Position numbers and translations under genes: made by a program | Source of the DNA: an uncultured Gammaproteobacteria bacterium | GTDB taxonomy: Bacteria; Patescibacteriota; Patescibacteriia; JACQRZ01 | DNA: 64,000 nt | Assembly (NCBI GenBank): GCA_964621085.1 | Contig: CAZUKY010000004.1 | Span: forward strand, 1,266-65,265 | Direction of reading: 5' to 3' | The notes under the pieces: model-generated | Databases searched by the model: none | Seen by the model: only the letters and a program-made list of their open reading frames with translations | What the model was told of the DNA's origin: nothing | Part shown: positions 1-64,000 of the stretch, one piece after another | How positions within the stretch are numbered: the stretch's first letter is position 1 | How the letters are laid out: each line of letters begins with the position of its first letter

Positions 1-1049
1 AGCGAATTTGAATTTTCTGCGACTGCCAATACTTCATCGAAATCTTTGCGGAGAGCCGTGAGTTGGGCGAATACTTTTTTTGCAGTCTCCCTGTCTATCG
101 TTACAGCGCACCCTCCGATCACGGCAACGCCTCGCAAAAACCGGCTGCCGGTAAGACTCTCATTAAGACGCATAATGACTTCGCGCATTCGCGCTCCATT
201 GCTCCCGCCAAAATTATATCCCGTGTCGATCATGATCGCGCCGATATCTCCAAGATGATTTGCGAGTCGTTCAAGCTCTGAAAACACCACGCGAAGCGAC
301 TGCGCATGATCATCGACAGACGTGGAGCTGAGTTCTTCGATCGCCTGACAAAAAGCAAGCGCATGGGCAAACGAACTATCCCCCGATATTCGTTCTGCTA
401 ATCGAACCTTTTCTTCAAGAGGAAGCACTTCGAACAATTTTTCTGTCCCTTTATGCGAGTATCCCAGTCGCGGCTCAAGATACATAATCTCTTCGCCCGC
501 CACACTAAATCGGAAATGTCCTGGCTCAATAATGCCGGCGTGAACGGGACCAACGGGTATTTCATAGATCCCCTCTCCGGTCACCGTATGAAATTCAAAT
601 ACTTCCTTTGCCTGCGGCGGCCGCGCATCCCATGCAACGTCTTTTCTCAAAGGAAATATATTTTTTGGCCAATTTTCATGAAGGATGAGCGAGCGAAGTT
701 CGGGATGTCCCACAGGAATAAGACCAAAAAACGTCGCGATCTTGCGCTCGAAAATCGATGCCTGGTGCATCCATGGCGTCAGTGATGGAAATTCACCATC
801 TGTCTGAATGCTTATGGCGACAAAGATTTTTTCTTCTGGTACAGCAAATATCGCGCAGAGACGAAACAGCTTTGTCTCCTCGCGTTCATCAAGCGCCGTG
901 ATCATTTTCAACTCATGTCCTGCCTCGTGAAACGAACGACATGTCTGTACATAGTCCTGGCAATCGACCTCAGCAAAAACACATGTGCCGTAGCGTGTGA
1001 GCGCTGTATTTGAGGGAAAGAGTGTGCTGTACGCGTTCGATTGGCGCAT
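1..1049 (-). CDS. Group-4 [NiFe]-hydrogenase large-subunit homologue (HycE/HyfG/NuoD-like), 5' part only; the gene runs off the window start. The N-terminal Ni-Fe CxxC motif is replaced (RISGDSS instead of RxCGxC).
   Basis: My reverse-complement translation from the ATG at 1047-1049 reads MRQSNAYSTLF...IPVGPVHAGIIEPGHFRFSVAGEEIMYLEPRLGYSHKGTEKLFE...ERISGDSSFAHALAFCQAIE. The GPVHAGIIEPGHFRF and RLGYxHKGxEK motifs are typical of HycE/HyfG/EchE. There are 4 nt to the upstream gene's stop. Confidence 0.7.
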   Translation of the reverse strand, partial: MRQSNAYSTLFPSNTALTRYGTCVFAEVDCQDYVQTCRSFHEAGHELKMITALDEREETKLFRLCAIFAVPEEKIFVAISIQTDGEFPSLTPWMHQASIFERKIATFFGLIPVGHPELRSLILHENWPKNIFPLRKDVAWDARPPQAKEVFEFHTVTGEGIYEIPVGPVHAGIIEPGHFRFSVAGEEIMYLEPRLGYSHKGTEKLFEVLPLEEKVRLAERISGDSSFAHALAFCQAIEELSSTSVDDHAQSLRVVFSELERLANHLGDIGAIMIDTGYNFGGSNGARMREVIMRLNESLTGSRFLRGVAVIGGCAVTIDRETAKKVFAQLTALRKDFDEVLAVAENSNS

Positions 1050-1053
1050 AATA

Positions 1054-2502
1054 TTACTGATAAAGCGCGGCCGCAAAAAGAAGCTCTTTCATTACGAGCG
1101 GCATATGAATGCTTAAAAGAATCAATACAACAGCAAGAATCGCAGCCGGAACGGTGGTGAATAGATTTATTTCGCCGGTGCGCACCTCTTCAGATGGCGT
1201 TCCAAACATCATAGCAGTTACGTGTCTGAAAAAGCCGGTAAAGACTAAAACAAGCAACGCAAGGATGGCGACAGCAAGATACGGGGAGTACTCAAATGCA
1301 CTCGCCAGTATCATGAATTTTGTCAGAAATATGCCAAAAGGCGGAACGCCGGTGATCGACAAGAATCCGATAAACAAGAGAACGCTTGTCATCGGCAGTG
1401 TGGAGAAAAGACCCTTTATATGCTGAATTTTTGTCGTGCCATATTTCAGAAAAACATTTCCTGCCGTAAAAAAGAGCAGCGCTTTTGTAAGAGAGTGGTA
1501 GATCATATGAAGCACGGCTGCCAGCGCACCGACTCCGCCAATGCCAAATCCAATGGCGAGCAAACCCATGTGCTCAATGCTTGAGTAGGCAAAAAGGCGC
1601 TTGTATTTTTTTTGTGTAAAAATGATGAATGCCGACACGATCAGTGAAATAGTTCCGAATAGTAACAATAGATGCTGGCTGAATGATGGTTCAACGACAC
1701 TATCCGTAATCGCCTTAAATCGCACTATAGCTAAAAATGCGACATTCAGAAGCGTTCCCGAAAGAAGCGCACTTACCGGCGACGGCGCCTTGCTGTGCGC
1801 ATCGGGAAGCCAGGTATGCATTGGCGCGAGACCCATCTTTGTGCCAAATCCTATAAGAACAAAGATGAATCCGATTTGTGTCATAAGCGGATTGAGCGTT
1901 GAAGCGACAGCGGCCAATGAGTCCCATGTAACAAAAGTCTGGCTATGCATGAGTGACGGCGCTGCAAAAAAGAGCAGCATGCCAAAGTATCCCAGGAGAA
2001 GGCCGATCGAGTTAATGAGTAAATACTTCCATGCAGCCTCGGTTGCAGACGGTTTATTGTAAAAGCTCACAAGGAACAATGTTGAAATGGTTGTTGCTTC
2101 AAGCGCAATCCACATAATCACCGGACTGGCCGACGACACGCTCACAAGCATTGCACCGATAAAAATGTGCAAGAGTACAAAGTATTCGCGCACGCGCCGA
2201 AATCCAATAATTTCCTTGCGCACCTCTTCTCGCAGATAGCCGATCGAGTACAGCGAGGCAGCACACCCAATGGCGCCGATGATCGAGAGCACGATAATGC
2301 CCAGCGAATCGAGAGCAAAATATCCGAACGAAAGAGTGTTTTCCTTTTCCAAAAAAGCACGGACAAGAAACACGCCGGCAACGCCTTCAACGATGCACGC
2401 ACATACGGCGATATACTCAAGCGCGCGAATGTTTCCTTTCCGCGGGAGAAGCGAGAGCAGTGCCGCTAGAAATGGTGTTGAAAGAAGATATGCAAGCGAC
2501 AT
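1054..2502 (-). CDS. NuoN/HyfF-like proton-pumping antiporter-type membrane subunit
   Basis: 482 aa and polytopic. It carries the motif WLPDAHSKAPSPVSALLSGTLLNVAFLAI that is characteristic of NuoL/M/N/MrpD/HyfF. Stop is TAA. Confidence 0.75.
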   Translation of the reverse strand: MSLAYLLSTPFLAALLSLLPRKGNIRALEYIAVCACIVEGVAGVFLVRAFLEKENTLSFGYFALDSLGIIVLSIIGAIGCAASLYSIGYLREEVRKEIIGFRRVREYFVLLHIFIGAMLVSVSSASPVIMWIALEATTISTLFLVSFYNKPSATEAAWKYLLINSIGLLLGYFGMLLFFAAPSLMHSQTFVTWDSLAAVASTLNPLMTQIGFIFVLIGFGTKMGLAPMHTWLPDAHSKAPSPVSALLSGTLLNVAFLAIVRFKAITDSVVEPSFSQHLLLLFGTISLIVSAFIIFTQKKYKRLFAYSSIEHMGLLAIGFGIGGVGALAAVLHMIYHSLTKALLFFTAGNVFLKYGTTKIQHIKGLFSTLPMTSVLLFIGFLSITGVPPFGIFLTKFMILASAFEYSPYLAVAILALLVLVFTGFFRHVTAMMFGTPSEEVRTGEINLFTTVPAAILAVVLILLSIHMPLVMKELLFAAALYQ

Positions 2503-2506
2503 AGAT

Positions 2507-3163
2507 CTAATCAGTGAGCTTCTTCATCGCAGCCGTATCGAGCGAGTGGAAGTGACGCATCATAATGGTCGCGAGAACGGATGCGATAATGACCCATATG
2601 AATATGTTCGTTGTGATGCCGAGCTGAAATGCTGAATTTTGCTCAAGGCCGGCAAGGAGCGCAAAGAGTACGATCGTATTTTCAAGCGAGAGGATGCCGA
2701 TCATCTGCGAACCGGCGCCGCGGCGATTGACAATGAGAAAGATCGACATAAGAATCGTTGCAAGTGACAGAACAATCATGTCGGCGTTCGCGGGACTCAG
2801 GAGTGCAAGTTCTCCAAAAATAGTCATTCTCGTAAATGCCACCAAACCCGTAAGAATGAGGAGTGTTAAAGGCAGCGAGCATACCGTCTCCGCTAAAAAA
2901 GTGAGGTTGTATTTCTTGACCAAGTCAAGGAAAAAATACGGCGCAGCAACAACTTTAACGCCAATACTTGCCACGAGGGCAATGACAAGAAGTGCTGTAA
3001 AACTGCCTACCGACGAAAGAATCAGGGCGAGCACTACTGCGATCGACTGCACCATGTAGACATAAATAGCCGTCGAACTCTTTTTTACAAGATGAAGTGC
3101 GACAACTGTAAGAAATACGAATGGAACAAGCAGTGACAGAAGTGAGTATGGAAAAACGGTCAT
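2507..3163 (-). CDS. Small hydrophobic membrane subunit (HyfE/HycC-region-like) of the hyf-like operon
   Basis: The ORF track gives 2507-3286 from an alternative start. The ATG at 3161-3163 (MTVFPYSLLSLLVPFVF...) lies 5 nt after the upstream stop and gives about 218 aa of almost pure TM helices. Confidence 0.5.
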   Translation of the reverse strand: MTVFPYSLLSLLVPFVFLTVVALHLVKKSSTAIYVYMVQSIAVVLALILSSVGSFTALLVIALVASIGVKVVAAPYFFLDLVKKYNLTFLAETVCSLPLTLLILTGLVAFTRMTIFGELALLSPANADMIVLSLATILMSIFLIVNRRGAGSQMIGILSLENTIVLFALLAGLEQNSAFQLGITTNIFIWVIIASVLATIMMRHFHSLDTAAMKKLTD

Positions 3164-3168
3164 ACGAG

Positions 3169-4098
3169 CTACAAAATAAAACCGAGGGCGACAACACTGA
3201 GAACACATGAGGTAAATAACAGGTCGGGCAGTTGAAAAATGCGTAATTTTGCTATGCTGGACTCGATCAAAGCCACAACGAAACATCCGGTAACGAGCTT
3301 CCCAAGAAGAATGCCGAATGCACTGAGTATGCCAAGCACATTGATGTCATGCGCTATTCCCCATGGGAAAAAAAGCTGCACGCCGAGTCCCAAAAAAAGT
3401 GCGTACTTATTCGCCGCCGCCCACTCAATAAGCGCAAGACGTTTTCCTGAATATTCCAAGATCATCGCCTCGTGAATCATCGTTAACTCAAGGTGTGTTG
3501 CAGGGTTATCGAATGGGTACCGGCTTGTTTCTGCCAAGAGTGCAATACCAAAACCCATGCCCGCAAGAACGACCGGCACTGCGTACGCAAGCGGCATGGC
3601 GGCCAGCGTTTGGGCGATCTGAGAAAGGTTTGTCGTGCCTGTTACGAGTGCGAGAACAAACAATGAGAGCACGAGTCCCCCCTCCGCTAATGATGCGACC
3701 ATCATTTCGCGACTCGCGCCAAAACCGCCAAAACCTGAACCACTATCAATGCCTGCGAGCGCTAGAAAGAACGTTCCAAAGGCAAAGAGATACACGACGG
3801 TCAGAAAATCCCCAGTAAGAGCGGTACGCGTGGCGTATGTCAGAAGCGGAACGCTTGCCGCAATGGCAAGTGTTGTCGCGAAAATAACAAAAGGCGCCCA
3901 ACGAAAAATCCATGATGCGTCAGTGCTCATGACCTCATCTTTCTGGAACAATTTCCAAAAATCGCGATACGGCTGAATGACTGATGCGCCTTGGCGATTT
4001 TGGAAAAATGCCTTTACCTTTCTCGTAATACCAATAAGTAGCGGGGCTACTGCCGGCACAAGAAGTATTTGAAGAATCCACGGAAGAGCCATTGTCAT
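3169..4098 (-). CDS. NuoH/HycD-like membrane subunit (formate hydrogenlyase subunit 4 family)
   Basis: 309 aa with N-terminus MTMALPWILQILLVPAVAPLLIGITRKVKAFFQNRQGASVIQPYRDFWKLFQKDEV, a typical NuoH/HycD/HyfC signature. Polytopic. Confidence 0.7.
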   Translation of the reverse strand: MTMALPWILQILLVPAVAPLLIGITRKVKAFFQNRQGASVIQPYRDFWKLFQKDEVMSTDASWIFRWAPFVIFATTLAIAASVPLLTYATRTALTGDFLTVVYLFAFGTFFLALAGIDSGSGFGGFGASREMMVASLAEGGLVLSLFVLALVTGTTNLSQIAQTLAAMPLAYAVPVVLAGMGFGIALLAETSRYPFDNPATHLELTMIHEAMILEYSGKRLALIEWAAANKYALFLGLGVQLFFPWGIAHDINVLGILSAFGILLGKLVTGCFVVALIESSIAKLRIFQLPDLLFTSCVLSVVALGFIL

Positions 4099-5852
4099 AG
4101 CACAAATGCAAGAGCCACTAAAAGAAGCAAAAGGATTACAAACATGTACGAGATATACGCATTGACGCTGCCGCTTTGTATTTTCTTCACAAAGCCGGAC
4201 ATGTTGGCAATAATTTCATACAATCCCTTGACGAGCGTCGACTGATAGACGTCCTTCATGCCAAGCTTCACTTCAGTAAACTTTGGAAAGTAATGGCGCA
4301 CGTCGTCGTAATAATCAACTCGTCGCACGACAACGGGAAACAGAAAACGCTTAAACACCGTGATCAAGGAGCGTGAAAAGCCCGTTGCTGTAATTTCCAT
4401 TCGTGGCGTAAGATCGACGCCGCAATCCCACGTGCGTCCAAATCGAATGCGGCTTTGGGAAGAAATAATGCGGACCATATAATAGATGCCGCCAAGGGCA
4501 ACAACCAGTGCAATGAAAATGGCGGGCGTTGAAAGTGCTGCAAAGCCGGCATCAATATTCCACGCAGATGCAGTCACGCCAGCCCTTAAGGGGACAAACT
4601 GCTGAAGCGATTGGGCGATCCGTTGAAGGAATGGGGTTATTGAACCGGCGGAAAGTCCCGCAATCAACGTAAGCGCTGCAAGAAACGCCATACTCAGGAC
4701 CTGCGATGCTGAGGACTCGCGGGCGTGCTGCGCTTCGTCGCTCCGCGGACGAGCCAAAAACGTAACGCCAAATGCCTTTACAAAGCACGCGGCAGCCAAA
4801 CCGCCAGTAAATGCCAATGCTCCTATCGCGAGTATAAAGACAATCTTTGTTCCCACAAAAAATGTCTCATTCACCGCAAAGAGCGATTGGAATGTCAACC
4901 ATTCGCTCACAAAACCATTGAACGGGGGAAGCGCTGAAATCGCCATTGAACCAACAAGAAAGAAAAACGCCGTAAGGGGCATTCCCTTAATTAATCCTCC
5001 GTACTCTTCAATATTCCGCGTATGCGTCTGATTGATGACAGATCCTGCACCGAGGAATAAAAGCGCCTTGAAGATCGCGTGATTCAATGTATGAAAAAGG
5101 CATGCGATGATGCCAATAGTTGCAGCTTCATTCATGCCAGCCGAGAGAAACACCAACGAACTTCCCATGCCCAGTAAGATAATGCCGATATTTTCAATAC
5201 TATGATAGGCAAGGAGTCTTTTGATATCATGTTCCGCAAGCGCATACAGCACGCCAAGTAATGATGAAATCGAACCAAGAACAAGCACGGTACCGCCGAT
5301 CCACTGAGGAGTTGCAGGGAAAAAATCAAATAAAATGCGTACAAGCATGTAAATCCCGGTTTTGATCATCACCCCGGACATGAGCGCAGAGACGTGTGAT
5401 GGGGCAGCCGGATGAGCACTTGGAAGCCAGATATGCAGCGGAATGACGCCAGCCTTTGTTCCGAACCCGATCAGGACGCACGCAACTATGAGAATCTGCG
5501 TGAGGAGGGGCGCTGTGCCAAGCGATGCTTGTATCGTGTCAAAGTCAAATGAACCCGTTGCGCGATATATGAGCAAAAAAGCTGCGACGATAAATGCGGT
5601 TCCGATATGTGTCATGATGAAGTACAACGTGCCCGCTTTTACGTTTTCTTCTTCGCGACTTTCATAGACAACCAAAAAGTACGACGCGAGCGACATGAGC
5701 TCCCAGACAATCAAGAAGAAAAGCGCATGATGGGCAGTAACAACCAAAATCATGCTTGCGATAAAAAGGTGATAGAAGAAATTGAGGACACCGATATTTG
5801 CTTTTCCAAAATAGTGTTGTGCGTACCCAAAAGCATAGATTGAACACGGCAA
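4095..5852 (-). CDS. NuoL/HyfB/HycC-like antiporter-type membrane subunit. This is the ORF downstream of an in-frame TGA; see the next feature.
   Basis: 585 aa with the motif WLPSAHPAAPSHVSALMSGVMIKTGIYMLVR. The ORF-track start is TTG. The frame stays open upstream to a TGA at about 6027-6029. Confidence 0.65.
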   Translation of the reverse strand: MPCSIYAFGYAQHYFGKANIGVLNFFYHLFIASMILVVTAHHALFFLIVWELMSLASYFLVVYESREEENVKAGTLYFIMTHIGTAFIVAAFLLIYRATGSFDFDTIQASLGTAPLLTQILIVACVLIGFGTKAGVIPLHIWLPSAHPAAPSHVSALMSGVMIKTGIYMLVRILFDFFPATPQWIGGTVLVLGSISSLLGVLYALAEHDIKRLLAYHSIENIGIILLGMGSSLVFLSAGMNEAATIGIIACLFHTLNHAIFKALLFLGAGSVINQTHTRNIEEYGGLIKGMPLTAFFFLVGSMAISALPPFNGFVSEWLTFQSLFAVNETFFVGTKIVFILAIGALAFTGGLAAACFVKAFGVTFLARPRSDEAQHARESSASQVLSMAFLAALTLIAGLSAGSITPFLQRIAQSLQQFVPLRAGVTASAWNIDAGFAALSTPAIFIALVVALGGIYYMVRIISSQSRIRFGRTWDCGVDLTPRMEITATGFSRSLITVFKRFLFPVVVRRVDYYDDVRHYFPKFTEVKLGMKDVYQSTLVKGLYEIIANMSGFVKKIQSGSVNAYISYMFVILLLLLVALAFVL

Positions 5853-6140
5853 GGCAATGAGCGAAATAAGAAAAACAAAAAACGACGATAATGCATCGAC
5901 GTGAATGCTGTAAGAAAGAAGCGGCAGTGTTGACGGCAGATTGACAGCTACTGCCGAACCAGTGAAAAGGAGCAGGGCCGAGAAAACAATGCCATAACAC
6001 GAGCCGAGAATGGCAATCGCGCTACCTCAAAACCGCGCTGCGGCGTCGTCCTTCTGAAAAAGGAGCGACCCAAGGGCGCCAATCACAAAAATACCGAGGA
6101 GGGTAAAATAGCTCTGCGATGAGACAAACGCGTCAAACAT
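5853..6140 (-). pseudogene. N-terminal segment of the hyfB-like gene, separated from the body by an in-frame TGA (possible pseudogene, sequencing error or read-through).
   Basis: ATG at 6138-6140, 5 nt after the upstream stop. Translation is MFDAFVSSQSYFTLLGIFVIGALGSLLFQKDDAAARF*GSAIAILGSCYGIVFSALLLFTGSAVAVNLPSTLPLLSYSIHVDALSSFFVFLISLIALPCSIYAFGY, continuous with the 4095-5852 ORF. It aligns to the HyfB N-terminal TM region (…DSLSAFMVLVISLL…). Confidence 0.5.
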
Positions 6141-6144
6141 ATAC

Positions 6145-6663
6145 TTAGGAGCGCTTCTGCCTTGTCTCAATATCACCCAAAATCTGATAGAGAGCGCTTA
6201 TGATTTGCGAGGGCGTCGGCGGATCTCCCGGAATGCCGTATTGTACGGGAACAACAGCAGCTGCGCCATCCATTACCGCATATGATCCCTTAAAAATCCC
6301 ACCGTCAATCGCATCGTCGCCAAGCGCAACTACGATTTTTGGCTCTGGTGTTGCATCGACCGTTCTTCTGAGTGCTTCTGCCATATTGCGGCTTACCGGG
6401 CCGGTGACGATGACCATATCCGCGTGCCGCGGCGAGGCGACAAAGTGTATGCCAAAACGCTCCACATCATAGTATGGATTGCCGAGTGCGACGAGCTCCT
6501 GCTCGCATGCGTTCGTCGAACCTGCCGTTACGACGCGTATTGCAAGCGAACCATTAAAAAGTTTTTTTATTTTTTTCTGAATTTTTGGACCGAGTTCAAC
6601 AACATGCGCCTGCGCGTCGGGTACCGCGCGCTGCACATGCGTAGAAAGAATTTTTGTATACAT
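6145..6663 (-). CDS. NuoB/HycG-like 'hydrogenase small subunit' homologue with 3 of the 4 [4Fe-4S]-ligating cysteines lost
   Basis: 172 aa. RFGIHFVASPRHADMVIVTGPVSRN and PEPKIVVALG match HycG/NuoB. The cysteine positions read GSTNACEQE (vs GSCNGCDIE), ALGDDAIDGG (vs IGACPTGG) and IPGDPPTP (vs VPGCPPRP). I verified this codon by codon. Confidence 0.75.
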   Translation of the reverse strand: MYTKILSTHVQRAVPDAQAHVVELGPKIQKKIKKLFNGSLAIRVVTAGSTNACEQELVALGNPYYDVERFGIHFVASPRHADMVIVTGPVSRNMAEALRRTVDATPEPKIVVALGDDAIDGGIFKGSYAVMDGAAAVVPVQYGIPGDPPTPSQIISALYQILGDIETRQKRS

Positions 6664-6742
6664 ACCAGAAGACCAACTGGCTTACTCTGACCTCAATTTC
6701 GTCAATAGTGAACATGGTAACACGAACAAAAAAACACGCAAG

Positions 6743-6771
6743 AGTATGTAAATATAATCTTTTTTTGTCAA
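6743..6771 (-). promoter_or_regulatory. Sigma70-type promoter of the hyf-like operon (-35 TTGACA, 17-nt spacer, -10 CATACT)
   Basis: On the minus strand I read TTGACAaaaaaagattatatttaCATACT, about 75 nt upstream of the small-subunit start. Confidence 0.45.
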
Positions 6772-6831
6772 TGTATTTCGATGCAAATTGATCTGCCTGC
6801 TCTGTGAGGGAGCCCCAGAGACATATCAGTA

Positions 6832-7650
6832 CTACTTCCGATATACTTCGATCATAGCGGTTGTACGTTTTCCCAAGGGACGGTGGATGCCGGACTCATA
6901 GTTGTGGAGCGCGCGCTCGAGCAGAGCGGCTGCATACCGATACCCCTCCCCTTTGCGGGTGCCCGGATCATTGGTGATAAACTCATGTGTTGCCGGATCG
7001 TATCCGCGTACGACAAGCATGTGGCGTTCAGGTCCGGGCGGCGTGTAGTTCGGGTTTTTCAGGATGCGACCATTGAGGGGTACGATCACAATCGCCCCCT
7101 CGCCCAGCGCATCAATAATATCCTGCACGTCGATATCTTTTTTTACCGACAGGCGGTCATGTTTGTAATACTCACGCATGAGCACGGCCGTATCCTCGGC
7201 TGAGGTGTCCTGATAGTACCCGCGCGTCTTTTCCTGATATGCCGAGAGTTTACGCAGTTCGGCCTCCTGCTCTGCCAGACTCATGGAACGCCCGCTAAGC
7301 CACAGATGTGCCATGATTAGTGAGGCTTCCTCGCACCCGTCCTGAAACCGCGGCTCGCTCCACTTGCCAAACGGCGCCTGCACGACAAACGGCACGGCAA
7401 TATCAATGAGTCTGGGTTTTTGCGGCATTTCGGGGACAGAAACTGGCACCTCCTCCCCGTCGCGACTCTTGCCTTTATCGCTATCTCCAACAGTTTTCTC
7501 GGATTTTTCATCCGATTCTGAAGGTTGCTCAACGGCAAACGGCGCATCGCGAAACGGAGACGTCCGCGGGTAGATTCCGTAGACGATCGCAATCGCTGCT
7601 CCGGTCGCAAACCCGATGAGCGTTAGCAGTATTGCCAAGAAAAGCTTCAT
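6832..7650 (-). CDS. Membrane-anchored C39-like (Peptidase_C39_2-type) cysteine peptidase domain protein
   Basis: 272 aa. It has an N-terminal TM helix, an acidic linker, then QDGCEEASLIMAHLWL (candidate catalytic Cys) and HMLVVRGYD (candidate His/Asp). Confidence 0.45.
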   Translation of the reverse strand: MKLFLAILLTLIGFATGAAIAIVYGIYPRTSPFRDAPFAVEQPSESDEKSEKTVGDSDKGKSRDGEEVPVSVPEMPQKPRLIDIAVPFVVQAPFGKWSEPRFQDGCEEASLIMAHLWLSGRSMSLAEQEAELRKLSAYQEKTRGYYQDTSAEDTAVLMREYYKHDRLSVKKDIDVQDIIDALGEGAIVIVPLNGRILKNPNYTPPGPERHMLVVRGYDPATHEFITNDPGTRKGEGYRYAAALLERALHNYESGIHRPLGKRTTAMIEVYRK

Positions 7651-7723
7651 ATTTCTTTATTCTTTGAAGAATGAAGCTATCACAAAGATCGGCACCGCGC
7701 AACCGTCTCTCTGCGAATCTCAT

Positions 7724-8557
7724 CTATCGCGCCAGCAGCGAGATGCCAAGGGCCGTCAATCCGAAAAAAATCGCCTTCTCGCCGATGTGGCGCTCATGAA
7801 AATGCGCTGCGCCGGCGATAATACTCCATCCCAACGATGATGCGCGCTGCACAGCGACCAGTACCGATGCGGGAGCAAACAGATACGCAAAACTGCCGAT
7901 TAGCGTTCCAAGACCGCAGGCAGCCGCCTCTCCCATAATACGCCGGGAGCGAAGCAGTCGTAACGGGTTTTCCTTCATTTTTGAAACGGCGTGCCAGAAA
8001 AAATACGGCAATATAAGCGCATGCGCCAACAATTGCTCTGCAGCGACCGAGTTATAGTGAGTGATGTCATACTTGTACAGCGATATAGTAACTGCAGAGA
8101 TGACTGTCGATGCAAGGGCAAATCCGAGACCCTTACGCGTAAGCGACCCGCGCGCCGTCAGAATAGTCAGCGCAAACATGATCGTCACGATTCCGATCAG
8201 CTGCCACGTGGAAAAATGCTGACCCAGTACTACATCAATCCCAAGCACCAGCGGAATCGTCATAACGCGCATGAATGAAAACGTACTCCGATCTGCGCGA
8301 ACGATCGCCGTGATCGTGATATGGGTGAGAATAATCTCGATGATGACGCGCGACAGAAAGATCGGCAGCGACGCGAGCGAAAAGTGCCACGTAGCGCCGG
8401 CAACCACGCTGACTGCAAGAAAAAACATCCCCCATAATCCGGTCAGAAATGCGCGAGTTGACACGCTCTCCAGATGCTTCTGAATAGATTCCTTAGCACT
8501 AGAAGTGGAGAGTTCGGCAAAAAAAGTTGAAATGATAACAAGAAAAACGCCGATCAC
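7724..8557 (-). CDS. Polytopic membrane protein (DMT/EamA-like?). The start is uncertain.
   Basis: 277 aa with roughly 8-10 TM helices and GTG as the ORF-track start. There is no room for a promoter between it and the atpC terminator, so the real start may be internal. Confidence 0.35.
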   Translation of the reverse strand: MIGVFLVIISTFFAELSTSSAKESIQKHLESVSTRAFLTGLWGMFFLAVSVVAGATWHFSLASLPIFLSRVIIEIILTHITITAIVRADRSTFSFMRVMTIPLVLGIDVVLGQHFSTWQLIGIVTIMFALTILTARGSLTRKGLGFALASTVISAVTISLYKYDITHYNSVAAEQLLAHALILPYFFWHAVSKMKENPLRLLRSRRIMGEAAACGLGTLIGSFAYLFAPASVLVAVQRASSLGWSIIAGAAHFHERHIGEKAIFFGLTALGISLLAR

Positions 8558-8572
8558 ACGAAATACAATAAA

Positions 8573-8600
8573 GAAGTGTCAGATGACACTCCTTTATTGT
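8573..8600 (-). terminator. Weak hairpin downstream of atpC
   Basis: agtgtc-agat-gacact stem-loop flanked by an A-run and a T-run. It is short and marginal. Confidence 0.25.
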
Positions 8601-8621
8601 ATCAAAAATGCATTAGAGCGC

Positions 8622-9038
8622 TTACTGCGCGCGGTGGCGATATTTTCTTGCTGCCTTGATGCGCGCAAGCTCTTTTTCCATCTTTGCCGCAATCAGGGCG
8701 TACTCTTCCTGATCCATGTGCTTTTCGCTCAACAGTTCCTGCGCTCGGGCGTGCGCCTCTTCTGCCCGTTCGAGGATGATCTCCTCGACGCGCTCGGCAG
8801 TATCGGCAAGGATCGTGACGCCGCCTGTGCGCACCTGCACCCATCCGCCGGAAACGGCCAAGGGAATCTCGGCACCGTCCTTCTTGGCCCGAATTTCACC
8901 AGCCTTCAAAATGCCGACGAGCGGCACGTGGTGGGGCAAAACCGTAATCTCGCCATCTGCCGTGGGCACGGTGACCTGATCCACCTCTTGGGACACCACC
9001 TCTCGCTCGGGCGTGATGATCTTGAGATTCATCGGCAT
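8622..9038 (-). CDS. atpC: F0F1 ATP synthase subunit epsilon
   Basis: 138 aa, MPMNLKIITPEREVV…, sitting at the 3' end of the operon. Confidence 0.85.
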   Translation of the reverse strand: MPMNLKIITPEREVVSQEVDQVTVPTADGEITVLPHHVPLVGILKAGEIRAKKDGAEIPLAVSGGWVQVRTGGVTILADTAERVEEIILERAEEAHARAQELLSEKHMDQEEYALIAAKMEKELARIKAARKYRHRAQ

Positions 9039-9060
9039 AAATAATTCAAATACGGATCAA

Positions 9061-10446
<1,386 letters not shown>

Positions 10447-10563
10447 TTATTCACATTTGTTTTTGATAATAAATGTCCATGATCCTCTAGACAAATTTAA
10501 CGGTTCTGCTATCGTACCTTTTCGTCCTAATCCGCAGCCATTTTCGAGGAGGAGTCGAGAAGC

Positions 10564-11124
10564 ATGGCGAGAGGCCTTCAACAGGAAATGCCGTCACTGT
10601 CGTATCTTGGCACCGATCTCGGGCCGGATGCGAGTATCTGGATAACTCAGCAGGATCGAAATGCGCGACTGTACGGGAACAATACCCAGCGGCTCACGCA
10701 CTGCTACATCGGCAGCATTCCAGACGTGGTCGGCGAAGAGTACCTCGAACAACTAGTCCTTCGACTCATCGAGGTTGTGGATAAGAGCCCGCACGCGGCC
10801 ATTTCGGTCAGCTACGGCAGCCCGTTCGCGATTCACGTGCCAGTCCGGTGGATCCGCTCCCGCGTTCCGGGAACGTCCAACGAGTCGGCGCCGCGGCTGG
10901 AGGTGATCCTTCCTGTAAAGGAGCCGGGTGCCGTACCGCAATGGATGAACGCCATGCATCGGCGAACGCTCCGGCGGATAACCGACTTCGGGAGTCCCTT
11001 GAACGGATTCCTTACGGTGCCGATCGCGATCGATACGCTGGAGCCCCCATTGCGCGCGCGCAGACTCATGCAGTTCCTCATGGTTCCCGACTACACGGTG
11101 ATCTACCGCTCGGTTTCGTCGTAG
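10564..11124 (+). CDS. Hypothetical protein. A GC-rich opposite-strand gene inserted between atpG and atpD.
   Basis: 186 aa, GC-rich, with a GAGGAGG SD about 10 nt upstream of the ATG. A candidate promoter TAGACA-N16-TATCGT lies at 10493-10520 and an imperfect hairpin with a T-run follows at 11144-11178. Its composition is unlike the flanking atp genes. Confidence 0.5.
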   Translation: MARGLQQEMPSLSYLGTDLGPDASIWITQQDRNARLYGNNTQRLTHCYIGSIPDVVGEEYLEQLVLRLIEVVDKSPHAAISVSYGSPFAIHVPVRWIRSRVPGTSNESAPRLEVILPVKEPGAVPQWMNAMHRRTLRRITDFGSPLNGFLTVPIAIDTLEPPLRARRLMQFLMVPDYTVIYRSVSS

Positions 11125-11143
11125 GGACCCGGATCGCATGCAT

Positions 11144-11178
11144 TCCCTTTTTCGCCGGTACGGCCTGCCCGTATCGGC
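11144..11178 (+). terminator. Hairpin with T-tract after the inserted ORF
   Basis: gccggtacgg-cctgc-ccgtatcggc followed by gcttcttttt. Confidence 0.4.
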
Positions 11179-11198
11179 GCTTCTTTTTGAAGAACAAC

Positions 11199-12074
11199 CT
11201 ATTCCAGTGCCGCCTTGCCAGAAGAGATCTCCGCAATTTCTTGCGTGATTGCGGCTTGGCGTGCCTGGTTGTATGTGAGGCGCAAGTCGGACAGCATGTC
11301 TGTTGCGGCCTCGGAGGCGTTGTGCATAGCAAGCATGCGCGCGCTATGCTCGGACGCTTCCGAATCCAAAACAGCCTGGTACAGATGAGTTTCAAGAATT
11401 CGCGGCAACATGTGCGAGACCACATCTGACGGCGACGGCTCGAATACGACCTGCGAGAGCAACTCCTCCTTTTCTTCGGAAAGAGGACGGAACGCACCGA
11501 ACGGCAACAGCTGTCTCACGGTCGCCTGCTGTCTCACGGTCGAGAGGAACTCGGTAAAAACCAGGAATACGCGATCAAGCGCGCCTTCGGAGTATGTGCG
11601 GATAATGACGGATGCAAGTGGCAGGATATCCGTGACAGACCGCGTGATGTCTTCTTTCGGGAAGTCGGCCGTAATGCTGTGCCCGTACCGCATGCAATAA
11701 TCGCGGATCCGGCGCCCGAGCGTATAGAGTTCGATATGAACCCCCTCGCTCTTCAGACGCGCGATCTGACCGTGCGCAGCGGCGGCGAGGTTGGCGTTGA
11801 AGCCGCCGCACAATCCCCGATTTGTGCCAATTGCAATAATACCGACGCGACGCACAGGCCGTTCGGCAAGGAGCGGATGCATATTCTTCTCGATCCGCGG
11901 CATCAGGTACGATACGACCTCCTCTGCCGATACGGCATACGGACGCGAGGCCGCTGCCGCTGCAACACTCCTCCGCATTTTTGCAGCAGAAACAAGCTCC
12001 ATCGCCTTTGTCATTTTTTTGGTGTTGGAGATGGACTTGATTTGTCGGCGGATTGTCAGCGCGCCCTTTGCCAT
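11199..12074 (-). CDS. atpG: F0F1 ATP synthase subunit gamma
   Basis: 291 aa, MAKGALTIRRQIKSISNTKKMTKAMELVSAAKMRR. Confidence 0.9.
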   Translation of the reverse strand: MAKGALTIRRQIKSISNTKKMTKAMELVSAAKMRRSVAAAAASRPYAVSAEEVVSYLMPRIEKNMHPLLAERPVRRVGIIAIGTNRGLCGGFNANLAAAAHGQIARLKSEGVHIELYTLGRRIRDYCMRYGHSITADFPKEDITRSVTDILPLASVIIRTYSEGALDRVFLVFTEFLSTVRQQATVRQLLPFGAFRPLSEEKEELLSQVVFEPSPSDVVSHMLPRILETHLYQAVLDSEASEHSARMLAMHNASEAATDMLSDLRLTYNQARQAAITQEIAEISSGKAALE

Positions 12075-12106
12075 GTTCGAGTTTCCTAGCTGATTAGCTT
12101 GTCGTT

Positions 12107-13627
12107 TTAGCTAAAGAGTTTTTTGTATTCTGCGATCGCTGTTTTCAACCCGTTTTCCGTCTCTTCGCTCATGTCTCCGCTTGCGATGCCTTCAAGGACC
12201 CCAGATACTTGAGAGCGAAGGTAGTCAAGAAATCCGTCTTCGAATGCCTTAATGCGATCAAGCGGAATGTCATCCAGATGTCCGTTCACGCCAGCATAGA
12301 GCACGGCGACCTGTTGGGCAACCGGCACTGGCTGGTACTGGCCCTGCTTCAAGATCTCTGTCAGGCGCGCACCGCGATTGATCTGCTTCTGGGTCGCCTC
12401 GTCAAGATCGGAACCGAACTGCGCAAAGGCGGCGAGTTCGCGATACTGCGCAAGATCCAAGCGAAGCTTGCCGGCGACTTTTTTCATTGCCTTTGTCTGA
12501 GCTGCCGATCCCACGCGGGAAACCGACAAGCCGACGTTGAGCGCCGGGCGGATGCCCTGGTAAAACAGGTCTGTCTCAAGATAAATTTGTCCGTCAGTAA
12601 TCGAGATGACGTTTGTCGGAATATAAGCAGAGACATCGCCGGCCTGCGTCTCGATAATCGGCAGCGCAGTCAGCGATCCGCCGCCGAAATCCTTGCTTAG
12701 TTTTGCCGCGCGCTCCAAAAGGCGCGAGTGCAGGTAAAAAATGTCGCCCGGATACGCCTCGCGGCCCGGCGGGCGGCGCAGCAAGAGCGAGATCTGTCGG
12801 TACGCGACCGCGTGTTTGGAGAGGTCGTCGTAGACGATCAGCACGTCCTTGCCCTGATCCATGAAGTACTCGCCTATCGCGCAGCCGGCAAACGGCGCCA
12901 GATAGGAAAGGGATGCGGGATCCGACGCGCCAGCCAAAACGACGATCGTATACTCCATCGCTCCCTCCTGGTGTAATCGCGAGACGATTTTTGCGACCTT
13001 GGATTCTTTCTGTCCGACGGCAACGTAGATGCAGATAACCTCTTTGTCCGTTCCCTTAAACTGCCGCTGATTCAATATCGCATCGATGGCAACAGCGGTC
13101 TTTCCGGTCTGGCGGTCACCGATAACCAACTCACGCTGTCCGCGGCCGATCGGGATCATCGCATCGATCGCCTTGATTCCGGTCTGCAGCGGCTGGTGGA
13201 CGGACTGGCGCGTAATAACGCCCGGCGCGATTTTTTCAACCGGATAGAATGCCGCTGCTTTTATCTGCGCTCCGCCGTCAAGCGGTTTTCCCAGCGGATC
13301 TACTACGCGGCCGATGAGCCCATCGCCGACTGGCACTTCCAAGATGCGCCCTGTTCCTTTCACCAGATCTCCTTCTTTGATTTTTTCGAAATCTCCCAGA
13401 ATCATCGCGCCGACTGCGTCTTCTTCAAGGTTCAAGACAACGCCAAAAACGGTCTCGCCGTCATGTTCGCCAAAGTCAAGCATTTCCGATTGTCGCACAC
13501 GGGACAGTCCCGCAACTTTTGCGATGCCGTCGCCAACCTCGATAACATGGCCGACATCGCTTTTTTCGATATCCGCCTTGTAGGCTTCGAGGTTTTTCTG
13601 CAGTGATTCGATGAGGTAATTGGACAT
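12107..13627 (-). CDS. atpA: F0F1 ATP synthase subunit alpha
   Basis: 506 aa with a P-loop and typical alpha-subunit motifs. Confidence 0.95.
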
Positions 13628-13660
13628 ACAATAGATTCAAAATTCCTCGCTTATGGCGCA

Positions 13661-14059
13661 CTATGCCCGAAGGATGTGTCTGATTTTTTCAAGGCGCCGC
13701 CGGATGCTTGCGTCGATCATTACATCGTCTGCGATTATTTTTACGCCGCCGATAAGCGACGCATCGATCTCGACACTCAGATCGTAGCTCCCCTTTCCGA
13801 AGGCATCGTCGAGTGCGGCAGACAGCTTTTTTTCAAGTGCGGGATCCTCGTGCGCCACTGTCGCACGAACCCCAACGCGTCCCGACTTCCGTCTGACTTC
13901 GCGTTCGACTGCCGTTATGGCGGCGGCGGCGAGTCGAAGCTTCCCCCGCCGTCCAAGGTGTTCGATGAAGCGGCGCGAGAGCTCATCGATCTCTTTTTTC
14001 TGCTTGCCGTCGGCCAACTCTACGAGTGCGGCGGCATAGCGGGTCGGGGTAAACTTCAT
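13661..14059 (-). CDS. atpH: F0F1 ATP synthase subunit delta (OSCP), short form
   Basis: 132 aa, placed between atpF and atpA, and overlapping atpF by 4 nt. Confidence 0.7.
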   Translation of the reverse strand: MKFTPTRYAAALVELADGKQKKEIDELSRRFIEHLGRRGKLRLAAAAITAVEREVRRKSGRVGVRATVAHEDPALEKKLSAALDDAFGKGSYDLSVEIDASLIGGVKIIADDVMIDASIRRRLEKIRHILRA

Positions 14060-14568
14060 AGGTTATTGGCTTTTTGGACGGCTTTTTCGAGCACCGCGGA
14101 AGGAACCGACGTTTCCATCCCTTCCTGCAATGCACGCTTTGCGGCATCCACAACCAGATCGGACAGATGGCGCTTCGCGTCCTCAAGCATCTGTTCCTTT
14201 TCCTGAGCAATCGCGCGCTTCGCATCCGCGATAACCCCCGCCACCTCGCTCTTGGTTTTCTCAAGCATATCGTCGCGCTTCTTCTGACCGAGCTCGTTCG
14301 CCGTCTCGAGAAGTCGCGCAGCCTCTTTCTTTGCCTCTTCGATGATCGCCGCGCGTTCTATGTCGGTCTGCACGAGTCGCTCCTCGATCGCGCGCGCATC
14401 GGCAAGACTCTTCTCAATGGCCTGCTGCCGCTTCTCCATCACGCCCAGGAGCGGACGGTACAAAAAACGATACAGCAGAAAAAGCAGGATCGCGAAATTC
14501 ACGAGCTGCGCTATGAAAAGTTTCCAATCAACGCCGAGTGTCTGAAGAATTTCCATGTTCGTCTGCAA
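14056..14568 (-). CDS. atpF: F0F1 ATP synthase subunit b
   Basis: 170 aa with one N-terminal TM helix and a long charged coiled coil. Confidence 0.8.
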   Translation of the reverse strand: MQTNMEILQTLGVDWKLFIAQLVNFAILLFLLYRFLYRPLLGVMEKRQQAIEKSLADARAIEERLVQTDIERAAIIEEAKKEAARLLETANELGQKKRDDMLEKTKSEVAGVIADAKRAIAQEKEQMLEDAKRHLSDLVVDAAKRALQEGMETSVPSAVLEKAVQKANNL

Positions 14569-14588
14569 GGAAGAGACTTCCTCTCTGT

Positions 14589-14861
<273 letters not shown>

Positions 14862-14944
14862 TTATTGATTAGCAGCTCTTAACTTCTCGCTTCCAGCTGC
14901 CAAAAAAGCGTCTGAAAACGAGGAGTCACAAGCCCAGCGCATCC

Positions 14945-15685
14945 TCAATGATGCGCCTCCTCGCTTGCCATTTGCATAAAGACAAGCGTCAGCATGGCAA
15001 AGACAAGCGCCTGAATGAATCCCACAAAAACCTCCAAGGCCATGAATGGCAGCGGAATGAAGTACGGAACCAAAAACAGCATGACTGCCAACAGCACCTC
15101 TCCCGCAAAGATATTCCCAAAAAGGCGGAAGGTGAAGGAGATGACCTTCGCAAACTCGGAGACCAGCTCGAGGATGCCAACGAAAAAGTTGATCGGGCTT
15201 GAAAAGTTCAGAAATTTCGCGGCGTATTTCCCAAACCCAATGCTTGCGACGCCGACGATCTGGACAATGATCATCGAGAGAAGCGCAAGCATCAAGGTAA
15301 AATTCAGGTCGGCGGATGTTGCGCGGAATAACGGAATGATCGACTCCTTTCCATCATGCGTCTCAACGATGCCGATTGCGCCGACACCCGGCAAGAGTCC
15401 CGCCCAGTTGACACTGAGAACAAAGATGAAGATGGTCGTGATCAACGGGAAAAACCGAATGGATTTCTGCCGATCGCGCGTTACGCTGTCGATAACCCCC
15501 AAGATCGCATCGAAAAGCGCCTCAAAAAAGTTCTGAAGACCGCTTGGCACTTGCCGCAACTGCCGCGTCGCAAGCAATCCCATGATGATGAGGAGCGCAG
15601 AAACGGCCCACGCGACGATCATACTGTTTGTCACAGGAAAGCCAAAGAGGTAAAAAAGCGTTTCTGCGTAAATGGATACGTGCAT
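14945..15685 (-). CDS. atpB: F0F1 ATP synthase subunit a
   Basis: 246 aa, polytopic, at the position of subunit a in the operon. Confidence 0.85.
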   Translation of the reverse strand: MHVSIYAETLFYLFGFPVTNSMIVAWAVSALLIIMGLLATRQLRQVPSGLQNFFEALFDAILGVIDSVTRDRQKSIRFFPLITTIFIFVLSVNWAGLLPGVGAIGIVETHDGKESIIPLFRATSADLNFTLMLALLSMIIVQIVGVASIGFGKYAAKFLNFSSPINFFVGILELVSEFAKVISFTFRLFGNIFAGEVLLAVMLFLVPYFIPLPFMALEVFVGFIQALVFAMLTLVFMQMASEEAHH

Positions 15686-15719
15686 GCGGTAGGCAATCTA
15701 TCCGACCCTTTTGGAGTCA

Positions 15720-15986
15720 TTAATCGGTCTTGTTCTCGCGGTTGTTTTTTTCATTGCCCTCCGCCTCGCGCAGCAGTTCTGTCGTCTTTCGGAACACCAG
15801 AATGGAGGAACAGATAATTGCGAGGATGACGCCGATGAGGAAAAAAAGCGGCGATGTTTTCAGCCATTTGTCGAAAAAACGGCCCGCAATCGCGAACCCG
15901 ACGAGCGGCAGCGCGATCAGCCAGCCGAGATTCCAGGCAATGCCGACGATGCGCCAGACGGAAAAGTCATTTTTCTTATTCATCAT
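15720..15986 (-). CDS. AtpZ/AtpI-like small membrane protein (ATP synthase protein I family). The start is probably the MMNKKND ATG.
   Basis: The ORF-track version (to 16064) would include the operon promoter, so I truncated it to the ATG near 15986. It is a two-TM small protein leading the atp operon. Confidence 0.5.
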   Translation of the reverse strand: MMNKKNDFSVWRIVGIAWNLGWLIALPLVGFAIAGRFFDKWLKTSPLFFLIGVILAIICSSILVFRKTTELLREAEGNEKNNRENKTD

Positions 15987-16036
15987 AGGAGAAAAAGAAA
16001 AATCCCCTTCGGATGAGCGCCGCAAGGAACGCAAGT

Positions 16037-16064
16037 AGTATACACGCGTCCGTGAATCGGTCAA
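16037..16064 (-). promoter_or_regulatory. atp operon promoter (-35 TTGACC, 16-nt spacer, -10 TATACT)
   Basis: On the minus strand I read TTGACCgattcacggacgcgtgTATACT. It is flanked by a 12-nt inverted repeat aaaaatcccctt / aaggggattttt. Confidence 0.5.
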
Positions 16065-16107
16065 GGGGATTTTTGTGGATAATTTAGAGAAAATGACGCT
16101 TTTGTAA

Positions 16108-16133
16108 TGGAAAAGGCCGCGTCAGCGGCGGCC
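16108..16133 (-). terminator. Rho-independent terminator downstream of tatD
   Basis: On the minus strand I read ggccgccgctgacgcggcc followed by TTTT. Confidence 0.55.
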
Positions 16134-16323
16134 TATCCCCGGGGTTATACCCCCTACCTCCCAGTAGGAGTCCTAGAGGCAAGAACCACGACTCCATTCA
16201 GGAAGAGGACCTACTTTGGAAAACGTTCCCATGCGTAAAAAATATTCGATCCCGCAGGATCGCTGCACGGTACTGAGTTTTCCCTCGGCCCGACACATAC
16301 AACACCCGGAACAGAAAAAGGTT

Positions 16324-17136
16324 TCAGGAGCCAGAGAGGCGAAAAAGTCGCCGGGCGTTTGCCGTTGTTGCCGCTGCGACGTCTTCGGCGGAGATTCCCT
16401 TGATGTCTGCAATGCGCTGTGCAACATGCGCAACGTTTGCCGGTTCGTTCTTTTTTCCGCGATGCGGGACGGGAGACAGAAAGGGCGCATCGGTCTCGAT
16501 CAGGATCTTTTCGAGCGGAACCGTGCGAACAACATCGTCATACTGGTCGGCGAATGTGACGATGCCAGTAAACGAAATCAGAAAACCGAGCGCAAGATAC
16601 CGCTCGGCATCGCCGACCGTTCCTGTGAAACAGTGCAGGACCCCATGCTCCCGATCCTGTGGAATAGCGTGCAATCCGCCGGTCGAGTAGCGATCCTCCA
16701 GGATTGTAATAAGATCATCATGCGCGTCGCGGCAGTGGATAATGAGCGGCAGACGACACTCGTGCGCTAAATTGAGGTGTTGATAGAAGACGTCTTTCTG
16801 GAGTTCTTTTTGCTGTGCAGCCTCCCGCTCGTCTTTTGACAGATGGTAGTAATCAAGTCCGCACTCGCCGATCGCGACAACGCGACGAGATGAGGACGCG
16901 AGTTCGGCGAACTTCTTTGCAACAAAGGGGTCTGCGGTATCGGTCGGATGCTGTCCCACGGCCGCCCACATGTCTGATGCACTTCCGATCAGCTCCACGG
17001 CAGCCCCACTGCTCTCATAGTCGCAGCCAACGACAATCATGCCGACTTCGTTCTCTCGCGCATTTCTAATCACCTCCTCACGATCGTCATCGTAATTGTT
17101 GAACTGGATATGGCAGTGCGTATCGATCAGGCGCAT
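16324..17136 (-). CDS. tatD: TatD-family metal-dependent hydrolase (DNase)
   Basis: 270 aa, MRLIDTHCHIQFNNYDDDREEVI…, with TatD histidine motifs. Confidence 0.85.
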   Translation of the reverse strand: MRLIDTHCHIQFNNYDDDREEVIRNARENEVGMIVVGCDYESSGAAVELIGSASDMWAAVGQHPTDTADPFVAKKFAELASSSRRVVAIGECGLDYYHLSKDEREAAQQKELQKDVFYQHLNLAHECRLPLIIHCRDAHDDLITILEDRYSTGGLHAIPQDREHGVLHCFTGTVGDAERYLALGFLISFTGIVTFADQYDDVVRTVPLEKILIETDAPFLSPVPHRGKKNEPANVAHVAQRIADIKGISAEDVAAATTANARRLFRLSGS

Positions 17137-17150
17137 AAATCCTCTTCTAC

Positions 17151-17798
17151 CTATCGTTTTTGATACTCCTCAAAAAGCTTCCGGTATGCTTCCAGCTCCT
17201 CCTCGGAAAACGAGCTCGCGTCAAGATTTTGAATATTCATATTCTTGATGCCCTCGAGACTCTTCAGTCCCTCATCGAAGGACTTCGGCAGATAGCTTGA
17301 AAAATCAGGAATGAGTGGCGTCACAACCTTGGTTGCGGAGCGCGCAAGGGGCAGCAAGAAGGACTTTTTCATTGCGCGGTCCCATTCGGGATTCAAGGGA
17401 AAAGCGGCGATAACAAGCGCCGCAACCCCAATGAAAAAGACTCCTTCCGCCAGACCGATAGCCGCGCCGCCCAGGCGGTTTGCCATATTCAAAAACGGCA
17501 CGACTGTCATTCGCCGAATGAGGATGTCGATAAGCTTGACGATGATCCCTAAAATGAAGCTGCTCGCAAAGAATACGATCACGAATCCGAAGACCGTCGC
17601 AAGCGTTTCCTGTACGACCGGCCACTGGGCAAACGACGGCTTCAAAAAAACGGCCGCCTGCGATCCGAACGTTTTTGCAATCAGCAAGGCGAGAAAAAAG
17701 GAGACGAACGACCCGATCTGGAGCACGAGTCCGCGGACCAGGCCCAGCAGAAAAAATACGCCGAGAATAACAATAATAGCAATATCAATGCCTTGCAT
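17151..17798 (-). CDS. cvpA: CvpA-family membrane protein (colicin V production protein-like)
   Basis: 215 aa with 4 TM helices plus a C-terminal soluble tail. Confidence 0.6.
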   Translation of the reverse strand: MQGIDIAIIVILGVFFLLGLVRGLVLQIGSFVSFFLALLIAKTFGSQAAVFLKPSFAQWPVVQETLATVFGFVIVFFASSFILGIIVKLIDILIRRMTVVPFLNMANRLGGAAIGLAEGVFFIGVAALVIAAFPLNPEWDRAMKKSFLLPLARSATKVVTPLIPDFSSYLPKSFDEGLKSLEGIKNMNIQNLDASSFSEEELEAYRKLFEEYQKR

Positions 17799-17810
17799 AG
17801 CTTCGAGAGG

Positions 17811-19322
17811 CTAACTGAGGGGTGGAAACAGCGGTTCTCCTTTCATGATACCTCGGATCGGGATTCCGCGCCATTTCAAGGCTTCATCAAGATTTGCCGC
17901 ATGTTCTTCGCTCGGCATTCCGAGCGACGACCAAATTTTTTCTGCCGTATCCGGCAGGATGGGGGCTATCAGCACACTTACCTGCCGCACGCACTCCAGG
18001 AGTCCGGAAAGCACCGCCGCGCATTCGACCGGATTTTCCTTTGCCAGCACCCATGGCTTCGTTCGGTCGATATACCGATCGCCCCAACGGATAACATCCC
18101 AGATCGCCTCAAAGGCCTCATCGAGTGCATACTCCTCAAACCCCTTCTGCCACCGATCTGCTGCTACAGCAAGCATTTGCTTTATTTCATCTGCGTGTGC
18201 TGGCTCTGTGGCGGTCACGCCATCCGCCTTTGAAGCCATCGCAAGCGTGCGGCTGACGAAGTTGCCCAATCCTTTAGCAAGATCGGACTGGTACCGCTGC
18301 TCCACACGCTCGAAGGAAAAATCGCCATCGCCGCCGAACGGAATCTCGCGGAGCAGGAAGTAGCGCAATGCGTCACGGCCGTATTTTTGAACCAATTCCA
18401 CCGGATCGATGGCATTTCCCAACGACTTGCCGATTCGCTGCCCATCGATGGTAAAAAAACCATGCGCAAAAACGCGTTCGGGCAGCGGCAGACCTGCAGA
18501 CAGAAGCATCGCCGGCCATAACGCGCAATGAAATTTGATGATATCCTTGCCGATGATGTGGCACTGCGCAGGCCAGTGGCGCGCAAACATCTCCTCATCC
18601 CACCCAAAGCCGATGCCAGTCAGGTAATTGATGAGCGCATCAAACCAGACGTAAATCACCTGCGACGGATCGGTCGGAAGCGGTATTCCCCACTCCAGGC
18701 TTTGGCGCGTGATGCTGACATCTTCAAAATGATCGCGAATGTAATTCACAATCTCATTGCGCCGGCTTTGGGGCTGCACGAACTCCGGATGCGATTCGAT
18801 GTGCGCAAGCAGCGCGTCGCGGTACTTTGAGGCAGCAAAGAAGTAATTTTCCTCCTCGATCGTCTCCGGTTTCGTCTTATGGAACGGGCACGTCCCTTCT
18901 TCGGTCAGGTCGCTCTGGCGGACAAACGCCTCGCATCCTTTGCAGTAAAACCCCTGATACGTTCCCTTGTAGATGTCCCCGTGCGCATTGACGCGCTCAA
19001 AAAAGGCAGCGACACCTTTTTTGTGCCGCTCTTCAGTGGTGCGGATAAAATCGTTATGGCTCATGCCAAGCGACTCCCACGTGTGCTGCCACACGGCTGA
19101 CTGCATATCCAGATACGCCTGGATGTCTTTATACCCTGCCTTTTTCGCCGCCTCTACGTTCTTGAGACTATTCTCATCCGTTCCCGTCAAAAAGAAGGTG
19201 TCCTCGCCCTTGAGGCGGTGATAGCGCGCAAACGTATCGGCAATGACGGTCGAGTATGTATGCCCGATATGCGGCTTGTCATTGATGTAATAAATGGGGG
19301 TTGTGATGGTGTAGGTTTTCAT
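17811..19322 (-). CDS. metG: Methionine--tRNA ligase
   Basis: 503 aa with the HIGH motif (PHIGHTYS), a KMSKS-like GKSLGN, and zinc knuckle CPFHK. Confidence 0.95.
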   Translation of the reverse strand: MKTYTITTPIYYINDKPHIGHTYSTVIADTFARYHRLKGEDTFFLTGTDENSLKNVEAAKKAGYKDIQAYLDMQSAVWQHTWESLGMSHNDFIRTTEERHKKGVAAFFERVNAHGDIYKGTYQGFYCKGCEAFVRQSDLTEEGTCPFHKTKPETIEEENYFFAASKYRDALLAHIESHPEFVQPQSRRNEIVNYIRDHFEDVSITRQSLEWGIPLPTDPSQVIYVWFDALINYLTGIGFGWDEEMFARHWPAQCHIIGKDIIKFHCALWPAMLLSAGLPLPERVFAHGFFTIDGQRIGKSLGNAIDPVELVQKYGRDALRYFLLREIPFGGDGDFSFERVEQRYQSDLAKGLGNFVSRTLAMASKADGVTATEPAHADEIKQMLAVAADRWQKGFEEYALDEAFEAIWDVIRWGDRYIDRTKPWVLAKENPVECAAVLSGLLECVRQVSVLIAPILPDTAEKIWSSLGMPSEEHAANLDEALKWRGIPIRGIMKGEPLFPPLS

Positions 19323-19388
19323 ATTCCTTCATGCTACAAAAGATTGAAAATAAAAGGAAGGGGGGCTCTCACACCAGCTGCTTGATTA

Positions 19389-19423
19389 AAAAACTACCCC
19401 CCGGTTCCGCAGAACCGAGGGGT
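19389..19423 (-). terminator. Hairpin plus T-tract downstream of the 19466-20197 gene
   Basis: On the minus strand I read ccctcggttctgcggaaccgggggg followed by tagtttttt. Confidence 0.45.
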
Positions 19424-19465
19424 GGCCCAGTAACAGCTTTATCAGCTGAGATGGGCGGGGCCGAC

Positions 19466-20197
19466 TTACTTGCCGGCGAGGGCGGGCTGGCGGGTGTCCG
19501 TACCCGCGGCGGCCTTGCGCGGCTTGGCGGCGGCCTGCTTGGGGGCCTGGCCCGTCGTGCTGGCCGCGATCTGGTCGCTGCTGAAGTGCTTGCTCATGAG
19601 ATCGACGACGAACGCCGGGTTGACGTTGTGGATCGTGATGCTCATGTCCGCACCGCTGCCGACTTGGCCGTAGGTGCGCTCGAGGCGCTCGCGCTGGACT
19701 TCGAGGTTACCCTCGGTGCCATCAGCGGAGCGCTCCTTGGGCGCCTCCTTGACGCCGCAGTCCACCAGGAAGGCGTTGATCGTCTTGCGACCGCGACTGC
19801 CGTTGCCGTTGATCAGGGCGTACGCGGCGATCTCGGCGGTCTCGGGATTGCCCTTGCAGGCTTCCACGAGGCTGGGCCGGATGGTGCTGAAGCCGTCTTC
19901 CTTGACCTTGGTGTTGAGCTCGACCAGGTAGCTGACGGCTTTCTTGCTGCCGCTGCCGCCCTTGGTCTGCATGTGCGTGAGGGTGTTCTCGAGGACATCC
20001 TGGCGCTGCTTGCGCGCCGAGGTCTCGCCATCGCCCGTGATCTCGTGGAAGGCGATGCCTCCGCTGAACTCGCGGGCACTGTTCTTGACCGACTCGAGGT
20101 GCTTCCGAAGCTCGGCGACCATCTTGGGGTCGGCCGGGACGTCGGAGGTGGTGGCTCCCGTGGGGGTGGTAGCCGACAACCGATCGAGGACGTTCAT
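19466..20197 (-). CDS. Hypothetical protein, GC-rich (~65% GC) with a Lys/Ala-rich basic C-terminal tail
   Basis: 243 aa. There is an AAGGAG SD 10 nt before the ATG and the promoter TTGACG-N17-TAGACT at 20308-20336. The C-terminus reads APKQAAAKPRKAAAGTDTRQPALAGK. The overlapping plus-strand ORF 19331-20284 is a low-complexity antisense artefact. Confidence 0.6.
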   Translation of the reverse strand: MNVLDRLSATTPTGATTSDVPADPKMVAELRKHLESVKNSAREFSGGIAFHEITGDGETSARKQRQDVLENTLTHMQTKGGSGSKKAVSYLVELNTKVKEDGFSTIRPSLVEACKGNPETAEIAAYALINGNGSRGRKTINAFLVDCGVKEAPKERSADGTEGNLEVQRERLERTYGQVGSGADMSITIHNVNPAFVVDLMSKHFSSDQIAASTTGQAPKQAAAKPRKAAAGTDTRQPALAGK

Positions 20198-20307
20198 CTA
20201 AGAAGACTCCTTGTAAAACTCTCAGCCAACATAAGGCTGCGGGACTGTAATGTCGTGCACTATCTGCCTTGTTTTGAAACGTAGCAAAATTTTCGACGAC
20301 AAATGCG

Positions 20308-20336
20308 AGTCTACTCTACTATAAAAATCTCGTCAA
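20308..20336 (-). promoter_or_regulatory. Promoter for the 19466-20197 gene (TTGACG-N17-TAGACT)
   Basis: Read on the minus strand. Confidence 0.45.
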
Positions 20337-20396
20337 GCGCTCGACTGTGGATAATACGATTTTTATTCAAAATTAAAGGAAAAAAGTACAGATCTT

Positions 20397-20438
20397 AAAA
20401 AAAATTCGTCCCTGCGCCGTTACAGCACAGGGACGTTT
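20397..20438. terminator. Bidirectional hairpin terminator (cgtccctg-N13-cagggacg) downstream of the 496-aa gene
   Basis: An 8-bp GC-rich stem with a T-run on the plus side and an A-run (T-run on the minus strand) on the other side. Confidence 0.5.
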
Positions 20439-20445
20439 TCCACAA

Positions 20446-21936
20446 CTACTTTTTCGCGGCGCGCGCCTCACGCCTGCGCTGCCGGCGTTTTTCTACCTTT
20501 GTTCGCGCGGCGTAGGCGCGAAGAAACTCTTCAACCTCGCGAATCTCGTCGTCGCACAGCACAAATCCATCCAGGCTAATCTCGACCTCGGTCGTGTCAG
20601 TGCTCTTGAACGGCCAATCCAGCGGATACAGACCGAACTTTTCCCGAAGGTGCTTGTAGATGACGATGATCAGCTTTTCGACGAACCATGCGGCAATATC
20701 GGCATGCCGGCGGTCGTTGTCGAAGTCGAACTTCGGATACAGCCCGAGGAGGTACTCGAAGAACTCTTTCGGGGTTCGCGCCACAAACGGCGACTTGATC
20801 AGTCCGTTCGGCTGCGGCGTAAAGGCGTTCTGTCCCATCTGCTTCGCGAGATAGAAAAGCTTTGCCGCGAGCAACCCAAGATCAGCGCGTTTGACCCACT
20901 TGCGCAGCGGAACAAGCCAGAAGATCAGGAGATGCAAATCGAAGTTGTATCTCCGCAAATACGTCCGGAACGCCTTGCCCTCGGCCACTGATTTCAGGAT
21001 CCGATGACTTGCCCGCGGGGTGAGGTACTCCAGCCCATTGCAGTAAAACTTATCAGTGCCATAGAGCGTGCGATTGCGCGCATTCGAACGAATCGTTCCG
21101 TTAAGGCATGCTTGAAACGCAGCGGCTGTGTAATAGAGCCTGTCCTGCGTCAAGAGCGCCTGATTCATGTCCGAGTCCCGCGTTGGAAAGTATCGATCGA
21201 ATCCATCGAATATCCCCGCGGCGTGATTCAGTCGGAAGTCCTTGCGCCGCTCGATCCCGTCGACATCAACACGGCATGACCGTGCGACCTTCCACTTCGT
21301 CTCCTCGTCGACTTCCGCGCCGACGACTGCGTCGAAGTCAGCAAACGGAAGCTCCGCATCGAGAAGCCGGCGATCGAATTCCTTTGGAAACCGCCGCGCC
21401 ACCAGACGCTTCAAGACGTACCGAGAGCCGCCACCCTTGAGCGCGTACGCGTCTCGCGAAATGCCAAGGCGCTTTGATGGCCAACGAACGCCGTTTGCCT
21501 TCAGGTCTGCCCGCATCTCGTCATCAAGCTCGAAGACTTCCCAGTCGACCGGATCGCCCTTGTCCTCGGCGATGAAGTTCTCCGAGGTCATCTTTATCAC
21601 ATCCATGGTCCACTGAGAGACCGTCTCCTCATTTGCGGTACGGAAGTCGATGTCGTCAGCGCAATACTGATTGAAGACATCCTGCGCGACGACGAGTCCG
21701 GCCGCCTTGATCTCTACGATCACCGGCTCCGGAAGACGTTTCTCGGGATCGCTCTCCAGGACCGTTTTCTTCAATTCTTGAAAAAGGACGATAAAGAGTC
21801 TCCGGGGGTCTTTTGTGTCGCGAAGCGTCGTAACTAGTCGTTCGCGAAATTCCTGGAAGTTTGCTGACACCCTCTCTGCTTCACTCGGATCGAGCGTCAG
21901 CAACATGTTCTGGTCGGGCGTCTTTGTTTCTGACAC
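20446..21936 (-). CDS. Hypothetical 496-aa protein with a basic C-terminal tail. A possible G[GS]…DxD nucleotidyltransferase-like patch is uncertain.
   Basis: The promoter TTGACC-N17-TATACT lies at 21993-22021 and the ORF has a GTG start. It contains LKGGGSRYV…DFDAVVGAEVD. I recognise no known family. Confidence 0.55.
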   Translation of the reverse strand: MSETKTPDQNMLLTLDPSEAERVSANFQEFRERLVTTLRDTKDPRRLFIVLFQELKKTVLESDPEKRLPEPVIVEIKAAGLVVAQDVFNQYCADDIDFRTANEETVSQWTMDVIKMTSENFIAEDKGDPVDWEVFELDDEMRADLKANGVRWPSKRLGISRDAYALKGGGSRYVLKRLVARRFPKEFDRRLLDAELPFADFDAVVGAEVDEETKWKVARSCRVDVDGIERRKDFRLNHAAGIFDGFDRYFPTRDSDMNQALLTQDRLYYTAAAFQACLNGTIRSNARNRTLYGTDKFYCNGLEYLTPRASHRILKSVAEGKAFRTYLRRYNFDLHLLIFWLVPLRKWVKRADLGLLAAKLFYLAKQMGQNAFTPQPNGLIKSPFVARTPKEFFEYLLGLYPKFDFDNDRRHADIAAWFVEKLIIVIYKHLREKFGLYPLDWPFKSTDTTEVEISLDGFVLCDDEIREVEEFLRAYAARTKVEKRRQRRREARAAKK

Positions 21937-21992
21937 TCCTCTTCCCTCTTTCTGTGTCTATGCGGGACCCGTATGCCATCAGAAGGCGCTTG

Positions 21993-22021
21993 CAGTATAG
22001 GGAAATCGGTATTAATGGTCA
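21993..22021 (-). promoter_or_regulatory. Promoter of the 496-aa gene (TTGACC-N17-TATACT)
   Basis: Read on the minus strand. Confidence 0.5.
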
Positions 22022-22111
22022 AGGTATGTCTTTTGCAATATTGACGATTCGCAGTATGTATGAGAACGTGTGCGAGGCCATGGCCGAAAGAGAGGATACA
22101 GGCGGTGAAAA

Positions 22112-22632
22112 AATTGCCAACAAGCGGAGCCAACGCCGGCCTCTACGGCGAAATCTGGCTCCCAATGGCTCTGAGGAATGCTCGGTTCAACTGGTTTGAC
22201 ATAACAAAGACCGGCGATGTTCCGTCAGGCAATAGCGTCAGTAAGGCAAGTGACTTCCAGGATCATTTTCTTGCGACAGATCACTGGATCTGCGTGGAAT
22301 CGATCGCAACCCAACTCTTTCCAATCCAACTTCTGACATCGAGCGATGACAGGAAGATGCACTCGAAAAAAAAGCGACTTGCCTTCCGTCGCGGTGTCGT
22401 TTTTTTACGGCTTGACGGAGAGACGCTATATGCGGCAAGCCGCACCAACTACGATGTGCAGGCAGTTGAAGCGATCTGTCGGCGGGTCGAGAGTGTGATA
22501 CGGGACGCAGCCGCCGATCCCGGAAAATACATTACGCTCGAGCGAGCACGAGCGATCGAGGAGCGCTGGAAAGCGCTTTCGCGCGCCCAGCGAAAGGCAC
22601 TGTCTTTGCGAGATATCTATCTCCTCCCCTAA
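22112..22632 (+). CDS. Hypothetical protein. The ORF track gives 22060-22632; a GTG at 22112 has a better SD.
   Basis: About 173 aa, followed by a clean terminator at 22634-22665. Confidence 0.45.
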
Positions 22633-22633
22633 C

Positions 22634-22665
22634 CCCCGGCGCCACCGCTCCGGGGTTGATTTTTT
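22634..22665 (+). terminator. Rho-independent terminator
   Basis: ccccgg-N10-ccgggg followed by ttgatttttt. Confidence 0.6.
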
Positions 22666-22713
22666 ATAATGAGTTATTCTCGTCCTTACCACTGTCGTGT
22701 CCGCAAGATACGG

Positions 22714-22742
22714 TTGACATTGCCGCCTCTCCATCGTATACT
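22714..22742 (+). promoter_or_regulatory. Consensus sigma70-type promoter TTGACA-N17-TATACT
   Basis: ttgacattgccgcctctccatcgtatact. It drives the HTH gene. Confidence 0.6.
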
Positions 22743-22756
22743 CGTCCCGTCGCACC

Positions 22757-23940
22757 TTGACTTATTGTCACGAGGAGAGCTTGGAATTGCCTCGCATCAG
22801 ACGAAATCCACCGGATATCACTGCCACACTCAACGCGCGTCACGCGTCTTCCGAAGTGCCGCTCCATCGGAACAAGGCATGGCTTGAAGATATGCTCGCC
22901 CATGGCTATACGAACCAGGAAATGGCGCGGCAAGCCATGGTCGATCCGACAACGATGCCCACCAAATCGAAATAAACGGCATTCGCGACTCGCTTGAGAG
23001 AGCCAGATGCGAAATCGGAAAGTGGCTAGACAGCGCCGCACTTCTCTCTCTCATCATTTCAGAGGAAGAGTGGCGCACGCTCCGACTCTATTACGGGGAT
23101 GGCTCCACGGAATCATTTCACGACCTATCAGAAATAGCAGCTATCATCGGATATTCGCCGCAGAATATTCTTAAACTGCTCCACAAAGGTACGTGGCACG
23201 CTTGGATCGCGCATACGAACGGTCTTATTCCGCATGTGCCGCCGGCACTTCCTATACGTATCAAGGCTCTTGAAACGCAATACCTAAGCAAGGACACACT
23301 GGAAAAGGCGGTTACAGGTCAAAGTGCGTTTCTAAAGTACTATGAAAACCGCGGCATACCGCGCCGCGTCATGATCGACGCACTGAAAAAGCATGGCCTT
23401 GACCACCGCATCTCCTACGAGGAACTGGAGCTGTTGAGTATTCGTCAATGCCGTGTGATCGGCGAGTGGATTACAGCGCGTCGCGACGCGATCCGATCCG
23501 CGATTGAAACGTACGGCGAACCGGAGTGGAACGAACTTCTGATTCGTTTTTTCGGAGACGGATCGCGAAAATCACTCTCCCTCATCAACAACATTACGAA
23601 CTCTCAGAAAGGTCAGGTACTTTCACGAAAACGAATTATCAGAGCGTTGTGGATTGTCTGGTTGACCGGCAAATCGGATGATATGTGTCCTGAAATTTCG
23701 CGCATCGTCCGCGACATGACACGACGCTACTGCCGCGAGGATGTTCTGAACGAGTGCTGGGACTCAAGCGGCATCACTGCTCTCTCACATCGACTCGGAA
23801 TCCCGCAGGAAGTCATTCGATTTTGGATCCGCCTCCTCAATGTGGAACAGGATTCGCGTACGCGTCCTCGCGAAAGCCCTCTGGGCGCTCTCGTACGAAA
23901 GAAAGAAAAGGAACTTGCTTCCTATGTCACCGCGCAATGA
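22757..23940 (+). pseudogene. Multi-HTH regulatory protein (one segment is sigma-70 region-4-like) whose reading frame is split by a -1 frameshift around 22930-22975
   Basis: Frame A (22757-22975) ends …MVDPTTMPTKSK*. Frame A+2 is open from about 22885 to 23940 with no ATG/GTG/TTG before 23236. It encodes …LSLIISEEEWRTLRLYYGDGSTESFHDLSEIAAIIGYSPQNILKLLHKG (sigma region-4-like HTH) and later GITALSHRLGIPQEVIRFWIRLL. A probable TTG start is near 22787 with a GAGGAGAG SD. Confidence 0.4.
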
Positions 23941-24295
23941 ACATCCCCCGATGTCATTCGAGGAGGCGGCGTCAATACTCGGACAGTGCACGCGGCGAGA
24001 ACATGTTGCCGCACCCTTTGCGGACGACCGCACGATGCGGTGGGAAAATCATTATGGAGTTCTCATCGCTGACGGATACAAAAGCAAAATCTACAAAAAA
24101 GGAGAGCGGCCCCGCGGCGAGTTTGATCGCGTTACAATCTATCGGAACGAACGATCGCAGGCGCTCGGAACGCCTGCAATCCGCGCGGAATTTTTTGCGG
24201 ATGACGCACGCAAACTCTTTGAGTGCGGCACCGCGATGCGACATATTAGAAAGAGGACTCCTGATCAGGAGTCCTCTCGCCTGGCCCCAGACTGA
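23924..24295 (+). CDS. Hypothetical protein
   Basis: About 123 aa from ATG 23924 (MSPRNEHPPMSFEEAASILGQ…). It overlaps the end of the previous frame and is followed by a double hairpin. Confidence 0.4.
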   Translation: MSPRNEHPPMSFEEAASILGQCTRREHVAAPFADDRTMRWENHYGVLIADGYKSKIYKKGERPRGEFDRVTIYRNERSQALGTPAIRAEFFADDARKLFECGTAMRHIRKRTPDQESSRLAPD

Positions 24296-24318
24296 TCACT
24301 TCGGTCAGGGGCTTTTAT
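24254..24318 (+). terminator. Double hairpin: a perfect palindrome aggactcctgatcaggagtcct, then gcccc-agaCTGATCACTTCGGTCa-ggggc followed by ttttat
   Basis: The second loop shares the motif CTGATCAC(C)TTCGGTC with the terminator at 24729-24797. Confidence 0.5.
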
Positions 24319-24337
24319 GATCATGCCCATCCGCAAC

Positions 24338-24366
24338 TTGACATGCGCGCATACTATGATAGTCTT
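24338..24366 (+). promoter_or_regulatory. Candidate promoter TTGACA-N16-TAGTCT
   Basis: Upstream of the 24426 ORF. The -10 element is weak. Confidence 0.3.
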
Positions 24367-24425
24367 TGTCGCATGTCGTACCTTATTTGCGGCTTGGAAC
24401 GCAGTCCCGATCTTGAAGGAGAACC

Positions 24426-24713
24426 ATGGAACCAGTCCCGCCCCCTTCTGAACTCACTCGCCTTCTCAAGGCGGCTGTGCAGGCCTCTCGTTTCCTCTAT
24501 CCTGACCCCCGCAATGTCACCGAGGAATCGGTCAAGCGGTGGCTGTCAGAAATGTCGAACGAGCAGGCATACGACTTCTGGAAAAGCGACCGCCAGACAG
24601 CCTGTGATCTGTGTGTGATGGCGAGATACCCCATCGCCGCCTTCAAGCAGAAGGTGGAAACCCACGAGTTCCACCTGCAGCGCTTCGCGGCGCACCAGAA
24701 AACGGTCTCCTGA
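24426..24713 (+). CDS. Small hypothetical protein (95 aa), a paralogue of 24904-25254
   Basis: GGAG SD 7 nt before the ATG. It shares the motif [WY]L[SN][ED][ML]S[NP]EQA…D…[CA]…[AM][AG]RY with the next gene. Confidence 0.5.
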   Translation: MEPVPPPSELTRLLKAAVQASRFLYPDPRNVTEESVKRWLSEMSNEQAYDFWKSDRQTACDLCVMARYPIAAFKQKVETHEFHLQRFAAHQKTVS

Positions 24714-24728
24714 CGAACTGCGACCGTC

Positions 24729-24797
24729 TCGTGCCAGACACGAGCCGCACCATCCCCATGTCCCGGGCTGATCACCTTCGGTCCGGGGCATTTCTTT
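24729..24797 (+). terminator. Double hairpin: ctcgtg-ccagaca-cgag, then tgtcccgg-gCTGATCACCTTCGGTc-ccggggca followed by tttctttt
   Basis: It has the same loop motif as 24291-24307. Confidence 0.5.
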
Positions 24798-24811
24798 TCC
24801 ACAGAAGTGTC

Positions 24812-24840
24812 TTGACACGAGTTTACAGATGAGGTATACT
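24812..24840 (+). promoter_or_regulatory. Consensus promoter TTGACA-N17-TATACT
   Basis: ttgacacgagtttacagatgaggtatact. Confidence 0.6.
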
Positions 24841-24903
24841 CTATCTCATCTTCGCACACCGCACTCGCGCTCCGGCGCAGGTGCATGATTTGAGGTAAAG
24901 TGA

Positions 24904-25254
24904 GTGTCGACTGGCTCCTTGAACATCCTCCATCGCACCCCTACTACCCCTACTCGGCGCACATCAATTGCTCCCGAGGACCGCAGCGACTTGATCGCCG
25001 CAGTAGTGGAGATCACTGGCGTACATTTCCGCGGCAACACCACGCGACCGAAGGACATCCGCTCCTATCTCAATGACCTTTCCCCTGAGCAGGCCATGCA
25101 GCTCGCTGAGAAAGATGACATTCTCTTCAGGATCTGCGCCGCCGGCCGCTACGATGCTGCCAAGATCATCTCGCGCGCCGCCGTGTACAAGGCAAAGCAC
25201 GCGGTCACCAAGAAGCAACTCGAGGAGCTGGGCAAGGAGATGGCCACCGCCTAG
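24904..25254 (+). CDS. Small hypothetical protein (about 116 aa, start uncertain), a paralogue of 24426-24713
   Basis: GC-rich, followed by a terminator at 25335-25372. Confidence 0.5.
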   Translation: MSTGSLNILHRTPTTPTRRTSIAPEDRSDLIAAVVEITGVHFRGNTTRPKDIRSYLNDLSPEQAMQLAEKDDILFRICAAGRYDAAKIISRAAVYKAKHAVTKKQLEELGKEMATA

Positions 25255-25334
25255 CGAAGGATCGCAAAGTTCCGCAGAGGTGTGCCGACCTTCCAATCGG
25301 ACATCTGCGGAAATCCTGCTCAGGATGAGTGGGA

Positions 25335-25372
25335 GAGGCCCTCGGCCAGAAACTGGGGGCCTTCTTTTTTTA
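25335..25372 (+). terminator. Rho-independent terminator
   Basis: gaggccc-N15-gggcctt followed by cttttttttaaag. Confidence 0.55.
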
Positions 25373-25548
25373 AAGAGCTCATCTCAAAATTCTCTTCCAG
25401 GCCGTTTCCAGTGCCATTTCGAACGAAAACAATGAAGCCTGAGGAGATGAATACGTGCTATTCATCGACGAGGGGTGAATTGTTTGCAGCCGAAATGGCG
25501 CGGAAACGGGTCGGAAGAAGCGTGAGCGGAATTTTGAGATGAGCTCTA

Positions 25549-27117
25549 CTATCTTCGTCCACTTCTCCGCTTTCTCTGAAAACTGACCGCAAACCGGTGT
25601 GCCTCATCGCGGATAGCGCGCAGAAGCTGCAGGGCCGAACTTTTCTGAGGAAGACGCAGCGGTGTGCGCACCCACGGCACGTAGATTTCCTCGAGACGTT
25701 TGGCAAGGCCGATGGCCGGCACAGCGAGCGAGAGACGACTTAAGGCGCGCATGGCGCTGTTGAGCTGGCCGCGGCCGCCGTCAATGACCAAAAGATCGGG
25801 CGCGTCTTCCTTCCCATCAAGGATCCGTGTCCCGTACCGTGTTACGATCTCGGCGATCATTGCGGTGTCATTGCTTCCCTCGACTGTTTTTCCGATGAAC
25901 TTCCGGTAGGCGCTCTTTTTCGGCTGGCCGTTTGCAAATACGACAAGGGAGCCGACATTTTGCGTTCCCGCCAGATGCGAGATATCGATGCACGCGATCG
26001 TGCGCGGCACTGTCTTTAAGCGAATAACGCGCTGAAGTTCGGAGAGCCGCCCTCCCCCGTCGCCGAGTTTCGCAGCAATGTTTTTACGCACGAGCTCGAT
26101 CAGCTTTTTTTTGATGCCTTTTTGCGGCACCGTAATAATGACGCTTCGCCCTGCAATATGAGTCAGATAGTCTTGTAAGGCAGATTGATCGGGAATTTTT
26201 TCAGGAATGACGACCTCATGGGGAATCTTTCCGGCACCGGAGTAATAGCGATGAATAAAATCGGCAAGCGCTTCGGTGCCGGACGCAACGAGCAGCTCGT
26301 CCAAATCAAATGAAAATTCTTTCCGACCGGAAATGATTCCGCGGTCAAAATGGAACAGCTCGACAAGTATCTCGCCGTCGGATCGCCCGTACGCGATCAC
26401 ATCCTGGTCGGTTCGCTTCGGTGCGGAAACTTTTTGCTCGTCAAGGAGGCGCAAGGCGGATAACTGGTCGCGATAGATTTTTGCCGCCTCGAAACGCTGC
26501 TGGGCGGCCGCCTCCTTCATCATTGTTTCAACATTACGCATCACGCTTTCGTAGTCGCCCTTGATAAATTTTTCCGCCTGGCGAATCTGCTCCAGATATT
26601 CACCCTGCGAGATAACGCCAATGCATGCCCCGCTGCAAAGGTTGAGATGATAGCGCGAGCAGGGACGTCCCTTTTGTTTTGAAGTACAGAAACGGAAAAT
26701 GCGATTGATGTTCTTCAGAATCGCGTTGCGCGCCGCGGCCGACGGGAAGGGACCATAATGCTTGGCGCCAGACGAAATCTTTCGTGCAATCACAAACCGC
26801 GGATACGGTTCTTTTGTCAGGGTAATATAGGCATACCGACCGGTTGACTGCAGATCGATGTTGTATTTTGGATGATATTTCCCGATTAGCTGCGCCTCAA
26901 GGATGAGCGCCTCTACCTCAGTATCGGTTACGATCGTCTCGATATCTGCGATGTTGGCAACAAGCGCTTGCGTTTTGAAATCCCGCGACTGCGGATAGGA
27001 GCTCACGCGTTTGCGGATGTTCTTTGCCTTGCCGACATAAATCACGGTGTCTTCTGCATTTTTCATGAGGTAGCACCCCGGGTGCGTTGGCAGTTTTTTG
27101 ATGAGTGAGTTGTCCAC
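25549..27117 (-). CDS. uvrC: Excinuclease ABC subunit C
   Basis: GIY-YIG N-terminus (GCYLMKNAEDTVIYVGKAKNIRKR). The ORF-track N-terminal extension to 27516 is an artefact of the antisense open frame. The likely start is GTG 27117 or ATG 27066. Confidence 0.85.
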   Translation of the reverse strand: MDNSLIKKLPTHPGCYLMKNAEDTVIYVGKAKNIRKRVSSYPQSRDFKTQALVANIADIETIVTDTEVEALILEAQLIGKYHPKYNIDLQSTGRYAYITLTKEPYPRFVIARKISSGAKHYGPFPSAAARNAILKNINRIFRFCTSKQKGRPCSRYHLNLCSGACIGVISQGEYLEQIRQAEKFIKGDYESVMRNVETMMKEAAAQQRFEAAKIYRDQLSALRLLDEQKVSAPKRTDQDVIAYGRSDGEILVELFHFDRGIISGRKEFSFDLDELLVASGTEALADFIHRYYSGAGKIPHEVVIPEKIPDQSALQDYLTHIAGRSVIITVPQKGIKKKLIELVRKNIAAKLGDGGGRLSELQRVIRLKTVPRTIACIDISHLAGTQNVGSLVVFANGQPKKSAYRKFIGKTVEGSNDTAMIAEIVTRYGTRILDGKEDAPDLLVIDGGRGQLNSAMRALSRLSLAVPAIGLAKRLEEIYVPWVRTPLRLPQKSSALQLLRAIRDEAHRFAVSFQRKRRSGRR

Positions 27118-27124
27118 AATCGTA

Positions 27125-27153
27125 TTGACAATTTTTCGAAAAAATCGTAGTAT
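27125..27153 (+). promoter_or_regulatory. Promoter TTGACA-N17-TAGTAT
   Basis: Upstream of the 27208 ORF, with an AGGAGAG SD. Confidence 0.45.
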
Positions 27154-27207
27154 GATCGAATCGTTCTTCCCGCGTTTTTTGTTGTAGCAAAGGAGAGATT
27201 CAGGCTC

Positions 27208-27507
27208 ATGACCGCCGATCCCCGTCTCGAACCCCCGAAAGCTGTCGCCACCACTGCTCCCTTCCCTCCGAAGGGACCGCATACCACCCAGCCCAATGAC
27301 TACCGCCTGCCCCAGCCGACCATCTCGCCCGACGAAGACTCGTTCGGGCAGCGACTCGCAAAGCTCGTCAAGGAGGAGTGGAATGCCATCCCGGCAGTCC
27401 AAGGCATCAAGCGACTCTGGGAGGTAAATCCATGGGGCGTGATCGGCATTGCCATCATCCTGACGATGGCCATAGTCGCTATCATCGGCTCCCTGCCCCC
27501 CAACTAG
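27208..27507 (+). CDS. Small Pro-rich protein with a C-terminal TM anchor (99 aa), GC-rich
   Basis: MTADPRLEPPKAVATTAPFPPKGPHTTQPNDYRLPQP…GVIGIAIILTMAIVAIIGSLPPN, with promoter, SD and terminator. Confidence 0.5.
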   Translation: MTADPRLEPPKAVATTAPFPPKGPHTTQPNDYRLPQPTISPDEDSFGQRLAKLVKEEWNAIPAVQGIKRLWEVNPWGVIGIAIILTMAIVAIIGSLPPN

Positions 27508-27525
27508 CACCAACATGAACGCGCC

Positions 27526-27563
27526 CGACCGCCTTCCTACCGGAGGGCGGTCGTTCTCATTTT
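27526..27563 (+). terminator. Rho-independent terminator
   Basis: gaccgcc-N13-ggcggtc followed by gttctcatttt. Confidence 0.5.
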
Positions 27564-27608
27564 GAGTCTATAGAGAAATAATCTTCTTGGTCATTTCTCT
27601 ATAGACTC
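27562..27608. repeat. Perfect 16-bp inverted repeat (gagtctatagagaaat … atttctctatagactc). One arm is the last codons of uvrA.
   Basis: Read directly from the sequence. It is a 13-nt loop hairpin straddling the uvrA stop codon. Confidence 0.6.
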
Positions 27609-30458
27609 AGTGAGAACTTTTTTCAAAAAGCGTCCGGTATGACTCCCCTTTGCTTTTGCAACCTCTTCCGGTGTTCCAGCTGCGACGATCGTGCCGCCGG
27701 CGTCTCCGCCATCCGGGCCCAGATCGATGAGGTAGTCGGCGGTCTTGATGACATCCAGATTGTGCTCGATAACCAGTACGGTATTTCCTTTTTCCACGAG
27801 ACGCTGCAAGACAGCAAGGAGTTTTTTCACATCCTCGAAGTGGAGGCCGGTCGTCGGCTCGTCGAGAAGATAGAGTGTGCGGCCGGTATCGCGCCGCGAG
27901 AGCTCGGCTGCAAGTTTGATGCGCTGCGCCTCGCCGCCGGAAAGCGTGGTCGCCGACTGGCCAAGCTGGATATACCCCAAACCGACATCGAACAGTGTCG
28001 AGAGCTTGTTTTTGATCCGCGGAATCGCCCCGAAGAATATCATCGCCTCTTCGACGGTCATGGCAAGGACATCGGCGATCGTCTTTTCTTTATATTGTAC
28101 GGACAACGTCTCTTCGTCATAGCGCTTGCCGCCGCAGACCTCGCACGGAATGTACACGTCCGGAAGGAAGTGCATCTCGATTTTGATCAGGCCGTCGCCC
28201 TCGCAATTTCCGCACCGCCCTTCCGCAACATTAAAACTGAAACGTCCGGGCAGGTATCCGCGCACCTTCGCCTCTTTTGTCGAAGCAAAGAGCTCGCGGA
28301 TAAAGGTGAAAACGCCCGTATAGGTTGCCGGATTGGAACGCGGGGTTCTGCCGATCGGGTTTTGATCGATGATGATCGCCTTATCAAGGTACGCAAGGCC
28401 ATCGATGCGATCGTATACACCCGGCTGCTCCAGACTGCCGGAAAAATGCTTGGCAAGAATCCGATACAGCGTCTCGTTGACGAGTGTGCTTTTCCCGCTG
28501 CCCGAAACGCCGGTGACACAACAAAAGACCGACAACGGGAACTTCGCCTCGATATTCTTCAAGTTATGCTCCCGTGCGCCCGAAACCGTCAGGAAACCGC
28601 GCGGCACCCGGCGGCGCGCAGGAATGCTGATTTTTTCCTTTCCCGCCAAATAGCGGCCGGTTAACGACCCCTTCGCCTTCCCGATCACACTCGGCGCGCC
28701 CGAAAAAACAACCTCTCCGCCGTGCACGCCGGCGCCAGGGCCGATATCGATAAGGTGATCGCTGGCGCGCATCGTCTCCTCGTCGTGCTCGACAACAACA
28801 ACCGTATTGCCGATATCGCGCAGGTTTTGGAGTGTTGCGATCAGACGCTCGTTATCCCGCTGGTGCAATCCGATCGACGGCTCGTCAAGAATATAGAGCA
28901 CGCCGCGCAACTCGGAGCCGATCTGGGTTGCCAAATGAATACGCTGCGCCTCGCCGCCGGAGAGCGTCCCGGCACGGCGGGAAAGGGTCAGGTACTCAAG
29001 GCCGACATTAAGAAGAAATGCGAGCCGCGCCTTGATCTCCTTGATGATCTGGCCTGCAATCTTTTTTTGCGTATCGGAAAGCGAGAGACCGTCAAGAAAC
29101 GCTGCCGCCTCCCGCAAGTGCAGATCCGTGAAGTCGATGATCGAGATATCTCCGATAGTCACCGCAAGGCTTTCGGCGCGCAGGCGCTTCCCGCCACAGG
29201 AAGGGCACGGGCTTTCGCGCATGAAGCGCGCGATCTCTGCGCGCTTCTCATCCGAGTCGGTTGCGGCATACATGCGCTGAAGCTGGGGAATCACGCCCTC
29301 ATACGCTCCCCGATAGCGGTATGAGCTCCCGGTAGAAAATTTCAAGTCGATGTCCATTTCCTCGTCGGTACCATAGAGGATCGTGCGGACAACGTCCTTG
29401 GGGAGCTGTTTGATCGGTTTCCATGGATCAAACTTATAGTATGAGGCCAGGTGCTCGAGCATCTGGCGTTTCATACCCATCATGAGCGACCGCCACGGGG
29501 CGATCGCGCCTTCCATCAGCGAGATGCTCGTATCCGGAATAACCAAGTCCTCGTCAAACTCCTGGATAACGCCGATGCCGTGGCACTGGTGGCAGGCGCC
29601 CTGCGGCGCGTTGAACGAAAACATGCGCGGAGCCAGCTCATCAAAACTCGTGCCGCAGTCGATACATGCCAGGTGCTGGCTGTGCAACGTCTCTGTGTGC
29701 TTGGGCGCATTGACGTTTGCCGCGGTCTCCGTGCGTTCTGCCAGGACGCGCACAAATCCGTCTGCGTGACGAAGCGCGGCCTCGACCGCTTCTTGAATGC
29801 GCGGCTTCTCTTCGGCAGTCGCCTCGATGCGGTCAACGACAACATCAATCGTGTGGTGCATGTACCGCTTCAAAAGAATTTTTTCGGTGCCGAGGTTGTA
29901 AAAAACGCCGTCGACGCGCACGCGCGTAAAACCTTGTTTTTGGAGATCTGAAAAAAGATAGTCGTACGTGCCCTTGCGCGAACGGATGAGGGGCGCGAGA
30001 ATTTGGACGCGCGCACCCGCGCAGGTTGCGATAATCTGGCGCGCGATCGAGTTCGCGTCTTGGCGCGCGATCAGCTTTTTGCACTGGGGGCAGTGCGGCG
30101 TGCCGATACGTGCGTACAGAAGACGGAGATAGTCGTAAATTTCCGTGACCGTGCCGACGGTCGAGCGCGGATTTGCCGAAAGCTTTTTCTGCTGGATCGC
30201 AATGGCTGGCGAAAGGCCCTTGATCGAGTCGACATCAGGCTTGTTCATAACGCCCAAAAACTGCCGCGCATATGCCGACAGGCTCTCAACATAGCGGCGC
30301 TGCCCCTCCGCATACAGCGTATCGAACGCAAGGCTGCTTTTCCCGCTGCCAGACAACCCCGTAATGACGGTCAAGGCATTGATCGGAATGTCGGCGTCGA
30401 TGTTTTTCAAATTATGCTGCCGCGCCCCGCGGATCGAGATAAACTCCTGGTCTTTCAT
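27591..30458 (-). CDS. uvrA: Excinuclease ABC subunit A
   Basis: 955 aa with two ABC ATPase modules and an N-terminus matching E. coli UvrA (GLSGSGKSSLAFDTLYAEGQRRYVESLSAYARQFLG). Confidence 0.97.
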   Translation of the reverse strand: MKDQEFISIRGARQHNLKNIDADIPINALTVITGLSGSGKSSLAFDTLYAEGQRRYVESLSAYARQFLGVMNKPDVDSIKGLSPAIAIQQKKLSANPRSTVGTVTEIYDYLRLLYARIGTPHCPQCKKLIARQDANSIARQIIATCAGARVQILAPLIRSRKGTYDYLFSDLQKQGFTRVRVDGVFYNLGTEKILLKRYMHHTIDVVVDRIEATAEEKPRIQEAVEAALRHADGFVRVLAERTETAANVNAPKHTETLHSQHLACIDCGTSFDELAPRMFSFNAPQGACHQCHGIGVIQEFDEDLVIPDTSISLMEGAIAPWRSLMMGMKRQMLEHLASYYKFDPWKPIKQLPKDVVRTILYGTDEEMDIDLKFSTGSSYRYRGAYEGVIPQLQRMYAATDSDEKRAEIARFMRESPCPSCGGKRLRAESLAVTIGDISIIDFTDLHLREAAAFLDGLSLSDTQKKIAGQIIKEIKARLAFLLNVGLEYLTLSRRAGTLSGGEAQRIHLATQIGSELRGVLYILDEPSIGLHQRDNERLIATLQNLRDIGNTVVVVEHDEETMRASDHLIDIGPGAGVHGGEVVFSGAPSVIGKAKGSLTGRYLAGKEKISIPARRRVPRGFLTVSGAREHNLKNIEAKFPLSVFCCVTGVSGSGKSTLVNETLYRILAKHFSGSLEQPGVYDRIDGLAYLDKAIIIDQNPIGRTPRSNPATYTGVFTFIRELFASTKEAKVRGYLPGRFSFNVAEGRCGNCEGDGLIKIEMHFLPDVYIPCEVCGGKRYDEETLSVQYKEKTIADVLAMTVEEAMIFFGAIPRIKNKLSTLFDVGLGYIQLGQSATTLSGGEAQRIKLAAELSRRDTGRTLYLLDEPTTGLHFEDVKKLLAVLQRLVEKGNTVLVIEHNLDVIKTADYLIDLGPDGGDAGGTIVAAGTPEEVAKAKGSHTGRFLKKVLTESIEK

Positions 30459-30524
30459 AGATTTTCACTATATGACGCGGAACGGCAAAAATCAAGATGA
30501 CACCGTACGGATGTCATCAGAAAG

Positions 30525-31963
30525 TTATACGCCGACCAACCGCTTCGTCGCGAGAAATTTGATATGGTATGCGGTCACGGCGACGCCGATGGCGACCGTG
30601 AGCAAGTTCGGAAGATACGGCGCGATCGCCCAGAGGGTCACAAAGCCGTAAAACAATGCTGCTGCTGCGACCAAAAATATGCGCAGCGCATGAGGACGCG
30701 CAGCAGGAGGCAGGTCCAAATTGAGTTTCAAGAGAAGCGGCGGGTAGAGCCACATCGTCGCTGCGGAGAGACACGCGGAAAGGACCAGAAGGAAAAACGG
30801 CTGTTTAAAGCTCGGGATAACAACCGAAAGGAGGAGAATTCCAACCCCAGCGAGGAGTGCAAGTTGGCTAATCCCTCGCTCGTTCAGCCGTGCGATGTTT
30901 CCTAAAAACGACCGAATGCCGTTTTCGCGCACAGGCGTAAGGAGGCGATGCGTCAGGCGGCCGATCGCATCGAGAATCGTCAGGTTTGCCATGATAAAGA
31001 GAAGGATTCCGGAAAGCCCGAAGAGCGTTCCGAGAAACGGAAAGGCCGCATTGAGCGCAGCAATTTCGGCAACAAGCACGCCGAATCCCTGCGCAGAGCC
31101 GAGCGGCAGGAGCAGTCGTCCCAGATACGCGAGCAGGAAGATCGTGAATACATTCGCAAGTACGAAGAGCAAAAAATGCTCTTTATTGATCATTGAAAAC
31201 CACTGGCGGAAATTCCTCTTGGACTCCGACGAAGTGATCTCGACGCGCTGCCGCTCTTCTGCCGGCAAACCCGCAACGCCGTACCCCTTTGCAAGCACCC
31301 ACTCGCTCTGCACGAGATTCAAAACGCCCGCAACTCCGCCATAGGCAAGTGCTGCCAAGAAATCAAAACGCGGCATTTCCGCCGGAATGTGCCCCCACTG
31401 AAACAGGCCAACGATCCCCTCCCAAAATAATGCCGGGTCGAAACGCAGCAAAACGGTGAATAAAATGATTCCCATCGCGCCCGCGAGCCCGATCTGCGCG
31501 ATTTTTTCCATGAGTCGATAACTGGCGGGATGGCGAAAAATCGGAATGAGACTCAAAAACAAGGCAATTGAAAACGCAAGGCCGATCTGGCGGGCATGCT
31601 CACCGCTCGCGCCAAGAATGACTGCGATAAGGTTTCCGGCGGTCGTGATCCATGCGGGCCAGACAAGCGCGGCGACAACTGTCACCGCAAAAAGAATCGC
31701 GAGCCAACGGGTCTGCCCGACCAGACTCGCCTCGACGCTCTTTCCGGTAACAAGCGTATAGCGCTCGATCTCGATGTTGACGATAAACTGCAGGAGCAGA
31801 ATGATCGGAATCGGCTAGAGGATCGCCATGCCGTAATTCGCGACCAGGTTCGGCCAGAGGAGCATCTCTCCCCCGTTCATGGAAAGCGCAACAAAAACAA
31901 CGCTCGGCCCGATCATCTGCCAGAGCGTTCTTTTGAGTGCGGGGAATACGATGCGAGATTCCA
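30525..31963 (-). pseudogene. Nramp/MntH-family divalent-cation transporter homologue, interrupted by an in-frame TAG (about 31806-31808) at a conserved Trp. Its metal-site motif is divergent (NGGE instead of DPGN).
   Basis: ATG at 31961-31963. Translation is MESRIVFPALKRTLWQMIGPSVVFVALSMNGGEMLLWPNLVANYGMAIL*PIPIILLLQFIV…, continuing into the ORF-track 30525-31685 frame. It aligns to MntH [45 protein letters not shown], with the stop falling at the LLW tryptophan. Confidence 0.55.
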
Positions 31964-32085
31964 TTCGATTGATTTCAAAAACTCCAGCGTGGACCCGGCG
32001 GGACTTGCACCCGCTTACCTGCCTGTCAAGAGCAGTGTATTACTCCATATACGACGGGCCCTCGAGTCCACTTTCATATAGTAAC

Positions 32086-32110
32086 ACAAAAAAACTCCTT
32101 TTCAGGAGTT
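32086..32110 (-). terminator. Rho-independent terminator downstream of the helicase gene
   Basis: On the minus strand I read aactcctgaaaaggagtt followed by tttttttgtgtt. Confidence 0.55.
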
Positions 32111-32281
32111 CTCTTGTGACAGGCAGGAGGCCCGTAATATACGGAGGCCACTACTCTTTAATATAAGACTATCACAAAAGTGGATTCTGTCAAGATTTGT
32201 ACTGTCAAGCACCCGTTGCTTTACTATGATCCGAATGCTCGTCTTGCCCTTTTTACGCTCCGACAAATTTTAAATCCCTAC

Positions 32282-34765
32282 TCACTTCCGAAAATACTTA
32301 TGGAACGCAGCCCTAAATTCGAGAGAGTAATGAGTGAAATCGCCACTCTTTGTTTTGTACTTTGCATAGTGTCCCCCATCGGTGTGTTTTCCTAGCTGGA
32401 GCGCTTTACCTTCATTGGTTTGGAGAAACAAGTTTATTCTTTTTTGAAGCGTTTCATGAGTAATTCCAAGCTGCTTTGCCCACATCTCACAGTTCCACCA
32501 ATTTTCTGGCGCTTCTTGAGTCTTCCACCACTTTTCATATGCAGCCCTGAATTCGGGAGAATAATGAGTGAAATCGCCACCTGAAACTGTATATATCGCA
32601 TAGTGCCCTTCTTCAGTATGTTTTCCTGGCTGGAGCGCTTTACCTTCATTGGTTTGGAGAAACAAGTTTATTCTTTTTTGAAGCGTATCGCCTTTAATTC
32701 CAAGCTGCTTTGCCCACATCTTACTGCGCCACCAACTTTCCGGCGCTTCTTGAGTCTTCCACCACCCTTCATACGCAGTCCTAAACTCAGGAGAATAGTG
32801 AAAAAAATCGCCGCCTTGAACTGTATAATTCGCATAGTGTCCTTCTTCAGTATGTTTTCCTGGCTGGAGCGCTTTACCTTCATTGGTTTGGAGAAACAAG
32901 TTTATTCTTTTTTGAAGCGTATCGCCTTTAATTCCAAGCTGCTTTGCCCACATCTTACTGCGCCACCAACTTTCCGGCGCTTCTTGAGTCTTCCACCACC
33001 CTTCATACGCAGTCCTAAACTCAGGAGAATAGTGAAAAAAATCGCCGCCTTGAACTGTATAATTCGCAAACCATCCCCCTTCGGCATATTTTCCTTGCCT
33101 GATCACTTTGCCCTCCCTAGTTTGAAGAAATAAGCTGATTCTAGTTTGTAAAGTATGATTACCAATACCAAGTTCCTTTGCCCACGCTGCACAAGTTAGC
33201 CATCTTTCAGGAACGAATTCCATGGCAGCACCCATCTCCCGCGTTACGCGCATGATTTCATCGGCACTAAAGACGATAGAAAGCCCGTCAATACGCAGAT
33301 CGGCCATCCGTCGCACTCCCGGCGGGAGATCTATTTCTTCTCGGGGCGATTCTTGCCGTGCAGGTCCCGGGAAAAAGGCACCTTGAGCAATTTCAGAAAA
33401 AAGGATCTGGCGAAGGTCATTACCATCCGCATCCCTATCGATAAACTCAACAATAAAGGCATGTTTTTGAGGGTTACTTGCATCCAAGCGCAGGACGCGA
33501 CCGCCGCGCTGCTCGGCTACGACACGAGAGAGCGTAGGACGAAGGTTAAGACAGACGCTTGACTTGGGAACATCAAAGCCTTCGATAAGAATATCGGCGT
33601 TGCAAAGGACTTTTATCTCTCCGCTGGCAAGCTGCCTTTTGAGCTCGCGCTGCTTGCCTGACGGAGTATTTCCACTGATGGCCGCTGAGGAGACACCGGC
33701 TTCGTTCAGCATTGATGCAAGTCTTTCAGCATGAGCAACCCCGACGCAGTAGGCCACTGTTTGATAATTTGCAAATGCTTCCACGCACATCTTAACCGCC
33801 GCCATGTTGCGAGTTTCAATATTGACTGCTCGGGCAAGATCTTTTTCATCATACTCTCCGCCGCTCGTCACGCGTACATTGGAAAGATTGGCGGCAGTCC
33901 TGACAGCCATGACCGAGAACGGCGAAAGAGCGCCTTCATCTACCGCCTCGCGGATCGAGACGGTGTGGATTTCGGTTGCGAGAAGATTTCCCACCTGCTT
34001 CTGTTCGGTAAAAACAGGCGTTGCCGTAAATCCAAGCTTGAGCGTACCGGGAAATTCTCCCACTGCTTTTTTACGAGCATCGCTCAAGGATCGATGCACT
34101 TCGTCGAGAATAAGGCAGTCGTAATCGTCGGGATTGATAGTTTTGTTTTTGAGTTGGCTCAGCAGCGAATCGTATGTGATAATCGTCACGTCTTTGCCAT
34201 GCTCTTTTGCTTCGGAATAGATCCTGCCTACATCAATGTCCTCGGCGAATTCTTCAAATGCTTCCTGTGTCTGCTCGACAAGCAATTTTCTCGGAACAAC
34301 AATGAGCGACTTGAGGCCTGTCGCCTGGAGAAATTCAGTAAAAATCACTGTTTTCCCATAGCCGGTCGGGAGCTTGATATACCCCTCTCGTCCCCCTTGC
34401 TCAAGAAACGCGCGCAATGACTCAAAAACCGTGACCTGGTGCTCCCGGAGTGTTTTTTCTACATTATTTTCTTCCTTGTGAGATTGTATGTAGGAATCGA
34501 GCGAGTTGAGAGCAGAGAGCCACTTCTTCATGTTCATGAGCTCCTCTTCTGATGGAGCAGGAAGACTTCCTCTTTCTTTCCGAAGTTTCGTCAGATACAT
34601 GTCGTATCTTTCTTTGTATTTTGCCTTGATTTCGTTGAGCGATAGTGAAAAAATACCGTCCGTCTCTGAAGGCGGTATAAGATCGACGCCAATAGCTTGA
34701 GATGCTTCCCCGACTTGCTTCTTGAGCTCTGGCAACTCTTTCCGTAAAGGGATTTCGGACGGCAT
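32282..34765 (-). CDS. SF2 DEAH-type helicase (Res/XPB-like ATPase core) with four C-terminal tandem repeats of about 78 aa
   Basis: Motif I is PTGYGKT, motif II is DEVH, motif III is FTATP and motif VI is QRGGRVLR. The C-terminal third is 4x (WW.SKMWAKQLGIKGDTLQKRINLFLQTNEGKALQPGKHTEEGHYANYTVQGGDFFHYSPEFRTAYEGWWKTQEAPES). Confidence 0.8.
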   Translation of the reverse strand: MPSEIPLRKELPELKKQVGEASQAIGVDLIPPSETDGIFSLSLNEIKAKYKERYDMYLTKLRKERGSLPAPSEEELMNMKKWLSALNSLDSYIQSHKEENNVEKTLREHQVTVFESLRAFLEQGGREGYIKLPTGYGKTVIFTEFLQATGLKSLIVVPRKLLVEQTQEAFEEFAEDIDVGRIYSEAKEHGKDVTIITYDSLLSQLKNKTINPDDYDCLILDEVHRSLSDARKKAVGEFPGTLKLGFTATPVFTEQKQVGNLLATEIHTVSIREAVDEGALSPFSVMAVRTAANLSNVRVTSGGEYDEKDLARAVNIETRNMAAVKMCVEAFANYQTVAYCVGVAHAERLASMLNEAGVSSAAISGNTPSGKQRELKRQLASGEIKVLCNADILIEGFDVPKSSVCLNLRPTLSRVVAEQRGGRVLRLDASNPQKHAFIVEFIDRDADGNDLRQILFSEIAQGAFFPGPARQESPREEIDLPPGVRRMADLRIDGLSIVFSADEIMRVTREMGAAMEFVPERWLTCAAWAKELGIGNHTLQTRISLFLQTREGKVIRQGKYAEGGWFANYTVQGGDFFHYSPEFRTAYEGWWKTQEAPESWWRSKMWAKQLGIKGDTLQKRINLFLQTNEGKALQPGKHTEEGHYANYTVQGGDFFHYSPEFRTAYEGWWKTQEAPESWWRSKMWAKQLGIKGDTLQKRINLFLQTNEGKALQPGKHTEEGHYAIYTVSGGDFTHYSPEFRAAYEKWWKTQEAPENWWNCEMWAKQLGITHETLQKRINLFLQTNEGKALQLGKHTDGGHYAKYKTKSGDFTHYSLEFRAAFHKYFRK
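32290..33230. repeat. Tandem direct repeat, about 4 x 234 bp, coding. The two central units (about 32606-32839 and 32840-33073) are identical and the outer ones diverge.
   Basis: The period of 234 bp is seen both in the DNA and in the repeating six-frame ORFs (32434-32649, 32668-32883, 32902-33087). Confidence 0.8.
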
Positions 34766-34834
34766 AGCATTTTATCTACCAATCAATGGTACTCTATCAA
34801 AAAGACGGCCGCGTTTTCAAGACAGTCGTGCAAG

Positions 34835-36907
34835 TCAAGTTTTTTCAGCAACTCCCGGACGGCGTCGACTGCGTTTCGAACGGACAGAAACATCGTCTTG
34901 GCTGCTGTGCTCTGCGAGATCTTTTTTTGAATCGCTCCGAACATCGATCGCCCCTTTCTTGCGCTTTCCTTTTTTCGGAAGCTTTCCCGCGTGAAGCTCT
35001 TTCAACCGGTCGCGCAGCACGATTGCGCGCTCGAAGTCGAGCCGCTCGACAGCCTCGCGGAGCTCTTGATGCAGCTCGATCTCGGTCTTTTTTACGTCTT
35101 TCGGGCTCTCGGCGGCATCTGGCTCGACGATCGACTCGCGGATCGCCTTTATAATGCTTGCGGGAGTGATCCCGTGTTCGGCATTGTACGCCTCTTGAAT
35201 GCTGCGCCGCCGCTCGGTCTCTTGAATCGCACGCGTCATCGAGTCGGTCGTCTTGTCGGCGTACATGATCACCCGCCCGTTCACGTTTCGCGCAGCGCGC
35301 CCGATCGTCTGAATCAGACTCGTCTCATTACGCAAAAAGCCCTCCTTATCCGCATCTATGATCGCAACCAGGCTGACCTCGGGAATATCAAGACCCTCGC
35401 GGAGCAGGTTGATGCCGACAAGCACGTCAAATTTTCCCAATCGAAGATCCTTAATAATAACACTTCGCTCCAGCGTCTCGATCTCGCTGTGCAGATAGCG
35501 CGCCCGGACATCATTGCCGATCAGGTATTCGGCCAACTCCTCGGCAGATCGTTTTGTCAAGGCGGTAACCAGAACGCGACTCCCCTGCTCCACGGCTGCA
35601 CAGATCTCATCCTTCAAATGCTCGATGTAGCCGCCCATCGGCCGCACCTCGATACGGGGATCCAGCAGTCCGGTAGGGCGCACAAGCTGCTCGACGATCT
35701 GGCCGGCCTGTTCCCGCTCGTAGGGGCCCGGCGTTGCGCTTGTGAAGATGGTATGTCCCAAGTACCGTTCAAATTCATGGAACTTCAGCGGCCGATTATC
35801 ATATGCGGACGGCAAGCGGAAACCAAAGTCGATCAGATTTTTCTTGCGCGACACGTCGCCAAAATACATACCGCGCACCTGCGGCACCGTGACATGGCTC
35901 TCGTCGATGCAGAGCAGAAAGTCCTCGGAAAAAGGATTATGTTTGAAAAAATCCAGAAGCGTGTACGGCGGCTCGCCTGGCTTCCGACCATCGAAGTGGC
36001 GCGAGTAGTTCTCGATTCCTTTGCAGTATCCGAGCGTCTCCATCATCTCGATGTCGTAGTGCGTCCGCTGCTCTAGCCGGTGCGCCTCCAACATCGGCAG
36101 CTGCGGCAGACGCCCGTGCAACTCCTCCCGAATTGCCGCAATCGCACGCTTCCGCTTGTCCTCGGGCGCCATGAACGGCTTGGCGGGAAAAACCTTCAAC
36201 GCATCGTGTGTGAGCAGCGTCTCATGCGTGATCGCATCCAGCGTGGTTATTGACTCGAGCTCGTTTCCGAAAAATTCAAACCGACAAATATCCCCGCCAA
36301 AACCTTGCATGAGATCGACAACATCGCCGCGGACACGAAAACGGCCAGCCGCCAGATCCGTGTCATTCCGCTCATACAGCAGGTCCACAAGCCGCGCGAG
36401 CAGTTCCTTGCGCGAGATCTTCTGCCCCTTTTCAAGAGAGATAATGCTTTGAGAAAAATCAAACGGGCTGCCAAGTGAGTAAATGCACGACACAGAGGAA
36501 ACGACGATCGTATCCGGCCGCGACATCAGCGCCGCGATGGATTCGATGCGAAGCTGGTCGAGCTTTTCATTGATCTGCGTCTCTTTTTCAATGTAGGTGT
36601 CGGTCTGCGGAAGATAGCTTTCCGGCTGATAGTAGTCGTAGTACGAGACGAAGTAGCAGACCTTGTTGTTGGGGAAGAATTCCTTGAACTCGTTGTAGAG
36701 CTGGGCGGCAAGCGTCTTGTTGTGCGCAAGGACGAGCGTCGGCCTCTGAACCTCATTAATGACGTTTGCGAGCGTGTACGTCTTTCCGCTTCCGGTCACC
36801 CCGAGCAGCACTTGCTTTTCAAAACGCGAAAAACCATCCGCAAGCGCACGGATGGCCTTCGGCTGGTCGCCGGCCGGAGCGTAGGGTGAGACGAGCTGGA
36901 ATGCCAT
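34835..36907 (-). CDS. uvrB: Excinuclease ABC subunit B
   Basis: The ATG at [26 protein letters not shown]… matches the UvrB N-terminus, followed by [10 protein letters not shown]. The ORF-track start at 36928 is an extension. Confidence 0.95.
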
Positions 36908-36955
36908 ATGAAGGCTTCCATTGTACAACGCTCTCCTGAAGTTGTCACATACCCC

Positions 36956-38740
36956 TTAATCAACGAGCAATCCGACAATTGTTGCGACTGGCGCTCCCTG
37001 TCCTTCTGCGGCATTAGAAACATAAAAAATCGAAGTCGCTCCTTTTTTCTTTGCGGTAAATTTTACTTCCAACACGTTACGTGAATCTCCGTCACTCGAA
37101 GGAACTGATGTGATATCGGGAGACGCCTCGAGAACTTCATCGTCATAATCTATCGGGTCTTTGCGAAAACCAGCAGAAAGCTGCGGATGCGTGAGTGCTT
37201 TAAATGTAAATGTATCGCCAATACGCGCACGATAGATATAATTCGATACGACATAGCCCGAATGAGAAAGAATTTGTTCTTGCGATGTAACATAGTGAAG
37301 TTCCTGAGAGTTAGAACCAGGATCAATGTACCAAAAATCGATTGTATCTTCTCGTACTCGCTGCACCATCTTTCCCACTGCTTTCTTTTGTAAGTCTCGA
37401 TCAATAGTAAGTTTTTTATTGACTTCAAGAGGACTGTATCCATTGCGCAATTCGTCGGCGTCCGAATGTCCGTCGCCATCAGTGTCGAGATTTTTCGGAT
37501 TAGTGCCATACGCTTCCTCAAAGGCGTCTGACAATCCATCACCATCGCTATCAGGTGTCTGACCGCTATACATCCTCACCGGAAGCGAATGCAGTTGTTC
37601 AAGCGTGATGTTTGTGAATGAGGAAAGGGGTGTCAGTGATGCAAGGATAGTGTCAATTTCCGCCTGGTTTGCGCCTTTAATAAGAAATGAATAGCTTTCT
37701 AGAGGGAAATACACATCGATAGTAGTGAAACCTTGCTGAGAATTGCTGGGATAGAGAATCGCGTTCCAATTGTCTGTATCAATGATATGCGGAGACGATG
37801 AAGAACGATTAATAATACTTTTCATTAGAAGCAAGCTTAACTTCAATTCAAGCGCTTGAACCGATTGGAGCGGAAAAGGAGGTAATAAGTCAGCGAATGT
37901 ATGTTTAAGAAGATATACCGTACTCTCGTAGCGAGTCATGGGTGTATGTGCCTTGCCTGCTAACTTCGCAAAAATGGCGGCAATTCTACTGGTTGATTCG
38001 GCAGCCTCTTTCGAATTGTCGAATGCTCGTCGCGTTCCACCTAACACGCTTATCGTTCGTTCATCGAATTTCAAACCAAGCGAAGGAGTTTCCTTATCTC
38101 GATTATCGCGAATATCCGTTATCTCACCCCATGCTTCTGGCGCGCGAAACCTCAAACCGAAATATTCATAGGTGTCCCCATACGGTTGAGGAGAAGAAAG
38201 CGTGTAAGACTGCGGAACGACGTTGATACTATTCCATGCTTTTCGAAATATCCACGCAAACATAGCATATTGAACAACCACAAAAATGAAGCTGAAAACA
38301 ATAATGCTACCAATGATCTTTTTCCATGGATGCCGCTCTACACGATCCATTTTTCTGCCAGGAAAAGCGAATGTCGCATACAGCGTTCGACCACTCGCAA
38401 CAACCATGAGCGCAGCTAGCAGAATATTGGAGCCGCCGTCTCCTGAGCCGAGAAGGATTTGCATTGTAGAAAACAGCGAAAAAATCGTAAAGAAGAATAT
38501 GAGAGCTGCAACAAATCTACTCTTCAATAAAAAAAGCAAACCGGCCAAGACAAAAAGCGCACCACCTTCGTATGCATACACTCTGCCAAACAAAAGAAAT
38601 CCGAGCGTGCCTTGAATAAGGGCAATGCTAAAAAATATGACGCAACTAACTTTGATCGCAGCAAGCGCATCATCTCTTGTTTTGATTTTTCCAAACAAGT
38701 TATACTTCTTTTTTTCTTGCACTGCGGATACCCCATCCAT
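36956..38740 (-). CDS. Membrane protein (N-terminal TM helices) with an extracytoplasmic domain containing thrombospondin-type-3-like Ca-binding repeats
   Basis: 594 aa with DSDGDGLSDAFEEAYGTNPKNLDTDGDGHSDADELRNGYSPL. Confidence 0.5.
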   Translation of the reverse strand: MDGVSAVQEKKKYNLFGKIKTRDDALAAIKVSCVIFFSIALIQGTLGFLLFGRVYAYEGGALFVLAGLLFLLKSRFVAALIFFFTIFSLFSTMQILLGSGDGGSNILLAALMVVASGRTLYATFAFPGRKMDRVERHPWKKIIGSIIVFSFIFVVVQYAMFAWIFRKAWNSINVVPQSYTLSSPQPYGDTYEYFGLRFRAPEAWGEITDIRDNRDKETPSLGLKFDERTISVLGGTRRAFDNSKEAAESTSRIAAIFAKLAGKAHTPMTRYESTVYLLKHTFADLLPPFPLQSVQALELKLSLLLMKSIINRSSSSPHIIDTDNWNAILYPSNSQQGFTTIDVYFPLESYSFLIKGANQAEIDTILASLTPLSSFTNITLEQLHSLPVRMYSGQTPDSDGDGLSDAFEEAYGTNPKNLDTDGDGHSDADELRNGYSPLEVNKKLTIDRDLQKKAVGKMVQRVREDTIDFWYIDPGSNSQELHYVTSQEQILSHSGYVVSNYIYRARIGDTFTFKALTHPQLSAGFRKDPIDYDDEVLEASPDITSVPSSDGDSRNVLEVKFTAKKKGATSIFYVSNAAEGQGAPVATIVGLLVD

Positions 38741-38786
38741 AGGGATCTATTAGCTCGATGCATGCCGTGTCTTACAGCGAGCAGAG

Positions 38787-40265
38787 TTAGCTTATTATTC
38801 TCTCCTTGTATGTTTTGACAGCAGGCAGCTCGTCGATCTCTTTTTGCGTAAAAATATGCAGCTCGATAAACGCATTCCGCATTTCACGGTATTCTTCACC
38901 GCTGTCGTGTTGGCTTATACTCAGAGCACGCTCGATCGCAGTTTCTGCCGCCTGACGGATAGCCGGATGTCGGCCAAAATCCCGTTCTGAAACGATCCCA
39001 TACCGTGCGATTTCCTTCGCGTACTCCCGAAAGCTCTGCACATGCCCTCCATTGCCAAATATCTCAACGCCTTTCGCCAATATCTTTTCCCGCGGCCGCA
39101 CTGCATGCATCACTTCGTCTTCACTAATAATATGTCGCGAAGTAAACTCATGCACAGCTGTAAAAAAGGCAAGTACCCGTGCGGCGTCACCGTCTCCTAA
39201 AACCTCTGAACAACGCTTGACAGCGCGCGAACAAAGATCCGGATCCCGATGAAAAGTTGAAACATCAACAAGCCCGATTGAGGAATAGTCCGCAAGAGCG
39301 TTATCAAACTGGATGAGCTGTGAGGGCGACCCATCGCCGAAAATCTCAAGAAGCCGGTCATGCGCGCGTTCACGCAATCGAGAGGAAGCGACAATATCCT
39401 TCTCAGTAGCTAGACCGGACGCCTGGATGCGGGCAAGCCATCTCTTCAAACCAATAATTGCCTCCCATGAACCGTCTCCAAATTTCTCTTCAGCGACGTC
39501 GCATAAGAATGGAAAGAGATTTTCGTGCTCGGAAATTTCGTCACTTGAAAGGATGCCGAGTCGTTCAAATTGTTCGATAAACCGCTCGAAATGATCAGTG
39601 GAACGGATACTATGGGTAAGAATCTGGAGCGCGCCATTTTTTGTTCGAATGTCGGAAAATGCGTTTGGCGGTATGGATGAAAAATCACGAGCATCGTATT
39701 CGATCTCAAGAACATTCAATACCTGTAAAAGGTATACGAATTCCTCAAAGGCTTCCTGCTGGAGGAGTGATTCGAGCTGAGAAAGTCCGATTATTTTGAC
39801 TTGCTGAGTGAATGCGTTGCGCGATCCCTCTGCAAGTTTGTGGCGGAAATGCCGGATATGCTCGACGCCCGTTTCGGGAACATCGCGCCTGACCGATGAA
39901 AAAAATTGAACAATCGGGAGACGAAAACCTTCTTCTTGGGTCACCTGATTCGGAATACGGAAATCGCCTGACCGATCAAGCATATCCAGCGCCTCTGACA
40001 GTGTTTGGGCGCGCCCGGCCTTTATGTGGCCGCGGATGATTGTGTCAATTTTCGTCGCTTGTTCGGCTGTTAGCTTTTTTAATGAGGCGTCGGTTCCCGG
40101 AAAAAGCTCTTCGAAAAGTTCTGCATAGCGAGCACTCCTTTCCCGCGTTTGCCATTCAAAAATTCGCGGCGTCTCAAAACGCCGGACTGCTCGTTCGGTA
40201 AAAGAATCATCTTCCTGCTGAGTGCTTCTCATTTTCTCTCCTTCCGAGTTCATATCATTTTGCAC
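38787..40265 (-). CDS. Hypothetical soluble protein with internal FGDGS-containing repeats
   Basis: 492 aa. EKFGDGSWEAI…, EIFGDGSPSQL…, EVLGDGDAARV… and EIFGNGGHVQSF recur about every 40-50 aa. Its start is translationally coupled to the small basic ORF upstream. Confidence 0.5.
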   Translation of the reverse strand: MQNDMNSEGEKMRSTQQEDDSFTERAVRRFETPRIFEWQTRERSARYAELFEELFPGTDASLKKLTAEQATKIDTIIRGHIKAGRAQTLSEALDMLDRSGDFRIPNQVTQEEGFRLPIVQFFSSVRRDVPETGVEHIRHFRHKLAEGSRNAFTQQVKIIGLSQLESLLQQEAFEEFVYLLQVLNVLEIEYDARDFSSIPPNAFSDIRTKNGALQILTHSIRSTDHFERFIEQFERLGILSSDEISEHENLFPFLCDVAEEKFGDGSWEAIIGLKRWLARIQASGLATEKDIVASSRLRERAHDRLLEIFGDGSPSQLIQFDNALADYSSIGLVDVSTFHRDPDLCSRAVKRCSEVLGDGDAARVLAFFTAVHEFTSRHIISEDEVMHAVRPREKILAKGVEIFGNGGHVQSFREYAKEIARYGIVSERDFGRHPAIRQAAETAIERALSISQHDSGEEYREMRNAFIELHIFTQKEIDELPAVKTYKERIIS

Positions 40266-40434
40266 CTGTTTTCTTCACAGAAGATTTCAACGCGCGTGGA
40301 ACGCCCTGATATCCCCTGCTGACTCGCGCACGCTTTGCCGCAGCAGCAAACCCGCCGCCTATTGGCGCACGCTTTCGCTTTTCGGCCAGCGCGGCGCGTT
40401 TGGTGCCACGAACTTTTTTCTTTTCCGCATCCAT
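40256..40434 (-). CDS. Small basic Lys/Ala/Arg-rich protein (59 aa), a putative nucleic-acid-binding protein
   Basis: MDAEKKKVRGTKRAALAEKRKRAPIGGGFAAAAKRARVSRGYQGVPRALKSSVKKTGAK. A perfect TATAAT box sits 12 nt upstream of the ATG. Its stop overlaps the start region of the 492-aa gene. It is below the ORF-track size cutoff. Confidence 0.35.
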
Positions 40435-40504
40435 ACGTTTATTCCTATTATACCCTGCTCTTGCCTTTTTCGCGAAATGCGACTAGGATTATGTAAATAC
40501 TTCT

Positions 40505-41047
40505 ATGCGTTTCAACGGCATCCTTCTTTCCGGACTGCCCGGATCGGGCAAATCAACCGCGGCGCGCGAATTGCAGCCGCTTTTGGGCTGGCCCATTATC
40601 TATGTGGGCGGGTTGTGGCGCGAGCAGTGGAAACAAAAATGCCCGAACTGCGAGCTCGGATTTGAGGACTGGATGGAGACCGTAACGCAGGAAGAACATG
40701 CGGCAATGGACGCGCATGCGCGAGACGTCCTTGCGCGCGGAAACGTTATCGGCGATATGTGGCACGAAAAAATCGCGGAAGGCCTCCCGATCCTGCGGGT
40801 GTTTATCAGTGCGCCGATTGAAATCCGCGCCCAGCGCGGAACGCAGACCGGCCGATTCGAGGGCAAGTCGATCGATGAAATCAAGCAGCTCCTGCTCCAG
40901 CGCGAGGAAATGCAAGTGCAAAATGCAAAAAAACTCTACGGTCCTGACTACGACTACCGCGACCCGAGCCTGTATCACATCGTTTTGAACTCCGGTATCC
41001 TGACCGTCGAAGAAAAGATCAACGCGCTTTTGCAATTTTTCAAGTAA
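40505..41047 (+). CDS. P-loop NTPase, (d)NMP/cytidylate-kinase-like
   Basis: 180 aa with the Walker A LLSGLPGSGKST. Confidence 0.55.
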   Translation: MRFNGILLSGLPGSGKSTAARELQPLLGWPIIYVGGLWREQWKQKCPNCELGFEDWMETVTQEEHAAMDAHARDVLARGNVIGDMWHEKIAEGLPILRVFISAPIEIRAQRGTQTGRFEGKSIDEIKQLLLQREEMQVQNAKKLYGPDYDYRDPSLYHIVLNSGILTVEEKINALLQFFK

Positions 41048-41068
41048 GCAAACACGGTATCGAGACAA

Positions 41069-41100
41069 AAAAGCGGCCCAATTGGCCGCTTCTTTTTTTT
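41069..41100. terminator. Bidirectional rho-independent terminator between convergent genes
   Basis: aaaaagcggcccaattggccgcttcttttttttg. Confidence 0.65.
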
Positions 41101-41104
41101 GCAA

Positions 41105-41983
41105 TTATGCCATCGAACGCAGCGCGCGCACGCGCTCCTCGATAGGAGGATGGGTTGAAAAAAGTTTTGCCATCCACTGCTGTGTCCTGCCGAATGGATT
41201 CGAGAAGAACAGATGCGCCGTCGCCTCGCTCGCCTTTCGCATCGGCATACTATCGCTCCCGATCTTTTCCAATGCGCGCGCGAGCCCTTCCGGATAGCGC
41301 GTCAGAAGCGCGCCGGACGCGTCGGCGAGAAACTCGCGTTTGCGCGAGACGGCGAACTGGATCATCTGGGCGCCGATCGGCGCAAGAAGAATAGCAACGA
41401 CCGCAGCGATGAGTACAAGCGGATGCGTTTGCCGATTCCGATTTTCGCCGCCAAACATCGTCATGCGAAGGACAAGGTCGGCGAGAATCGCAACAACTCC
41501 GACAAGCACTACGACGATCGTCATGACGCGAATATCATAATTCTTGATATGCGAAAGCTCGTGCGCCAACACCCCCTCAAGTTCCTCGTTTTCCAGCTTC
41601 TCGAGCGCACCCTGGGTGACGGCAATCGAGGCGCGCTGCGGATTCCGTCCGGTCGCAAACGCATTGATCGCCATATCGGGCATGATGTGCACCTTTGGCA
41701 TCGGCGTTCCGCTGGCGATGCAGAGATTTTCAACCATACGCCAAAGGTACGGATTGTCCGCCTCGGTAACGGGACGCGCGCCTGACATCGAAAGCGCGAC
41801 CTTGTCGCCGGTATAGTACGACGATACCGCCATGATACTGGAGATGACCGCAGCAACGGCAACGGCCGGCATGCCGTATCCGCTCACATACCCGATCAGA
41901 TAGCCGATCCCGATCACGAACGCGATGAAGAAAAAGATCAAGACGACCGTCTTTCGCTTATTTGCGGTAATTTGGTTGTACAT
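41105..41983 (-). CDS. htpX: M48-family zinc protease HtpX
   Basis: 292 aa with HELSHIKNYD (HExxH) and N-terminal TM helices. Confidence 0.85.
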   Translation of the reverse strand: MYNQITANKRKTVVLIFFFIAFVIGIGYLIGYVSGYGMPAVAVAAVISSIMAVSSYYTGDKVALSMSGARPVTEADNPYLWRMVENLCIASGTPMPKVHIMPDMAINAFATGRNPQRASIAVTQGALEKLENEELEGVLAHELSHIKNYDIRVMTIVVVLVGVVAILADLVLRMTMFGGENRNRQTHPLVLIAAVVAILLAPIGAQMIQFAVSRKREFLADASGALLTRYPEGLARALEKIGSDSMPMRKASEATAHLFFSNPFGRTQQWMAKLFSTHPPIEERVRALRSMA

Positions 41984-42003
41984 TTCCGTTCCTTAAAAGG
42001 GCT

Positions 42004-42576
42004 CTAAAACTTCACCTGAACAGCATCGCGGGCCTGTTCGTCAGTAAGCTCGAAGAAGTCGCGCTCGCCAAACCGGAACATGCCAGCAACAATATTGACA
42101 GGAAAACTTTGAATGGCCGTATTGTAATCGCGCACATTCCCATTGTAAAAACGACGTGCAGCCTGAATCTTGTTTTCCGTATCAGCGATCTCATCCTGCA
42201 ACTTGGCAAAATTTTGCGACGCCTTGAGATCCGGATAATTTTCAGCAACCGCAAAAAGACTCTTCAGTGCGTCGGTGAGCATGTTCTCCGCCCGCGACTG
42301 CTCTGCAATGCCGGTTGCGCCCATGGCTGCCGTGCGCGCGGCTGTCACGTTTTCGAGTGTGGCGCGCTCGTGTTGCATGTACCCCTTTACCGTCTCAACC
42401 AGATTGGGGATGAGATCGTATCGGCGCTTCAGCTGGACATCGATATCCGACCACGACTCGTCGACGCGATTCCGCCGAAGGACAAGGCTGTTATACGTGA
42501 CTGCGAGCGCGATTGCAAGAACTGCAACGACGCCAAGCGCAATCCAAAGCTCCATAGGCATAGGTATTCTATTCAA
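42004..42576 (-). CDS. lemA: LemA-family protein
   Basis: 190 aa with an N-terminal TM helix. It forms the frequent lemA-htpX pair. Confidence 0.75.
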   Translation of the reverse strand: MNRIPMPMELWIALGVVAVLAIALAVTYNSLVLRRNRVDESWSDIDVQLKRRYDLIPNLVETVKGYMQHERATLENVTAARTAAMGATGIAEQSRAENMLTDALKSLFAVAENYPDLKASQNFAKLQDEIADTENKIQAARRFYNGNVRDYNTAIQSFPVNIVAGMFRFGERDFFELTDEQARDAVQVKF

Positions 42577-42619
42577 GTTTTAACTTTTGGCTTTTAGGAT
42601 TAAAAACCAAAAGCGAAAA

Positions 42620-42874
42620 CTAGAAAGGAAGCTCGCCGCTCGCATCTTCTTTTTCCTCCTGTCCTTCCGCCAGTGATGCAAACTTTTTCTTTACCTCAAC
42701 AACGCGGTTCTCGATGACCGAGAGTCGTTTTTTGCAGCTCTGCGCAAGCGCAAGCCCGCGCTCGAACTGCTCGATCGCCTCGTCAAGATCGATCTGGCCC
42801 GACTCGAGCCGCTCAACGATTTTTTCCAGTTCCGCAAAATCCTGCTGGAATGACTGGGTATCTTTTTTCGGCAT
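42620..42874 (-). CDS. xseB: Exodeoxyribonuclease VII small subunit
   Basis: 84 aa, FAELEKIVERLESGQIDLDEAIEQFERGLALAQSCKKRL. Confidence 0.85.
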   Translation of the reverse strand: MPKKDTQSFQQDFAELEKIVERLESGQIDLDEAIEQFERGLALAQSCKKRLSVIENRVVEVKKKFASLAEGQEEKEDASGELPF

Positions 42875-42877
42875 AGC

Positions 42878-44140
42878 TTATTTTTCTGCAATTCCTGACA
42901 GTTCGCCGTCGGAAAGCTGTGCGGTAAAACGATCGCCGCGGGCGATGTCGCCCACGGATTTCACCACGCGGCCATCCTTTCGTATAATGCTATAACCCCG
43001 CTTGACAACCGTCAATGGATCAAGATTCTTCAGACTCCTCGTAACGCTTTCAAGCGCAGAAGTGCGATCGCGCACCAACGCCTCCGATGCCCGCAAGACG
43101 CGCCCGTGCGCAATTTCGACAAGACGCGCCGAGTCACGGAGACGACTCGAATACGCGGCGAGCGCACGGTCGAGCCGCCGAATCGCATGAGACGGCCCCT
43201 CAATAAATCGCTCCTCAAAATGAAAGAGGCGCACGACTGCCCGATCGATCACCGCGCGCTGCCACTCGGTCATATGCTCAATACACCGGATGGCGGCGCG
43301 CTGGCGCATATCGATTGCCGAAATCAGCTCCGTGCGGTCCGGCACGACGAGCGTTGCCGCATGCGTAGGTGTTGCCGCGCGGACGTCTGCGGCATAATCT
43401 GCCAGCGACTCGTCCCGCTCATGGCCGACGCCGCAGACCACCGGCACCCGGGAACCAAAAACCGCGCGCGCGACCGCCTCCGAGTTGAACGCCTGCAAGT
43501 CTTCCAGCGAACCACCGCCGCGAATGAGCGCTATCGCCTCAACGCCTGACTCTGCTGTATTGAAGTATTCGAATGCTCCGACGATCTCCTTTATTGCGCT
43601 CTCTCCTTGCACATGGACATGAGCCAGATGAATCTCGAGGCCTCCCCAGCGCTGGTTCAGGATACGCATAAAGTCACTGTACGCCGCCGACTCGCGCGAG
43701 CAGACGAGGCCGATGCGCGATGGTATTGCCGGGAGCGGCCGCTTTCGCGCCAGATCAAATATCCCCTCCTTCTCGAGTTTCGCCTTCGTCAATTCAAACG
43801 CCTTTCGGAGCGCCCCCTCCCCGTTCAGCTCGATCGCGTCAACATATATGCTGAACCGGCCGCTTTTCTGATGGATCCGCGGCGTGCCCATCACCCGTAC
43901 GCTCATGCCGTCGGAAAGCGGCACACCAAGCCGGAACAGCATCGTAAAACACGAGACAGTCGCCTGTGCGTCTTTTAGGTCAAAGAAAACCCACTTCCCC
44001 TGACTCACGTTAAATGACGATATCTCGCCCTCGACAACCACCGAACGCCTACCGAGTGCAAGGTTGGCATACTCGATAAACTCAGATACGGAAAAAATCG
44101 GCTTTAGCTCGGATGAGGCATTTTGGGGTGAAAAATCCAT
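42878..44140 (-). CDS. xseA: Exodeoxyribonuclease VII large subunit
   Basis: 420 aa with an OB-fold N-terminus and a catalytic core. It lies upstream of xseB with a 4-nt gap. Confidence 0.85.
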   Translation of the reverse strand: MDFSPQNASSELKPIFSVSEFIEYANLALGRRSVVVEGEISSFNVSQGKWVFFDLKDAQATVSCFTMLFRLGVPLSDGMSVRVMGTPRIHQKSGRFSIYVDAIELNGEGALRKAFELTKAKLEKEGIFDLARKRPLPAIPSRIGLVCSRESAAYSDFMRILNQRWGGLEIHLAHVHVQGESAIKEIVGAFEYFNTAESGVEAIALIRGGGSLEDLQAFNSEAVARAVFGSRVPVVCGVGHERDESLADYAADVRAATPTHAATLVVPDRTELISAIDMRQRAAIRCIEHMTEWQRAVIDRAVVRLFHFEERFIEGPSHAIRRLDRALAAYSSRLRDSARLVEIAHGRVLRASEALVRDRTSALESVTRSLKNLDPLTVVKRGYSIIRKDGRVVKSVGDIARGDRFTAQLSDGELSGIAEK

Positions 44141-44191
44141 ATAAAAAGCCTATCACACAGGGGTTATGAAAAAAAGATGTCAGTAGTACAC

Positions 44192-44220
44192 TTGACATTT
44201 TTTCCAGATGAGCTTATTTT
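44192..44220 (+). promoter_or_regulatory. Promoter TTGACA-N17-TATTTT
   Basis: There is an AGGAGG SD 11 nt before the ATG at 44257. Confidence 0.45.
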
Positions 44221-44256
44221 AGAAGCGCCCAGTTCAGCTAGGAGGTGTAGCTAACA

Positions 44257-45096
44257 ATGGACGAACCCTCGAGAACGAGGTCGCCGGTCGGGCGGCGGCC
44301 ACTCAGTTTCTCCGGCCCATCCCTCATCGTAGGGGGGGTCATCGGCGGCGCGCTCACGGCGGCATTACTGACACTCATCCCGCCCAAGCAGCCGGAGGTG
44401 CAGCAAGCGGCCGAACCGACCGCGCAACCCGCCCAGACCGAGCAGTTCCGCATGATGACCAAGTGGGTGTTCGGAGGCAAGAGCTTCGACAGCAACGACA
44501 AGCTCGAGTCCAGGAGGGCGCCCATCACGGTCGATCCCGTCTTCCGGCCCGAAGATGCGACGCCGTCGTACTTCGGCCAACTCCTCAACGCCTACGGCAA
44601 ACTCACCTATGCGCAGGTCACGTACCTGCTCAACGGCGAGATGCCCTACGACAACAAGGGAAAGACCGTCGGGAAGGTCAAGGCCGAGGTCGCCGCGGTG
44701 ATCCACTTCACCGCCGACCACAAAGGCGTAACCTACGGCGAGTCGCCGATCCGCGTCTTCGCACGCGGAGAAGACGGCGAGCCGAAAGCGATCCCGACCG
44801 CGTACCACTGGAAGGACCGGTTCACGGTCCTGGTCACCGGAATGGACGGCCGCCTGCCGGAGTACCATAAGTTCGCGGCCTACAGCGTCGTGAACAACCG
44901 GGAAATCCGCAGGTCGTACATCGACGTAGATCGGTGCACGATCCAGGACAAGACCTTCGTCCTCATGGGACCGGACGGCAAGCCGGTTACCGACCCGGTG
45001 GAGCGCCGCAAGGCGTGGTTCGAGGCCCGCAAGGTCACGCGCCGCGTCCCAGTCGCCTCCTCCGAGGACACCGATCGGGTGGCTACGCGAAAGTAG
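44257..45096 (+). CDS. Hypothetical exported or membrane-anchored protein, GC-rich
   Basis: 279 aa with an N-terminal TM or signal segment (LIVGGVIGGALTAALLTLIPP). It has its own promoter, SD and terminator. Confidence 0.55.
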   Translation: MDEPSRTRSPVGRRPLSFSGPSLIVGGVIGGALTAALLTLIPPKQPEVQQAAEPTAQPAQTEQFRMMTKWVFGGKSFDSNDKLESRRAPITVDPVFRPEDATPSYFGQLLNAYGKLTYAQVTYLLNGEMPYDNKGKTVGKVKAEVAAVIHFTADHKGVTYGESPIRVFARGEDGEPKAIPTAYHWKDRFTVLVTGMDGRLPEYHKFAAYSVVNNREIRRSYIDVDRCTIQDKTFVLMGPDGKPVTDPVERRKAWFEARKVTRRVPVASSEDTDRVATRK

Positions 45097-45109
45097 CCTT
45101 CCAACCGCT

Positions 45110-45148
45110 CAGCCGGTCTCTGCTCTAGAGGCCGGCTGATTTCTATTT
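45110..45148 (+). terminator. Hairpin with T-tract
   Basis: cagccggtctct-gctct-agaggccggctg followed by atttctattt. Confidence 0.45.
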
Positions 45149-45207
45149 ATAAAAGAAACAACCCAGGAGACAAGGTCTCCCGGGCAGCGTTGTTGCGCTC
45201 GCGCGCA

Positions 45208-46221
45208 TTATCCGTTCGAGCGGAGTGCGGGCTGTTTTGCGACCGCCTCCTTCTTGACGCGCCGCACCGTCTTTGTGCGAGCCGCCTCGACGCCCTTTTT
45301 CGCTGCAGTCGTAACCGTCTTCTCGATACCTTGCTTGCGTCTCCTCCCCGACTCTTTCTTGACCGCCAGCTCTCGAGCCATCGCCGGCCGGGAGATCTGC
45401 CAGTGGAGCACCTCTGCATCCGTATACGCGGGCACACAGCGCCAGCACGCGAACAGATGCTCCAGGATGATCTGTCGGGTCTCATTCGTCGCCCGGGCGA
45501 CCCAGTCATGGATCCGCCCGAGAGGAAGCGCGGCGAGCCGGCGCTTCACCTCGGCGGCGTAGCGCAGTCGCAGCGACTTGCTCATCTTGGAGCAGTGGTC
45601 CAGTTCCATGAAGGCATCATGCCCAACCTCCGAAAGGCACGCCTCGAGTCGCCGCTCGATCTTCTCATGAAGCTTCGGAAAAGCCTTTGGCCTCATCACC
45701 TGATGAGCGCGTGCCAGTGCGTCTCCTTTCGCGTATCTCACCTTGGAGTCGATACGCTTGAACAGGAGGTCGCGCTCGGTCATGTCCCACGAGGCCGGAA
45801 CCGCGCCCTCGAGCATCAGGATGAGCTGGTAGAGCTCGCACGCCTTCGTGTCGCTCAGCGCGCGGGTCCGCAGCACGCTCTTCATCCATGGGACGGCCGC
45901 CTCCTCGAACAGATCGGCCGCAAACGAGGGCGATATGTGCGCCATGCGCCGCACAAAGAGGATCTTGAGCAGATTGCGATGCGAAAAGACGCAAGGGCGC
46001 TTGGGCAACTGCACGCGCACATACGCGTCATAGTCGAGCCCTTCGATCAGGTTCAGCGCATGCAGGAGGATCCTGCACTGCACTGCCGGGTCGCTGCGGA
46101 CCGCGACCGGAACGCCGTGCCACCGACGCTCGAAATCGATGATCGCGCCCGGATTGCACGCGAGCCCGACCGCGATTCGGTAGTGAAGAGACGGCAAGGT
46201 CCGTACAAGAGGCAGTCTCAC
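45208..46221 (-). CDS. Hypothetical protein, GC-rich, with a Lys/Ala-rich basic C-terminal tail
   Basis: 337 aa with a GTG start and an AGGAG SD. The C-terminus reads KKESGRRRKQGIEKTVTTAAKKGVEAARTKTVRRVKKEAVAKQPALRSNG. The overlapping plus-strand ORF 45190-46239 is an antisense artefact. Confidence 0.5.
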   Translation of the reverse strand: MRLPLVRTLPSLHYRIAVGLACNPGAIIDFERRWHGVPVAVRSDPAVQCRILLHALNLIEGLDYDAYVRVQLPKRPCVFSHRNLLKILFVRRMAHISPSFAADLFEEAAVPWMKSVLRTRALSDTKACELYQLILMLEGAVPASWDMTERDLLFKRIDSKVRYAKGDALARAHQVMRPKAFPKLHEKIERRLEACLSEVGHDAFMELDHCSKMSKSLRLRYAAEVKRRLAALPLGRIHDWVARATNETRQIILEHLFACWRCVPAYTDAEVLHWQISRPAMARELAVKKESGRRRKQGIEKTVTTAAKKGVEAARTKTVRRVKKEAVAKQPALRSNG

Positions 46222-46306
46222 GGCAGCTCCTTTCGATAAGCGGGAGTGACAGGAGTATTCAAGCCGAAATCAACTCGGCCGTCAACCCTTACCCTGGCCA
46301 CGGATC

Positions 46307-47311
46307 TTACTCCCCTTCCCGAAACAATGTTCGCGCACGATCCCAGTAAACATCAACTCCGCTCTGCTTCATCGCATACCACCATTCGACGCCCCACAGG
46401 TAGACCTCGGAAAATCCAACTTCTTTTGCAAACTTGATGTTTTCCTCGAACTTACTCATTGGCAGATGCGCCATCGCTTCAGAAACGCTCATTTCGATAA
46501 GACTCTTTTCTCCCCATGGCTCTGCCTGTAGTTCGGTGATAATAACTTCTTTTCCGAGAGCATTCAGATACGCTGCGCGCACCTGATAATATCCCGGACG
46601 AATCGGAAACGGAATGCGGCCGAACGTGGTATTCCACGCCTCGCGGTACAGGCTGGAACCGAGCACGTCGCCATAGAGGGCGATCGGAAGCCACAACGTC
46701 CACTCACCCGAATCCGAGATGACGATCGGGCGCGTGTCCAAAGAACGCACCAACGCAACTTCTTTTGCCAAATGATCAAGTCCCCTTCCCTCCGGACAGA
46801 TACCGAACGGGAAGAGAATCTCGTTTTCCACCTGCCACTTCTCAATTGCCGCATGGTCGCGATAGCGCGTCACAACAGCGGCAATGAAATCCTGAACCGC
46901 CCCTTCTTGCTCGTCACGACTCAATTTGTTCAGCCAAGGCGGATCATGACACTCTGGCCAACGTGGCACCTTCCTGCCGACAGCAAGGATGACACGCACG
47001 CCGCGCTTCGCCGCCTCGTCGAGCTGATAATCGAGCGCCGAGAAATCCCGAACCCCGCGCTCCGGTTCGATCATATTCCAGTATGCCGAGAGTCGAAATT
47101 TTTTTACGCCAAGGTCATCAAGTATCGCAGTGTAGGTTTCTCGCCAATCAAGACCGAGCCACTCTGCCTGCCCGGGCGAAAACGTCACGCCGAACTCCTG
47201 GTCTGCCGGGGCCTGAAAACTAGGAAAATTCAAAAACCCAAGTCCCGCAAAAAAAACGGCAGCACATGCAAGGCTGCCGCGAACCGCAAACTTTTTCAGA
47301 AATCCAATCAC
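46307..47311 (-). CDS. Secreted TIM-barrel glycosyl-hydrolase-like protein (GH5/GH113/GH42-like; family uncertain)
   Basis: 334 aa with a signal peptide. The motifs SAYWNMIEP and …ENEI… suggest a retaining glycosidase. Confidence 0.45.
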   Translation of the reverse strand: MIGFLKKFAVRGSLACAAVFFAGLGFLNFPSFQAPADQEFGVTFSPGQAEWLGLDWRETYTAILDDLGVKKFRLSAYWNMIEPERGVRDFSALDYQLDEAAKRGVRVILAVGRKVPRWPECHDPPWLNKLSRDEQEGAVQDFIAAVVTRYRDHAAIEKWQVENEILFPFGICPEGRGLDHLAKEVALVRSLDTRPIVISDSGEWTLWLPIALYGDVLGSSLYREAWNTTFGRIPFPIRPGYYQVRAAYLNALGKEVIITELQAEPWGEKSLIEMSVSEAMAHLPMSKFEENIKFAKEVGFSEVYLWGVEWWYAMKQSGVDVYWDRARTLFREGE

Positions 47312-47339
47312 ATGCGTTTATCGGATGTTGGGCACGTAC

Positions 47340-47597
47340 CTACTTCTTCCCGCGCGGCTTTTTTTCCTTCTCACCTGCCAATGGATGAAAGATATGGAAA
47401 AACGCGTCTCTCATAATCTGCATGCGGTACGCCAACGAAAGGGCCGCATATGCCAAAAGGAAAAACAAAATACTGACAAAAATCTGTACAAATACCTCAC
47501 TGAGAAGCGTGACAACGCCCAAGCCTAAGGCGACCAGGCCGATCACGAAGAGCGTGTAGAGCGTGTGATTCACTTTTTTCTCAAGATTGCGGAACAT
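47340..47597 (-). CDS. Small two-TM membrane protein
   Basis: 85 aa. Confidence 0.4.
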   Translation of the reverse strand: MFRNLEKKVNHTLYTLFVIGLVALGLGVVTLLSEVFVQIFVSILFFLLAYAALSLAYRMQIMRDAFFHIFHPLAGEKEKKPRGKK

Positions 47598-47647
47598 ACG
47601 GTGCTATTAAAAATAATTGATTAATAATACAGATATTGCCATTTTGC

Positions 47648-49010
47648 TCATACGATAGAAACGGTTTCTTTTTTCATGGTTTTCAGGGCAGCTTCGTGAT
47701 GCAAAACGAGATTTTCTATGTTGTATGCGCCCATGATCGGGGCCTCCGTAAAGCCATTCAATGCCGCACGCGCGAGCCAGCCGCTCTCGATCCAGTCCGT
47801 CAACCACTCATCGGCGTAGCGGGGATCCTCTTGCGAGATGCCGGCGCCGATCGTCTTGAGCCAGATGCGGTTGAAATCCTCCTGCGACCCGACAGACGGC
47901 GCCATAATGATAGGCAGCCCAAGGCCCGCATAAAAAGAGAGTTCTGAGGGCTTTGTCCACAACACGTCTGTGGTGCGCAAAAGGCGATTGAAACTCGCAA
48001 AATACTCGTGCTTGGTCTTCGCGAATAGGATAGTGATATTTTTTTCAAGAGCGCTTCCCAGCCGCAACCCGCGAATCGCGTCCGTGTAAAATTTTCGGAC
48101 CTCCTTCCGCGTGCCTGCGATCAAGTTCAGCCGGATCTTTCCTTCCAGCAACTTTTTGCGAAGACTGACAAGGATCTGTTCGCCGATATCGCTCTGCGCA
48201 CCCGCGCCCCCGACCGCAAATGTGATCGTAAACGGATGATTGGGCCGCGACGGGACGTATTTTTTCCCGATATGGTAATTGATGATGTGGCCGAATTTGT
48301 GCATCATGACGCTCCGCGGATCCAGATTCAAAAATCGCGCGCCGATATCTTTGCGCAGGACCTCCATCGCCGGACCGCCGATATTCTCTTTTGGCAGGGG
48401 AAAACCCGTGAAAAAGATATTCTCGCTGCGGATGCCATAGAGCTTCAATCGCTCGACGACCCTTTTGTTGGGCGCGAGATACTTGATGCGACTGCGCCGC
48501 GGATCGCGCGGCACCCAGGTGCGGCTCACGTCCGAGTCGCATACCTGCAGGTAGATATCTCCTTTGTATCCGTAAAATTCGGCGGCGAATGCCGGCAAGA
48601 AAAACGTGCAGATCAAGGGAAGATCCTGCCGCGCAGAAAGCACGTTGGTAAACAAATGCTTCCCAAGTCCGCCTTTGTGGATATAGTGCTCGGTTTGCAG
48701 TAGCTGGAGATTGGGATGCGAGAGATCGCGCTTCGGATAAAACGACGGGATCTCCTGAATCTTGTCGAATAGCTCAAAGATCGCGCGGCCGACGGCATTT
48801 TTTGCCTGCAGGCGCGAGACGAACTCATACCCCTCGCGGCTCTGGCGCCAGACATCGCGTTCCGCTTTTGGTAATCCCTTGTACTCGTTCATCGCGATAA
48901 CACCCTTGTGCGCGATATCGGTCAAAGGATAGGCGGCCCGCTGATGGCCGTATCCCATATCGACGGTGACCACCCAGGCTTTGTTGTTTTTTTTCAAACT
49001 CATAGCGACA
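47648..49010 (-). CDS. GT28-family glycosyltransferase, MGDG-synthase-like/MurG-like
   Basis: KAWVVTVDMGYGHQRAAY matches the GGGH N-terminal motif, and the C-terminal half reads …FAVGGAGAQSD…. Confidence 0.5.
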
Positions 49011-49074
49011 AGCAATGGGAATGCATGCCGTGAAGTATAGCATATTTTCTGCGGCGGGAAAAAATCTTTGCAGA

Positions 49075-49106
49075 AATGATAAGGCCTTCCAAAACTCAGG
49101 GGTTCC
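49075..49106 (-). terminator. Hairpin ggccttcc-N16-ggaaggcc downstream of the lipoprotein gene
   Basis: Read directly. Confidence 0.4.
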
Positions 49107-49128
49107 GGAAGGCCTCAATGTAAAGGAC

Positions 49129-50346
49129 TTAGAGAAAAAGTGCGCGCACCAGCCGGATGGCCTTTCCGCTGATCTCGGACTGCGGCGAAACGACCGGCGC
49201 ATACGTGTAGCGGATGCCGTCCTGCTGGCCAAAGACAATCTCATCCGGACCAAGCGAGTCAGAGGCGGAGCGCGTGCGATAATCGAGCGTGAACACCCGG
49301 TACATGATACTCCGCTTGTTGAAGGAATGGCCGACAACGAACGGATGCGTGATGTTGCCGCCGTACATGATCGCGTGCTTCAGCTCATGTTCTGCCGCGA
49401 ATTGAACCGCGGACAGGAACAAATCTTTTTGCACGGGTATCGGCACGCCTTTGTGGCGCGGAAGCAGCTCTTCCAAGAGACCGTGGATGAAAAAGACGAT
49501 CGTTCCGTCCGCTAGTTCGCGGTACGCCCCGATACGGCTCTCCTCGATCGTTCCCTGAAAACGCTGGTGATCGCGGAGTGTTGCAAGCGCTGTGCGGATG
49601 GAACCGTCGTCTTTGGTCTCGGGTGCCTCGAATCGAACACGGAAGTCAGACGTTCCGCAGGCAAACGAGACCGCAAATCCGGTGGACCCTCCGAAGCGTT
49701 GAAAACCGCGACGCACTGCTGTGATATACTCGGCAATGGTATAGGGACGGGTATTCGGCGGGATCTCTCCTTCTTGAGGCTCTTCGACGCAGAGCGTGAC
49801 TGCATCGCGCCTGAAGATCGCCGTATTGACCGACGGCTGGAAGAGCGCCGTATCGCCCTCCTTATTGCCGTCTTCCCAAAAAGATCCCTGCAGAAGTTCG
49901 AATCGGGCTGCAGACATCTCGCTTTCGCGGATGCCGACCCGGTCACGGATAGCCCCGCTCAATGCCTTGATCTTTGCAAAGATCGGGTGATCGAGTATGA
50001 GCTGACGTTCGTTGGGCGCATACCAGGTCAGCAGACCGACGAATGCGGACAACGGATTTGCGGCTTCAAAATCCGCAGCGAGCTCATCCGAATATCCCTC
50101 TCGATACGGCCAACGGCTCGCGACCCATGGTCGCGCAGAAGCGGAAGCAAGTGGCGCGTTACCCTCCACCTGGTCATGCGGATCCGACGTGCCGGAGACG
50201 AGCGAGACATTCTCGCCCGCTCGGTCGCACGCGATTTCAATGGATGAAACTGCGCTCGCCGCTCCGCTCTTCACCTGTGCCGGACTCGTAATGCACCCCG
50301 CCGTCGCAACGAGCGAGAGCATGAACACGATAATCCTCTGCAGCAT
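49129..50346 (-). CDS. Hypothetical lipoprotein
   Basis: 405 aa. The N-terminus MLQRIIVFMLSLVATAGC carries a lipobox. Confidence 0.5.
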   Translation of the reverse strand: MLQRIIVFMLSLVATAGCITSPAQVKSGAASAVSSIEIACDRAGENVSLVSGTSDPHDQVEGNAPLASASARPWVASRWPYREGYSDELAADFEAANPLSAFVGLLTWYAPNERQLILDHPIFAKIKALSGAIRDRVGIRESEMSAARFELLQGSFWEDGNKEGDTALFQPSVNTAIFRRDAVTLCVEEPQEGEIPPNTRPYTIAEYITAVRRGFQRFGGSTGFAVSFACGTSDFRVRFEAPETKDDGSIRTALATLRDHQRFQGTIEESRIGAYRELADGTIVFFIHGLLEELLPRHKGVPIPVQKDLFLSAVQFAAEHELKHAIMYGGNITHPFVVGHSFNKRSIMYRVFTLDYRTRSASDSLGPDEIVFGQQDGIRYTYAPVVSPQSEISGKAIRLVRALFL

Positions 50347-50440
50347 TTCATGCCCTCCTTCCGAAAAAAAACGCCGTGCCGTCGCTTATTTAAGCAGAAA
50401 ACGGCTTGTTTGTCAATGCTGATAGTCCTCTTCTAGTATC

Positions 50441-51889
50441 TTATTCAGCCTGGCTACTGGCAGCATTTTCTTTTTTCGCATCATCGATAATATCCTTGAC
50501 CGAAGCTTGTTTTGTATCAAAACTCTTAATCTGGCATGAGGTAAAAGTCCCATCCGAACTGAGTGCATGGAGGCCTTTTTTTAAGTTGGCAGCACCATAC
50601 TCGAGATAAAAACAAATTTGATAATCATTAGGGGTTGCCATACCCGATCCTTTCCCCTTATAAATGGCGTATGCGCACGGTGCAGAAGCGCCCGGCTCAC
50701 AGGGAGTCGAGCCTGTCGGATCTGTTAATTTTCCGATATCGCCGAGCCCTTCAGGAGCAGTGCATTTATCAAGTGTATCGCCGTTGCCGCATTGGATTGC
50801 GCTTCCGGGATACGTAGTTTCAAGCACATAAAGCTCTACGCTCGCCTGTTTCATATCCGCAATGCGCTTCGAATCCCGGGCCTTTGCCTGTGCGTTGGAC
50901 AGCGCGGCATCACTAAGATTCTTCAGAAAATCCGATTCTTTTATATCTGTCACATCCACATTCGTAATTCCCAATCCGGTGCGGCGCATGATCTCAAAGG
51001 CGTGATGCGGACGGCCGAGGTAGTAGCGCTTCAGCTCTGCCGGATGAATGTACCAGGCCTCGCCGTTTCGCTGTGCGGCGATGAAGATCTTACCAGCGTG
51101 TTTTTTTGCAAAGCTCATATTGATAGGATACTTTGCGCCATCGCCGCGCACAGGATCAAAGCCTCCCAAAACCTCTGTCTTGTCGTTATACCCATCCCTG
51201 TCAGTATCTGCTTTGCTTGGATCCGTACCCAGTGCCGCTTCAGCCATATCCGAGAGACCATCGCCATCGCCGTCTGCACCGCCTTCAAAATTCGTGAATG
51301 CGATCGGAAGTTTTTCAAGATCGGCATTCGCTATACCCACGCCAAGCGTGCGCATCAGGAGAAATGCATCTGCTGGCCGTCCCATAGGTACCCGGGTGCC
51401 TGTATCAGGGCGCACGTACCACGCCTCGCCGTTGCTTTCCACCTGTAGCAATATCCGACCACGCAGGCGATCTGGCGCCGTCTTTGCACTCTGTGCCGAA
51501 GAAATCTTGACTACTTCGACGAGTGTCGCTCGATCACCCATCTCGGGAGCATCCTCGTTACGAATATAATCTGTGATTTTTAGTTCGGCATAGCCTGAGC
51601 TTTTTTTCGGAAGAAAATGGCGCTTGTCGTTTGCATCACGAAAAACAATAGCGAATCCCTCCGATTGACCAAGAACTCGCGCCGAGCGCGCGTCAGGAAT
51701 AAACCCGACTTCATCCATTTGCTCACCCGAGATCTCGCTTATGCCTGTCCAGTAGATGTATTTTCCCGAAACGCGACACGGGTCGTTTGTGCTGCACTGA
51801 ACAGCAGCTACTGCAGGAACGGCAAAAACAACGCCGATCGCAAAACTGCAAAAAAATGAAACGGCGGAGGAAACGAGAACGTTTCGCAT
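50441..51889 (-). CDS. Secreted protein with TSP3-like Ca-binding repeats and a duplicated GEAWY[VI]xP…GRPxxAFxxMRxxGxG module. It is a paralogue of the C-terminus of 52556-55660.
   Basis: 482 aa with a signal peptide and DGDGDGLSDMAEAALGTDPSKADTDRDGYNDKTE. Confidence 0.55.
   Translation of the reverse strand: MRNVLVSSAVSFFCSFAIGVVFAVPAVAAVQCSTNDPCRVSGKYIYWTGISEISGEQMDEVGFIPDARSARVLGQSEGFAIVFRDANDKRHFLPKKSSGYAELKITDYIRNEDAPEMGDRATLVEVVKISSAQSAKTAPDRLRGRILLQVESNGEAWYVRPDTGTRVPMGRPADAFLLMRTLGVGIANADLEKLPIAFTNFEGGADGDGDGLSDMAEAALGTDPSKADTDRDGYNDKTEVLGGFDPVRGDGAKYPINMSFAKKHAGKIFIAAQRNGEAWYIHPAELKRYYLGRPHHAFEIMRRTGLGITNVDVTDIKESDFLKNLSDAALSNAQAKARDSKRIADMKQASVELYVLETTYPGSAIQCGNGDTLDKCTAPEGLGDIGKLTDPTGSTPCEPGASAPCAYAIYKGKGSGMATPNDYQICFYLEYGAANLKKGLHALSSDGTFTSCQIKSFDTKQASVKDIIDDAKKENAASSQAE
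50970..51490. repeat. Dispersed repeat, copy A of a roughly 0.5-kb coding module (about 85-90% identical to 52560-53110)
   Basis: 50965-51100 vs 52585-52720 are nearly identical at the nucleotide level. Confidence 0.6.
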
Positions 51890-51990
51890 AGAAGAACCTT
51901 TTATTATAACTTCTTAAAGTATATCACTTTTGATGGAGCGTCCGCCCAATTCCTTTGTCAAACACCATTTTTCCGCTACAATACCAAGAT

Positions 51991-52533
51991 ATGAATCCAT
52001 TCCATGGCAACCAACCGCGTCCTTCTCTTTCGGTGTTGCTGCTCTGGTATGTGCGCTCGCTCTTCATTACGCCGGCGCTTGCGATTCTCATTTTTTCTCT
52101 CGCGATCTCTTTTATTTTTCTTATCATCGGCATCCAGGAAGCCGCCCCAGACTCGCAACTGCAAGCGCCGCTTGTCCTTATCCTTATTGCCGGCTTGGTC
52201 TTGCCGGGCACACTCGCATCGCTATTGGGAGGATTTTTCGGCCCGCTTGTCCTCTGGCTCTTCTACAGTCACATTGCTGGGCTATTTGAGAAACACATGC
52301 ACGCATTAAGGCGCCGTTTCGCGCATCCCGTGCGCGCGCTCGCGATTGCAATGACGGTCTGGTATGGCGCAATTGGACTCCTCATTGTTCTTTCAGGCAT
52401 GGGCGGAACTTCAGACGCACTCTTGTATATCCTCATACTCTACATCGCAAGCATACTCTCTGCGCTGTATATGTACGGCGTAAATATACTCTTTCAAAAA
52501 GTGAAAAATAGCACCACTCCCCCTTTTGCTTAA
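51991..52533 (+). CDS. Polytopic membrane protein, hypothetical
   Basis: About 180 aa from the ATG near 51991, sitting between two minus-strand secreted-protein genes. Confidence 0.4.
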   Translation: MNPFHGNQPRPSLSVLLLWYVRSLFITPALAILIFSLAISFIFLIIGIQEAAPDSQLQAPLVLILIAGLVLPGTLASLLGGFFGPLVLWLFYSHIAGLFEKHMHALRRRFAHPVRALAIAMTVWYGAIGLLIVLSGMGGTSDALLYILILYIASILSALYMYGVNILFQKVKNSTTPPFA

Positions 52534-52555
52534 TAGAAAAGGGGGCATAAGTGGA

Positions 52556-55500
52556 TTACTGATACATCCGTCCGAAATCGGTGTTTGAAACGCCCAATCC
52601 GGTGCGACGCATGATCTCGAAGGCGTGGTGCGGGCGTCCGAGGTAGTACCGCTTGTGTTCTGTCGGATGAATGTACCAGGCCTCGCCGTTTCGCTGCGCG
52701 GCGATAAAAATCTTGCCGGCGTGCTTTGCCGCAAACGCAGAGTCGATGGGATATTTTGCACCATTACCGCGGAGTGGGTCGTAGCCGCCTTTCACCTCTG
52801 TAGCATCTGGATACCCGTCGCCGTCGCTGTCAGTGCGATTCGGATCGGTTCCAAGCGCCGCTTCGGCCATATCCGAAAGTCCGTCGCCGTCCGCGTCGCT
52901 GCCGCTGTCCATGTTTACAAATGCGATTGGGATTTTTTCCAAATCGGCGTTCGCAATGCCAATACCCGCCTTTCGCATCACGGCAAATGCATCGTCGGGC
53001 CTGCCAAGACTCAGTCGTTCTGCCGTATCCGGACGCACGTACCATGCCTCGCCCTTGCTTTCTACTTGCAACAAGATCTTTCCGCGCATACGGTCGGCAA
53101 GTGCGGTCGGTTTCGTTGCCGGCTGCTTTGGCGCATCCGGTTTTTGTATAAGTGGCTTCTTTTCTTCAGGATATGGAGCCTGCTCCCATCCGTCCGGTAG
53201 GCAGGTATTCGGAAACTGGCGCACCTCGCCGGTTTTCGGATTGCGGCCGTACGTGATGGCCTGTCCGCAAATTTGCAACTCTGGTTCTTTTCCCGTCACC
53301 TGGATAATGCCGCGCTGATACGAACGCTTGGCGTTGTAAAACTCATACGTCCCCGGTTTTGTGAAGCGATACTGATACACGGGTTTGTCATGACTCCGTT
53401 CCGTTGAAGGAGTGCTCATACCGAAGTCTGCGGGAGCCCCCGCCGCGCCACGCACCTGCAAAGGATGGCTGCTTTGATGGAAGAAGTATACCGTATCCCC
53501 GACAGACGCCTTCACGACCTCCTTTTTAAGGACCTCCTCACGTGTGATTGTCGCGACATACGGCCGATAGACGGTTTTGTTAAAGCCGATTTCATTGAAG
53601 AGAACAGCGATCTTTCCCGCCTCGGAATAGGAGCTTGGGTACGACATGACGCCCGCGACGATCTGATCGCTGAACATGTTTGCCTTTTCTAGCGGCGCAA
53701 TATCGCGCAGATCCTCGGCACGTTCGGGCCATCTGATCGTAAAGTCGTCGTTGTAAAACGGGTGTTTTTTCTTCTCTTCCGCCTTCTTTTTCGCTTCCTC
53801 CTCCTCCTTCTTTTTCTTTGCCTCCTCTTCTTTCTTTTTTAAATTCTCTGTCCGAAATGCGCCCGTCTGCCGAGATGCAAATGTGCCATCTTTATAATAC
53901 AGCTCTGCGATGTAGGTATACTCAGTATCCGACGAGAGTCCGTTAATTCGAAGATTTTCGGGAGGAAAACGTTTTTCTCCAACAAATACATTCCCCGTTT
54001 TCTTGTAGACTTTCACTGTGACATAGGATCCGACAAGCCCTTCTCCTCGAGCGCTAAAAGAAAAACTTCGTGCGAGCGGATCATCTGTCGGCGCAGACTC
54101 GAAGACGCCCGTAAAACGCAACGGGTCGATGTCGATCGGCGCCTTTTCCCACCCATCCGGCAAGCAGGCGGTTGGGAATTCCTTGATCTCGCCGGTTGTC
54201 TTATTGCGCGCACGCGTGATCACCTGCGCACAGGCTTTTGGCGTAACGGTTACTGTCACTCGCTGCGGAGCAGCGCTCTTGCCGTCTTCACTCATACATG
54301 AGATTGTCGGCGAGATGGAAGAGTCTAATTGGGTCTCAAAAGAACCGACCGGATCAACGGCTCCATTCAGATTTGTGTCAGGAAAACCCTTGAATACGCA
54401 AAACTTAACGCCGGTCGCCTGCCAGCTGATCCGCACTTTCTCGCCCGCCTCGACCGTCTTTTTATCAACAGAAAAGTTCACACGCGGCCGCGTCTCGCTC
54501 GGATTCGAATCGTTCATAAAGGCGAGGATTTTTGCCGAAAGAATCTCTTCGTCATATCCTGTAGAGGAAATAGCGACGAAGGTGCTTTTAAAACGAGAGT
54601 CAATCGGAAACCGCCACGCCTCAAAGCGCGATGATAGGTCTTCTTGCAAATAGGAGCTCAGAAGAAGCAGGTAGGCTTGCATCTTGGCGATCATCAACGC
54701 CTCGGTATCATTGGCCGAGTCGGATAGCCATGCGACCGGAAGCTGGGCGGCCTTTTTTATATAAAAAGTCTGCGCTTTTTTGTACGCCTCATAAAACTTC
54801 GGTCCTTTTCCCGCCTTTTTGTACTCGCTGTACAGTGTCGTAAGCATCGTCTGAAACTTGCCGCCACGCTCATAGACGTTCTGATTAGAGGGCGGTGAGA
54901 CGAAGAGTGTCTCAAAGGTCTCGTTGTCCCTTTCGTACTCCTCCAGATCCTTATTCGCGCCCAGCCACTCAGGATAGTCCTCGAATTGCGAAAAGGTACC
55001 GCTGCACGGCCACTCGATTTTCAGCTTATTGCGGCACCAAAAGTCGGCTGCGGCGACGAAGGAACCGTCCGTTGCCATCATGTACGGTAGAATGCCAAGC
55101 AGATTCGCATGCGCCTCAACCATATCTTTCCAGATGAAGGCGTTGCGCACCTCTGAAGTCAGTCCGAAAATATGCCCCACCTCGTGCATGAATGATGGCG
55201 CAAGAGGCAGCGGATTTGATCCCGCATGATAGGCGAAATGGTCAAACGCAAATCCGCTGTTCATCCGAATAGTATTCTCCCAAGCGTATGCGGCTGCCGG
55301 CCACGCGAGCGTCGGATCCTCGATCACCTTCATGCCGCCAACAGGCTCATGGCCGCCCATGAAGTCCTTCAAAAAAAGGTAGTAGTCCTCGTATTTCCAA
55401 AACAAATCGGCCGGATCGCTCGTAAATTTTTTTGCCGTCTCGGGAGCAAAACGCCACTCGATATGCCCACACGTCATGACGCCCGTTTCCTTAAAATCTT

Positions 55501-55609
55501 CAAACGTCCCCTTGCAGACGCGCGGAGGCTGCGTCGCGTCCTGTGCGGCAAACGCCGGCGCGCCAAAGATGATCGCAAACGCAAGAGCAAGGACGAATGG
55601 GTATTTCAT
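52556..55609 (-). CDS. Large secreted multidomain protein. It has an N-terminal HExxH (HEVGH) metallopeptidase-like domain, a K/E-rich linker, and the C-terminal module shared with 50441-51889.
   Basis: The signal peptide MKYPFVLALAFAIIFGAPAFA favours the ATG at 55609, against 55660 in the ORF track. HEVGHIFG is present. Confidence 0.55.
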   Translation of the reverse strand: MKYPFVLALAFAIIFGAPAFAAQDATQPPRVCKGTFEDFKETGVMTCGHIEWRFAPETAKKFTSDPADLFWKYEDYYLFLKDFMGGHEPVGGMKVIEDPTLAWPAAAYAWENTIRMNSGFAFDHFAYHAGSNPLPLAPSFMHEVGHIFGLTSEVRNAFIWKDMVEAHANLLGILPYMMATDGSFVAAADFWCRNKLKIEWPCSGTFSQFEDYPEWLGANKDLEEYERDNETFETLFVSPPSNQNVYERGGKFQTMLTTLYSEYKKAGKGPKFYEAYKKAQTFYIKKAAQLPVAWLSDSANDTEALMIAKMQAYLLLLSSYLQEDLSSRFEAWRFPIDSRFKSTFVAISSTGYDEEILSAKILAFMNDSNPSETRPRVNFSVDKKTVEAGEKVRISWQATGVKFCVFKGFPDTNLNGAVDPVGSFETQLDSSISPTISCMSEDGKSAAPQRVTVTVTPKACAQVITRARNKTTGEIKEFPTACLPDGWEKAPIDIDPLRFTGVFESAPTDDPLARSFSFSARGEGLVGSYVTVKVYKKTGNVFVGEKRFPPENLRINGLSSDTEYTYIAELYYKDGTFASRQTGAFRTENLKKKEEEAKKKKEEEEAKKKAEEKKKHPFYNDDFTIRWPERAEDLRDIAPLEKANMFSDQIVAGVMSYPSSYSEAGKIAVLFNEIGFNKTVYRPYVATITREEVLKKEVVKASVGDTVYFFHQSSHPLQVRGAAGAPADFGMSTPSTERSHDKPVYQYRFTKPGTYEFYNAKRSYQRGIIQVTGKEPELQICGQAITYGRNPKTGEVRQFPNTCLPDGWEQAPYPEEKKPLIQKPDAPKQPATKPTALADRMRGKILLQVESKGEAWYVRPDTAERLSLGRPDDAFAVMRKAGIGIANADLEKIPIAFVNMDSGSDADGDGLSDMAEAALGTDPNRTDSDGDGYPDATEVKGGYDPLRGNGAKYPIDSAFAAKHAGKIFIAAQRNGEAWYIHPTEHKRYYLGRPHHAFEIMRRTGLGVSNTDFGRMYQ
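52560..53110. repeat. Dispersed repeat, copy B (see 50970-51490)
   Basis: See copy A. Confidence 0.6.
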
Positions 55610-55675
55610 ACGCGGTACATACTTTTGAAAAAAGAGAATTTCCTTAGCGAAGTATATCATTGTTGATGAGTACTG

Positions 55676-55710
55676 AAAAACCCGCTGACACGAAGTCTGC
55701 GGGTTTTTTC
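55676..55710. terminator. Bidirectional terminator aaaaacccgc-N13-gcgggttttt
   Basis: Read directly. Confidence 0.6.
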
Positions 55711-55728
55711 AAAACGCGTATACGATCT

Positions 55729-58065
55729 CTACGCGCCGCTTTGGGTGTAATCCTGTTCGATCAGTTCTCGCAACACGTCAACATCAACCTCTTCGACCGC
55801 CTTATCGAACTCCGGTTTCCATAGTATGCCGAGCTTGTTCTCAATCTTGTGCATATGAATCATGGGGTCGATTCTGCTTCCAGGCAGTTTCGCTTCCTGC
55901 ATCTTTCTCAGGGCCTCGCGAATATCACTCTTATAATAGTCAAACCTCTCAAGAGTTGCCTTCAAAACCGTTGCTGAGTCATTGTTCTCAACGTCCGGTT
56001 CTTCCATATCCTCTGCATCTTCTGGCGCGCCGTTTTGGACCCGTTCTTTCAACTGATCGATATCCATTACGCCGTTAAATTCATCGCGCCACTCGTCAAG
56101 ACCCGCCAGATCGACGACTTTTTCTTTCCAGTATGCCTCGTTAATCTTCTTGTTCCAGCCGTATTCGGCGATCTTTGCGAGCGCCTTATTAATGGAAGCC
56201 TTGTTTGCGTCGATTTTCTCGAAAATGGCGCCGTAGTCGATTCCACCCTCTGTTTCTTCCAGATTCGGAGCATCGGCACCTCCTTCAGCCTCGTCCGCTT
56301 GCGCATCTTCTTCTGCGTCCTCTTCTTTTCCTTGACTGTCGAGCGCATCCAGATCGCGCTGCAGCTGGTCGAGCCGCTCTTGGAATGATCGTCGCTCATC
56401 AGCGATCTCGTCTTTTCTATTGGCAAGCTCGATCTTGCCGATGATCCGGCGTAAGACCTCGTCGAACTCCTTCTGGCGATCCATGTTCTTGAAGTTGGGA
56501 TTCGCCTGCATACCTTCCACGATCTTGCGGAGATTCTTGCGCTGATCGGGGGTCGCAGCCTCGATACGTTCGCGTTCCTGCGTACCATTTAACTCCTGCC
56601 GTCCACTGGTTTCAAGGCCCGCGCGCCCCAAAATATTGGCACTCAAACGCTTTTTGAACTCAAACGGCGAGTCTTCCTGCGCTTCCGTTTCCGCCGACTT
56701 CTTCGCCCAGCGCGTCTCTTCGGCGCCGTGAGCGACCGGTTTGCCTTCCTTGTTCACTTCGGTGTACTGGTTGACGAACAGGTTGCCCTCAGCTTGAGGT
56801 ATGTCCTTCTTGTCAACTTTTCCGTGCGTTATTTTTGCGCCATCAAGATCTTCTGGCTTAAACGTTCCTCCGCTTGCCAGTTTCAACTCGCCGGTTACCT
56901 TTCGTCCGAACTTCAAGAACCCAGGCGCAAATCCGCCAATAATGGTCCCTGCTGCCAAAGCAGCAACGGACTTCAATGCACCGCTGCTTTGCATGAGAAG
57001 ATCTGTATTAAATGCCCGACCGGCAACTTCGTATGACGCGCCAAGACCGGCAGCACTGTCGCCGATCGGCGCCCACTCCGCACCTGCCGCGCCCTTCGTG
57101 AGTAAGTCCATACCGCCATGCGCTCCGCGTACGATATTCATGGTGCCATCACCGTCGAAATCCGCAGGAAATCCGAGTGGCGCTTTCGGTAGGAACTCGC
57201 CAGCAAGCCCCATAGACGTAGCTACCGAAAGTCCGATACCCAGCACTGCAGCGATGGTATGATTCCGCTTCTGCAGCTCATTTGCTCTTTCCTGCACTTG
57301 ATCCAATTCGGCAAGAATTGCCGTCTGTTCAGCATTCATTCGCTTCATCTCTGCAATTATCTCTGCCGCTCGCGCTGACTCCGGGTCAAGGCCTTGGTAT
57401 TCACGAGACAAATCCTGCCCTCGCTTTCCAATGCCCTCGATGGCCGCCTTTTTACCTATACCCAAAAATCCTTTCTTTTCCGCCCGACCTTCGCCAAATC
57501 GCGCGGCCAAATCATTCATTCGTCCTCGAAGATTGTGTTCACCGCTACCAAAATATAAAGCGCCACGTGCCAACGTCTTAAGACCATACGTCTTTAAGAG
57601 ACCAAACCCCATTGTGGCGGCCAATGGCGCTCCGCCCAAAAGACAGGCGCCTCCGATTAACGCTGCCGGTATAGCCACGCGCTTCCAGTTTTTCAACTCA
57701 ACGGTGATTCCGCAACTTTTAAAAACTTCCCCGAAATTGTTTTTAAATTCCGGCGTGACCTGTTTTTTTTCAAGCTCTTGCTCTGATGCCTCCCTATCGC
57801 CGGAAAGACGCTTCTTGAATTTTTCGACCTTTTTATCTGGCGTCATTTCCTGCTGTTCCGGACCCTTTGCGCCATTTTGCCCATCGCTCCGCTCAGATCC
57901 ATTCTCTGCCCGCTCAGCAGCATCATCAGGAATCGATTCAGCCAGGGAACGCTCCGGATTTTTATCATCCGTGCCGGCATCTTCCGGACGACCAAACTTA
58001 AGCGGATCCTTGATATCGGCTACGCCTCCAGGGCCAATCTTTGTTTCCCTTCCAAAAAGTGGCAT
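55729..58065 (-). CDS. Large hypothetical protein with three Gly-rich (glycine-zipper-like) hydrophobic segments and long charged coiled-coil regions
   Basis: 778 aa. The hydrophobic segments are VAIPAALIGGACLLGGAPLAATMGFGLL, IAAVLGIGLSVATSMGLAG and ALAAGTIIGGFAPGFL. Confidence 0.5.
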   Translation of the reverse strand: MPLFGRETKIGPGGVADIKDPLKFGRPEDAGTDDKNPERSLAESIPDDAAERAENGSERSDGQNGAKGPEQQEMTPDKKVEKFKKRLSGDREASEQELEKKQVTPEFKNNFGEVFKSCGITVELKNWKRVAIPAALIGGACLLGGAPLAATMGFGLLKTYGLKTLARGALYFGSGEHNLRGRMNDLAARFGEGRAEKKGFLGIGKKAAIEGIGKRGQDLSREYQGLDPESARAAEIIAEMKRMNAEQTAILAELDQVQERANELQKRNHTIAAVLGIGLSVATSMGLAGEFLPKAPLGFPADFDGDGTMNIVRGAHGGMDLLTKGAAGAEWAPIGDSAAGLGASYEVAGRAFNTDLLMQSSGALKSVAALAAGTIIGGFAPGFLKFGRKVTGELKLASGGTFKPEDLDGAKITHGKVDKKDIPQAEGNLFVNQYTEVNKEGKPVAHGAEETRWAKKSAETEAQEDSPFEFKKRLSANILGRAGLETSGRQELNGTQERERIEAATPDQRKNLRKIVEGMQANPNFKNMDRQKEFDEVLRRIIGKIELANRKDEIADERRSFQERLDQLQRDLDALDSQGKEEDAEEDAQADEAEGGADAPNLEETEGGIDYGAIFEKIDANKASINKALAKIAEYGWNKKINEAYWKEKVVDLAGLDEWRDEFNGVMDIDQLKERVQNGAPEDAEDMEEPDVENNDSATVLKATLERFDYYKSDIREALRKMQEAKLPGSRIDPMIHMHKIENKLGILWKPEFDKAVEEVDVDVLRELIEQDYTQSGA

Positions 58066-58071
58066 ACTGAT

Positions 58072-58407
58072 CTATTCCGCCTGCGGATTAAATGTTGAAA
58101 CGAGCTCTAGTTTATACAACATGACTTCTTGCGCAACAAGCGAGGTAAAGTCGTCCATTCCTTTTTCGGCAAGCATCGCATTGACTTTTTGATAATCCTT
58201 TTCGGAAAATGCCGCCTCGATCGCATCCCTCTCTTCGAGTGTAAAAACATCAAACAAGCGCGCCATGATCCGATTTTTTACAGTCTGTAATATTTCTGTG
58301 ATCATGTCTCGCTTCTGATCATCCGAAATATTCGGCAAGCCAAGAAGCGTAAAAATGTCGTCATTGATAATATCCATGTCGCTGGTCGGATTTTGCTGTT
58401 GCGCCAT
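58072..58407 (-). CDS. Hypothetical protein (111 aa), co-operonic with the 778-aa gene
   Basis: 7-nt intergenic gap. Confidence 0.45.
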   Translation of the reverse strand: MAQQQNPTSDMDIINDDIFTLLGLPNISDDQKRDMITEILQTVKNRIMARLFDVFTLEERDAIEAAFSEKDYQKVNAMLAEKGMDDFTSLVAQEVMLYKLELVSTFNPQAE

Positions 58408-58567
58408 AGTGTTGTAAAAATTACTTCTTCAGACGCCCCGCCTTGCGCTCGTTTCTCTTGAGCTTTGGCAACTTGACGCCGGTTGTGAGTTTCTTTTGCT
58501 TTTTGGGCATAACTAATTACGGTCACGAGTGAAATTTCCAATCAAAAGTATAGCACATCATTTGATC

Positions 58568-58596
58568 TTGACAAAAACATACTATTCTGCTTTACT
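58568..58596 (+). promoter_or_regulatory. Promoter TTGACA-N17-TTTACT
   Basis: Upstream of the 58644 ORF. Confidence 0.45.
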
Positions 58597-58643
58597 TATG
58601 CCGGTTTTACAGCTCACCCGTGTTCTGAGGAGAGAAATGAAAG

Positions 58644-58991
58644 ATGTACCGCGACACACTCAGCAAGAGGGGTCTGCGCGCCAAGATCTTCACGGCAATC
58701 TCGAGTGGCGACGATGACCGGGAGCAGGCGCTCCTGCTCAAGCTCGAAAACGAGCAGGCTATCGTCCGGCTCCTACCGCGCCGCCAGATCCGGCTGCACA
58801 CCAACGTCATCGTGCAGAGCAGCTTCTTCCGACCGGGCAGCGGCGTCATCGGCCAACAGTCGGGTCGCAAGATCGATGTGGTCATCGACGACCTGACCGA
58901 ACGGATGTGGGCCGAGTGGCAGGCGTACCTTGCCGAGTACGACGCGAAGCCGGAAGGCTCCTTCCTCAAGCTCCGCCTCCTGGCGAGTTGA
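58644..58991 (+). CDS. Hypothetical protein (115 aa), GC-rich
   Basis: It has its own promoter and a terminator at 59033-59071. Confidence 0.45.
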   Translation: MYRDTLSKRGLRAKIFTAISSGDDDREQALLLKLENEQAIVRLLPRRQIRLHTNVIVQSSFFRPGSGVIGQQSGRKIDVVIDDLTERMWAEWQAYLAEYDAKPEGSFLKLRLLAS

Positions 58992-59032
58992 ATCTTCACG
59001 GGGGCGACCGACGACCAATCGTACCCTTCTTC

Positions 59033-59071
59033 CAAGGGCCTTGCGTCACCGCGCAGGGCCCTTTAATTTTT
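59033..59071 (+). terminator. Rho-independent terminator
   Basis: aagggcc-N15-ggccctt followed by taatttttt. Confidence 0.55.
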
Positions 59072-59105
59072 TAAAAAGAAATGGAGAAACTGCGCGACTG
59101 CCGCA

Positions 59106-59134
59106 TTGACGGCTGCGTGAAAAGCTGGTATATC
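59106..59134 (+). promoter_or_regulatory. Promoter TTGACG-N17-TATATC
   Basis: Upstream of the PNP-family gene, with an AAAGGAAGG SD. Confidence 0.4.
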
Positions 59135-59169
59135 CATACTCATCCGTCGTTAGGAAAGGAAGGGTACGA

Positions 59170-60057
59170 ATGAAGGCATCTTGGGAGAGGACGCGCTGTT
59201 TGGAGGACGCGCGCCGGAGCGCTCAGGCGATCATGGATCGCTTCGGCCTTCACCCTGGCGAGATCAAGATCGCACTGCAGCTCGGCACGGGCTGGGGCGA
59301 TGCGGTCACTTGGATCGACGAGATGGATTTCGCCGACGCGGGTCTCATCTTCGACTACGGCGGCGGACTGTCGTATCCGGCGCCTGCGATGCAAAACCAT
59401 GCGCTCAAGATCGTGTTGTGCAAGCTTGGCGACCAGAAGGTCATCGCACTGAGGGGCCGGATTCACTTCCATCAGACATGGAACCTGGAGACGCAACTCG
59501 TCTTCCGGAAGCAGATCGAGATGCTCATTGCCCTCGGCGTGCGGACCCTCATCCTCACCTGCGCGGCCGGGGGCAGCAATACCACCACGGATCGCGGTGC
59601 GGTCTACTTGGTCCGAAGCTTTTGCACGCTCGGCGCCCGCCCGCTGCTCTTCCTACAGGGAGAGGGCAACCCGAACCATCACGATGTTCTCGATCCGAAA
59701 CTCATCCGCGCCGTCAAGGATCAGGCATTTGAGGCAGCGCCGTACCGGGTACTGACGACCCGCTCCTTCTACGTCTACCACGGACCGCAATTCGAGGATA
59801 AAGAGTGCGACAAGCGCATCATCCACGAGGTCTACGGCATCGACCTGGTCGGCATGAGCCTGTGGGCCGAGACCATGGTCGCGTCACTCCACGCGGACAA
59901 GGGCGTGAAGGTCGTGCCACTGGCCTTCGTGACAAACCGCGCAAAAGATTCGCTCAACACGAGCGAACATGTCGCCGAGATTACAAAGTCCCAGGAACAG
60001 CTCGCCGCATTTCTTCCAAAAGTGGTCGAGGCCTGTTCCGCAACGGTGCCTGCGTAA
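59170..60057 (+). CDS. Purine nucleoside phosphorylase / MTA phosphorylase family (PNP_UDP_1)
   Basis: 295 aa. LRGRIHFHQTWNLETQLVFRKQIEMLIALGVRTLILTCAAGGSN matches QGRFHMYEGY…V[TS]NAAGGLN, and VGMSLWAETMVA matches VGMSTVPEV. GC-rich. Confidence 0.7.
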   Translation: MKASWERTRCLEDARRSAQAIMDRFGLHPGEIKIALQLGTGWGDAVTWIDEMDFADAGLIFDYGGGLSYPAPAMQNHALKIVLCKLGDQKVIALRGRIHFHQTWNLETQLVFRKQIEMLIALGVRTLILTCAAGGSNTTTDRGAVYLVRSFCTLGARPLLFLQGEGNPNHHDVLDPKLIRAVKDQAFEAAPYRVLTTRSFYVYHGPQFEDKECDKRIIHEVYGIDLVGMSLWAETMVASLHADKGVKVVPLAFVTNRAKDSLNTSEHVAEITKSQEQLAAFLPKVVEACSATVPA

Positions 60058-60147
60058 ACATGCCAACGGGCGCCCCGGAATATCCGGCGGCGCCCTTTCC
60101 ATATCCAGTCAGCGGTGCAACTCAGTGTTATTTTGACTGCGTCAACA

Positions 60148-60176
60148 GAAAAAGAGGCCGCAGCCTCTTTTTCTTA
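60148..60176. terminator. Bidirectional terminator agaggc-cgca-gcctct between convergent genes
   Basis: There is a T-run on the plus side and an A-run on the other. It lies immediately after the typA stop. Confidence 0.55.
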
Positions 60177-61979
60177 TCGCGCATTGACCTTCTTTCGTTC
60201 GTGCGGCGACAAGTGTTTTTTGCGCAGGCGGATGCTTTTCGGCGTCACTTCCACAAGCTCGTCGTCCCCGATGTACTCCAGCGCCTCCTCCAAGCCTACG
60301 GTGCGCGGCGTATTGAGTCCCTCGGACACCCCCTCGCCTTTTGAGCGCATGTTTGTCAGTCGCTTTTCCTTGCATACGTTGACCTCCAGATCCTCTGCTT
60401 TCGCGTTTTGCCCGACGATCTGGCCCTCGTAAATCTCCTCGCCCGGCTGGATGAAAAGCATGCCGCGATCCTGCGCGTTGATCATGCCATAAGTATTTGC
60501 CGTTCCGGACTCAAATGCGATCAGCGATCCGTGCGGATTGGACTCGATCTCGCCGGCAAGCGGACTGGTGCCTGCGAAAAGCGAGTTCATAATTCCCAAT
60601 CCCCGCGTATCCGTCAGAAACTCGTTGCGATAGCCGATCAGACCGCGTGTCGGAATGTGAAAATGAAACGTCGCCGTGGACCCTTCCACGTGCATGTTCT
60701 TCAGCTCGCCCTTGCGGCGGCCCATCTTTTCGATAATAACGCCCACATACTGCTCAGGCACGTCGATCCAGACGTCTTCCATCGGCTCGAGGCGCGTGCC
60801 GCGCTCGTCGGTCGTTATGATGACCTCGGGCCGCGACACCTGCAGCTCGTACCCCTCGCGGCGCATGCGCTCGATCAGAATTGAGAGATGCAGTTCTCCG
60901 CGTCCGGAAACGATAAACTCATCCGGGCCCGCGCCCTGCTCGACGCGCAGCGCGACGTCGGTATCAAGCTCCTTGAACAGGCGCTCGCGCAGGTTGCGCG
61001 AGGTGCAGTACTGCCCTTCACGCCCCGCAAACGGCGAGGTGTTGACGGCAAACCCCATCTTGACCGTCGGCTGCTCGATTGCTATCGGCGGCAATGCCTG
61101 CGGCTGCTCGCGGCTGGCGATCGTATCGCCGATATTAACCTCGGGAATGCCGGCAATGGCAATAATATCCCCTGTCTGCACAAAGTCAGCGTCAGCGCGC
61201 CCCAGTCCCTCAAACGTCATGAGTGCGGAAATTTTTTGCGGCGTCGATACGCCGGCTCGCGAGATGTGCGTGACCCCGTCCTGGCTTTTGAGACAGCCGT
61301 TGGCAACGCGTCCGATCGCGATCTTTCCCTTGTACGGATCTGCCGCCAAGGAGGTGACTTGCATCTGAAACGGCGCCGAACCATCTCCTTGCGGCAGCGG
61401 CACGTACTGCACGATCGCCTCAAAAATCGGAGAAATGTCTGTCATCGCGCTCAAGTCCCCCGACAGCCCAGCCTTTCCCTCACGCGCAGCGGCATACAGG
61501 ACCGGAAAGTCGACCTGCTCATCATTTGCGCCTAGCTCTATGAAAAGCTCGAAGGTCTTTTCCAACGCCCAGGTGATTCGTGCGTTGGGCTTGTCGATCT
61601 TGTTGATGACGACGATGACCTTGTGGCCGGCCTCCAGGGCCTTTTTGAGGACGAATCGCGTCTGTGGCATCGGGCCTTCCTGCGCATCCACGAGCAGCAG
61701 CACGCCGTCGGCCATCTTGAGCACGCGCTCCACCTCGCCGCCGAAGTCCGCGTGACCGGGCGTGTCGATGATATTGATTTTGACCCCGTTATACCGGACA
61801 GAGGCATTTTTCGAAAAAATGGTTATGCCGCGCTCGCGCTCCAGCTCGTTCGAGTCCATGATCAGCTCCTCGCCCGCGTTTTTGTCCAGCTGCGTCTTTG
61901 ACTGGCGCAGCAAGGCATCGACAAGGGTCGTCTTGCCGTGGTCAACGTGCGCGATGATTGCGATATTGCGAATTTCCAT
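60174..61979 (-). CDS. typA: Translational GTPase TypA/BipA
   Basis: 601 aa. NIAIIAHVDHGKTTLVDALL, DTPGHADF and NKIDKP place it in the EF-G superfamily with TypA length and architecture. Confidence 0.9.
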   Translation of the reverse strand: MEIRNIAIIAHVDHGKTTLVDALLRQSKTQLDKNAGEELIMDSNELERERGITIFSKNASVRYNGVKINIIDTPGHADFGGEVERVLKMADGVLLLVDAQEGPMPQTRFVLKKALEAGHKVIVVINKIDKPNARITWALEKTFELFIELGANDEQVDFPVLYAAAREGKAGLSGDLSAMTDISPIFEAIVQYVPLPQGDGSAPFQMQVTSLAADPYKGKIAIGRVANGCLKSQDGVTHISRAGVSTPQKISALMTFEGLGRADADFVQTGDIIAIAGIPEVNIGDTIASREQPQALPPIAIEQPTVKMGFAVNTSPFAGREGQYCTSRNLRERLFKELDTDVALRVEQGAGPDEFIVSGRGELHLSILIERMRREGYELQVSRPEVIITTDERGTRLEPMEDVWIDVPEQYVGVIIEKMGRRKGELKNMHVEGSTATFHFHIPTRGLIGYRNEFLTDTRGLGIMNSLFAGTSPLAGEIESNPHGSLIAFESGTANTYGMINAQDRGMLFIQPGEEIYEGQIVGQNAKAEDLEVNVCKEKRLTNMRSKGEGVSEGLNTPRTVGLEEALEYIGDDELVEVTPKSIRLRKKHLSPHERKKVNAR

Positions 61980-62104
61980 TTCCCCTGAGATTAAAACAAA
62001 AAAACAGACAGCGTCTGTCAGTGCAAAGCGGTATAACTATAAAGGAAAAAGCTTTCTCTGTCAAACAAAAAACCGGCAATGCCGGCGGAATAATCAGCTA
62101 CAAG

Positions 62105-62407
62105 CTAAAAAATGCACATCTGGCGCACAATCCGGTCGTAGCGCGCGCGGCAGGCAGCCAGCTCGGCATCGATGCGGTACAGCGTGCGCTCATCAAGCGC
62201 AACGCGCGCCATCGTCCGCTCGACAAACGCCAGGCGAACACGAAGCGCGAAAAGCCAGAAGCGCGTAATCAAACCGGGCGCATACCGTTCCAGACCGTCG
62301 ATGTCCCGAACCAACCGGACGTACTCATCGCAAAATTGCACCGGCTGATACCGCGCCTCATATTGTGCCGTCTGATATGCGATCGGCATATGCGTTTCAC
62401 TTCCCAT
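62105..62407 (-). CDS. Hypothetical protein (100 aa)
   Basis: The promoter TTGACA-N16-TATTGT lies at 62430-62457. Confidence 0.4.
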   Translation of the reverse strand: MGSETHMPIAYQTAQYEARYQPVQFCDEYVRLVRDIDGLERYAPGLITRFWLFALRVRLAFVERTMARVALDERTLYRIDAELAACRARYDRIVRQMCIF

Positions 62408-62429
62408 ACATCACATGTACAATACCATG

Positions 62430-62457
62430 CTCCCCATTTTTGTCAACAATGAATTTG
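62430..62457 (-). promoter_or_regulatory. Promoter TTGACA-N16-TATTGT
   Basis: Read on the minus strand. Confidence 0.4.
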
Positions 62458-62584
62458 ATTTTTTTGTGAATAAATGCCATTTCTCTTTTATTTTAAACAA
62501 AAATCTGTCTATTTAAAATGTACCTTTCTTAGAATTTAGTACGGAAAATAAAAACGGCTTGGCGCATCGCCCGCGCGCAAAACC

Positions 62585-64000
62585 TTAATTTATCACCCGC
62601 ATGATCTCTTCTACGGTCGTCTCGCCCTGCAAGACCTTGAGCAGGCCGTCTTCGAAGATCGTGAGCATGCCATTTTCCTCGGCTTTTGTTTGGATGGCGG
62701 ACTCGGGCTTCTCGTCGGCAATGAGACGGCGAATAGCGTCATCGGCGTGCAGGATCTCAAAAATGCCGATGCGCCCGGAAAATCCCGAACCCTTGCACTT
62801 GGTACAGCCTTTTCCTTTGTAGAAACGCAGGTCGCTATAGTCGTCAAAGGATACCAGGCCGAGCTTTTTCAGTTTCTCCAGAGAGCGAAAGACATGCGTG
62901 TCCCCCTCGATGCGATCCAGGTGCGCCTTCTCTACCGCGTAGCTTTCACGGCAGGAGGGGCAGATCATCTTCACGAGACGCTGCGAGATGACCATGTTGA
63001 CCGTCGGGGCCAAAAGATAGGAGCGTACGTCCATGTTGCGCAGGCGCGTGATGGCGCCCGCGGCCGTATTCGAGTGCAGGGTTGAGATCACGATATGACC
63101 CGTGAGCGCGGACTGGATGGTGATGCCGGCGGTTTCCGCGTCGCGGATCTCGCCGACCATGATGATATTGGGATCCTGACGCAGTATCGCGCGCAAGCCG
63201 GCGGCAAACGTCATGCCGCTATCCGCATCCACCTGCGTCTGGTTGATGTGCGGCAGGGCATACTCGACCGGGTCTTCGATCGTCGAGATGGATACGCCCT
63301 CGACGTTGAGGAACTTCAAGAGCGAGTACAGTGTCGATGACTTGCCCGAACCCGTCGGGCCGGTCACAAGAATAAGTCCGTAGGGTTTTTTGATCTCTTT
63401 TTTCACCAACTCGATATTCCTGTCCCGTACGCCCAGATCGCGCAGGCTCGTGCGTTGGCGCGACTCGTCGAGCACGCGGAGCACGCACTTCTCGCCATAA
63501 TAGGTAGGTAGGATCGAGACGCGAAATGAGATCTCCTCGGAAAACACCTGGCGACTGAAACGGCTGTCGCGGGTCTGATGCGCTCTGTCGGTGCGGATAC
63601 CGGAGTCTTTTTTGATGAGATCGACGATGTCGCGCAAGATCTCGGACGGCAGAAAAAACTCGTCCCGCAAGAAGCCGTCGATGCGCAACTTTACGGTGCC
63701 GCCGGCCTTCTGCGGTTCGATATGCACGTCGGACGGCTGGGTGGTGAAGATGTAGCGTACGAGGTGATCGAAGATACTCGAGACGTCTTTTGCTCCGCCG
63801 GATCGTCGGGCGCGTGTGGGCGTTGATGCGCGGCGCGCCGATGACTCGATCAACTTCTTGATTCCCGCAGCGACAGACTTCTGATAGTGCTTAGCGGCAA
63901 ACTTGAAACTCTCTCGCCCGGTGAAGTGGGGCTCGATCTTTTTGCGCGAGAGCCGTTCGAGTCTTTTTATGACCGCCTGGTCCGTGGGATCCTGAAAGGC
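62585..64000 (-). CDS. pilB: Type IV pilus assembly / type II secretion ATPase (PilB/GspE family), 3' portion; the gene continues beyond the window
   Basis: Walker A is GPTGSGKSST. The C-terminal tetra-Cys CPSC…CTKCKGSG is present. The frame is open to the window edge. Confidence 0.85.
   Translation of the reverse strand, partial: AFQDPTDQAVIKRLERLSRKKIEPHFTGRESFKFAAKHYQKSVAAGIKKLIESSARRASTPTRARRSGGAKDVSSIFDHLVRYIFTTQPSDVHIEPQKAGGTVKLRIDGFLRDEFFLPSEILRDIVDLIKKDSGIRTDRAHQTRDSRFSRQVFSEEISFRVSILPTYYGEKCVLRVLDESRQRTSLRDLGVRDRNIELVKKEIKKPYGLILVTGPTGSGKSSTLYSLLKFLNVEGVSISTIEDPVEYALPHINQTQVDADSGMTFAAGLRAILRQDPNIIMVGEIRDAETAGITIQSALTGHIVISTLHSNTAAGAITRLRNMDVRSYLLAPTVNMVISQRLVKMICPSCRESYAVEKAHLDRIEGDTHVFRSLEKLKKLGLVSFDDYSDLRFYKGKGCTKCKGSGFSGRIGIFEILHADDAIRRLIADEKPESAIQTKAEENGMLTIFEDGLLKVLQGETTVEEIMRVIN

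Follow-up and report, generated by a model that had tools for sequence, protein, structure and literature searches.

What could a hydrogenase-like complex do if it cannot bind its metals? The question is raised by an operon at the start of the window (the whole 64,000-nucleotide stretch of DNA that was analysed), whose small- and large-subunit homologues were reported in a first-pass annotation to have lost the metal-ligating cysteines.

Gene content of the operon

Six genes in the order ehrS-A-B-C-D-L were located by ORF analysis and family searches at positions 1-6663, all on the minus strand. The first, ehrS (6663-6145), encodes a NuoB/HycG-like small subunit of 172 aa (PF01058, E 2e-23). 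It is followed by ehrA (6140-4095; 681 codons) for a HyfB/NuoL-like antiporter-like subunit (NCBIfam hydrogenase-4 subunit B, 674 bits), ehrB (4098-3169) for a NuoH/HycD-like membrane anchor of 309 aa (PF00146, E 1e-45), ehrC (3163-2507) for a HyfE-like membrane subunit of 218 aa (NF008556 hydrogenase-4 membrane subunit, E 3e-13) and ehrD (2502-1054) for a HyfF/NuoN-like antiporter-like subunit of 482 aa (PF00361 and NF005044, 456 bits). The last gene, ehrL (1049-1), encodes the large-subunit homologue, a NuoC-NuoD fusion (PF00329 and PF00346) of which 349 of the 519 aa lie in the window. The family matches for all six proteins bore out the hyf/hyc-like gene content described earlier, with the small-subunit homologue placed first. 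For ehrC, a longer ORF starting at 3286 was rejected in favour of the ATG at 3163, based on the 218-aa gene calls in two other contigs, L001 and L082. The 168-base gap upstream of ehrS contains a promoter-like site (6743..6771, minus strand; TTGACA, 17-base spacer, CATACT), which scored 10/12 in a consensus scan and is a pattern match only.

Together the subunits have the architecture of a compact machine resembling hydrogenase-4 or complex I. Its cytoplasmic cap, formed by the NuoB-like S and the NuoC-NuoD-like L, sits on the NuoH-like anchor B, and the HyfE-like C and the two Mrp-type antiporter-like subunits A and D round off the complex. The best named UvrB matches were to Uhrbacteria and Patescibacteria (66-71% identity), and the closest named relatives of the host are Candidatus Uhrbacteria.

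Cofactor sites and identity of the complex

To locate the [4Fe-4S] ligands, ehrS was aligned by HMMER to the solved HycG (7Z0S_G), MbhJ (6CFW_J) and complex-I PSST. The motifs fell where the earlier reading had them, with GSTNAC under G(G/S)CNGC, GDD under GAC and GDPP under GCPP. These alignments upheld three replaced ligands, namely ligand 1 as Thr50 (6514-6516), ligand 3 as Asp117 (6313-6315) and ligand 4 as Asp147 (6223-6225), all on the minus strand. The reported loss of the cluster cysteines needed amending for ligand 2, Cys53 (6505-6507, minus strand), which is retained and is the sole cysteine of the whole protein. With three of the four ligands missing, an N2-type cluster has apparently been lost, as the annotation had supposed. 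The AlphaFold model of ehrS was of low quality (pLDDT 41.5).

Of the 120 small-subunit homologues that matched best, 118-120 share the ehrS substitutions (T109/D6/S5, C119/E1, D120 and D118/N2 at the four ligand positions), and the Thr-Cys-Asp-Asp pattern is conserved within the ehrS clade. Further cluster-less groups have no Cys at any ligand position, their patterns being S/T/N-E-G-D and D-A/T-D-N.

The large subunit was aligned to HycE, MbhL and Nqo4. The ehrL sequence RISGDSSFAH aligns with RVCGICGFAH of HycE, so that both N-terminal Ni-Fe cysteines are serines in the motif R220-I-S222-G-D224-S225 (S222 at 384-386 and S225 at 375-377, minus strand), and the reading of RxCGxC as RISGDS stands. 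The annotation had also pointed beyond the window start, for the large-subunit C-terminus and for a HycF/NuoI-like subunit. This region was taken from the overlapping Logan contig L001, which matches window positions 1-9904 with 0 mismatches and runs 1240 bases beyond the window. The complete ehrL lies at 8856-10415 of L001 and encodes 519 aa ending ...INKSFNLSYSGNDL, whereas true hydrogenases of the same family carry ...INKSFELCYSCxDR at the large-subunit C-terminus; the C-terminal CxxC is therefore absent. Recovery of this end leaves all four Ni-Fe ligands missing, in agreement with the proposed loss of NiFe binding.

The Cys-less substitutions of the large subunit were found in 120/120 of its best homologues, each with an ER[IV]SGDSSF[SA]H-type motif and a C-terminal end ...SY[ST]G.D. 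Since the replacements recur in these and in 118-120/120 small-subunit homologues, they are not due to chance. In the former Ni-Fe pocket of ehrL, a conserved polar set (S-G-D-S/T plus S-Y-S/T-G) has taken the place of the original residues without drift, and the loop HAGIIEPGHFRF is invariant. The residues of Nqo4 His38 and Tyr87 align with Ile and Gly, respectively.

No HycF/NuoI-like gene follows ehrL in L001; the next gene matches no Pfam family and shows no conservation across relatives. Across the compared loci, no conserved redox gene was found beside the operon. Having no Ni-Fe ligands, only one of the four cluster ligands, no NuoI/HycF-like domain or gene and no quinone-site His/Tyr, the complex has no recognisable electron path. 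It would likewise be unable to make or use H2, because the large-subunit CxxC pairs, the small-subunit cluster, the ferredoxin subunits and a formate dehydrogenase gene are all missing.

This combination (Ni-Fe site lost, cluster ligands mostly lost, antiporter subunits kept, no ferredoxin-like subunit) supports the initial assignment to the energy-converting-hydrogenase-related (Ehr) type, which is described as a group 4 hydrogenase relative lacking the Ni and Fe ligands and having Mrp-like subunits (PMC6349859). The class was named about 20 years ago and has been surveyed (Coppi; Marreiros 2013), to go by the passages of PMC6349859 and PMC4758237 that cite this work. Examples are GSU0739-45 of Geobacter sulfurreducens and the Ehr of Margulisbacteria, Saganbacteria, Nitrospira and ammonia-oxidising archaea, and Jaffe et al. 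2020 reported a monophyletic CPR-specific Ehr clade whose large subunit is without Ni-Fe cysteines (PMC7304191). The kind is already known, CPR included. It is very probable that ehrS-A-B-C-D-L encodes a CPR-type Ehr complex in a Patescibacteria bacterium.

Membrane arm, selection and genomic neighbourhood

Aligned to MbsH and MbhH, ehrD showed the Glu of TM5, the Lys of TM7, the His/Lys of TM8 and the Lys of TM12. The TM5, TM7 and TM8 residues are shared by A and D, each of which has Lys or Glu in TM12, consistent with the earlier statement that the antiporter machinery is kept, and many acidic residues of ehrB were at least 95% conserved among 29-33 clade members; the charged positions of the membrane arm are thereby essentially invariant. 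Compared with the relative L082, every one of the six genes had a dN/dS of 0.09-0.11 at a dS of about 1. All six are under strong purifying selection, and the sequences of the best homologues indicate that the complex is clearly maintained at clade level and is not decaying.

In this genome, an in-frame TGA occupies codon 38 of ehrA (6027-6029, minus strand), where the closest relative has TGG (Trp). The identical base was recovered when run SRR5011273 was assembled independently, 8 of the 35 window genes end in TGA as a normal stop codon, and use of the next in-frame start (TTG at 5852) would cost about 95 N-terminal residues. The operon could accordingly be a recently inactivated remnant, in which the nonsense codon abolishes the complex and nothing functional is made. 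This was judged unlikely, given that purifying selection covers all six genes, the 37 pre-stop ehrA codons included, that no other stops or frameshifts occur, and that the clade as a whole maintains the complex. Moreover, the change is a single transition, which might reflect a minority variant or an error in the consensus, or be subject to low-level Trp read-through. The ehrA copy, with its recent TGG-to-TGA change, may be inactive, polymorphic or read-through-dependent.

Upstream of ehrS lies an F-type ATP synthase operon (8622..15685, minus strand), recognised from ORFs, Pfam-labelled counterparts in L082 and L088, and phmmer matches. It comprises atpB (15685-14945), atpE (14843-14589; c subunit, PF00137), atpF (14568-14056), atpH (14059-13661), atpA (13627-12107), atpG (12074-11199), atpD (10431-9061) and atpC (9038-8622), of which atpB, atpF and atpH were named by position and gene order only. 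The c subunit is of the proton type. Here, two unrelated genes, one with no family match (8557-7724) and one peptidase-C39-like (7650-6832), part the ehr operon from atpC together with the promoter-like site.

Genes for ATP synthase adjoin 15 of the 37 informative cluster-less, S-first loci, compared to 0 of about 106 loci with a four-Cys small subunit (Fisher p = 1e-10, shared ancestry uncorrected); about 60% of the informative cluster-less loci lie away from atp genes. The linked loci are scattered across the clade, their small subunits being as little as 46% identical. In six loci, 3-132 bases lie between the stop codon of atpC and the start of ehrS; L088 has a full atpIBEFHAGDC cluster that stops 3 bases ahead of ehrS. 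At a single locus, L085, a carbonic-anhydrase-like CDCA gene was seen between atpC and ehrS.

Possible functions and relation to known systems

Drawing on sequence and gene neighbourhood, we tentatively favour as the most likely function, at rather less than an even chance, ion translocation that is independent of redox chemistry and coupled to the work of the ATPase. When this mechanism is taken jointly with the identity of the complex, a compromise estimate comes out slightly on the favourable side. The complex would not be a redox enzyme; it would move ions as a secondary translocator, whether by proton/cation antiport or through a gated path for protons. Transport would be performed by the membrane arm, and the cofactor-less cap would stay on to cover or regulate it, with conserved carboxylates in the pockets that once held metal (Asp117 and Asp147 of S, Asp224 of L). 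Cooperation with the ATPase is inferred from how often the operon follows the F1Fo ATP synthase genes or lies among them, and from the proton-type c subunit. In a fermenting cell with no respiratory chain, the ATPase would spend ATP on a proton gradient, which the ehr complex would use or convert for Na+/K+ or pH homeostasis.

Alternatively, the cap may have acquired new non-redox chemistry or ligand sensing, by which it would drive or gate the membrane arm. It might, for instance, hydrate CO2, as in cyanobacterial NDH-1/Cup complexes, or bind a metabolite or ion in the pocket that once housed the Ni-Fe site. The undrifted polar residues of that pocket, the invariant loop and the CDCA neighbour would suit this proposal. 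It nevertheless appears improbable, as the CDCA gene neighbours one locus only, the operon has no conserved accessory gene, no recognisable catalytic motif was seen, and family searches gave the cap proteins no other activity.

Least probable is a redox-driven pump with a non-canonical cofactor, a cluster or single metal on Cys53, Asp117 and Asp147, and with its electron donor and acceptor supplied by genes outside the operon, such as those for a formate dehydrogenase. The near-invariance of these three residues in the main clade suggests a functional site, and Asp is a cluster ligand in a few proteins; to our knowledge, however, one Cys, two Asp and a Thr match no known [4Fe-4S] site, and electron-transport chains are generally absent from CPR genomes. 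A partnership of formate dehydrogenase with Ehr has been proposed for Margulisbacteria and Saganbacteria (PMC6349859), and Geobacter Ehr subunits go up on formate (PMC7894505). Against such a pump in the present case, the other cluster-less groups dispense with Cys at the ligand positions altogether, no NuoI-like domain could feed electrons, neither a Ni-Fe nor a quinone site could accept them, and no redox gene is conserved nearby.

The redox-independent translocator takes its working model, by analogy, from the Mrp antiporter, in which MrpA/MrpD-type subunits move ions without redox input; deactive complex I also behaves as a Na+/H+ antiporter (PMC3464577). Unlike Mrp, the operon encodes no homologues of MrpB, MrpC, MrpE, MrpF or MrpG (the Na+-module) and includes a NuoB/NuoCD/NuoH cap, and antiport by ehr is a prediction only. 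With complex I/NDH-1 it shares NuoB, NuoC, NuoD and NuoH homologues and NuoL/M/N-type subunits with the same Glu/Lys/His chain, but it has only two antiporter-like subunits, no N2 cluster, NuoI or N module, and Ile and Gly for the quinone-site His38 and Tyr87 (Thermus numbering).

The subunit families are also those of the HycG/HycE hydrogenase, HycG (E 2e-26) and HycE (E 1e-44) being the best PDB matches, and the loop GPxHAGIIEPGHFRF of true hydrogenases of the same family is identical in ehrL. Unlike these, it has no CxxC pair at either end of ehrL and no small-subunit cluster, and both a formate dehydrogenase gene and the ferredoxin subunits HyfA/HyfH/HycB/HycF are missing.

Ehr complexes have in common with it a group-4-related large subunit without any of the Ni-Fe cysteines, the fusion of NuoC to NuoD, and NuoH-like and HyfE-like subunits with two antiporter-like subunits. 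Many of their small subunits are 260-350 aa long and encoded last (A-B-C-D-L-S), a length that fits the NuoB-NuoI fusion reported in PMC6349859, whereas ehrS is encoded first, has 172 aa and is without the NuoI part. Most surveyed Ehr small subunits keep four cysteines while ehrS keeps one ligand, which makes this loss the less trivial part, and in the loci surveyed ATP synthase linkage was confined to the cluster-less group. The nearest counterpart is the CPR-specific clade of Ehr described by Jaffe et al. 2020, and ehrL groups with CPR large subunits. To the published CPR Ehr the present analysis adds the Thr-Cys-Asp-Asp small-subunit pattern, purifying selection and the atp linkage, the points of interest being the loss of the cluster site and the frequent attachment to the ATP synthase operon.

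Gene content and large subunit of the operon

Positions 1-6663 of the window are filled by a minus-strand run of six genes, ehrS, ehrA, ehrB, ehrC, ehrD and ehrL (products S, A, B, C, D and L), which very probably encode an energy-converting-hydrogenase-related (Ehr) complex of the CPR (Patescibacteria) type. The first gene, ehrS (6663-6145, 172 aa), matched PF01058 (NuoB/small subunit, E 2e-23) and no other family, and a NuoI-like ferredoxin fusion was absent. It is followed by ehrA (6140-4095, 681 codons; PF00361 and the NCBIfam model 'hydrogenase 4 subunit B', 674 bits), ehrB (4098-3169, 309 aa; PF00146, NuoH/HycD), ehrC (3163-2507, 218 aa; HyfE model, E 3e-13), ehrD (2502-1054, 482 aa; PF00361 and 'hydrogenase 4 subunit F', 456 bits) and ehrL (1049-1, 349 aa and cut by the window edge; PF00329 and PF00346), in which NuoC and NuoD are fused as they are in HycE/HyfG. 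The open reading frames and family matches of the six genes bear out the hyf/hyc-like gene content and order proposed in the first-pass annotation.

Family searches found no 4Fe-4S dicluster domain or gene in the operon, and neither these nor the ORFs indicated any further membrane gene belonging to it. The sequence beyond the window start was taken from the Logan contig L001 (run SRR5011273), which showed 0 mismatches to window positions 1-9904 and then continued for 1240 bases. In this contig, no seventh subunit and no NuoI/HycF gene was found 3' of ehrL; the next gene was rejected as either, based on its lack of a family match and on the differing gene content at this position in close relatives, with no conservation even against the closest relative, L082.

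The G+C content of the operon was 0.475-0.488 over window positions 1-6000, below the 0.52-0.57 of the next 26 kb (6001-32000), and the AT skew was strong, at about 0.23 over 2001-6000. This composition could reflect the encoding of membrane proteins or lateral acquisition; lateral transfer of CPR Ehr genes was inferred by Jaffe 2020 (PMC7304191).

In the large subunit, RISGDSSFAH was aligned under RVCGICGFAH of HycE and RMCGICSFSH of MbhL, in agreement with the initial reading of the N-terminal Ni-Fe motif as RISGDS. The window stops short of the C-terminal motif; the full L recovered from L001 is 519 aa long and ends with INKSFNLSYSGNDL. When C-terminal ends were compared in one alignment, including INKSFELCYSCxDR of true hydrogenases of the same family and IIASLDPVMGDVDR of Thermus Nqo4, NLSYSGNDL of L corresponded to ELCYSCxDR, showing that the CxxC is also gone. 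Ser, Ser, Ser and Gly stand in place of the cysteines of L1 (RxCGxCxxxH) and L2 (DPCxxCxxR); from the N-terminal alignment and the recovered C-terminus together, all four Ni-Fe ligands are therefore lost. Every one of the 120 top-ranking large-subunit homologues (54-83% identity) had the Cys-less motifs. The quinone ligands of complex I were likewise absent in the alignment, Nqo4 His38 corresponding to Ile and Tyr87 to Gly.

Small subunit, selection and the ehrA stop codon

S was aligned with HMMER, without ambiguity in the motif positions, to small subunits of solved structures, namely HycG of the E. coli formate hydrogenlyase (7Z0S), MbhJ (6CFW) and mitochondrial PSST. The S motif VTAGSTNACEQE was aligned under the reference VDCGGCNGCEIE, LGDDAIDGG under YGACGNSGG and IPGDPP under IPGCPP. 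Based on this alignment, ligands 1, 3 and 4 of the proximal cluster are Thr50, Asp117 and Asp147, while ligand 2 is kept as Cys53, the sole cysteine of the protein. The earlier claim that three cysteines had been replaced therefore stands, as does the apparent loss of the N2-type cluster, with Cys53 alone kept. Among the 120 small-subunit homologues that matched best (63-88% identity), these ligand positions were occupied by Thr (109), Asp (6) or Ser (5); Cys (119) or Glu (1); Asp (120); and Asp (118) or Asn (2), respectively. The replacement pattern is itself conserved, hence neither decay nor chance. An AlphaFold2 model of S, built from a 28-sequence alignment of window proteins and returned homologues only, had a mean pLDDT of 41.5, too low for the model to be of use.

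The complex is thus without Ni-Fe ligands, the proximal-cluster ligand set, a ferredoxin module and the quinone-site residues. The antiporter-like subunits A and D retain the TM5 Glu, TM7 Lys and TM8 His/Lys, with TM12 being Lys in D and Glu in A. Across 29-33 members, these transport residues and the acidic series of the NuoH-like B were at least 95% conserved. In comparison with L082 (JGI sample 3300013136), dN/dS was 0.09-0.11 for each of the six genes at a dS of ~1. All six genes are under strong purifying selection and the membrane arm is intact, which, together with the lost ligands, supports the earlier reading of an Ehr-like module that has kept its antiporter machinery.

An in-frame TGA was found at codon 38 of ehrA (6027-6029, minus strand), where L082 has TGG (Trp). 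The same base was present in the independent Logan assembly, which may derive from the same underlying data as the window assembly. An alternative genetic code was ruled out by the TGG of the relative and by the ordinary use of TGA as a stop in 8 of the 35 long window genes, ehrA itself among them; given this ordinary use of TGA in other window genes, the change is a nonsense mutation and not recoding. Both flanks of codon 38 are still conserved, so the change is recent, polymorphic or an error common to both assemblies. A fresh inactivation of the operon in the window genome alone, to which the stop codon would point, is considered rather unlikely alongside the constraint seen in all six genes.

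Survey of Ehr loci and linkage to the ATP synthase

A survey for the large-subunit family, in which one genome per species was scanned, returned at least 591 loci spread over many bacterial and archaeal phyla. Nearly all of the large subunits were without Ni-Fe cysteines, which is Ehr as defined in the literature (PMC6349859, PMC4758237, PMC10284858, PMC10432482). Two operon layouts were seen, A-B-C-D-L-S (S-last) and S-A-B-C-D-L (S-first). Most Ehr small subunits retained the four cluster cysteines (GSCNGCE, GxC, GCPP), and the S-last ones were often 260-350 aa long. This length fits a NuoB-NuoI fusion, as reported for the Ehr of Margulisbacteria and Firmicutes (PMC6349859, supplementary note 4), a feature of some Ehr and not all.

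The cluster ligands were lost in three Ehr groups. The first is the clade of the window operon, S-first with the pattern T/D/S - C - D - D; the second is also S-first, with the pattern x-E-G-D (L049, L054, L072); and the third is S-last, with the pattern D-A/T-D-N and zero Cys (L143, L150, L155, L162 and L163, with L150 on a 778-kb contig). The separate S-last group suggests, on the basis of these motifs, that ligand loss may be recurrent.

In a neighbour-joining tree, which was distance-based, without support values and with Jaffe's sequences left out, the main clade was sister to all other Ehr. It included loci of Daviesbacteria, Magasanikbacteria, Falkowbacteria and Saccharibacteria, and also some MAGs labelled Thermoleophilia, Firestonebacteria, Endomicrobiales, Bdellovibrionales and Syntrophales. 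An Rfam scan of the window gave no RNA family and no ribosomal RNA, and taxonomy was taken instead from UvrB, for which the best matches were proteins of Candidatus Uhrbacteria and Patescibacteria. From these sequence comparisons, L very probably belongs to the CPR-specific Ehr clade and the host is a CPR bacterium. Jaffe et al. 2020 (BMC Biol 18:69; PMC7304191) found the CPR sequences to be monophyletic within Ehr and apart from other Ehr, without metal-binding cysteines, and noted that they 'likely cannot interact with H2'; its main text is silent on the Ehr small-subunit cluster ligands, the antiporter subunits and the ATP synthase. A search of the literature on hydrogenase-4-like or antiporter-like complexes of CPR/Patescibacteria found nothing beyond that paper. 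Since both Ehr and its CPR clade have been described before, the novelty is modest; the small-subunit state and the gene neighbourhood may be the new part.

Several other features were seen in passing. A Nitrospirota contig carries a tandem pair of complete Ehr operons (L046 and L057), whose large subunits belong to different branches of the tree. In L090 (13513-16950), within a long contig of probably non-CPR origin, a cluster-less Ehr operon is fragmented into many short ORFs, either by frameshift error or by decay, and adjoins MTHFR genes and a gene for a 1497-aa multi-domain flavoprotein/ferredoxin-like protein. Elsewhere in the window, two large proteins (36956-38740, 594 aa; 52556-55660, 1034 aa) have a bacterial TSP3 repeat as their sole recognisable domain, and ORFs of 778 aa (55729-58065) and 496 aa (20446-21936) had no Pfam match.

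Upstream of ehrS on the minus strand lies an F-type ATP synthase operon, atpB to atpC (15685-8622), with two genes between, encoding a protein of 277 aa that matched no family (8557-7724, minus) and a peptidase-C39-like protein (7650-6832, minus). This insertion was seen in the window genome only; in L082, where both genes are absent, 102 bases separate the end of atpC from ehrS. In L088 (Patescibacteria), 3 bases lie between a complete atpIBEFHAGDC cluster and ehrS, and the gaps in L102, L111, L092 and L101 are 9, 12, 130 and 132 bases, respectively. In L002 (Daviesbacteria) and L085 the Ehr operon separates atpD from atpC and runs on the opposite strand, and in L122 the atp genes are downstream of it. 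L085 also carries, between atpC and the small-subunit gene (9177-9815), a cadmium carbonic anhydrase repeat gene (PF18484, E 5e-8), seen at this one locus only.

In total, atp genes adjoin 15 of the 37 informative cluster-less S-first loci, in three arrangements (the window, L082, L088, L002, L085, L086, L003, L016, L054, L092, L093, L101, L102, L111 and L122), the other 22 being without such neighbours, compared to 0 of ~106 loci at which the small subunit has all four Cys (Fisher p = 1e-10, a value that overstates independence because the loci are related). The linked loci occur at scattered places in the clade, their small subunits sharing as little as 46% identity. The c subunit of the window operon is without the Gln and Ser/Thr that bind Na+, and therefore reads as proton-type; a Na+-type ATP synthase as the rationale for the linkage is unsupported on the same residues.

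Proposed mechanism and relation to known systems

The CPR lineage of the host is generally described as being without respiratory chains. Judged from its residues and gene neighbourhood, the complex is tentatively proposed to be a redox-independent secondary ion translocator, a reading held at somewhat less than even confidence. Such a complex would not be drivable by electron transfer and would act as an antiporter of protons and cations or else as a gated path for protons, with the cap (S and L) staying as a lid or regulator that carries conserved carboxylates in the former metal pockets. It could serve ion or pH homeostasis by drawing on or converting the proton gradient generated at the expense of ATP, as suggested by the co-location of the operon with a proton-type ATPase. 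Deactive complex I offers a precedent: its antiporter-like subunits, when no longer coupled to the redox domain, are reported to exchange Na+ for H+ (PMC3464577).

The cap might instead have acquired new non-redox chemistry or a sensing role, which is regarded as unlikely. A non-canonical metal site within the complex, served by redox partners encoded elsewhere, is more improbable still.

An extension of the ion-translocator proposal, which we regard as doubtful, is that one branch of the complex-I/hydrogenase superfamily has lost all of its redox cofactors and now serves the F-type ATP synthase, in CPR and in some other bacteria, as an accessory driven by ions alone; the cluster ligands appear to have gone in at least three Ehr groups (main S-first, x-E-G-D and S-last D-A/T-D-N). 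If true, the core job of Ehr complexes generally would seem to be independent of electron transfer, and the ATP synthase of CPR bacteria, a long-standing puzzle in cells that do not respire, would gain a defined partner. The large conserved set of variants without Ni-Fe, iron-sulfur cluster or ferredoxin subunit amounts to a natural experiment in which the work, of whatever kind, is done without electrons, giving a view of what the cap contributes to complex-I-like machines apart from redox chemistry, and the six subunits form a minimal target for cryo-EM and transport assays. The recurrent joining with the ATP synthase operon points to a way in which ultra-small fermenters that have no respiratory chain may manage membrane ion gradients, and this linkage, with the absent iron-sulfur sites, makes the long-standing question of what Ehr complexes do easier to put to the test. 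Current labels such as 'hydrogenase' or 'NADH-quinone oxidoreductase subunit' invite wrong inferences on H2 or NADH metabolism.

Among known systems, the group 4 [NiFe] hydrogenases (Hyf/Hyc/Ech/Mbh) have L1 and L2 motifs with four Cys, which are absent from the window L, and four proximal-cluster Cys, whereas S has Thr50, Cys53, Asp117 and Asp147. No Hyp maturation genes or endopeptidase were met within the 64-kb window, the sole part of the genome covered. The nearest catalytic relatives were five true [NiFe] hydrogenases among the Ehr matches (L042, L048, L074, L079 and L080), with motifs RICGxC... and CY[SA]CxDR, an identical A-B-C-D-L-S layout and the HAGIIEPGHFRF loop in common; their shared gene order is in keeping with published work that places Ehr close to group 4f. 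Complex I (NDH-1) has the quinone-site His38 and Tyr87 and an N2 cluster, in contrast to the Ile and Gly of L and to S, which is without N2 ligands. Mrp antiporters have a full MrpA-G set including the small Na+-module subunits, while the window operon has only the MrpA/D-type A and D; this incomplete set bears only on membership and not on antiporter-like working of the complex. The Ehr complex is the closest match. Some Ehr have the NuoB-like subunit fused to a NuoI-like ferredoxin domain, whereas S is unfused; as in Ehr, L is homologous to the large subunits of group 4 [NiFe] hydrogenases without the four Ni-Fe-binding cysteines, and a NuoH-like anchor (B) and antiporter-like subunits (A and D, with the HyfE-like C) are co-encoded with it.

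Follow-up and report, generated by a model that had tools for sequence, protein, structure and literature searches.

The focal gene of this analysis (19466-20197) lies on the minus strand, between a promoter and a terminator of its own, in a window of 64,000 nucleotides, i.e., the whole stretch of DNA that was analysed. The host of the window is a reduced CPR/Patescibacteria bacterium with a tiny genome, and the closest match of the MetRS encoded in the window (65% identity) belongs to a Candidatus Uhrbacteria MAG. A preliminary description of this DNA had suggested a reduced symbiont; the reduced CPR/Patescibacteria bacterium is confirmed and the symbiosis is probable. The same description had joined the focal gene with nine others into a family of short GC-rich accessory genes. 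All ten ORFs were found again, with metG, uvrA, uvrC, atpG, atpD, xseA, and typA as neighbors. The core genes of the window are arranged in operons, the sole tRNA call is a doubtful 73-nt "tRNA-Ser", and no ribosomal genes were found in the 1.2 kb past the left end of the window. The focal gene is not isolated, since it stands within a block of orphans (19.4-25.5 kb) with the following features:

19396..25363, unstranded: orphan block of 6 kb between uvrC and metG, including the focal gene
19396..19423, minus strand: intrinsic terminator of the focal gene, 12-bp stem with 8 GC pairs and a T-run, just upstream of metG
19466..20197, minus strand: focal coding sequence, 243 aa, strict orphan, GC 0.664, GC3 0.906
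20207..20212, minus strand: Shine-Dalgarno (SD) site AAGGAG of the focal gene, 9 nt ahead of the ATG
20308..20336, minus strand: sigma-70-like promoter of the focal gene, TTGACG-17-TAGACT, 9/12
20407..20435, minus strand: strong terminator of the upstream orphan 20446-21936
20446..21936, minus strand: block orphan
22060..22632, plus strand: block orphan
23236..23940, plus strand: block orphan
about 23924..24295, plus strand: block orphan
24426..24713 and 24904..25254, plus strand: block orphans that are also listed genes (see below)

The terminator at 20407..20435 insulates the 5' side of the focal unit. The position of the promoter implies a leader of ~105 nt, for which a regulatory RNA was considered and rejected, as there is no Rfam match with E < 0.1 and the folding z is -0.5. 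The focal protein has a pI of 8.8, more Lys than Arg, no transmembrane segment, and a short Ala/Lys/Pro-rich C-terminus. AlphaFold2 single-sequence models of this protein and of the 45208 product reached pLDDT 40 and 44, respectively, and are unusable. The nine other listed genes are these:

10564..11124, plus strand: orphan, 186 aa, antisense inside the atp operon, host-like codon usage, GC3 0.738; SD AGGAGG; terminator 11153-11179
24426..24713, plus strand: orphan, 95 aa, GC3 0.729; SD AAGGAG; terminator 24758-24791
24904..25254, plus strand: orphan, 116 aa, GC3 0.761; promoter TTGACA-17-TATACT at 24812-24840; terminator 25335-25363
27208..27507, plus strand: orphan, 99 aa, C-terminal transmembrane helix, in the interval from uvrA to the true start of uvrC (about 27135), GC3 0.760; promoter TTGACA-17-TAGTAT at 27125-27153; SD AAGGAG; terminator 27526-27553
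44257..45096, plus strand: orphan, 279 aa, N-terminal transmembrane anchor (residues 20-43), GC3 0.868; promoter TTGACA-17-TATTTT at 44192-44220; 8-nt SD AGGAGGTG; terminator 45109-45139
45208..46221, minus strand: orphan candidate, 337 aa, pI 10.1, convergent with 44257, GC3 0.784; SD AAGGAG; terminator 45161-45185
58644..58991, plus strand: orphan candidate, 115 aa, GC3 0.853; SD AGGAG; terminator 59034-59063
59170..60057, plus strand: divergent purine-nucleoside phosphorylase (PF01048, E = 8e-16; NF006054), GC3 0.780
62105..62407, minus strand: orphan, 100 aa, ordinary composition, GC3 0.683; terminator 62072-62086

These genes had been said to sit singly, which is wrong for six of them, as 24426/24904, 44257/45208, and 58644/59170 are adjacent pairs. 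The gene 10564 lies inside a 767-bp atpG-atpD spacer (10432-11198). Public annotation is wrong at two of the ten loci: at 24904-25254 an opposite-strand shadow ORF is given instead, and 27208-27507 is hidden by an over-long uvrC call. The reading of 27136-27516 as an N-terminal extension of UvrC was rejected, given that homology begins near 27135 and that the extension translates like a shadow ORF.

Base composition and codon usage

By eye, the GC content of the listed genes had been put at 60-66%. The measured range is 0.587-0.664, so that the estimate is sound at its top end, while the lower listed genes overlap with housekeeping genes, whose GC reaches 0.57-0.59 (typA 0.587, atpD 0.580, atpC 0.592). 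With regard to GC3, the mean of the 45 other genes is 0.612 (sd 0.084), and only three of the ten (19466-20197, with z = 3.5, 44257-45096, and 58644-58991) are strong outliers; five are marginal, and 62105-62407 is ordinary, with nine other genes standing higher. Measured gene by gene, GC3 is not uniform. Codon usage, taken as the distance from core genes against a length-matched null, is atypical (z >= 3.6) in seven of the ten: the focal gene has the top value in the window (z = 12.1), followed by 44257 (7.2), 45208 (5.2), 24904 (4.7), 59170 (4.6), 58644 (4.0), and 27208 (3.6), and it is not atypical in 24426 (2.1), 10564 (0.8), and 62105 (-0.1).

Such values could arise by artefact, either from spurious ORFs in GC-rich non-coding DNA or from a chimeric assembly with high-GC fragments. 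The window is indeed a MAG contig, long ORFs arise by chance in GC-rich DNA, opposite-strand shadow ORFs are present, and the coding scores of 10564 and 62105 are weak. Against this, a period-3 pattern (GC3 0.85-0.91, GC2 0.41-0.48) marks a single frame, the GC1/GC2/GC3 patterns agree for all ten genes with the coding strand originally assigned, and the SDs are correctly spaced. Moreover, the Logan assembly, made by a second, independent assembler, is 100% identical over 18133-20983 and reproduces both focal-gene junctions; the edges of the cassettes are promoters and terminators and not arbitrary breakpoints, and the same pattern is found in unrelated MAGs. An artefact is thus considered very improbable.

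The GC enrichment of the listed genes is bounded by their start and stop codons. A 50-bp profile shows GC falling at the start codon, from 0.64 down to 0.46, with flanks of about 0.40-0.52. The orphans of the window have a GC1 of 0.61-0.65, near the host value of 0.60, with a GC2 that is 0.01 to 0.08 above that of the host and a GC3 of 0.78-0.91. A fresh import from a high-GC genome is expected to carry GC-rich flanks, and by the Lawrence-Ochman regressions a GC3 of 0.91 reportedly implies a donor near 72% GC with a GC1 near 0.72.

An alternative is that the genes are native, fast-evolving, and lineage-specific, and that their GC-rich, C-ending codons are kept by selection or by a gene-specific process, without any foreign donor; candidate causes are a very high level of expression, the stability of the mRNA, or, at accessory loci that recombine, GC-biased gene conversion. 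The precision with which the enrichment follows the ORFs, within flanks that are AT-rich as in native DNA, and the host-like GC1 are in line with such an origin. At twofold sites, core genes of high expression prefer C over T more strongly than those of low expression, and the orphans lie further along this axis. The high-minus-low shift in codon usage among core genes also correlates with the shift seen in the focal gene, in 44257, and in 58644 (Spearman 0.40-0.57). However, the fourfold boxes of the focal gene show preferences that are opposite or unrelated to the high-expression shift of the core. Its fourfold-degenerate third positions hold C at 0.71, G at 0.22, T at 0.05, and A at 0.02, with a preference for GCC, CCC, CTC, and AGC, whereas core sets, presumed high- and low-expression alike, prefer GCG, CCG, CTG, and TCG, and in the high set CCG is used more, and CTC and AGC are used less.

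Expression signals

The preliminary description had credited each gene with a near-consensus promoter, a strong SD, and a hairpin terminator, which is true of most of them but not of all. Promoter-like sites scoring at least 9/12 were found by scanning upstream of six of the ten genes (at least 10/12 for 24904, 27208, 44257, and 62105), three further genes (24426, 58644, and 59170) have TTGAC(A/G) with a weaker -10, and no convincing -35/-10 pair was found for 45208. A hairpin with a T-run follows nine of the ten, and among the ten strongest terminators in the 39 kb scanned, eight come after listed genes and the ninth after the orphan 20446-21936. Nine of the ten have an SD match of 5 nt or more (chance expectation 0.63), the exception being 62105, whose promoter (TTGACA-16-TATTGT) ends 12 nt ahead of the ATG, so that its transcript is nearly leaderless and has no SD. 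A strong promoter, SD, and terminator would all suit a high and insulated expression of native genes.

Only 4 of the 45 other genes have an SD match, with 2.9 expected by chance, i.e., the core genes of the window show no SD signal above chance. Their start regions are AT-rich and weakly folded, which is compatible with SD-independent initiation, whereas those of the listed genes are GC-richer and more stably folded (-13.4 vs. -9.3 kcal/mol, p = 0.003). Among 803 genes of other SD-poor loci, mostly from Patescibacteria, SD frequency rises with GC3 excess (0.09, 0.17, and 0.53), while the corresponding values in controls are 0.05-0.07 (displaced-window and reverse-complement) and 0.04-0.18 (scrambled purine motif). 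Regarding mobility, neither shared direct or inverted flanking repeats linking the cassettes nor an integrase near them was found, and a mobile-element reading was rejected on these grounds.

Homology, relatives, and basic tails

Compared all against all, the listed proteins yield no BLASTP pairs at E <= 0.1 and no phmmer pairs at E <= 1, the sole kin being 24426 and 24904, weak paralogues with 24% identity over 66 aa (pairwise E = 1e-3), so that the designation as a family had to be abandoned. Nine of the ten have no match in Pfam, NCBIfam, or PHROGs, the exception being 59170, and a PADLOC scan of seven of the ten, a PDB sequence search, and a search of IMG/VR viral contigs for relatives gave none either. 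Searches of 5.8 billion clustered proteins and of 1.84 billion representatives yielded no homologue of the focal protein, a large-scale protein search yielded none of the 44257 protein, and all eight listed proteins present in the collection are singletons. The gene 45208, the only one also searched against plasmids (tblastn), gave no match. A metagenome match of 60 aa (L084) is spurious, because there is no ORF at that site. For the phosphorylase 59170, the best matches have 31-36% identity, and just one of them carries an organism name, that of a Candidatus Uhrbacteria MAG in which the gene likewise has a raised GC3; Uhrbacteria are the host's own lineage. A comparison of best hits by taxon, proposed at the outset, has left the focal gene and 44257 as orphans and points, for 59170, to Uhrbacteria.

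These results bear on the model first proposed, in which the members of one family came in one by one from a single host or partner of high GC, with later adaptation of their promoters. A CPR bacterium that is probably a symbiont would fit this model, as would the canonical SDs within an SD-poor host and the three listed genes that lean the same way in codon bias (CTC, GTC, ATC, TTC, and AAG). However, the genes share no sequence similarity, their fourfold C:G ratios vary from 0.33 to 0.78, their flanks are AT-rich, the focal gene and 44257 have no homologue among about 15 billion proteins including those of well-sampled high-GC phyla, and the phosphorylase has only one close homologue named to organism, an Uhrbacteria protein. 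The model is therefore judged improbable, and nothing shows a common single high-GC donor for the listed genes.

The word "accessory" has stood up well. The listed genes are absent from relatives at the three comparable positions: atpG and atpD, 767 bp apart here, are separated by 14-114 bp in six relatives, the site upstream of metG has only dus in one relative (L002) and an rsmI-like gene with a hypothetical gene in another (L004), and the latter carries different genes in the uvrA-uvrC interval that holds 27208. No syntenic homologues were found at these positions. Orphans outside the window bear on a native origin. In one pair of relatives (L007/L008), syntenic orphans have 27% identity (metG 69%) and both are GC-rich, so that high GC can be maintained and is not necessarily a relic; this argues for a native origin, as does a GC3 gradient among native genes, where ATP-synthase genes and the phosphorylase exceed the median by about 0.11 in the relatives as well. 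On the other hand, the orphan pair of another locus (L017) has ORFs of 67-69% GC in a background of roughly 40%, with GC1, GC2, and GC3 all shifted; its GC1 of 0.66-0.69 means that amino-acid composition is shifted too, in a host of roughly 43% GC. Highly expressed proteins are, besides, usually conserved, yet these have no homologue. Taken with the codon preferences of the focal gene, a native origin is regarded as possible although rather unlikely.

Histone-H1-like, K/A-rich tails had been seen in the focal protein, in 45208, and in the product of a tiny ORF:

40255..40434, minus strand: very basic Lys/Arg/Ala-rich protein, 59 aa, pI 11.8, overlapping the next gene by 11 nt

The basic character is real, but the likeness to H1 was overstated. 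The focal tail is short and mild (4 K, 2 R, 9 A, and 3 P in the last 30 aa), that of 45208 has 10 K and 8 R in the C-terminal 55 aa without a repeat unit and is predicted, at a pLDDT of about 70, to form one long helix, and the 59-aa protein has 32% K/R and 20% Ala and is not GC-rich (GC3 0.48). None of the tailed proteins has any Pfam hit, Hc1, Hc2, and linker-histone models included. Basic C-termini also occur on the core proteins UvrB and UvrC and on the orphan 20446; the tails are therefore not specific to the listed set, and H1-like tails were rejected as its shared hallmark.

Origin of the units and comparison with known systems

Foreign acquisition is the leading reading for the origin. 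We give about an even chance to the listed genes being unrelated, lineage-restricted orphan or accessory units, the compositionally atypical ones among them having been acquired horizontally. For the focal gene, 44257, 58644, and probably 45208, 24904, and 27208, acquisition from a GC-richer, SD-using source appears most likely. Since no donor homologue is available for any orphan, the argument for transfer is drawn from composition and absence only. Piecemeal acquisition from a high-GC donor, as first proposed, is not supported in that form, given the ORF-bounded enrichment, the host-like GC1, the L007/L008 orphan that keeps its GC, and the lack of a donor homologue. Each unit is self-contained and insulated: an AT-rich spacer holds a promoter of the sigma-70 type, a canonical SD leads into an ORF rich in GC, and a strong intrinsic terminator closes the unit. 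Such units were probably inserted after the split from the sampled relatives, between conserved core genes and mostly on the opposite strand, where their terminators would block antisense transcription into adjoining essential genes. As the starts of the orphan genes are GC-rich and more structured, their SDs are probably functional and needed. The focal gene is the extreme case, with a product of 243 aa that would be soluble, mildly basic, and mostly helical.

A broader conjecture, which is offered with considerable doubt, is that SD-poor Patescibacteria recurrently carry orphan cassettes that evolve fast, are GC-rich and SD-dependent, have a promoter and a terminator apiece, and owe their composition to active maintenance and not to a past transfer. 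If true, this would amount to a second regime of translation and expression, perhaps one reserved for proteins of symbiosis or host interaction. Much of bacterial diversity belongs to CPR/Patescibacteria, whose lineage-specific genes mostly lack an explanation. Were such cassettes general in SD-poor Patescibacteria, they would provide a simple signature in the sequence for recently gained or specially expressed genes, and hence candidates for a role in host interaction; they would bring to light errors of gene calling like those found here at two of the ten loci; and they would offer a natural test of how SD-ignoring ribosomes treat SD-bearing mRNAs. If merely ordinary horizontal transfer is involved, the value lies only in a cleaner annotation of the MAG studied here.

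Several known systems resemble parts of this picture. Histone-H1-like proteins or tails of bacteria include chlamydial Hc1/Hc2, the C-terminal tail of actinobacterial HupB, and AlgP, with which 19466-20197 and 45208-46221 share Lys/Ala/Pro-rich basic C-termini and the 40255-40434 protein a similar character over its whole length. Unlike these, the tails here are about 25-55 aa long, have no AKKA/PAKK array, and hold only 13-18% Lys; moreover, that of 45208 is predicted to be helical and the ends of core UvrB and UvrC are comparably basic.

Horizontally acquired genes or ORFans of the Lawrence and Ochman type have atypical GC3 and codon usage, are patchy, and occur in variable spots. The atypical GC3 and codons, the patchy distribution, the lack of homologues, and the spots between conserved genes agree with this type. 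However, the anomaly is confined to the ORFs here, GC1 is host-like, and GC has been kept in L007/L008 after deep divergence, and classical amelioration therefore does not fit neatly.

Phage morons are single added genes with a GC content unlike that of their neighbors and with their own promoter and terminator (Hendrix/Juhala; reviewed in PMC3594210). The listed genes are likewise additions of differing GC with a promoter and terminator of their own; while morons stand inside prophages, between phage genes, the listed genes are chromosomal and stand between housekeeping genes, and no phage genes, integrase, or PHROG hits were found near them.

Finally, loss of the anti-SD motif has been reported in part of Parcubacteria (PMC9297842). 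As in the SD-poor initiation of Bacteroidetes, SD matches of the core genes do not exceed chance here, and the starts of these genes are AT-rich and weakly folded. In contrast to those systems, the window, outside of which the 16S rRNA of the host lies, also contains a GC-rich orphan minority with strong canonical SDs.

Composition and kinship of the GC-rich genes

The ten GC-rich genes studied here (the listed genes, named below by their start coordinates) are most safely described as autonomous, insulated orphan or accessory cassettes led by Shine-Dalgarno (SD) sequences and inserted, in a Patescibacteria genome, between core operons without SDs, the core being the other genes of the window. 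What the preliminary description had observed is largely real, yet heterogeneous, and is not a family. All ten open reading frames, put there at about 60-66% GC, exist (measured GC 0.587-0.664), but the strength of their excess in GC at the third codon position (GC3) is uneven. In a crude gene table with GC taken by codon position, the reference set of 45 other genes (80 codons or more) has a mean GC3 of 0.612 (sd 0.084), and the listed genes span 0.906 (19466-20197, the focal gene) to 0.683 (62105-62407). The focal gene, 44257-45096 and 58644-58991 count as strong outliers, and five have a narrow margin over the top other genes (TypA, 0.744; PilB-like, 0.754); higher GC3 than in 10564, 24426 and 62105 can be found in two, two and nine other genes, respectively. 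The strand chosen earlier is backed at every listed locus by the GC1/GC2/GC3 pattern, and opposite-strand ORFs overlapping the listed genes were rejected as shadows on the codon-position GC pattern.

Codon-usage z of the listed genes (distance from core against a null keeping each protein sequence)
19466-20197 (-), focal gene, 243 aa: 12.1, top of the window
44257-45096: 7.2
45208-46221: 5.2
24904-25254 (+): 4.7
59170-60057: 4.6
58644-58991: 4.0
27208-27507 (+): 3.6
24426-24713: 2.1
10564-11124: 0.8
62105-62407: -0.1

Computed gene by gene, GC3 and codon usage reveal strong outliers in a heterogeneous set where 62105 is ordinary. The focal gene favors GCC (share 0.69), CCC (0.70), CTC (0.67) and AGC (0.63), and the core, in presumed high- and low-expression sets alike, GCG, CCG, CTG and TCG. 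Two low-GC3 genes, 32282-34765 and 36956-38740, deviate the opposite way (z ~9.7). Low GC3 (0.39-0.48) marks a set of genes in 32282-40434 that encode a helicase (827 aa), a TSP3-repeat protein, an orphan of 492 aa and a basic protein of 59 aa; their codon usage is as deviant as that of the focal gene, but toward AT, and uvrB, of normal composition, is interleaved. Within its 3' part, helicase gene 32282-34765 carries a 234-nt unit three times in tandem (32305-33072; 81-83% identical). Three large and probable surface proteins, 36956-38740, 50441-51889 and 52556-55660, have in common a C-terminal stretch of bacterial TSP3 repeats (68% identity over 205 aa between the last two).

In all-against-all BLASTP and phmmer comparisons, the listed proteins share no similarity save the tandem pair 24426/24904 (24% identity, pairwise E = 1e-3), which makes their derivation as one family from a single donor improbable. 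Since terminator hairpins up- and downstream of this pair (23924-24311 region; 24758-24791) have the loop TGATCAC(C)TTCG in common, their sequence suggests that a gene-plus-terminator cassette may have been duplicated in tandem long ago. A plus-strand ORF ending at 24295 (~123 aa) is likelier than the crude caller's minus-strand 23972-24244.

Only 59170-60057, a divergent purine-nucleoside phosphorylase, has a family. Its best matches are 31-36% identical, the single organism-named one being a non-syntenic hypothetical protein of a Ca. Uhrbacteria MAG with GC3 +0.12 within its own genome; 59170-60057 therefore looks lineage-typical rather than imported. Searches of the listed proteins against Pfam, NCBIfam, PHROGs, PADLOC (seven of the ten), PDB sequences and IMG/VR, and of 45208 also against plasmids, gave no match beyond the 59170 family. 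The focal protein has no homologue among 5.8 billion clustered proteins searched by word index, nor among 1.84 billion representatives put through HMMER in full, and the same kind of search with the 44257 protein returns only itself. Eight listed proteins occur in the protein collection, all as singletons. The single metagenome match, in comparison locus L084, was rejected as spurious, its site being without an ORF.

Cassette layout, insertion sites and basic tails

Features of the focal cassette (minus strand, 5' to 3')
20435-20407: terminator of the upstream neighbour, on the 5' side of the focal gene
between this terminator and the promoter: AT-rich spacer
20336-20308: promoter TTGACG-17-TAGACT
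leader: ~105 nt
SD: AAGGAG, 9 nt 5' of the ATG
19423-19396: terminator with a 12-bp stem, just before metG

The claim that each listed gene has its own promoter, strong SD and hairpin terminator stands for SDs (9/10) and hairpin plus T-run terminators (9/10), but promoter-like sites of at least 9/12 can be found for only six (at least 10/12 for four), three further genes having a good -35 and a weaker -10. When the terminators of a 39-kb scan are ranked by strength, eight of the top ten lie 3' of listed genes and a ninth 3' of the neighbouring orphan 20446-21936. Rather than sitting singly, as had been stated, six listed genes are grouped as three pairs of neighbours, and between uvrC and metG the focal gene belongs to a 6-kb orphan block. 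A palindrome (ATTTTTCGAAAAAT core) at 27119-27156, which may be an operator, spans the 27208 promoter spacer and overlaps the probable uvrC start. The 62105-62407 promoter (62407-62446) has its -10 ending 12 nt before the ATG and, unlike the other listed genes, no SD follows; the position of the -10 implies a nearly leaderless mRNA.

Comparison with relatives upholds accessory status, as insertions between atpG and atpD and upstream of metG are without counterpart in those compared. The atpG-atpD gap is 767 bp here (10432-11198) versus 14-114 bp in six relatives and contains 10564-11124, which runs antisense to the atp operon under a promoter, SD and terminator of its own; a promoter-like site at 10494-10466 (-) seems to be a gain of atpD. 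Upstream of metG, locus L002 has dus then uvrC, and locus L004 an rsmI-like gene and a hypothetical; homologues of the focal gene and 20446-21936 are in neither. An independent Logan assembly is 100% identical over 18133-20983, so both focal-gene junctions are reproducible. An artefact is unlikely. In the window, neither flanking repeats nor an integrase nor a convincing tRNA ties the cassettes to a mobile element. ARAGORN calls a tRNA-Ser (anticodon TGA) at 31989-32061; since it has only 73 nt, where a long variable arm is expected, and no Rfam match at the gathering threshold, the call is doubtful or the tRNA unusual.

The public record gives uvrC (25549-27516) as 655 aa, and homology to relatives starts at ~27135, ~127 codons in, so the 127-aa N-terminal extension is false. 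It conceals the plus-strand 27208-27507. This gene comes with a promoter, SD and terminator of its own and encodes a transmembrane helix at the C-terminus; its exact protein sequence had no match in the protein collection searched. The minus-strand ORF annotated at 24904-25296 (24964-25296; 110 aa, Leu/Gly/Arg-rich, GC1 0.77) looks like a shadow of the plus-strand gene 24904-25254.

The tails described as histone H1-like and K/A-rich show a resemblance in composition only: among 30 residues of the focal C-terminus (TTGQAPKQAAAKPRKAAAGTDTRQPALAGK) there are 4 K, 2 R, 9 A and 3 P, and the 45208 tail, a predicted single long helix, has 18 K/R in its last 55. No H1, Hc1 or Hc2 model matches, and equally basic ends are found on core UvrB and UvrC (the latter's conserved in L004) and on orphan 20446-21936. 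The basic 59-aa protein 40255-40434 is not GC-rich. AlphaFold2 without an alignment gives pLDDT 40 and 44 for the focal protein and 45208, too low to justify comparing folds. From composition, the focal protein could be soluble, basic and helical, with nucleic acid as a conceivable partner of a flexible Ala/Lys tail, a rather doubtful proposal.

Origin of the atypical genes

For MetRS, the nearest matches (65% identity) come from MAGs of Candidatus Uhrbacteria and further Patescibacteria, and L002 is collinear with the window (atp operon -> tatD, cvpA -> metG); the earlier guess of a reduced symbiont is compatible with this placement. Mean GC of the window is ~53%, and its housekeeping genes, nearly all on the minus strand, include MetRS, UvrA, UvrB, UvrC, the F-type ATP synthase operon, TypA, XseA, XseB, a PilB-like ATPase and Nuo/Mrp-like membrane subunits. 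A Nuo- or membrane-bound-hydrogenase-like cluster in this CPR genome (window 1-6663 and L085:8856-10415; GC3 ~0.50, below core) comprises NuoB-like, NuoH-like and two antiporter-type subunits, plus a 30-kDa/49-kDa fusion subunit just past the left end of the window.

Among ~950 crude gene calls in other loci, 11 are high-GC3 outliers; ten were scanned against Pfam, eight of them without a family, source-named ones are annotated as hypothetical proteins, and none resembles another or the window orphans. The clearest case, L017, has divergent orphans 5319-6476 and 6784-7860 (67-69% GC, GC3 0.89) with a strong terminator in a ~40% GC Patescibacteria background, their 33% GC spacer carrying two TTGAC(A/T)-17-TATTTT promoters. 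The products of L017:5258-7860 have 385 aa and 358 aa, the latter combining poly-Pro and an IPT/TIG domain with a transmembrane helix at the C-terminus. L043:10577-13129 encodes a GC3-elevated 850-aa protein with a major-vault-protein shoulder and repeat domains behind an 8-nt SD; its MAG is labelled Gammaproteobacteria and its MetRS groups with Patescibacteria.

For the atypical subset, foreign origin is the leading explanation, at about even chances. It would account for atypical composition, for focal codon preferences differing in kind from the core, for absence from relatives, for canonical SDs inside an SD-poor host and for the shift of the L017 orphans in GC1 too. Several findings speak against simple import from a high-GC genome, and piecemeal gain from one such donor, as first proposed, is unlikely: no donor homologue was found, the organism-named best match of 59170 leads to Ca. 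Uhrbacteria, the GC step falls at start and stop codons with flanks at ~40-52% GC, and GC1 of the window orphans is host-like (0.61 for GC3 0.91). By the Lawrence-Ochman regressions, GC3 0.91 reportedly implies a donor of ~72% GC with GC1 ~0.72. Also against simple import, the collinear loci L007 and L008 (MetRS 69% identical, PurA 60%) share a syntenic orphan of only 27% identity that is GC-rich in both (GC1 0.65-0.68, GC3 0.70-0.82; locus GC 0.46-0.50); as synonymous sites are saturated at this identity, high GC has been maintained. This favors a serious rival, possible though less probable than foreign origin, namely native, fast-evolving genes whose composition is kept by selection, as does a mild native GC3 gradient (ATP-synthase genes ~+0.11 in relatives; C-over-T preference following presumed expression). 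The purA and orphan pairs occupy L007:10844-13767 and L008:14936-17868, with a purA SD of 5-8 nt in both.

Translation starts with and without an SD

With an SD called where 5 nt or more of AAGGAGGTGA are matched between -21 and -4, and chance levels taken from shuffles, nine of the ten listed genes have an SD (0.63 expected) versus 4/45 others (2.9 expected); AtpA, AtpD, TypA, UvrA and MetG have well-supported starts without such a match.

Start regions, core versus listed genes
GC, first 33 nt: core 0.45; listed 0.57
GC, upstream 30 nt: core 0.40; listed 0.50
Mean folding energy (kcal/mol): core -9.3; listed -13.4 (Mann-Whitney p = 0.003)

Core genes of this genome and of related, mostly Patescibacteria loci (L002-L081) have SDs not above chance and AT-rich, weakly folded starts. 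The association was also measured on 803 genes of SD-poor loci, leaving out the window.

SD frequency by GC3 excess over locus median
Up to 0.05: 0.09
0.05-0.15: 0.17
Above 0.15 (17 genes, 12 loci): 0.53

Controls with a displaced window or the reverse complement gave 0.05-0.07, a scrambled purine motif gave 0.04-0.18, and SDs are not enriched among low-GC3 outliers (1/20). SDs precede 0-25% of genes in the related, mostly Patescibacteria loci versus 45-53% in Thermotogota and Spirochaete loci, an SD-poor state consistent with the published figure of only 48% for Parcubacteria 16S rRNAs in which an anti-SD motif can be detected (PMC9297842).
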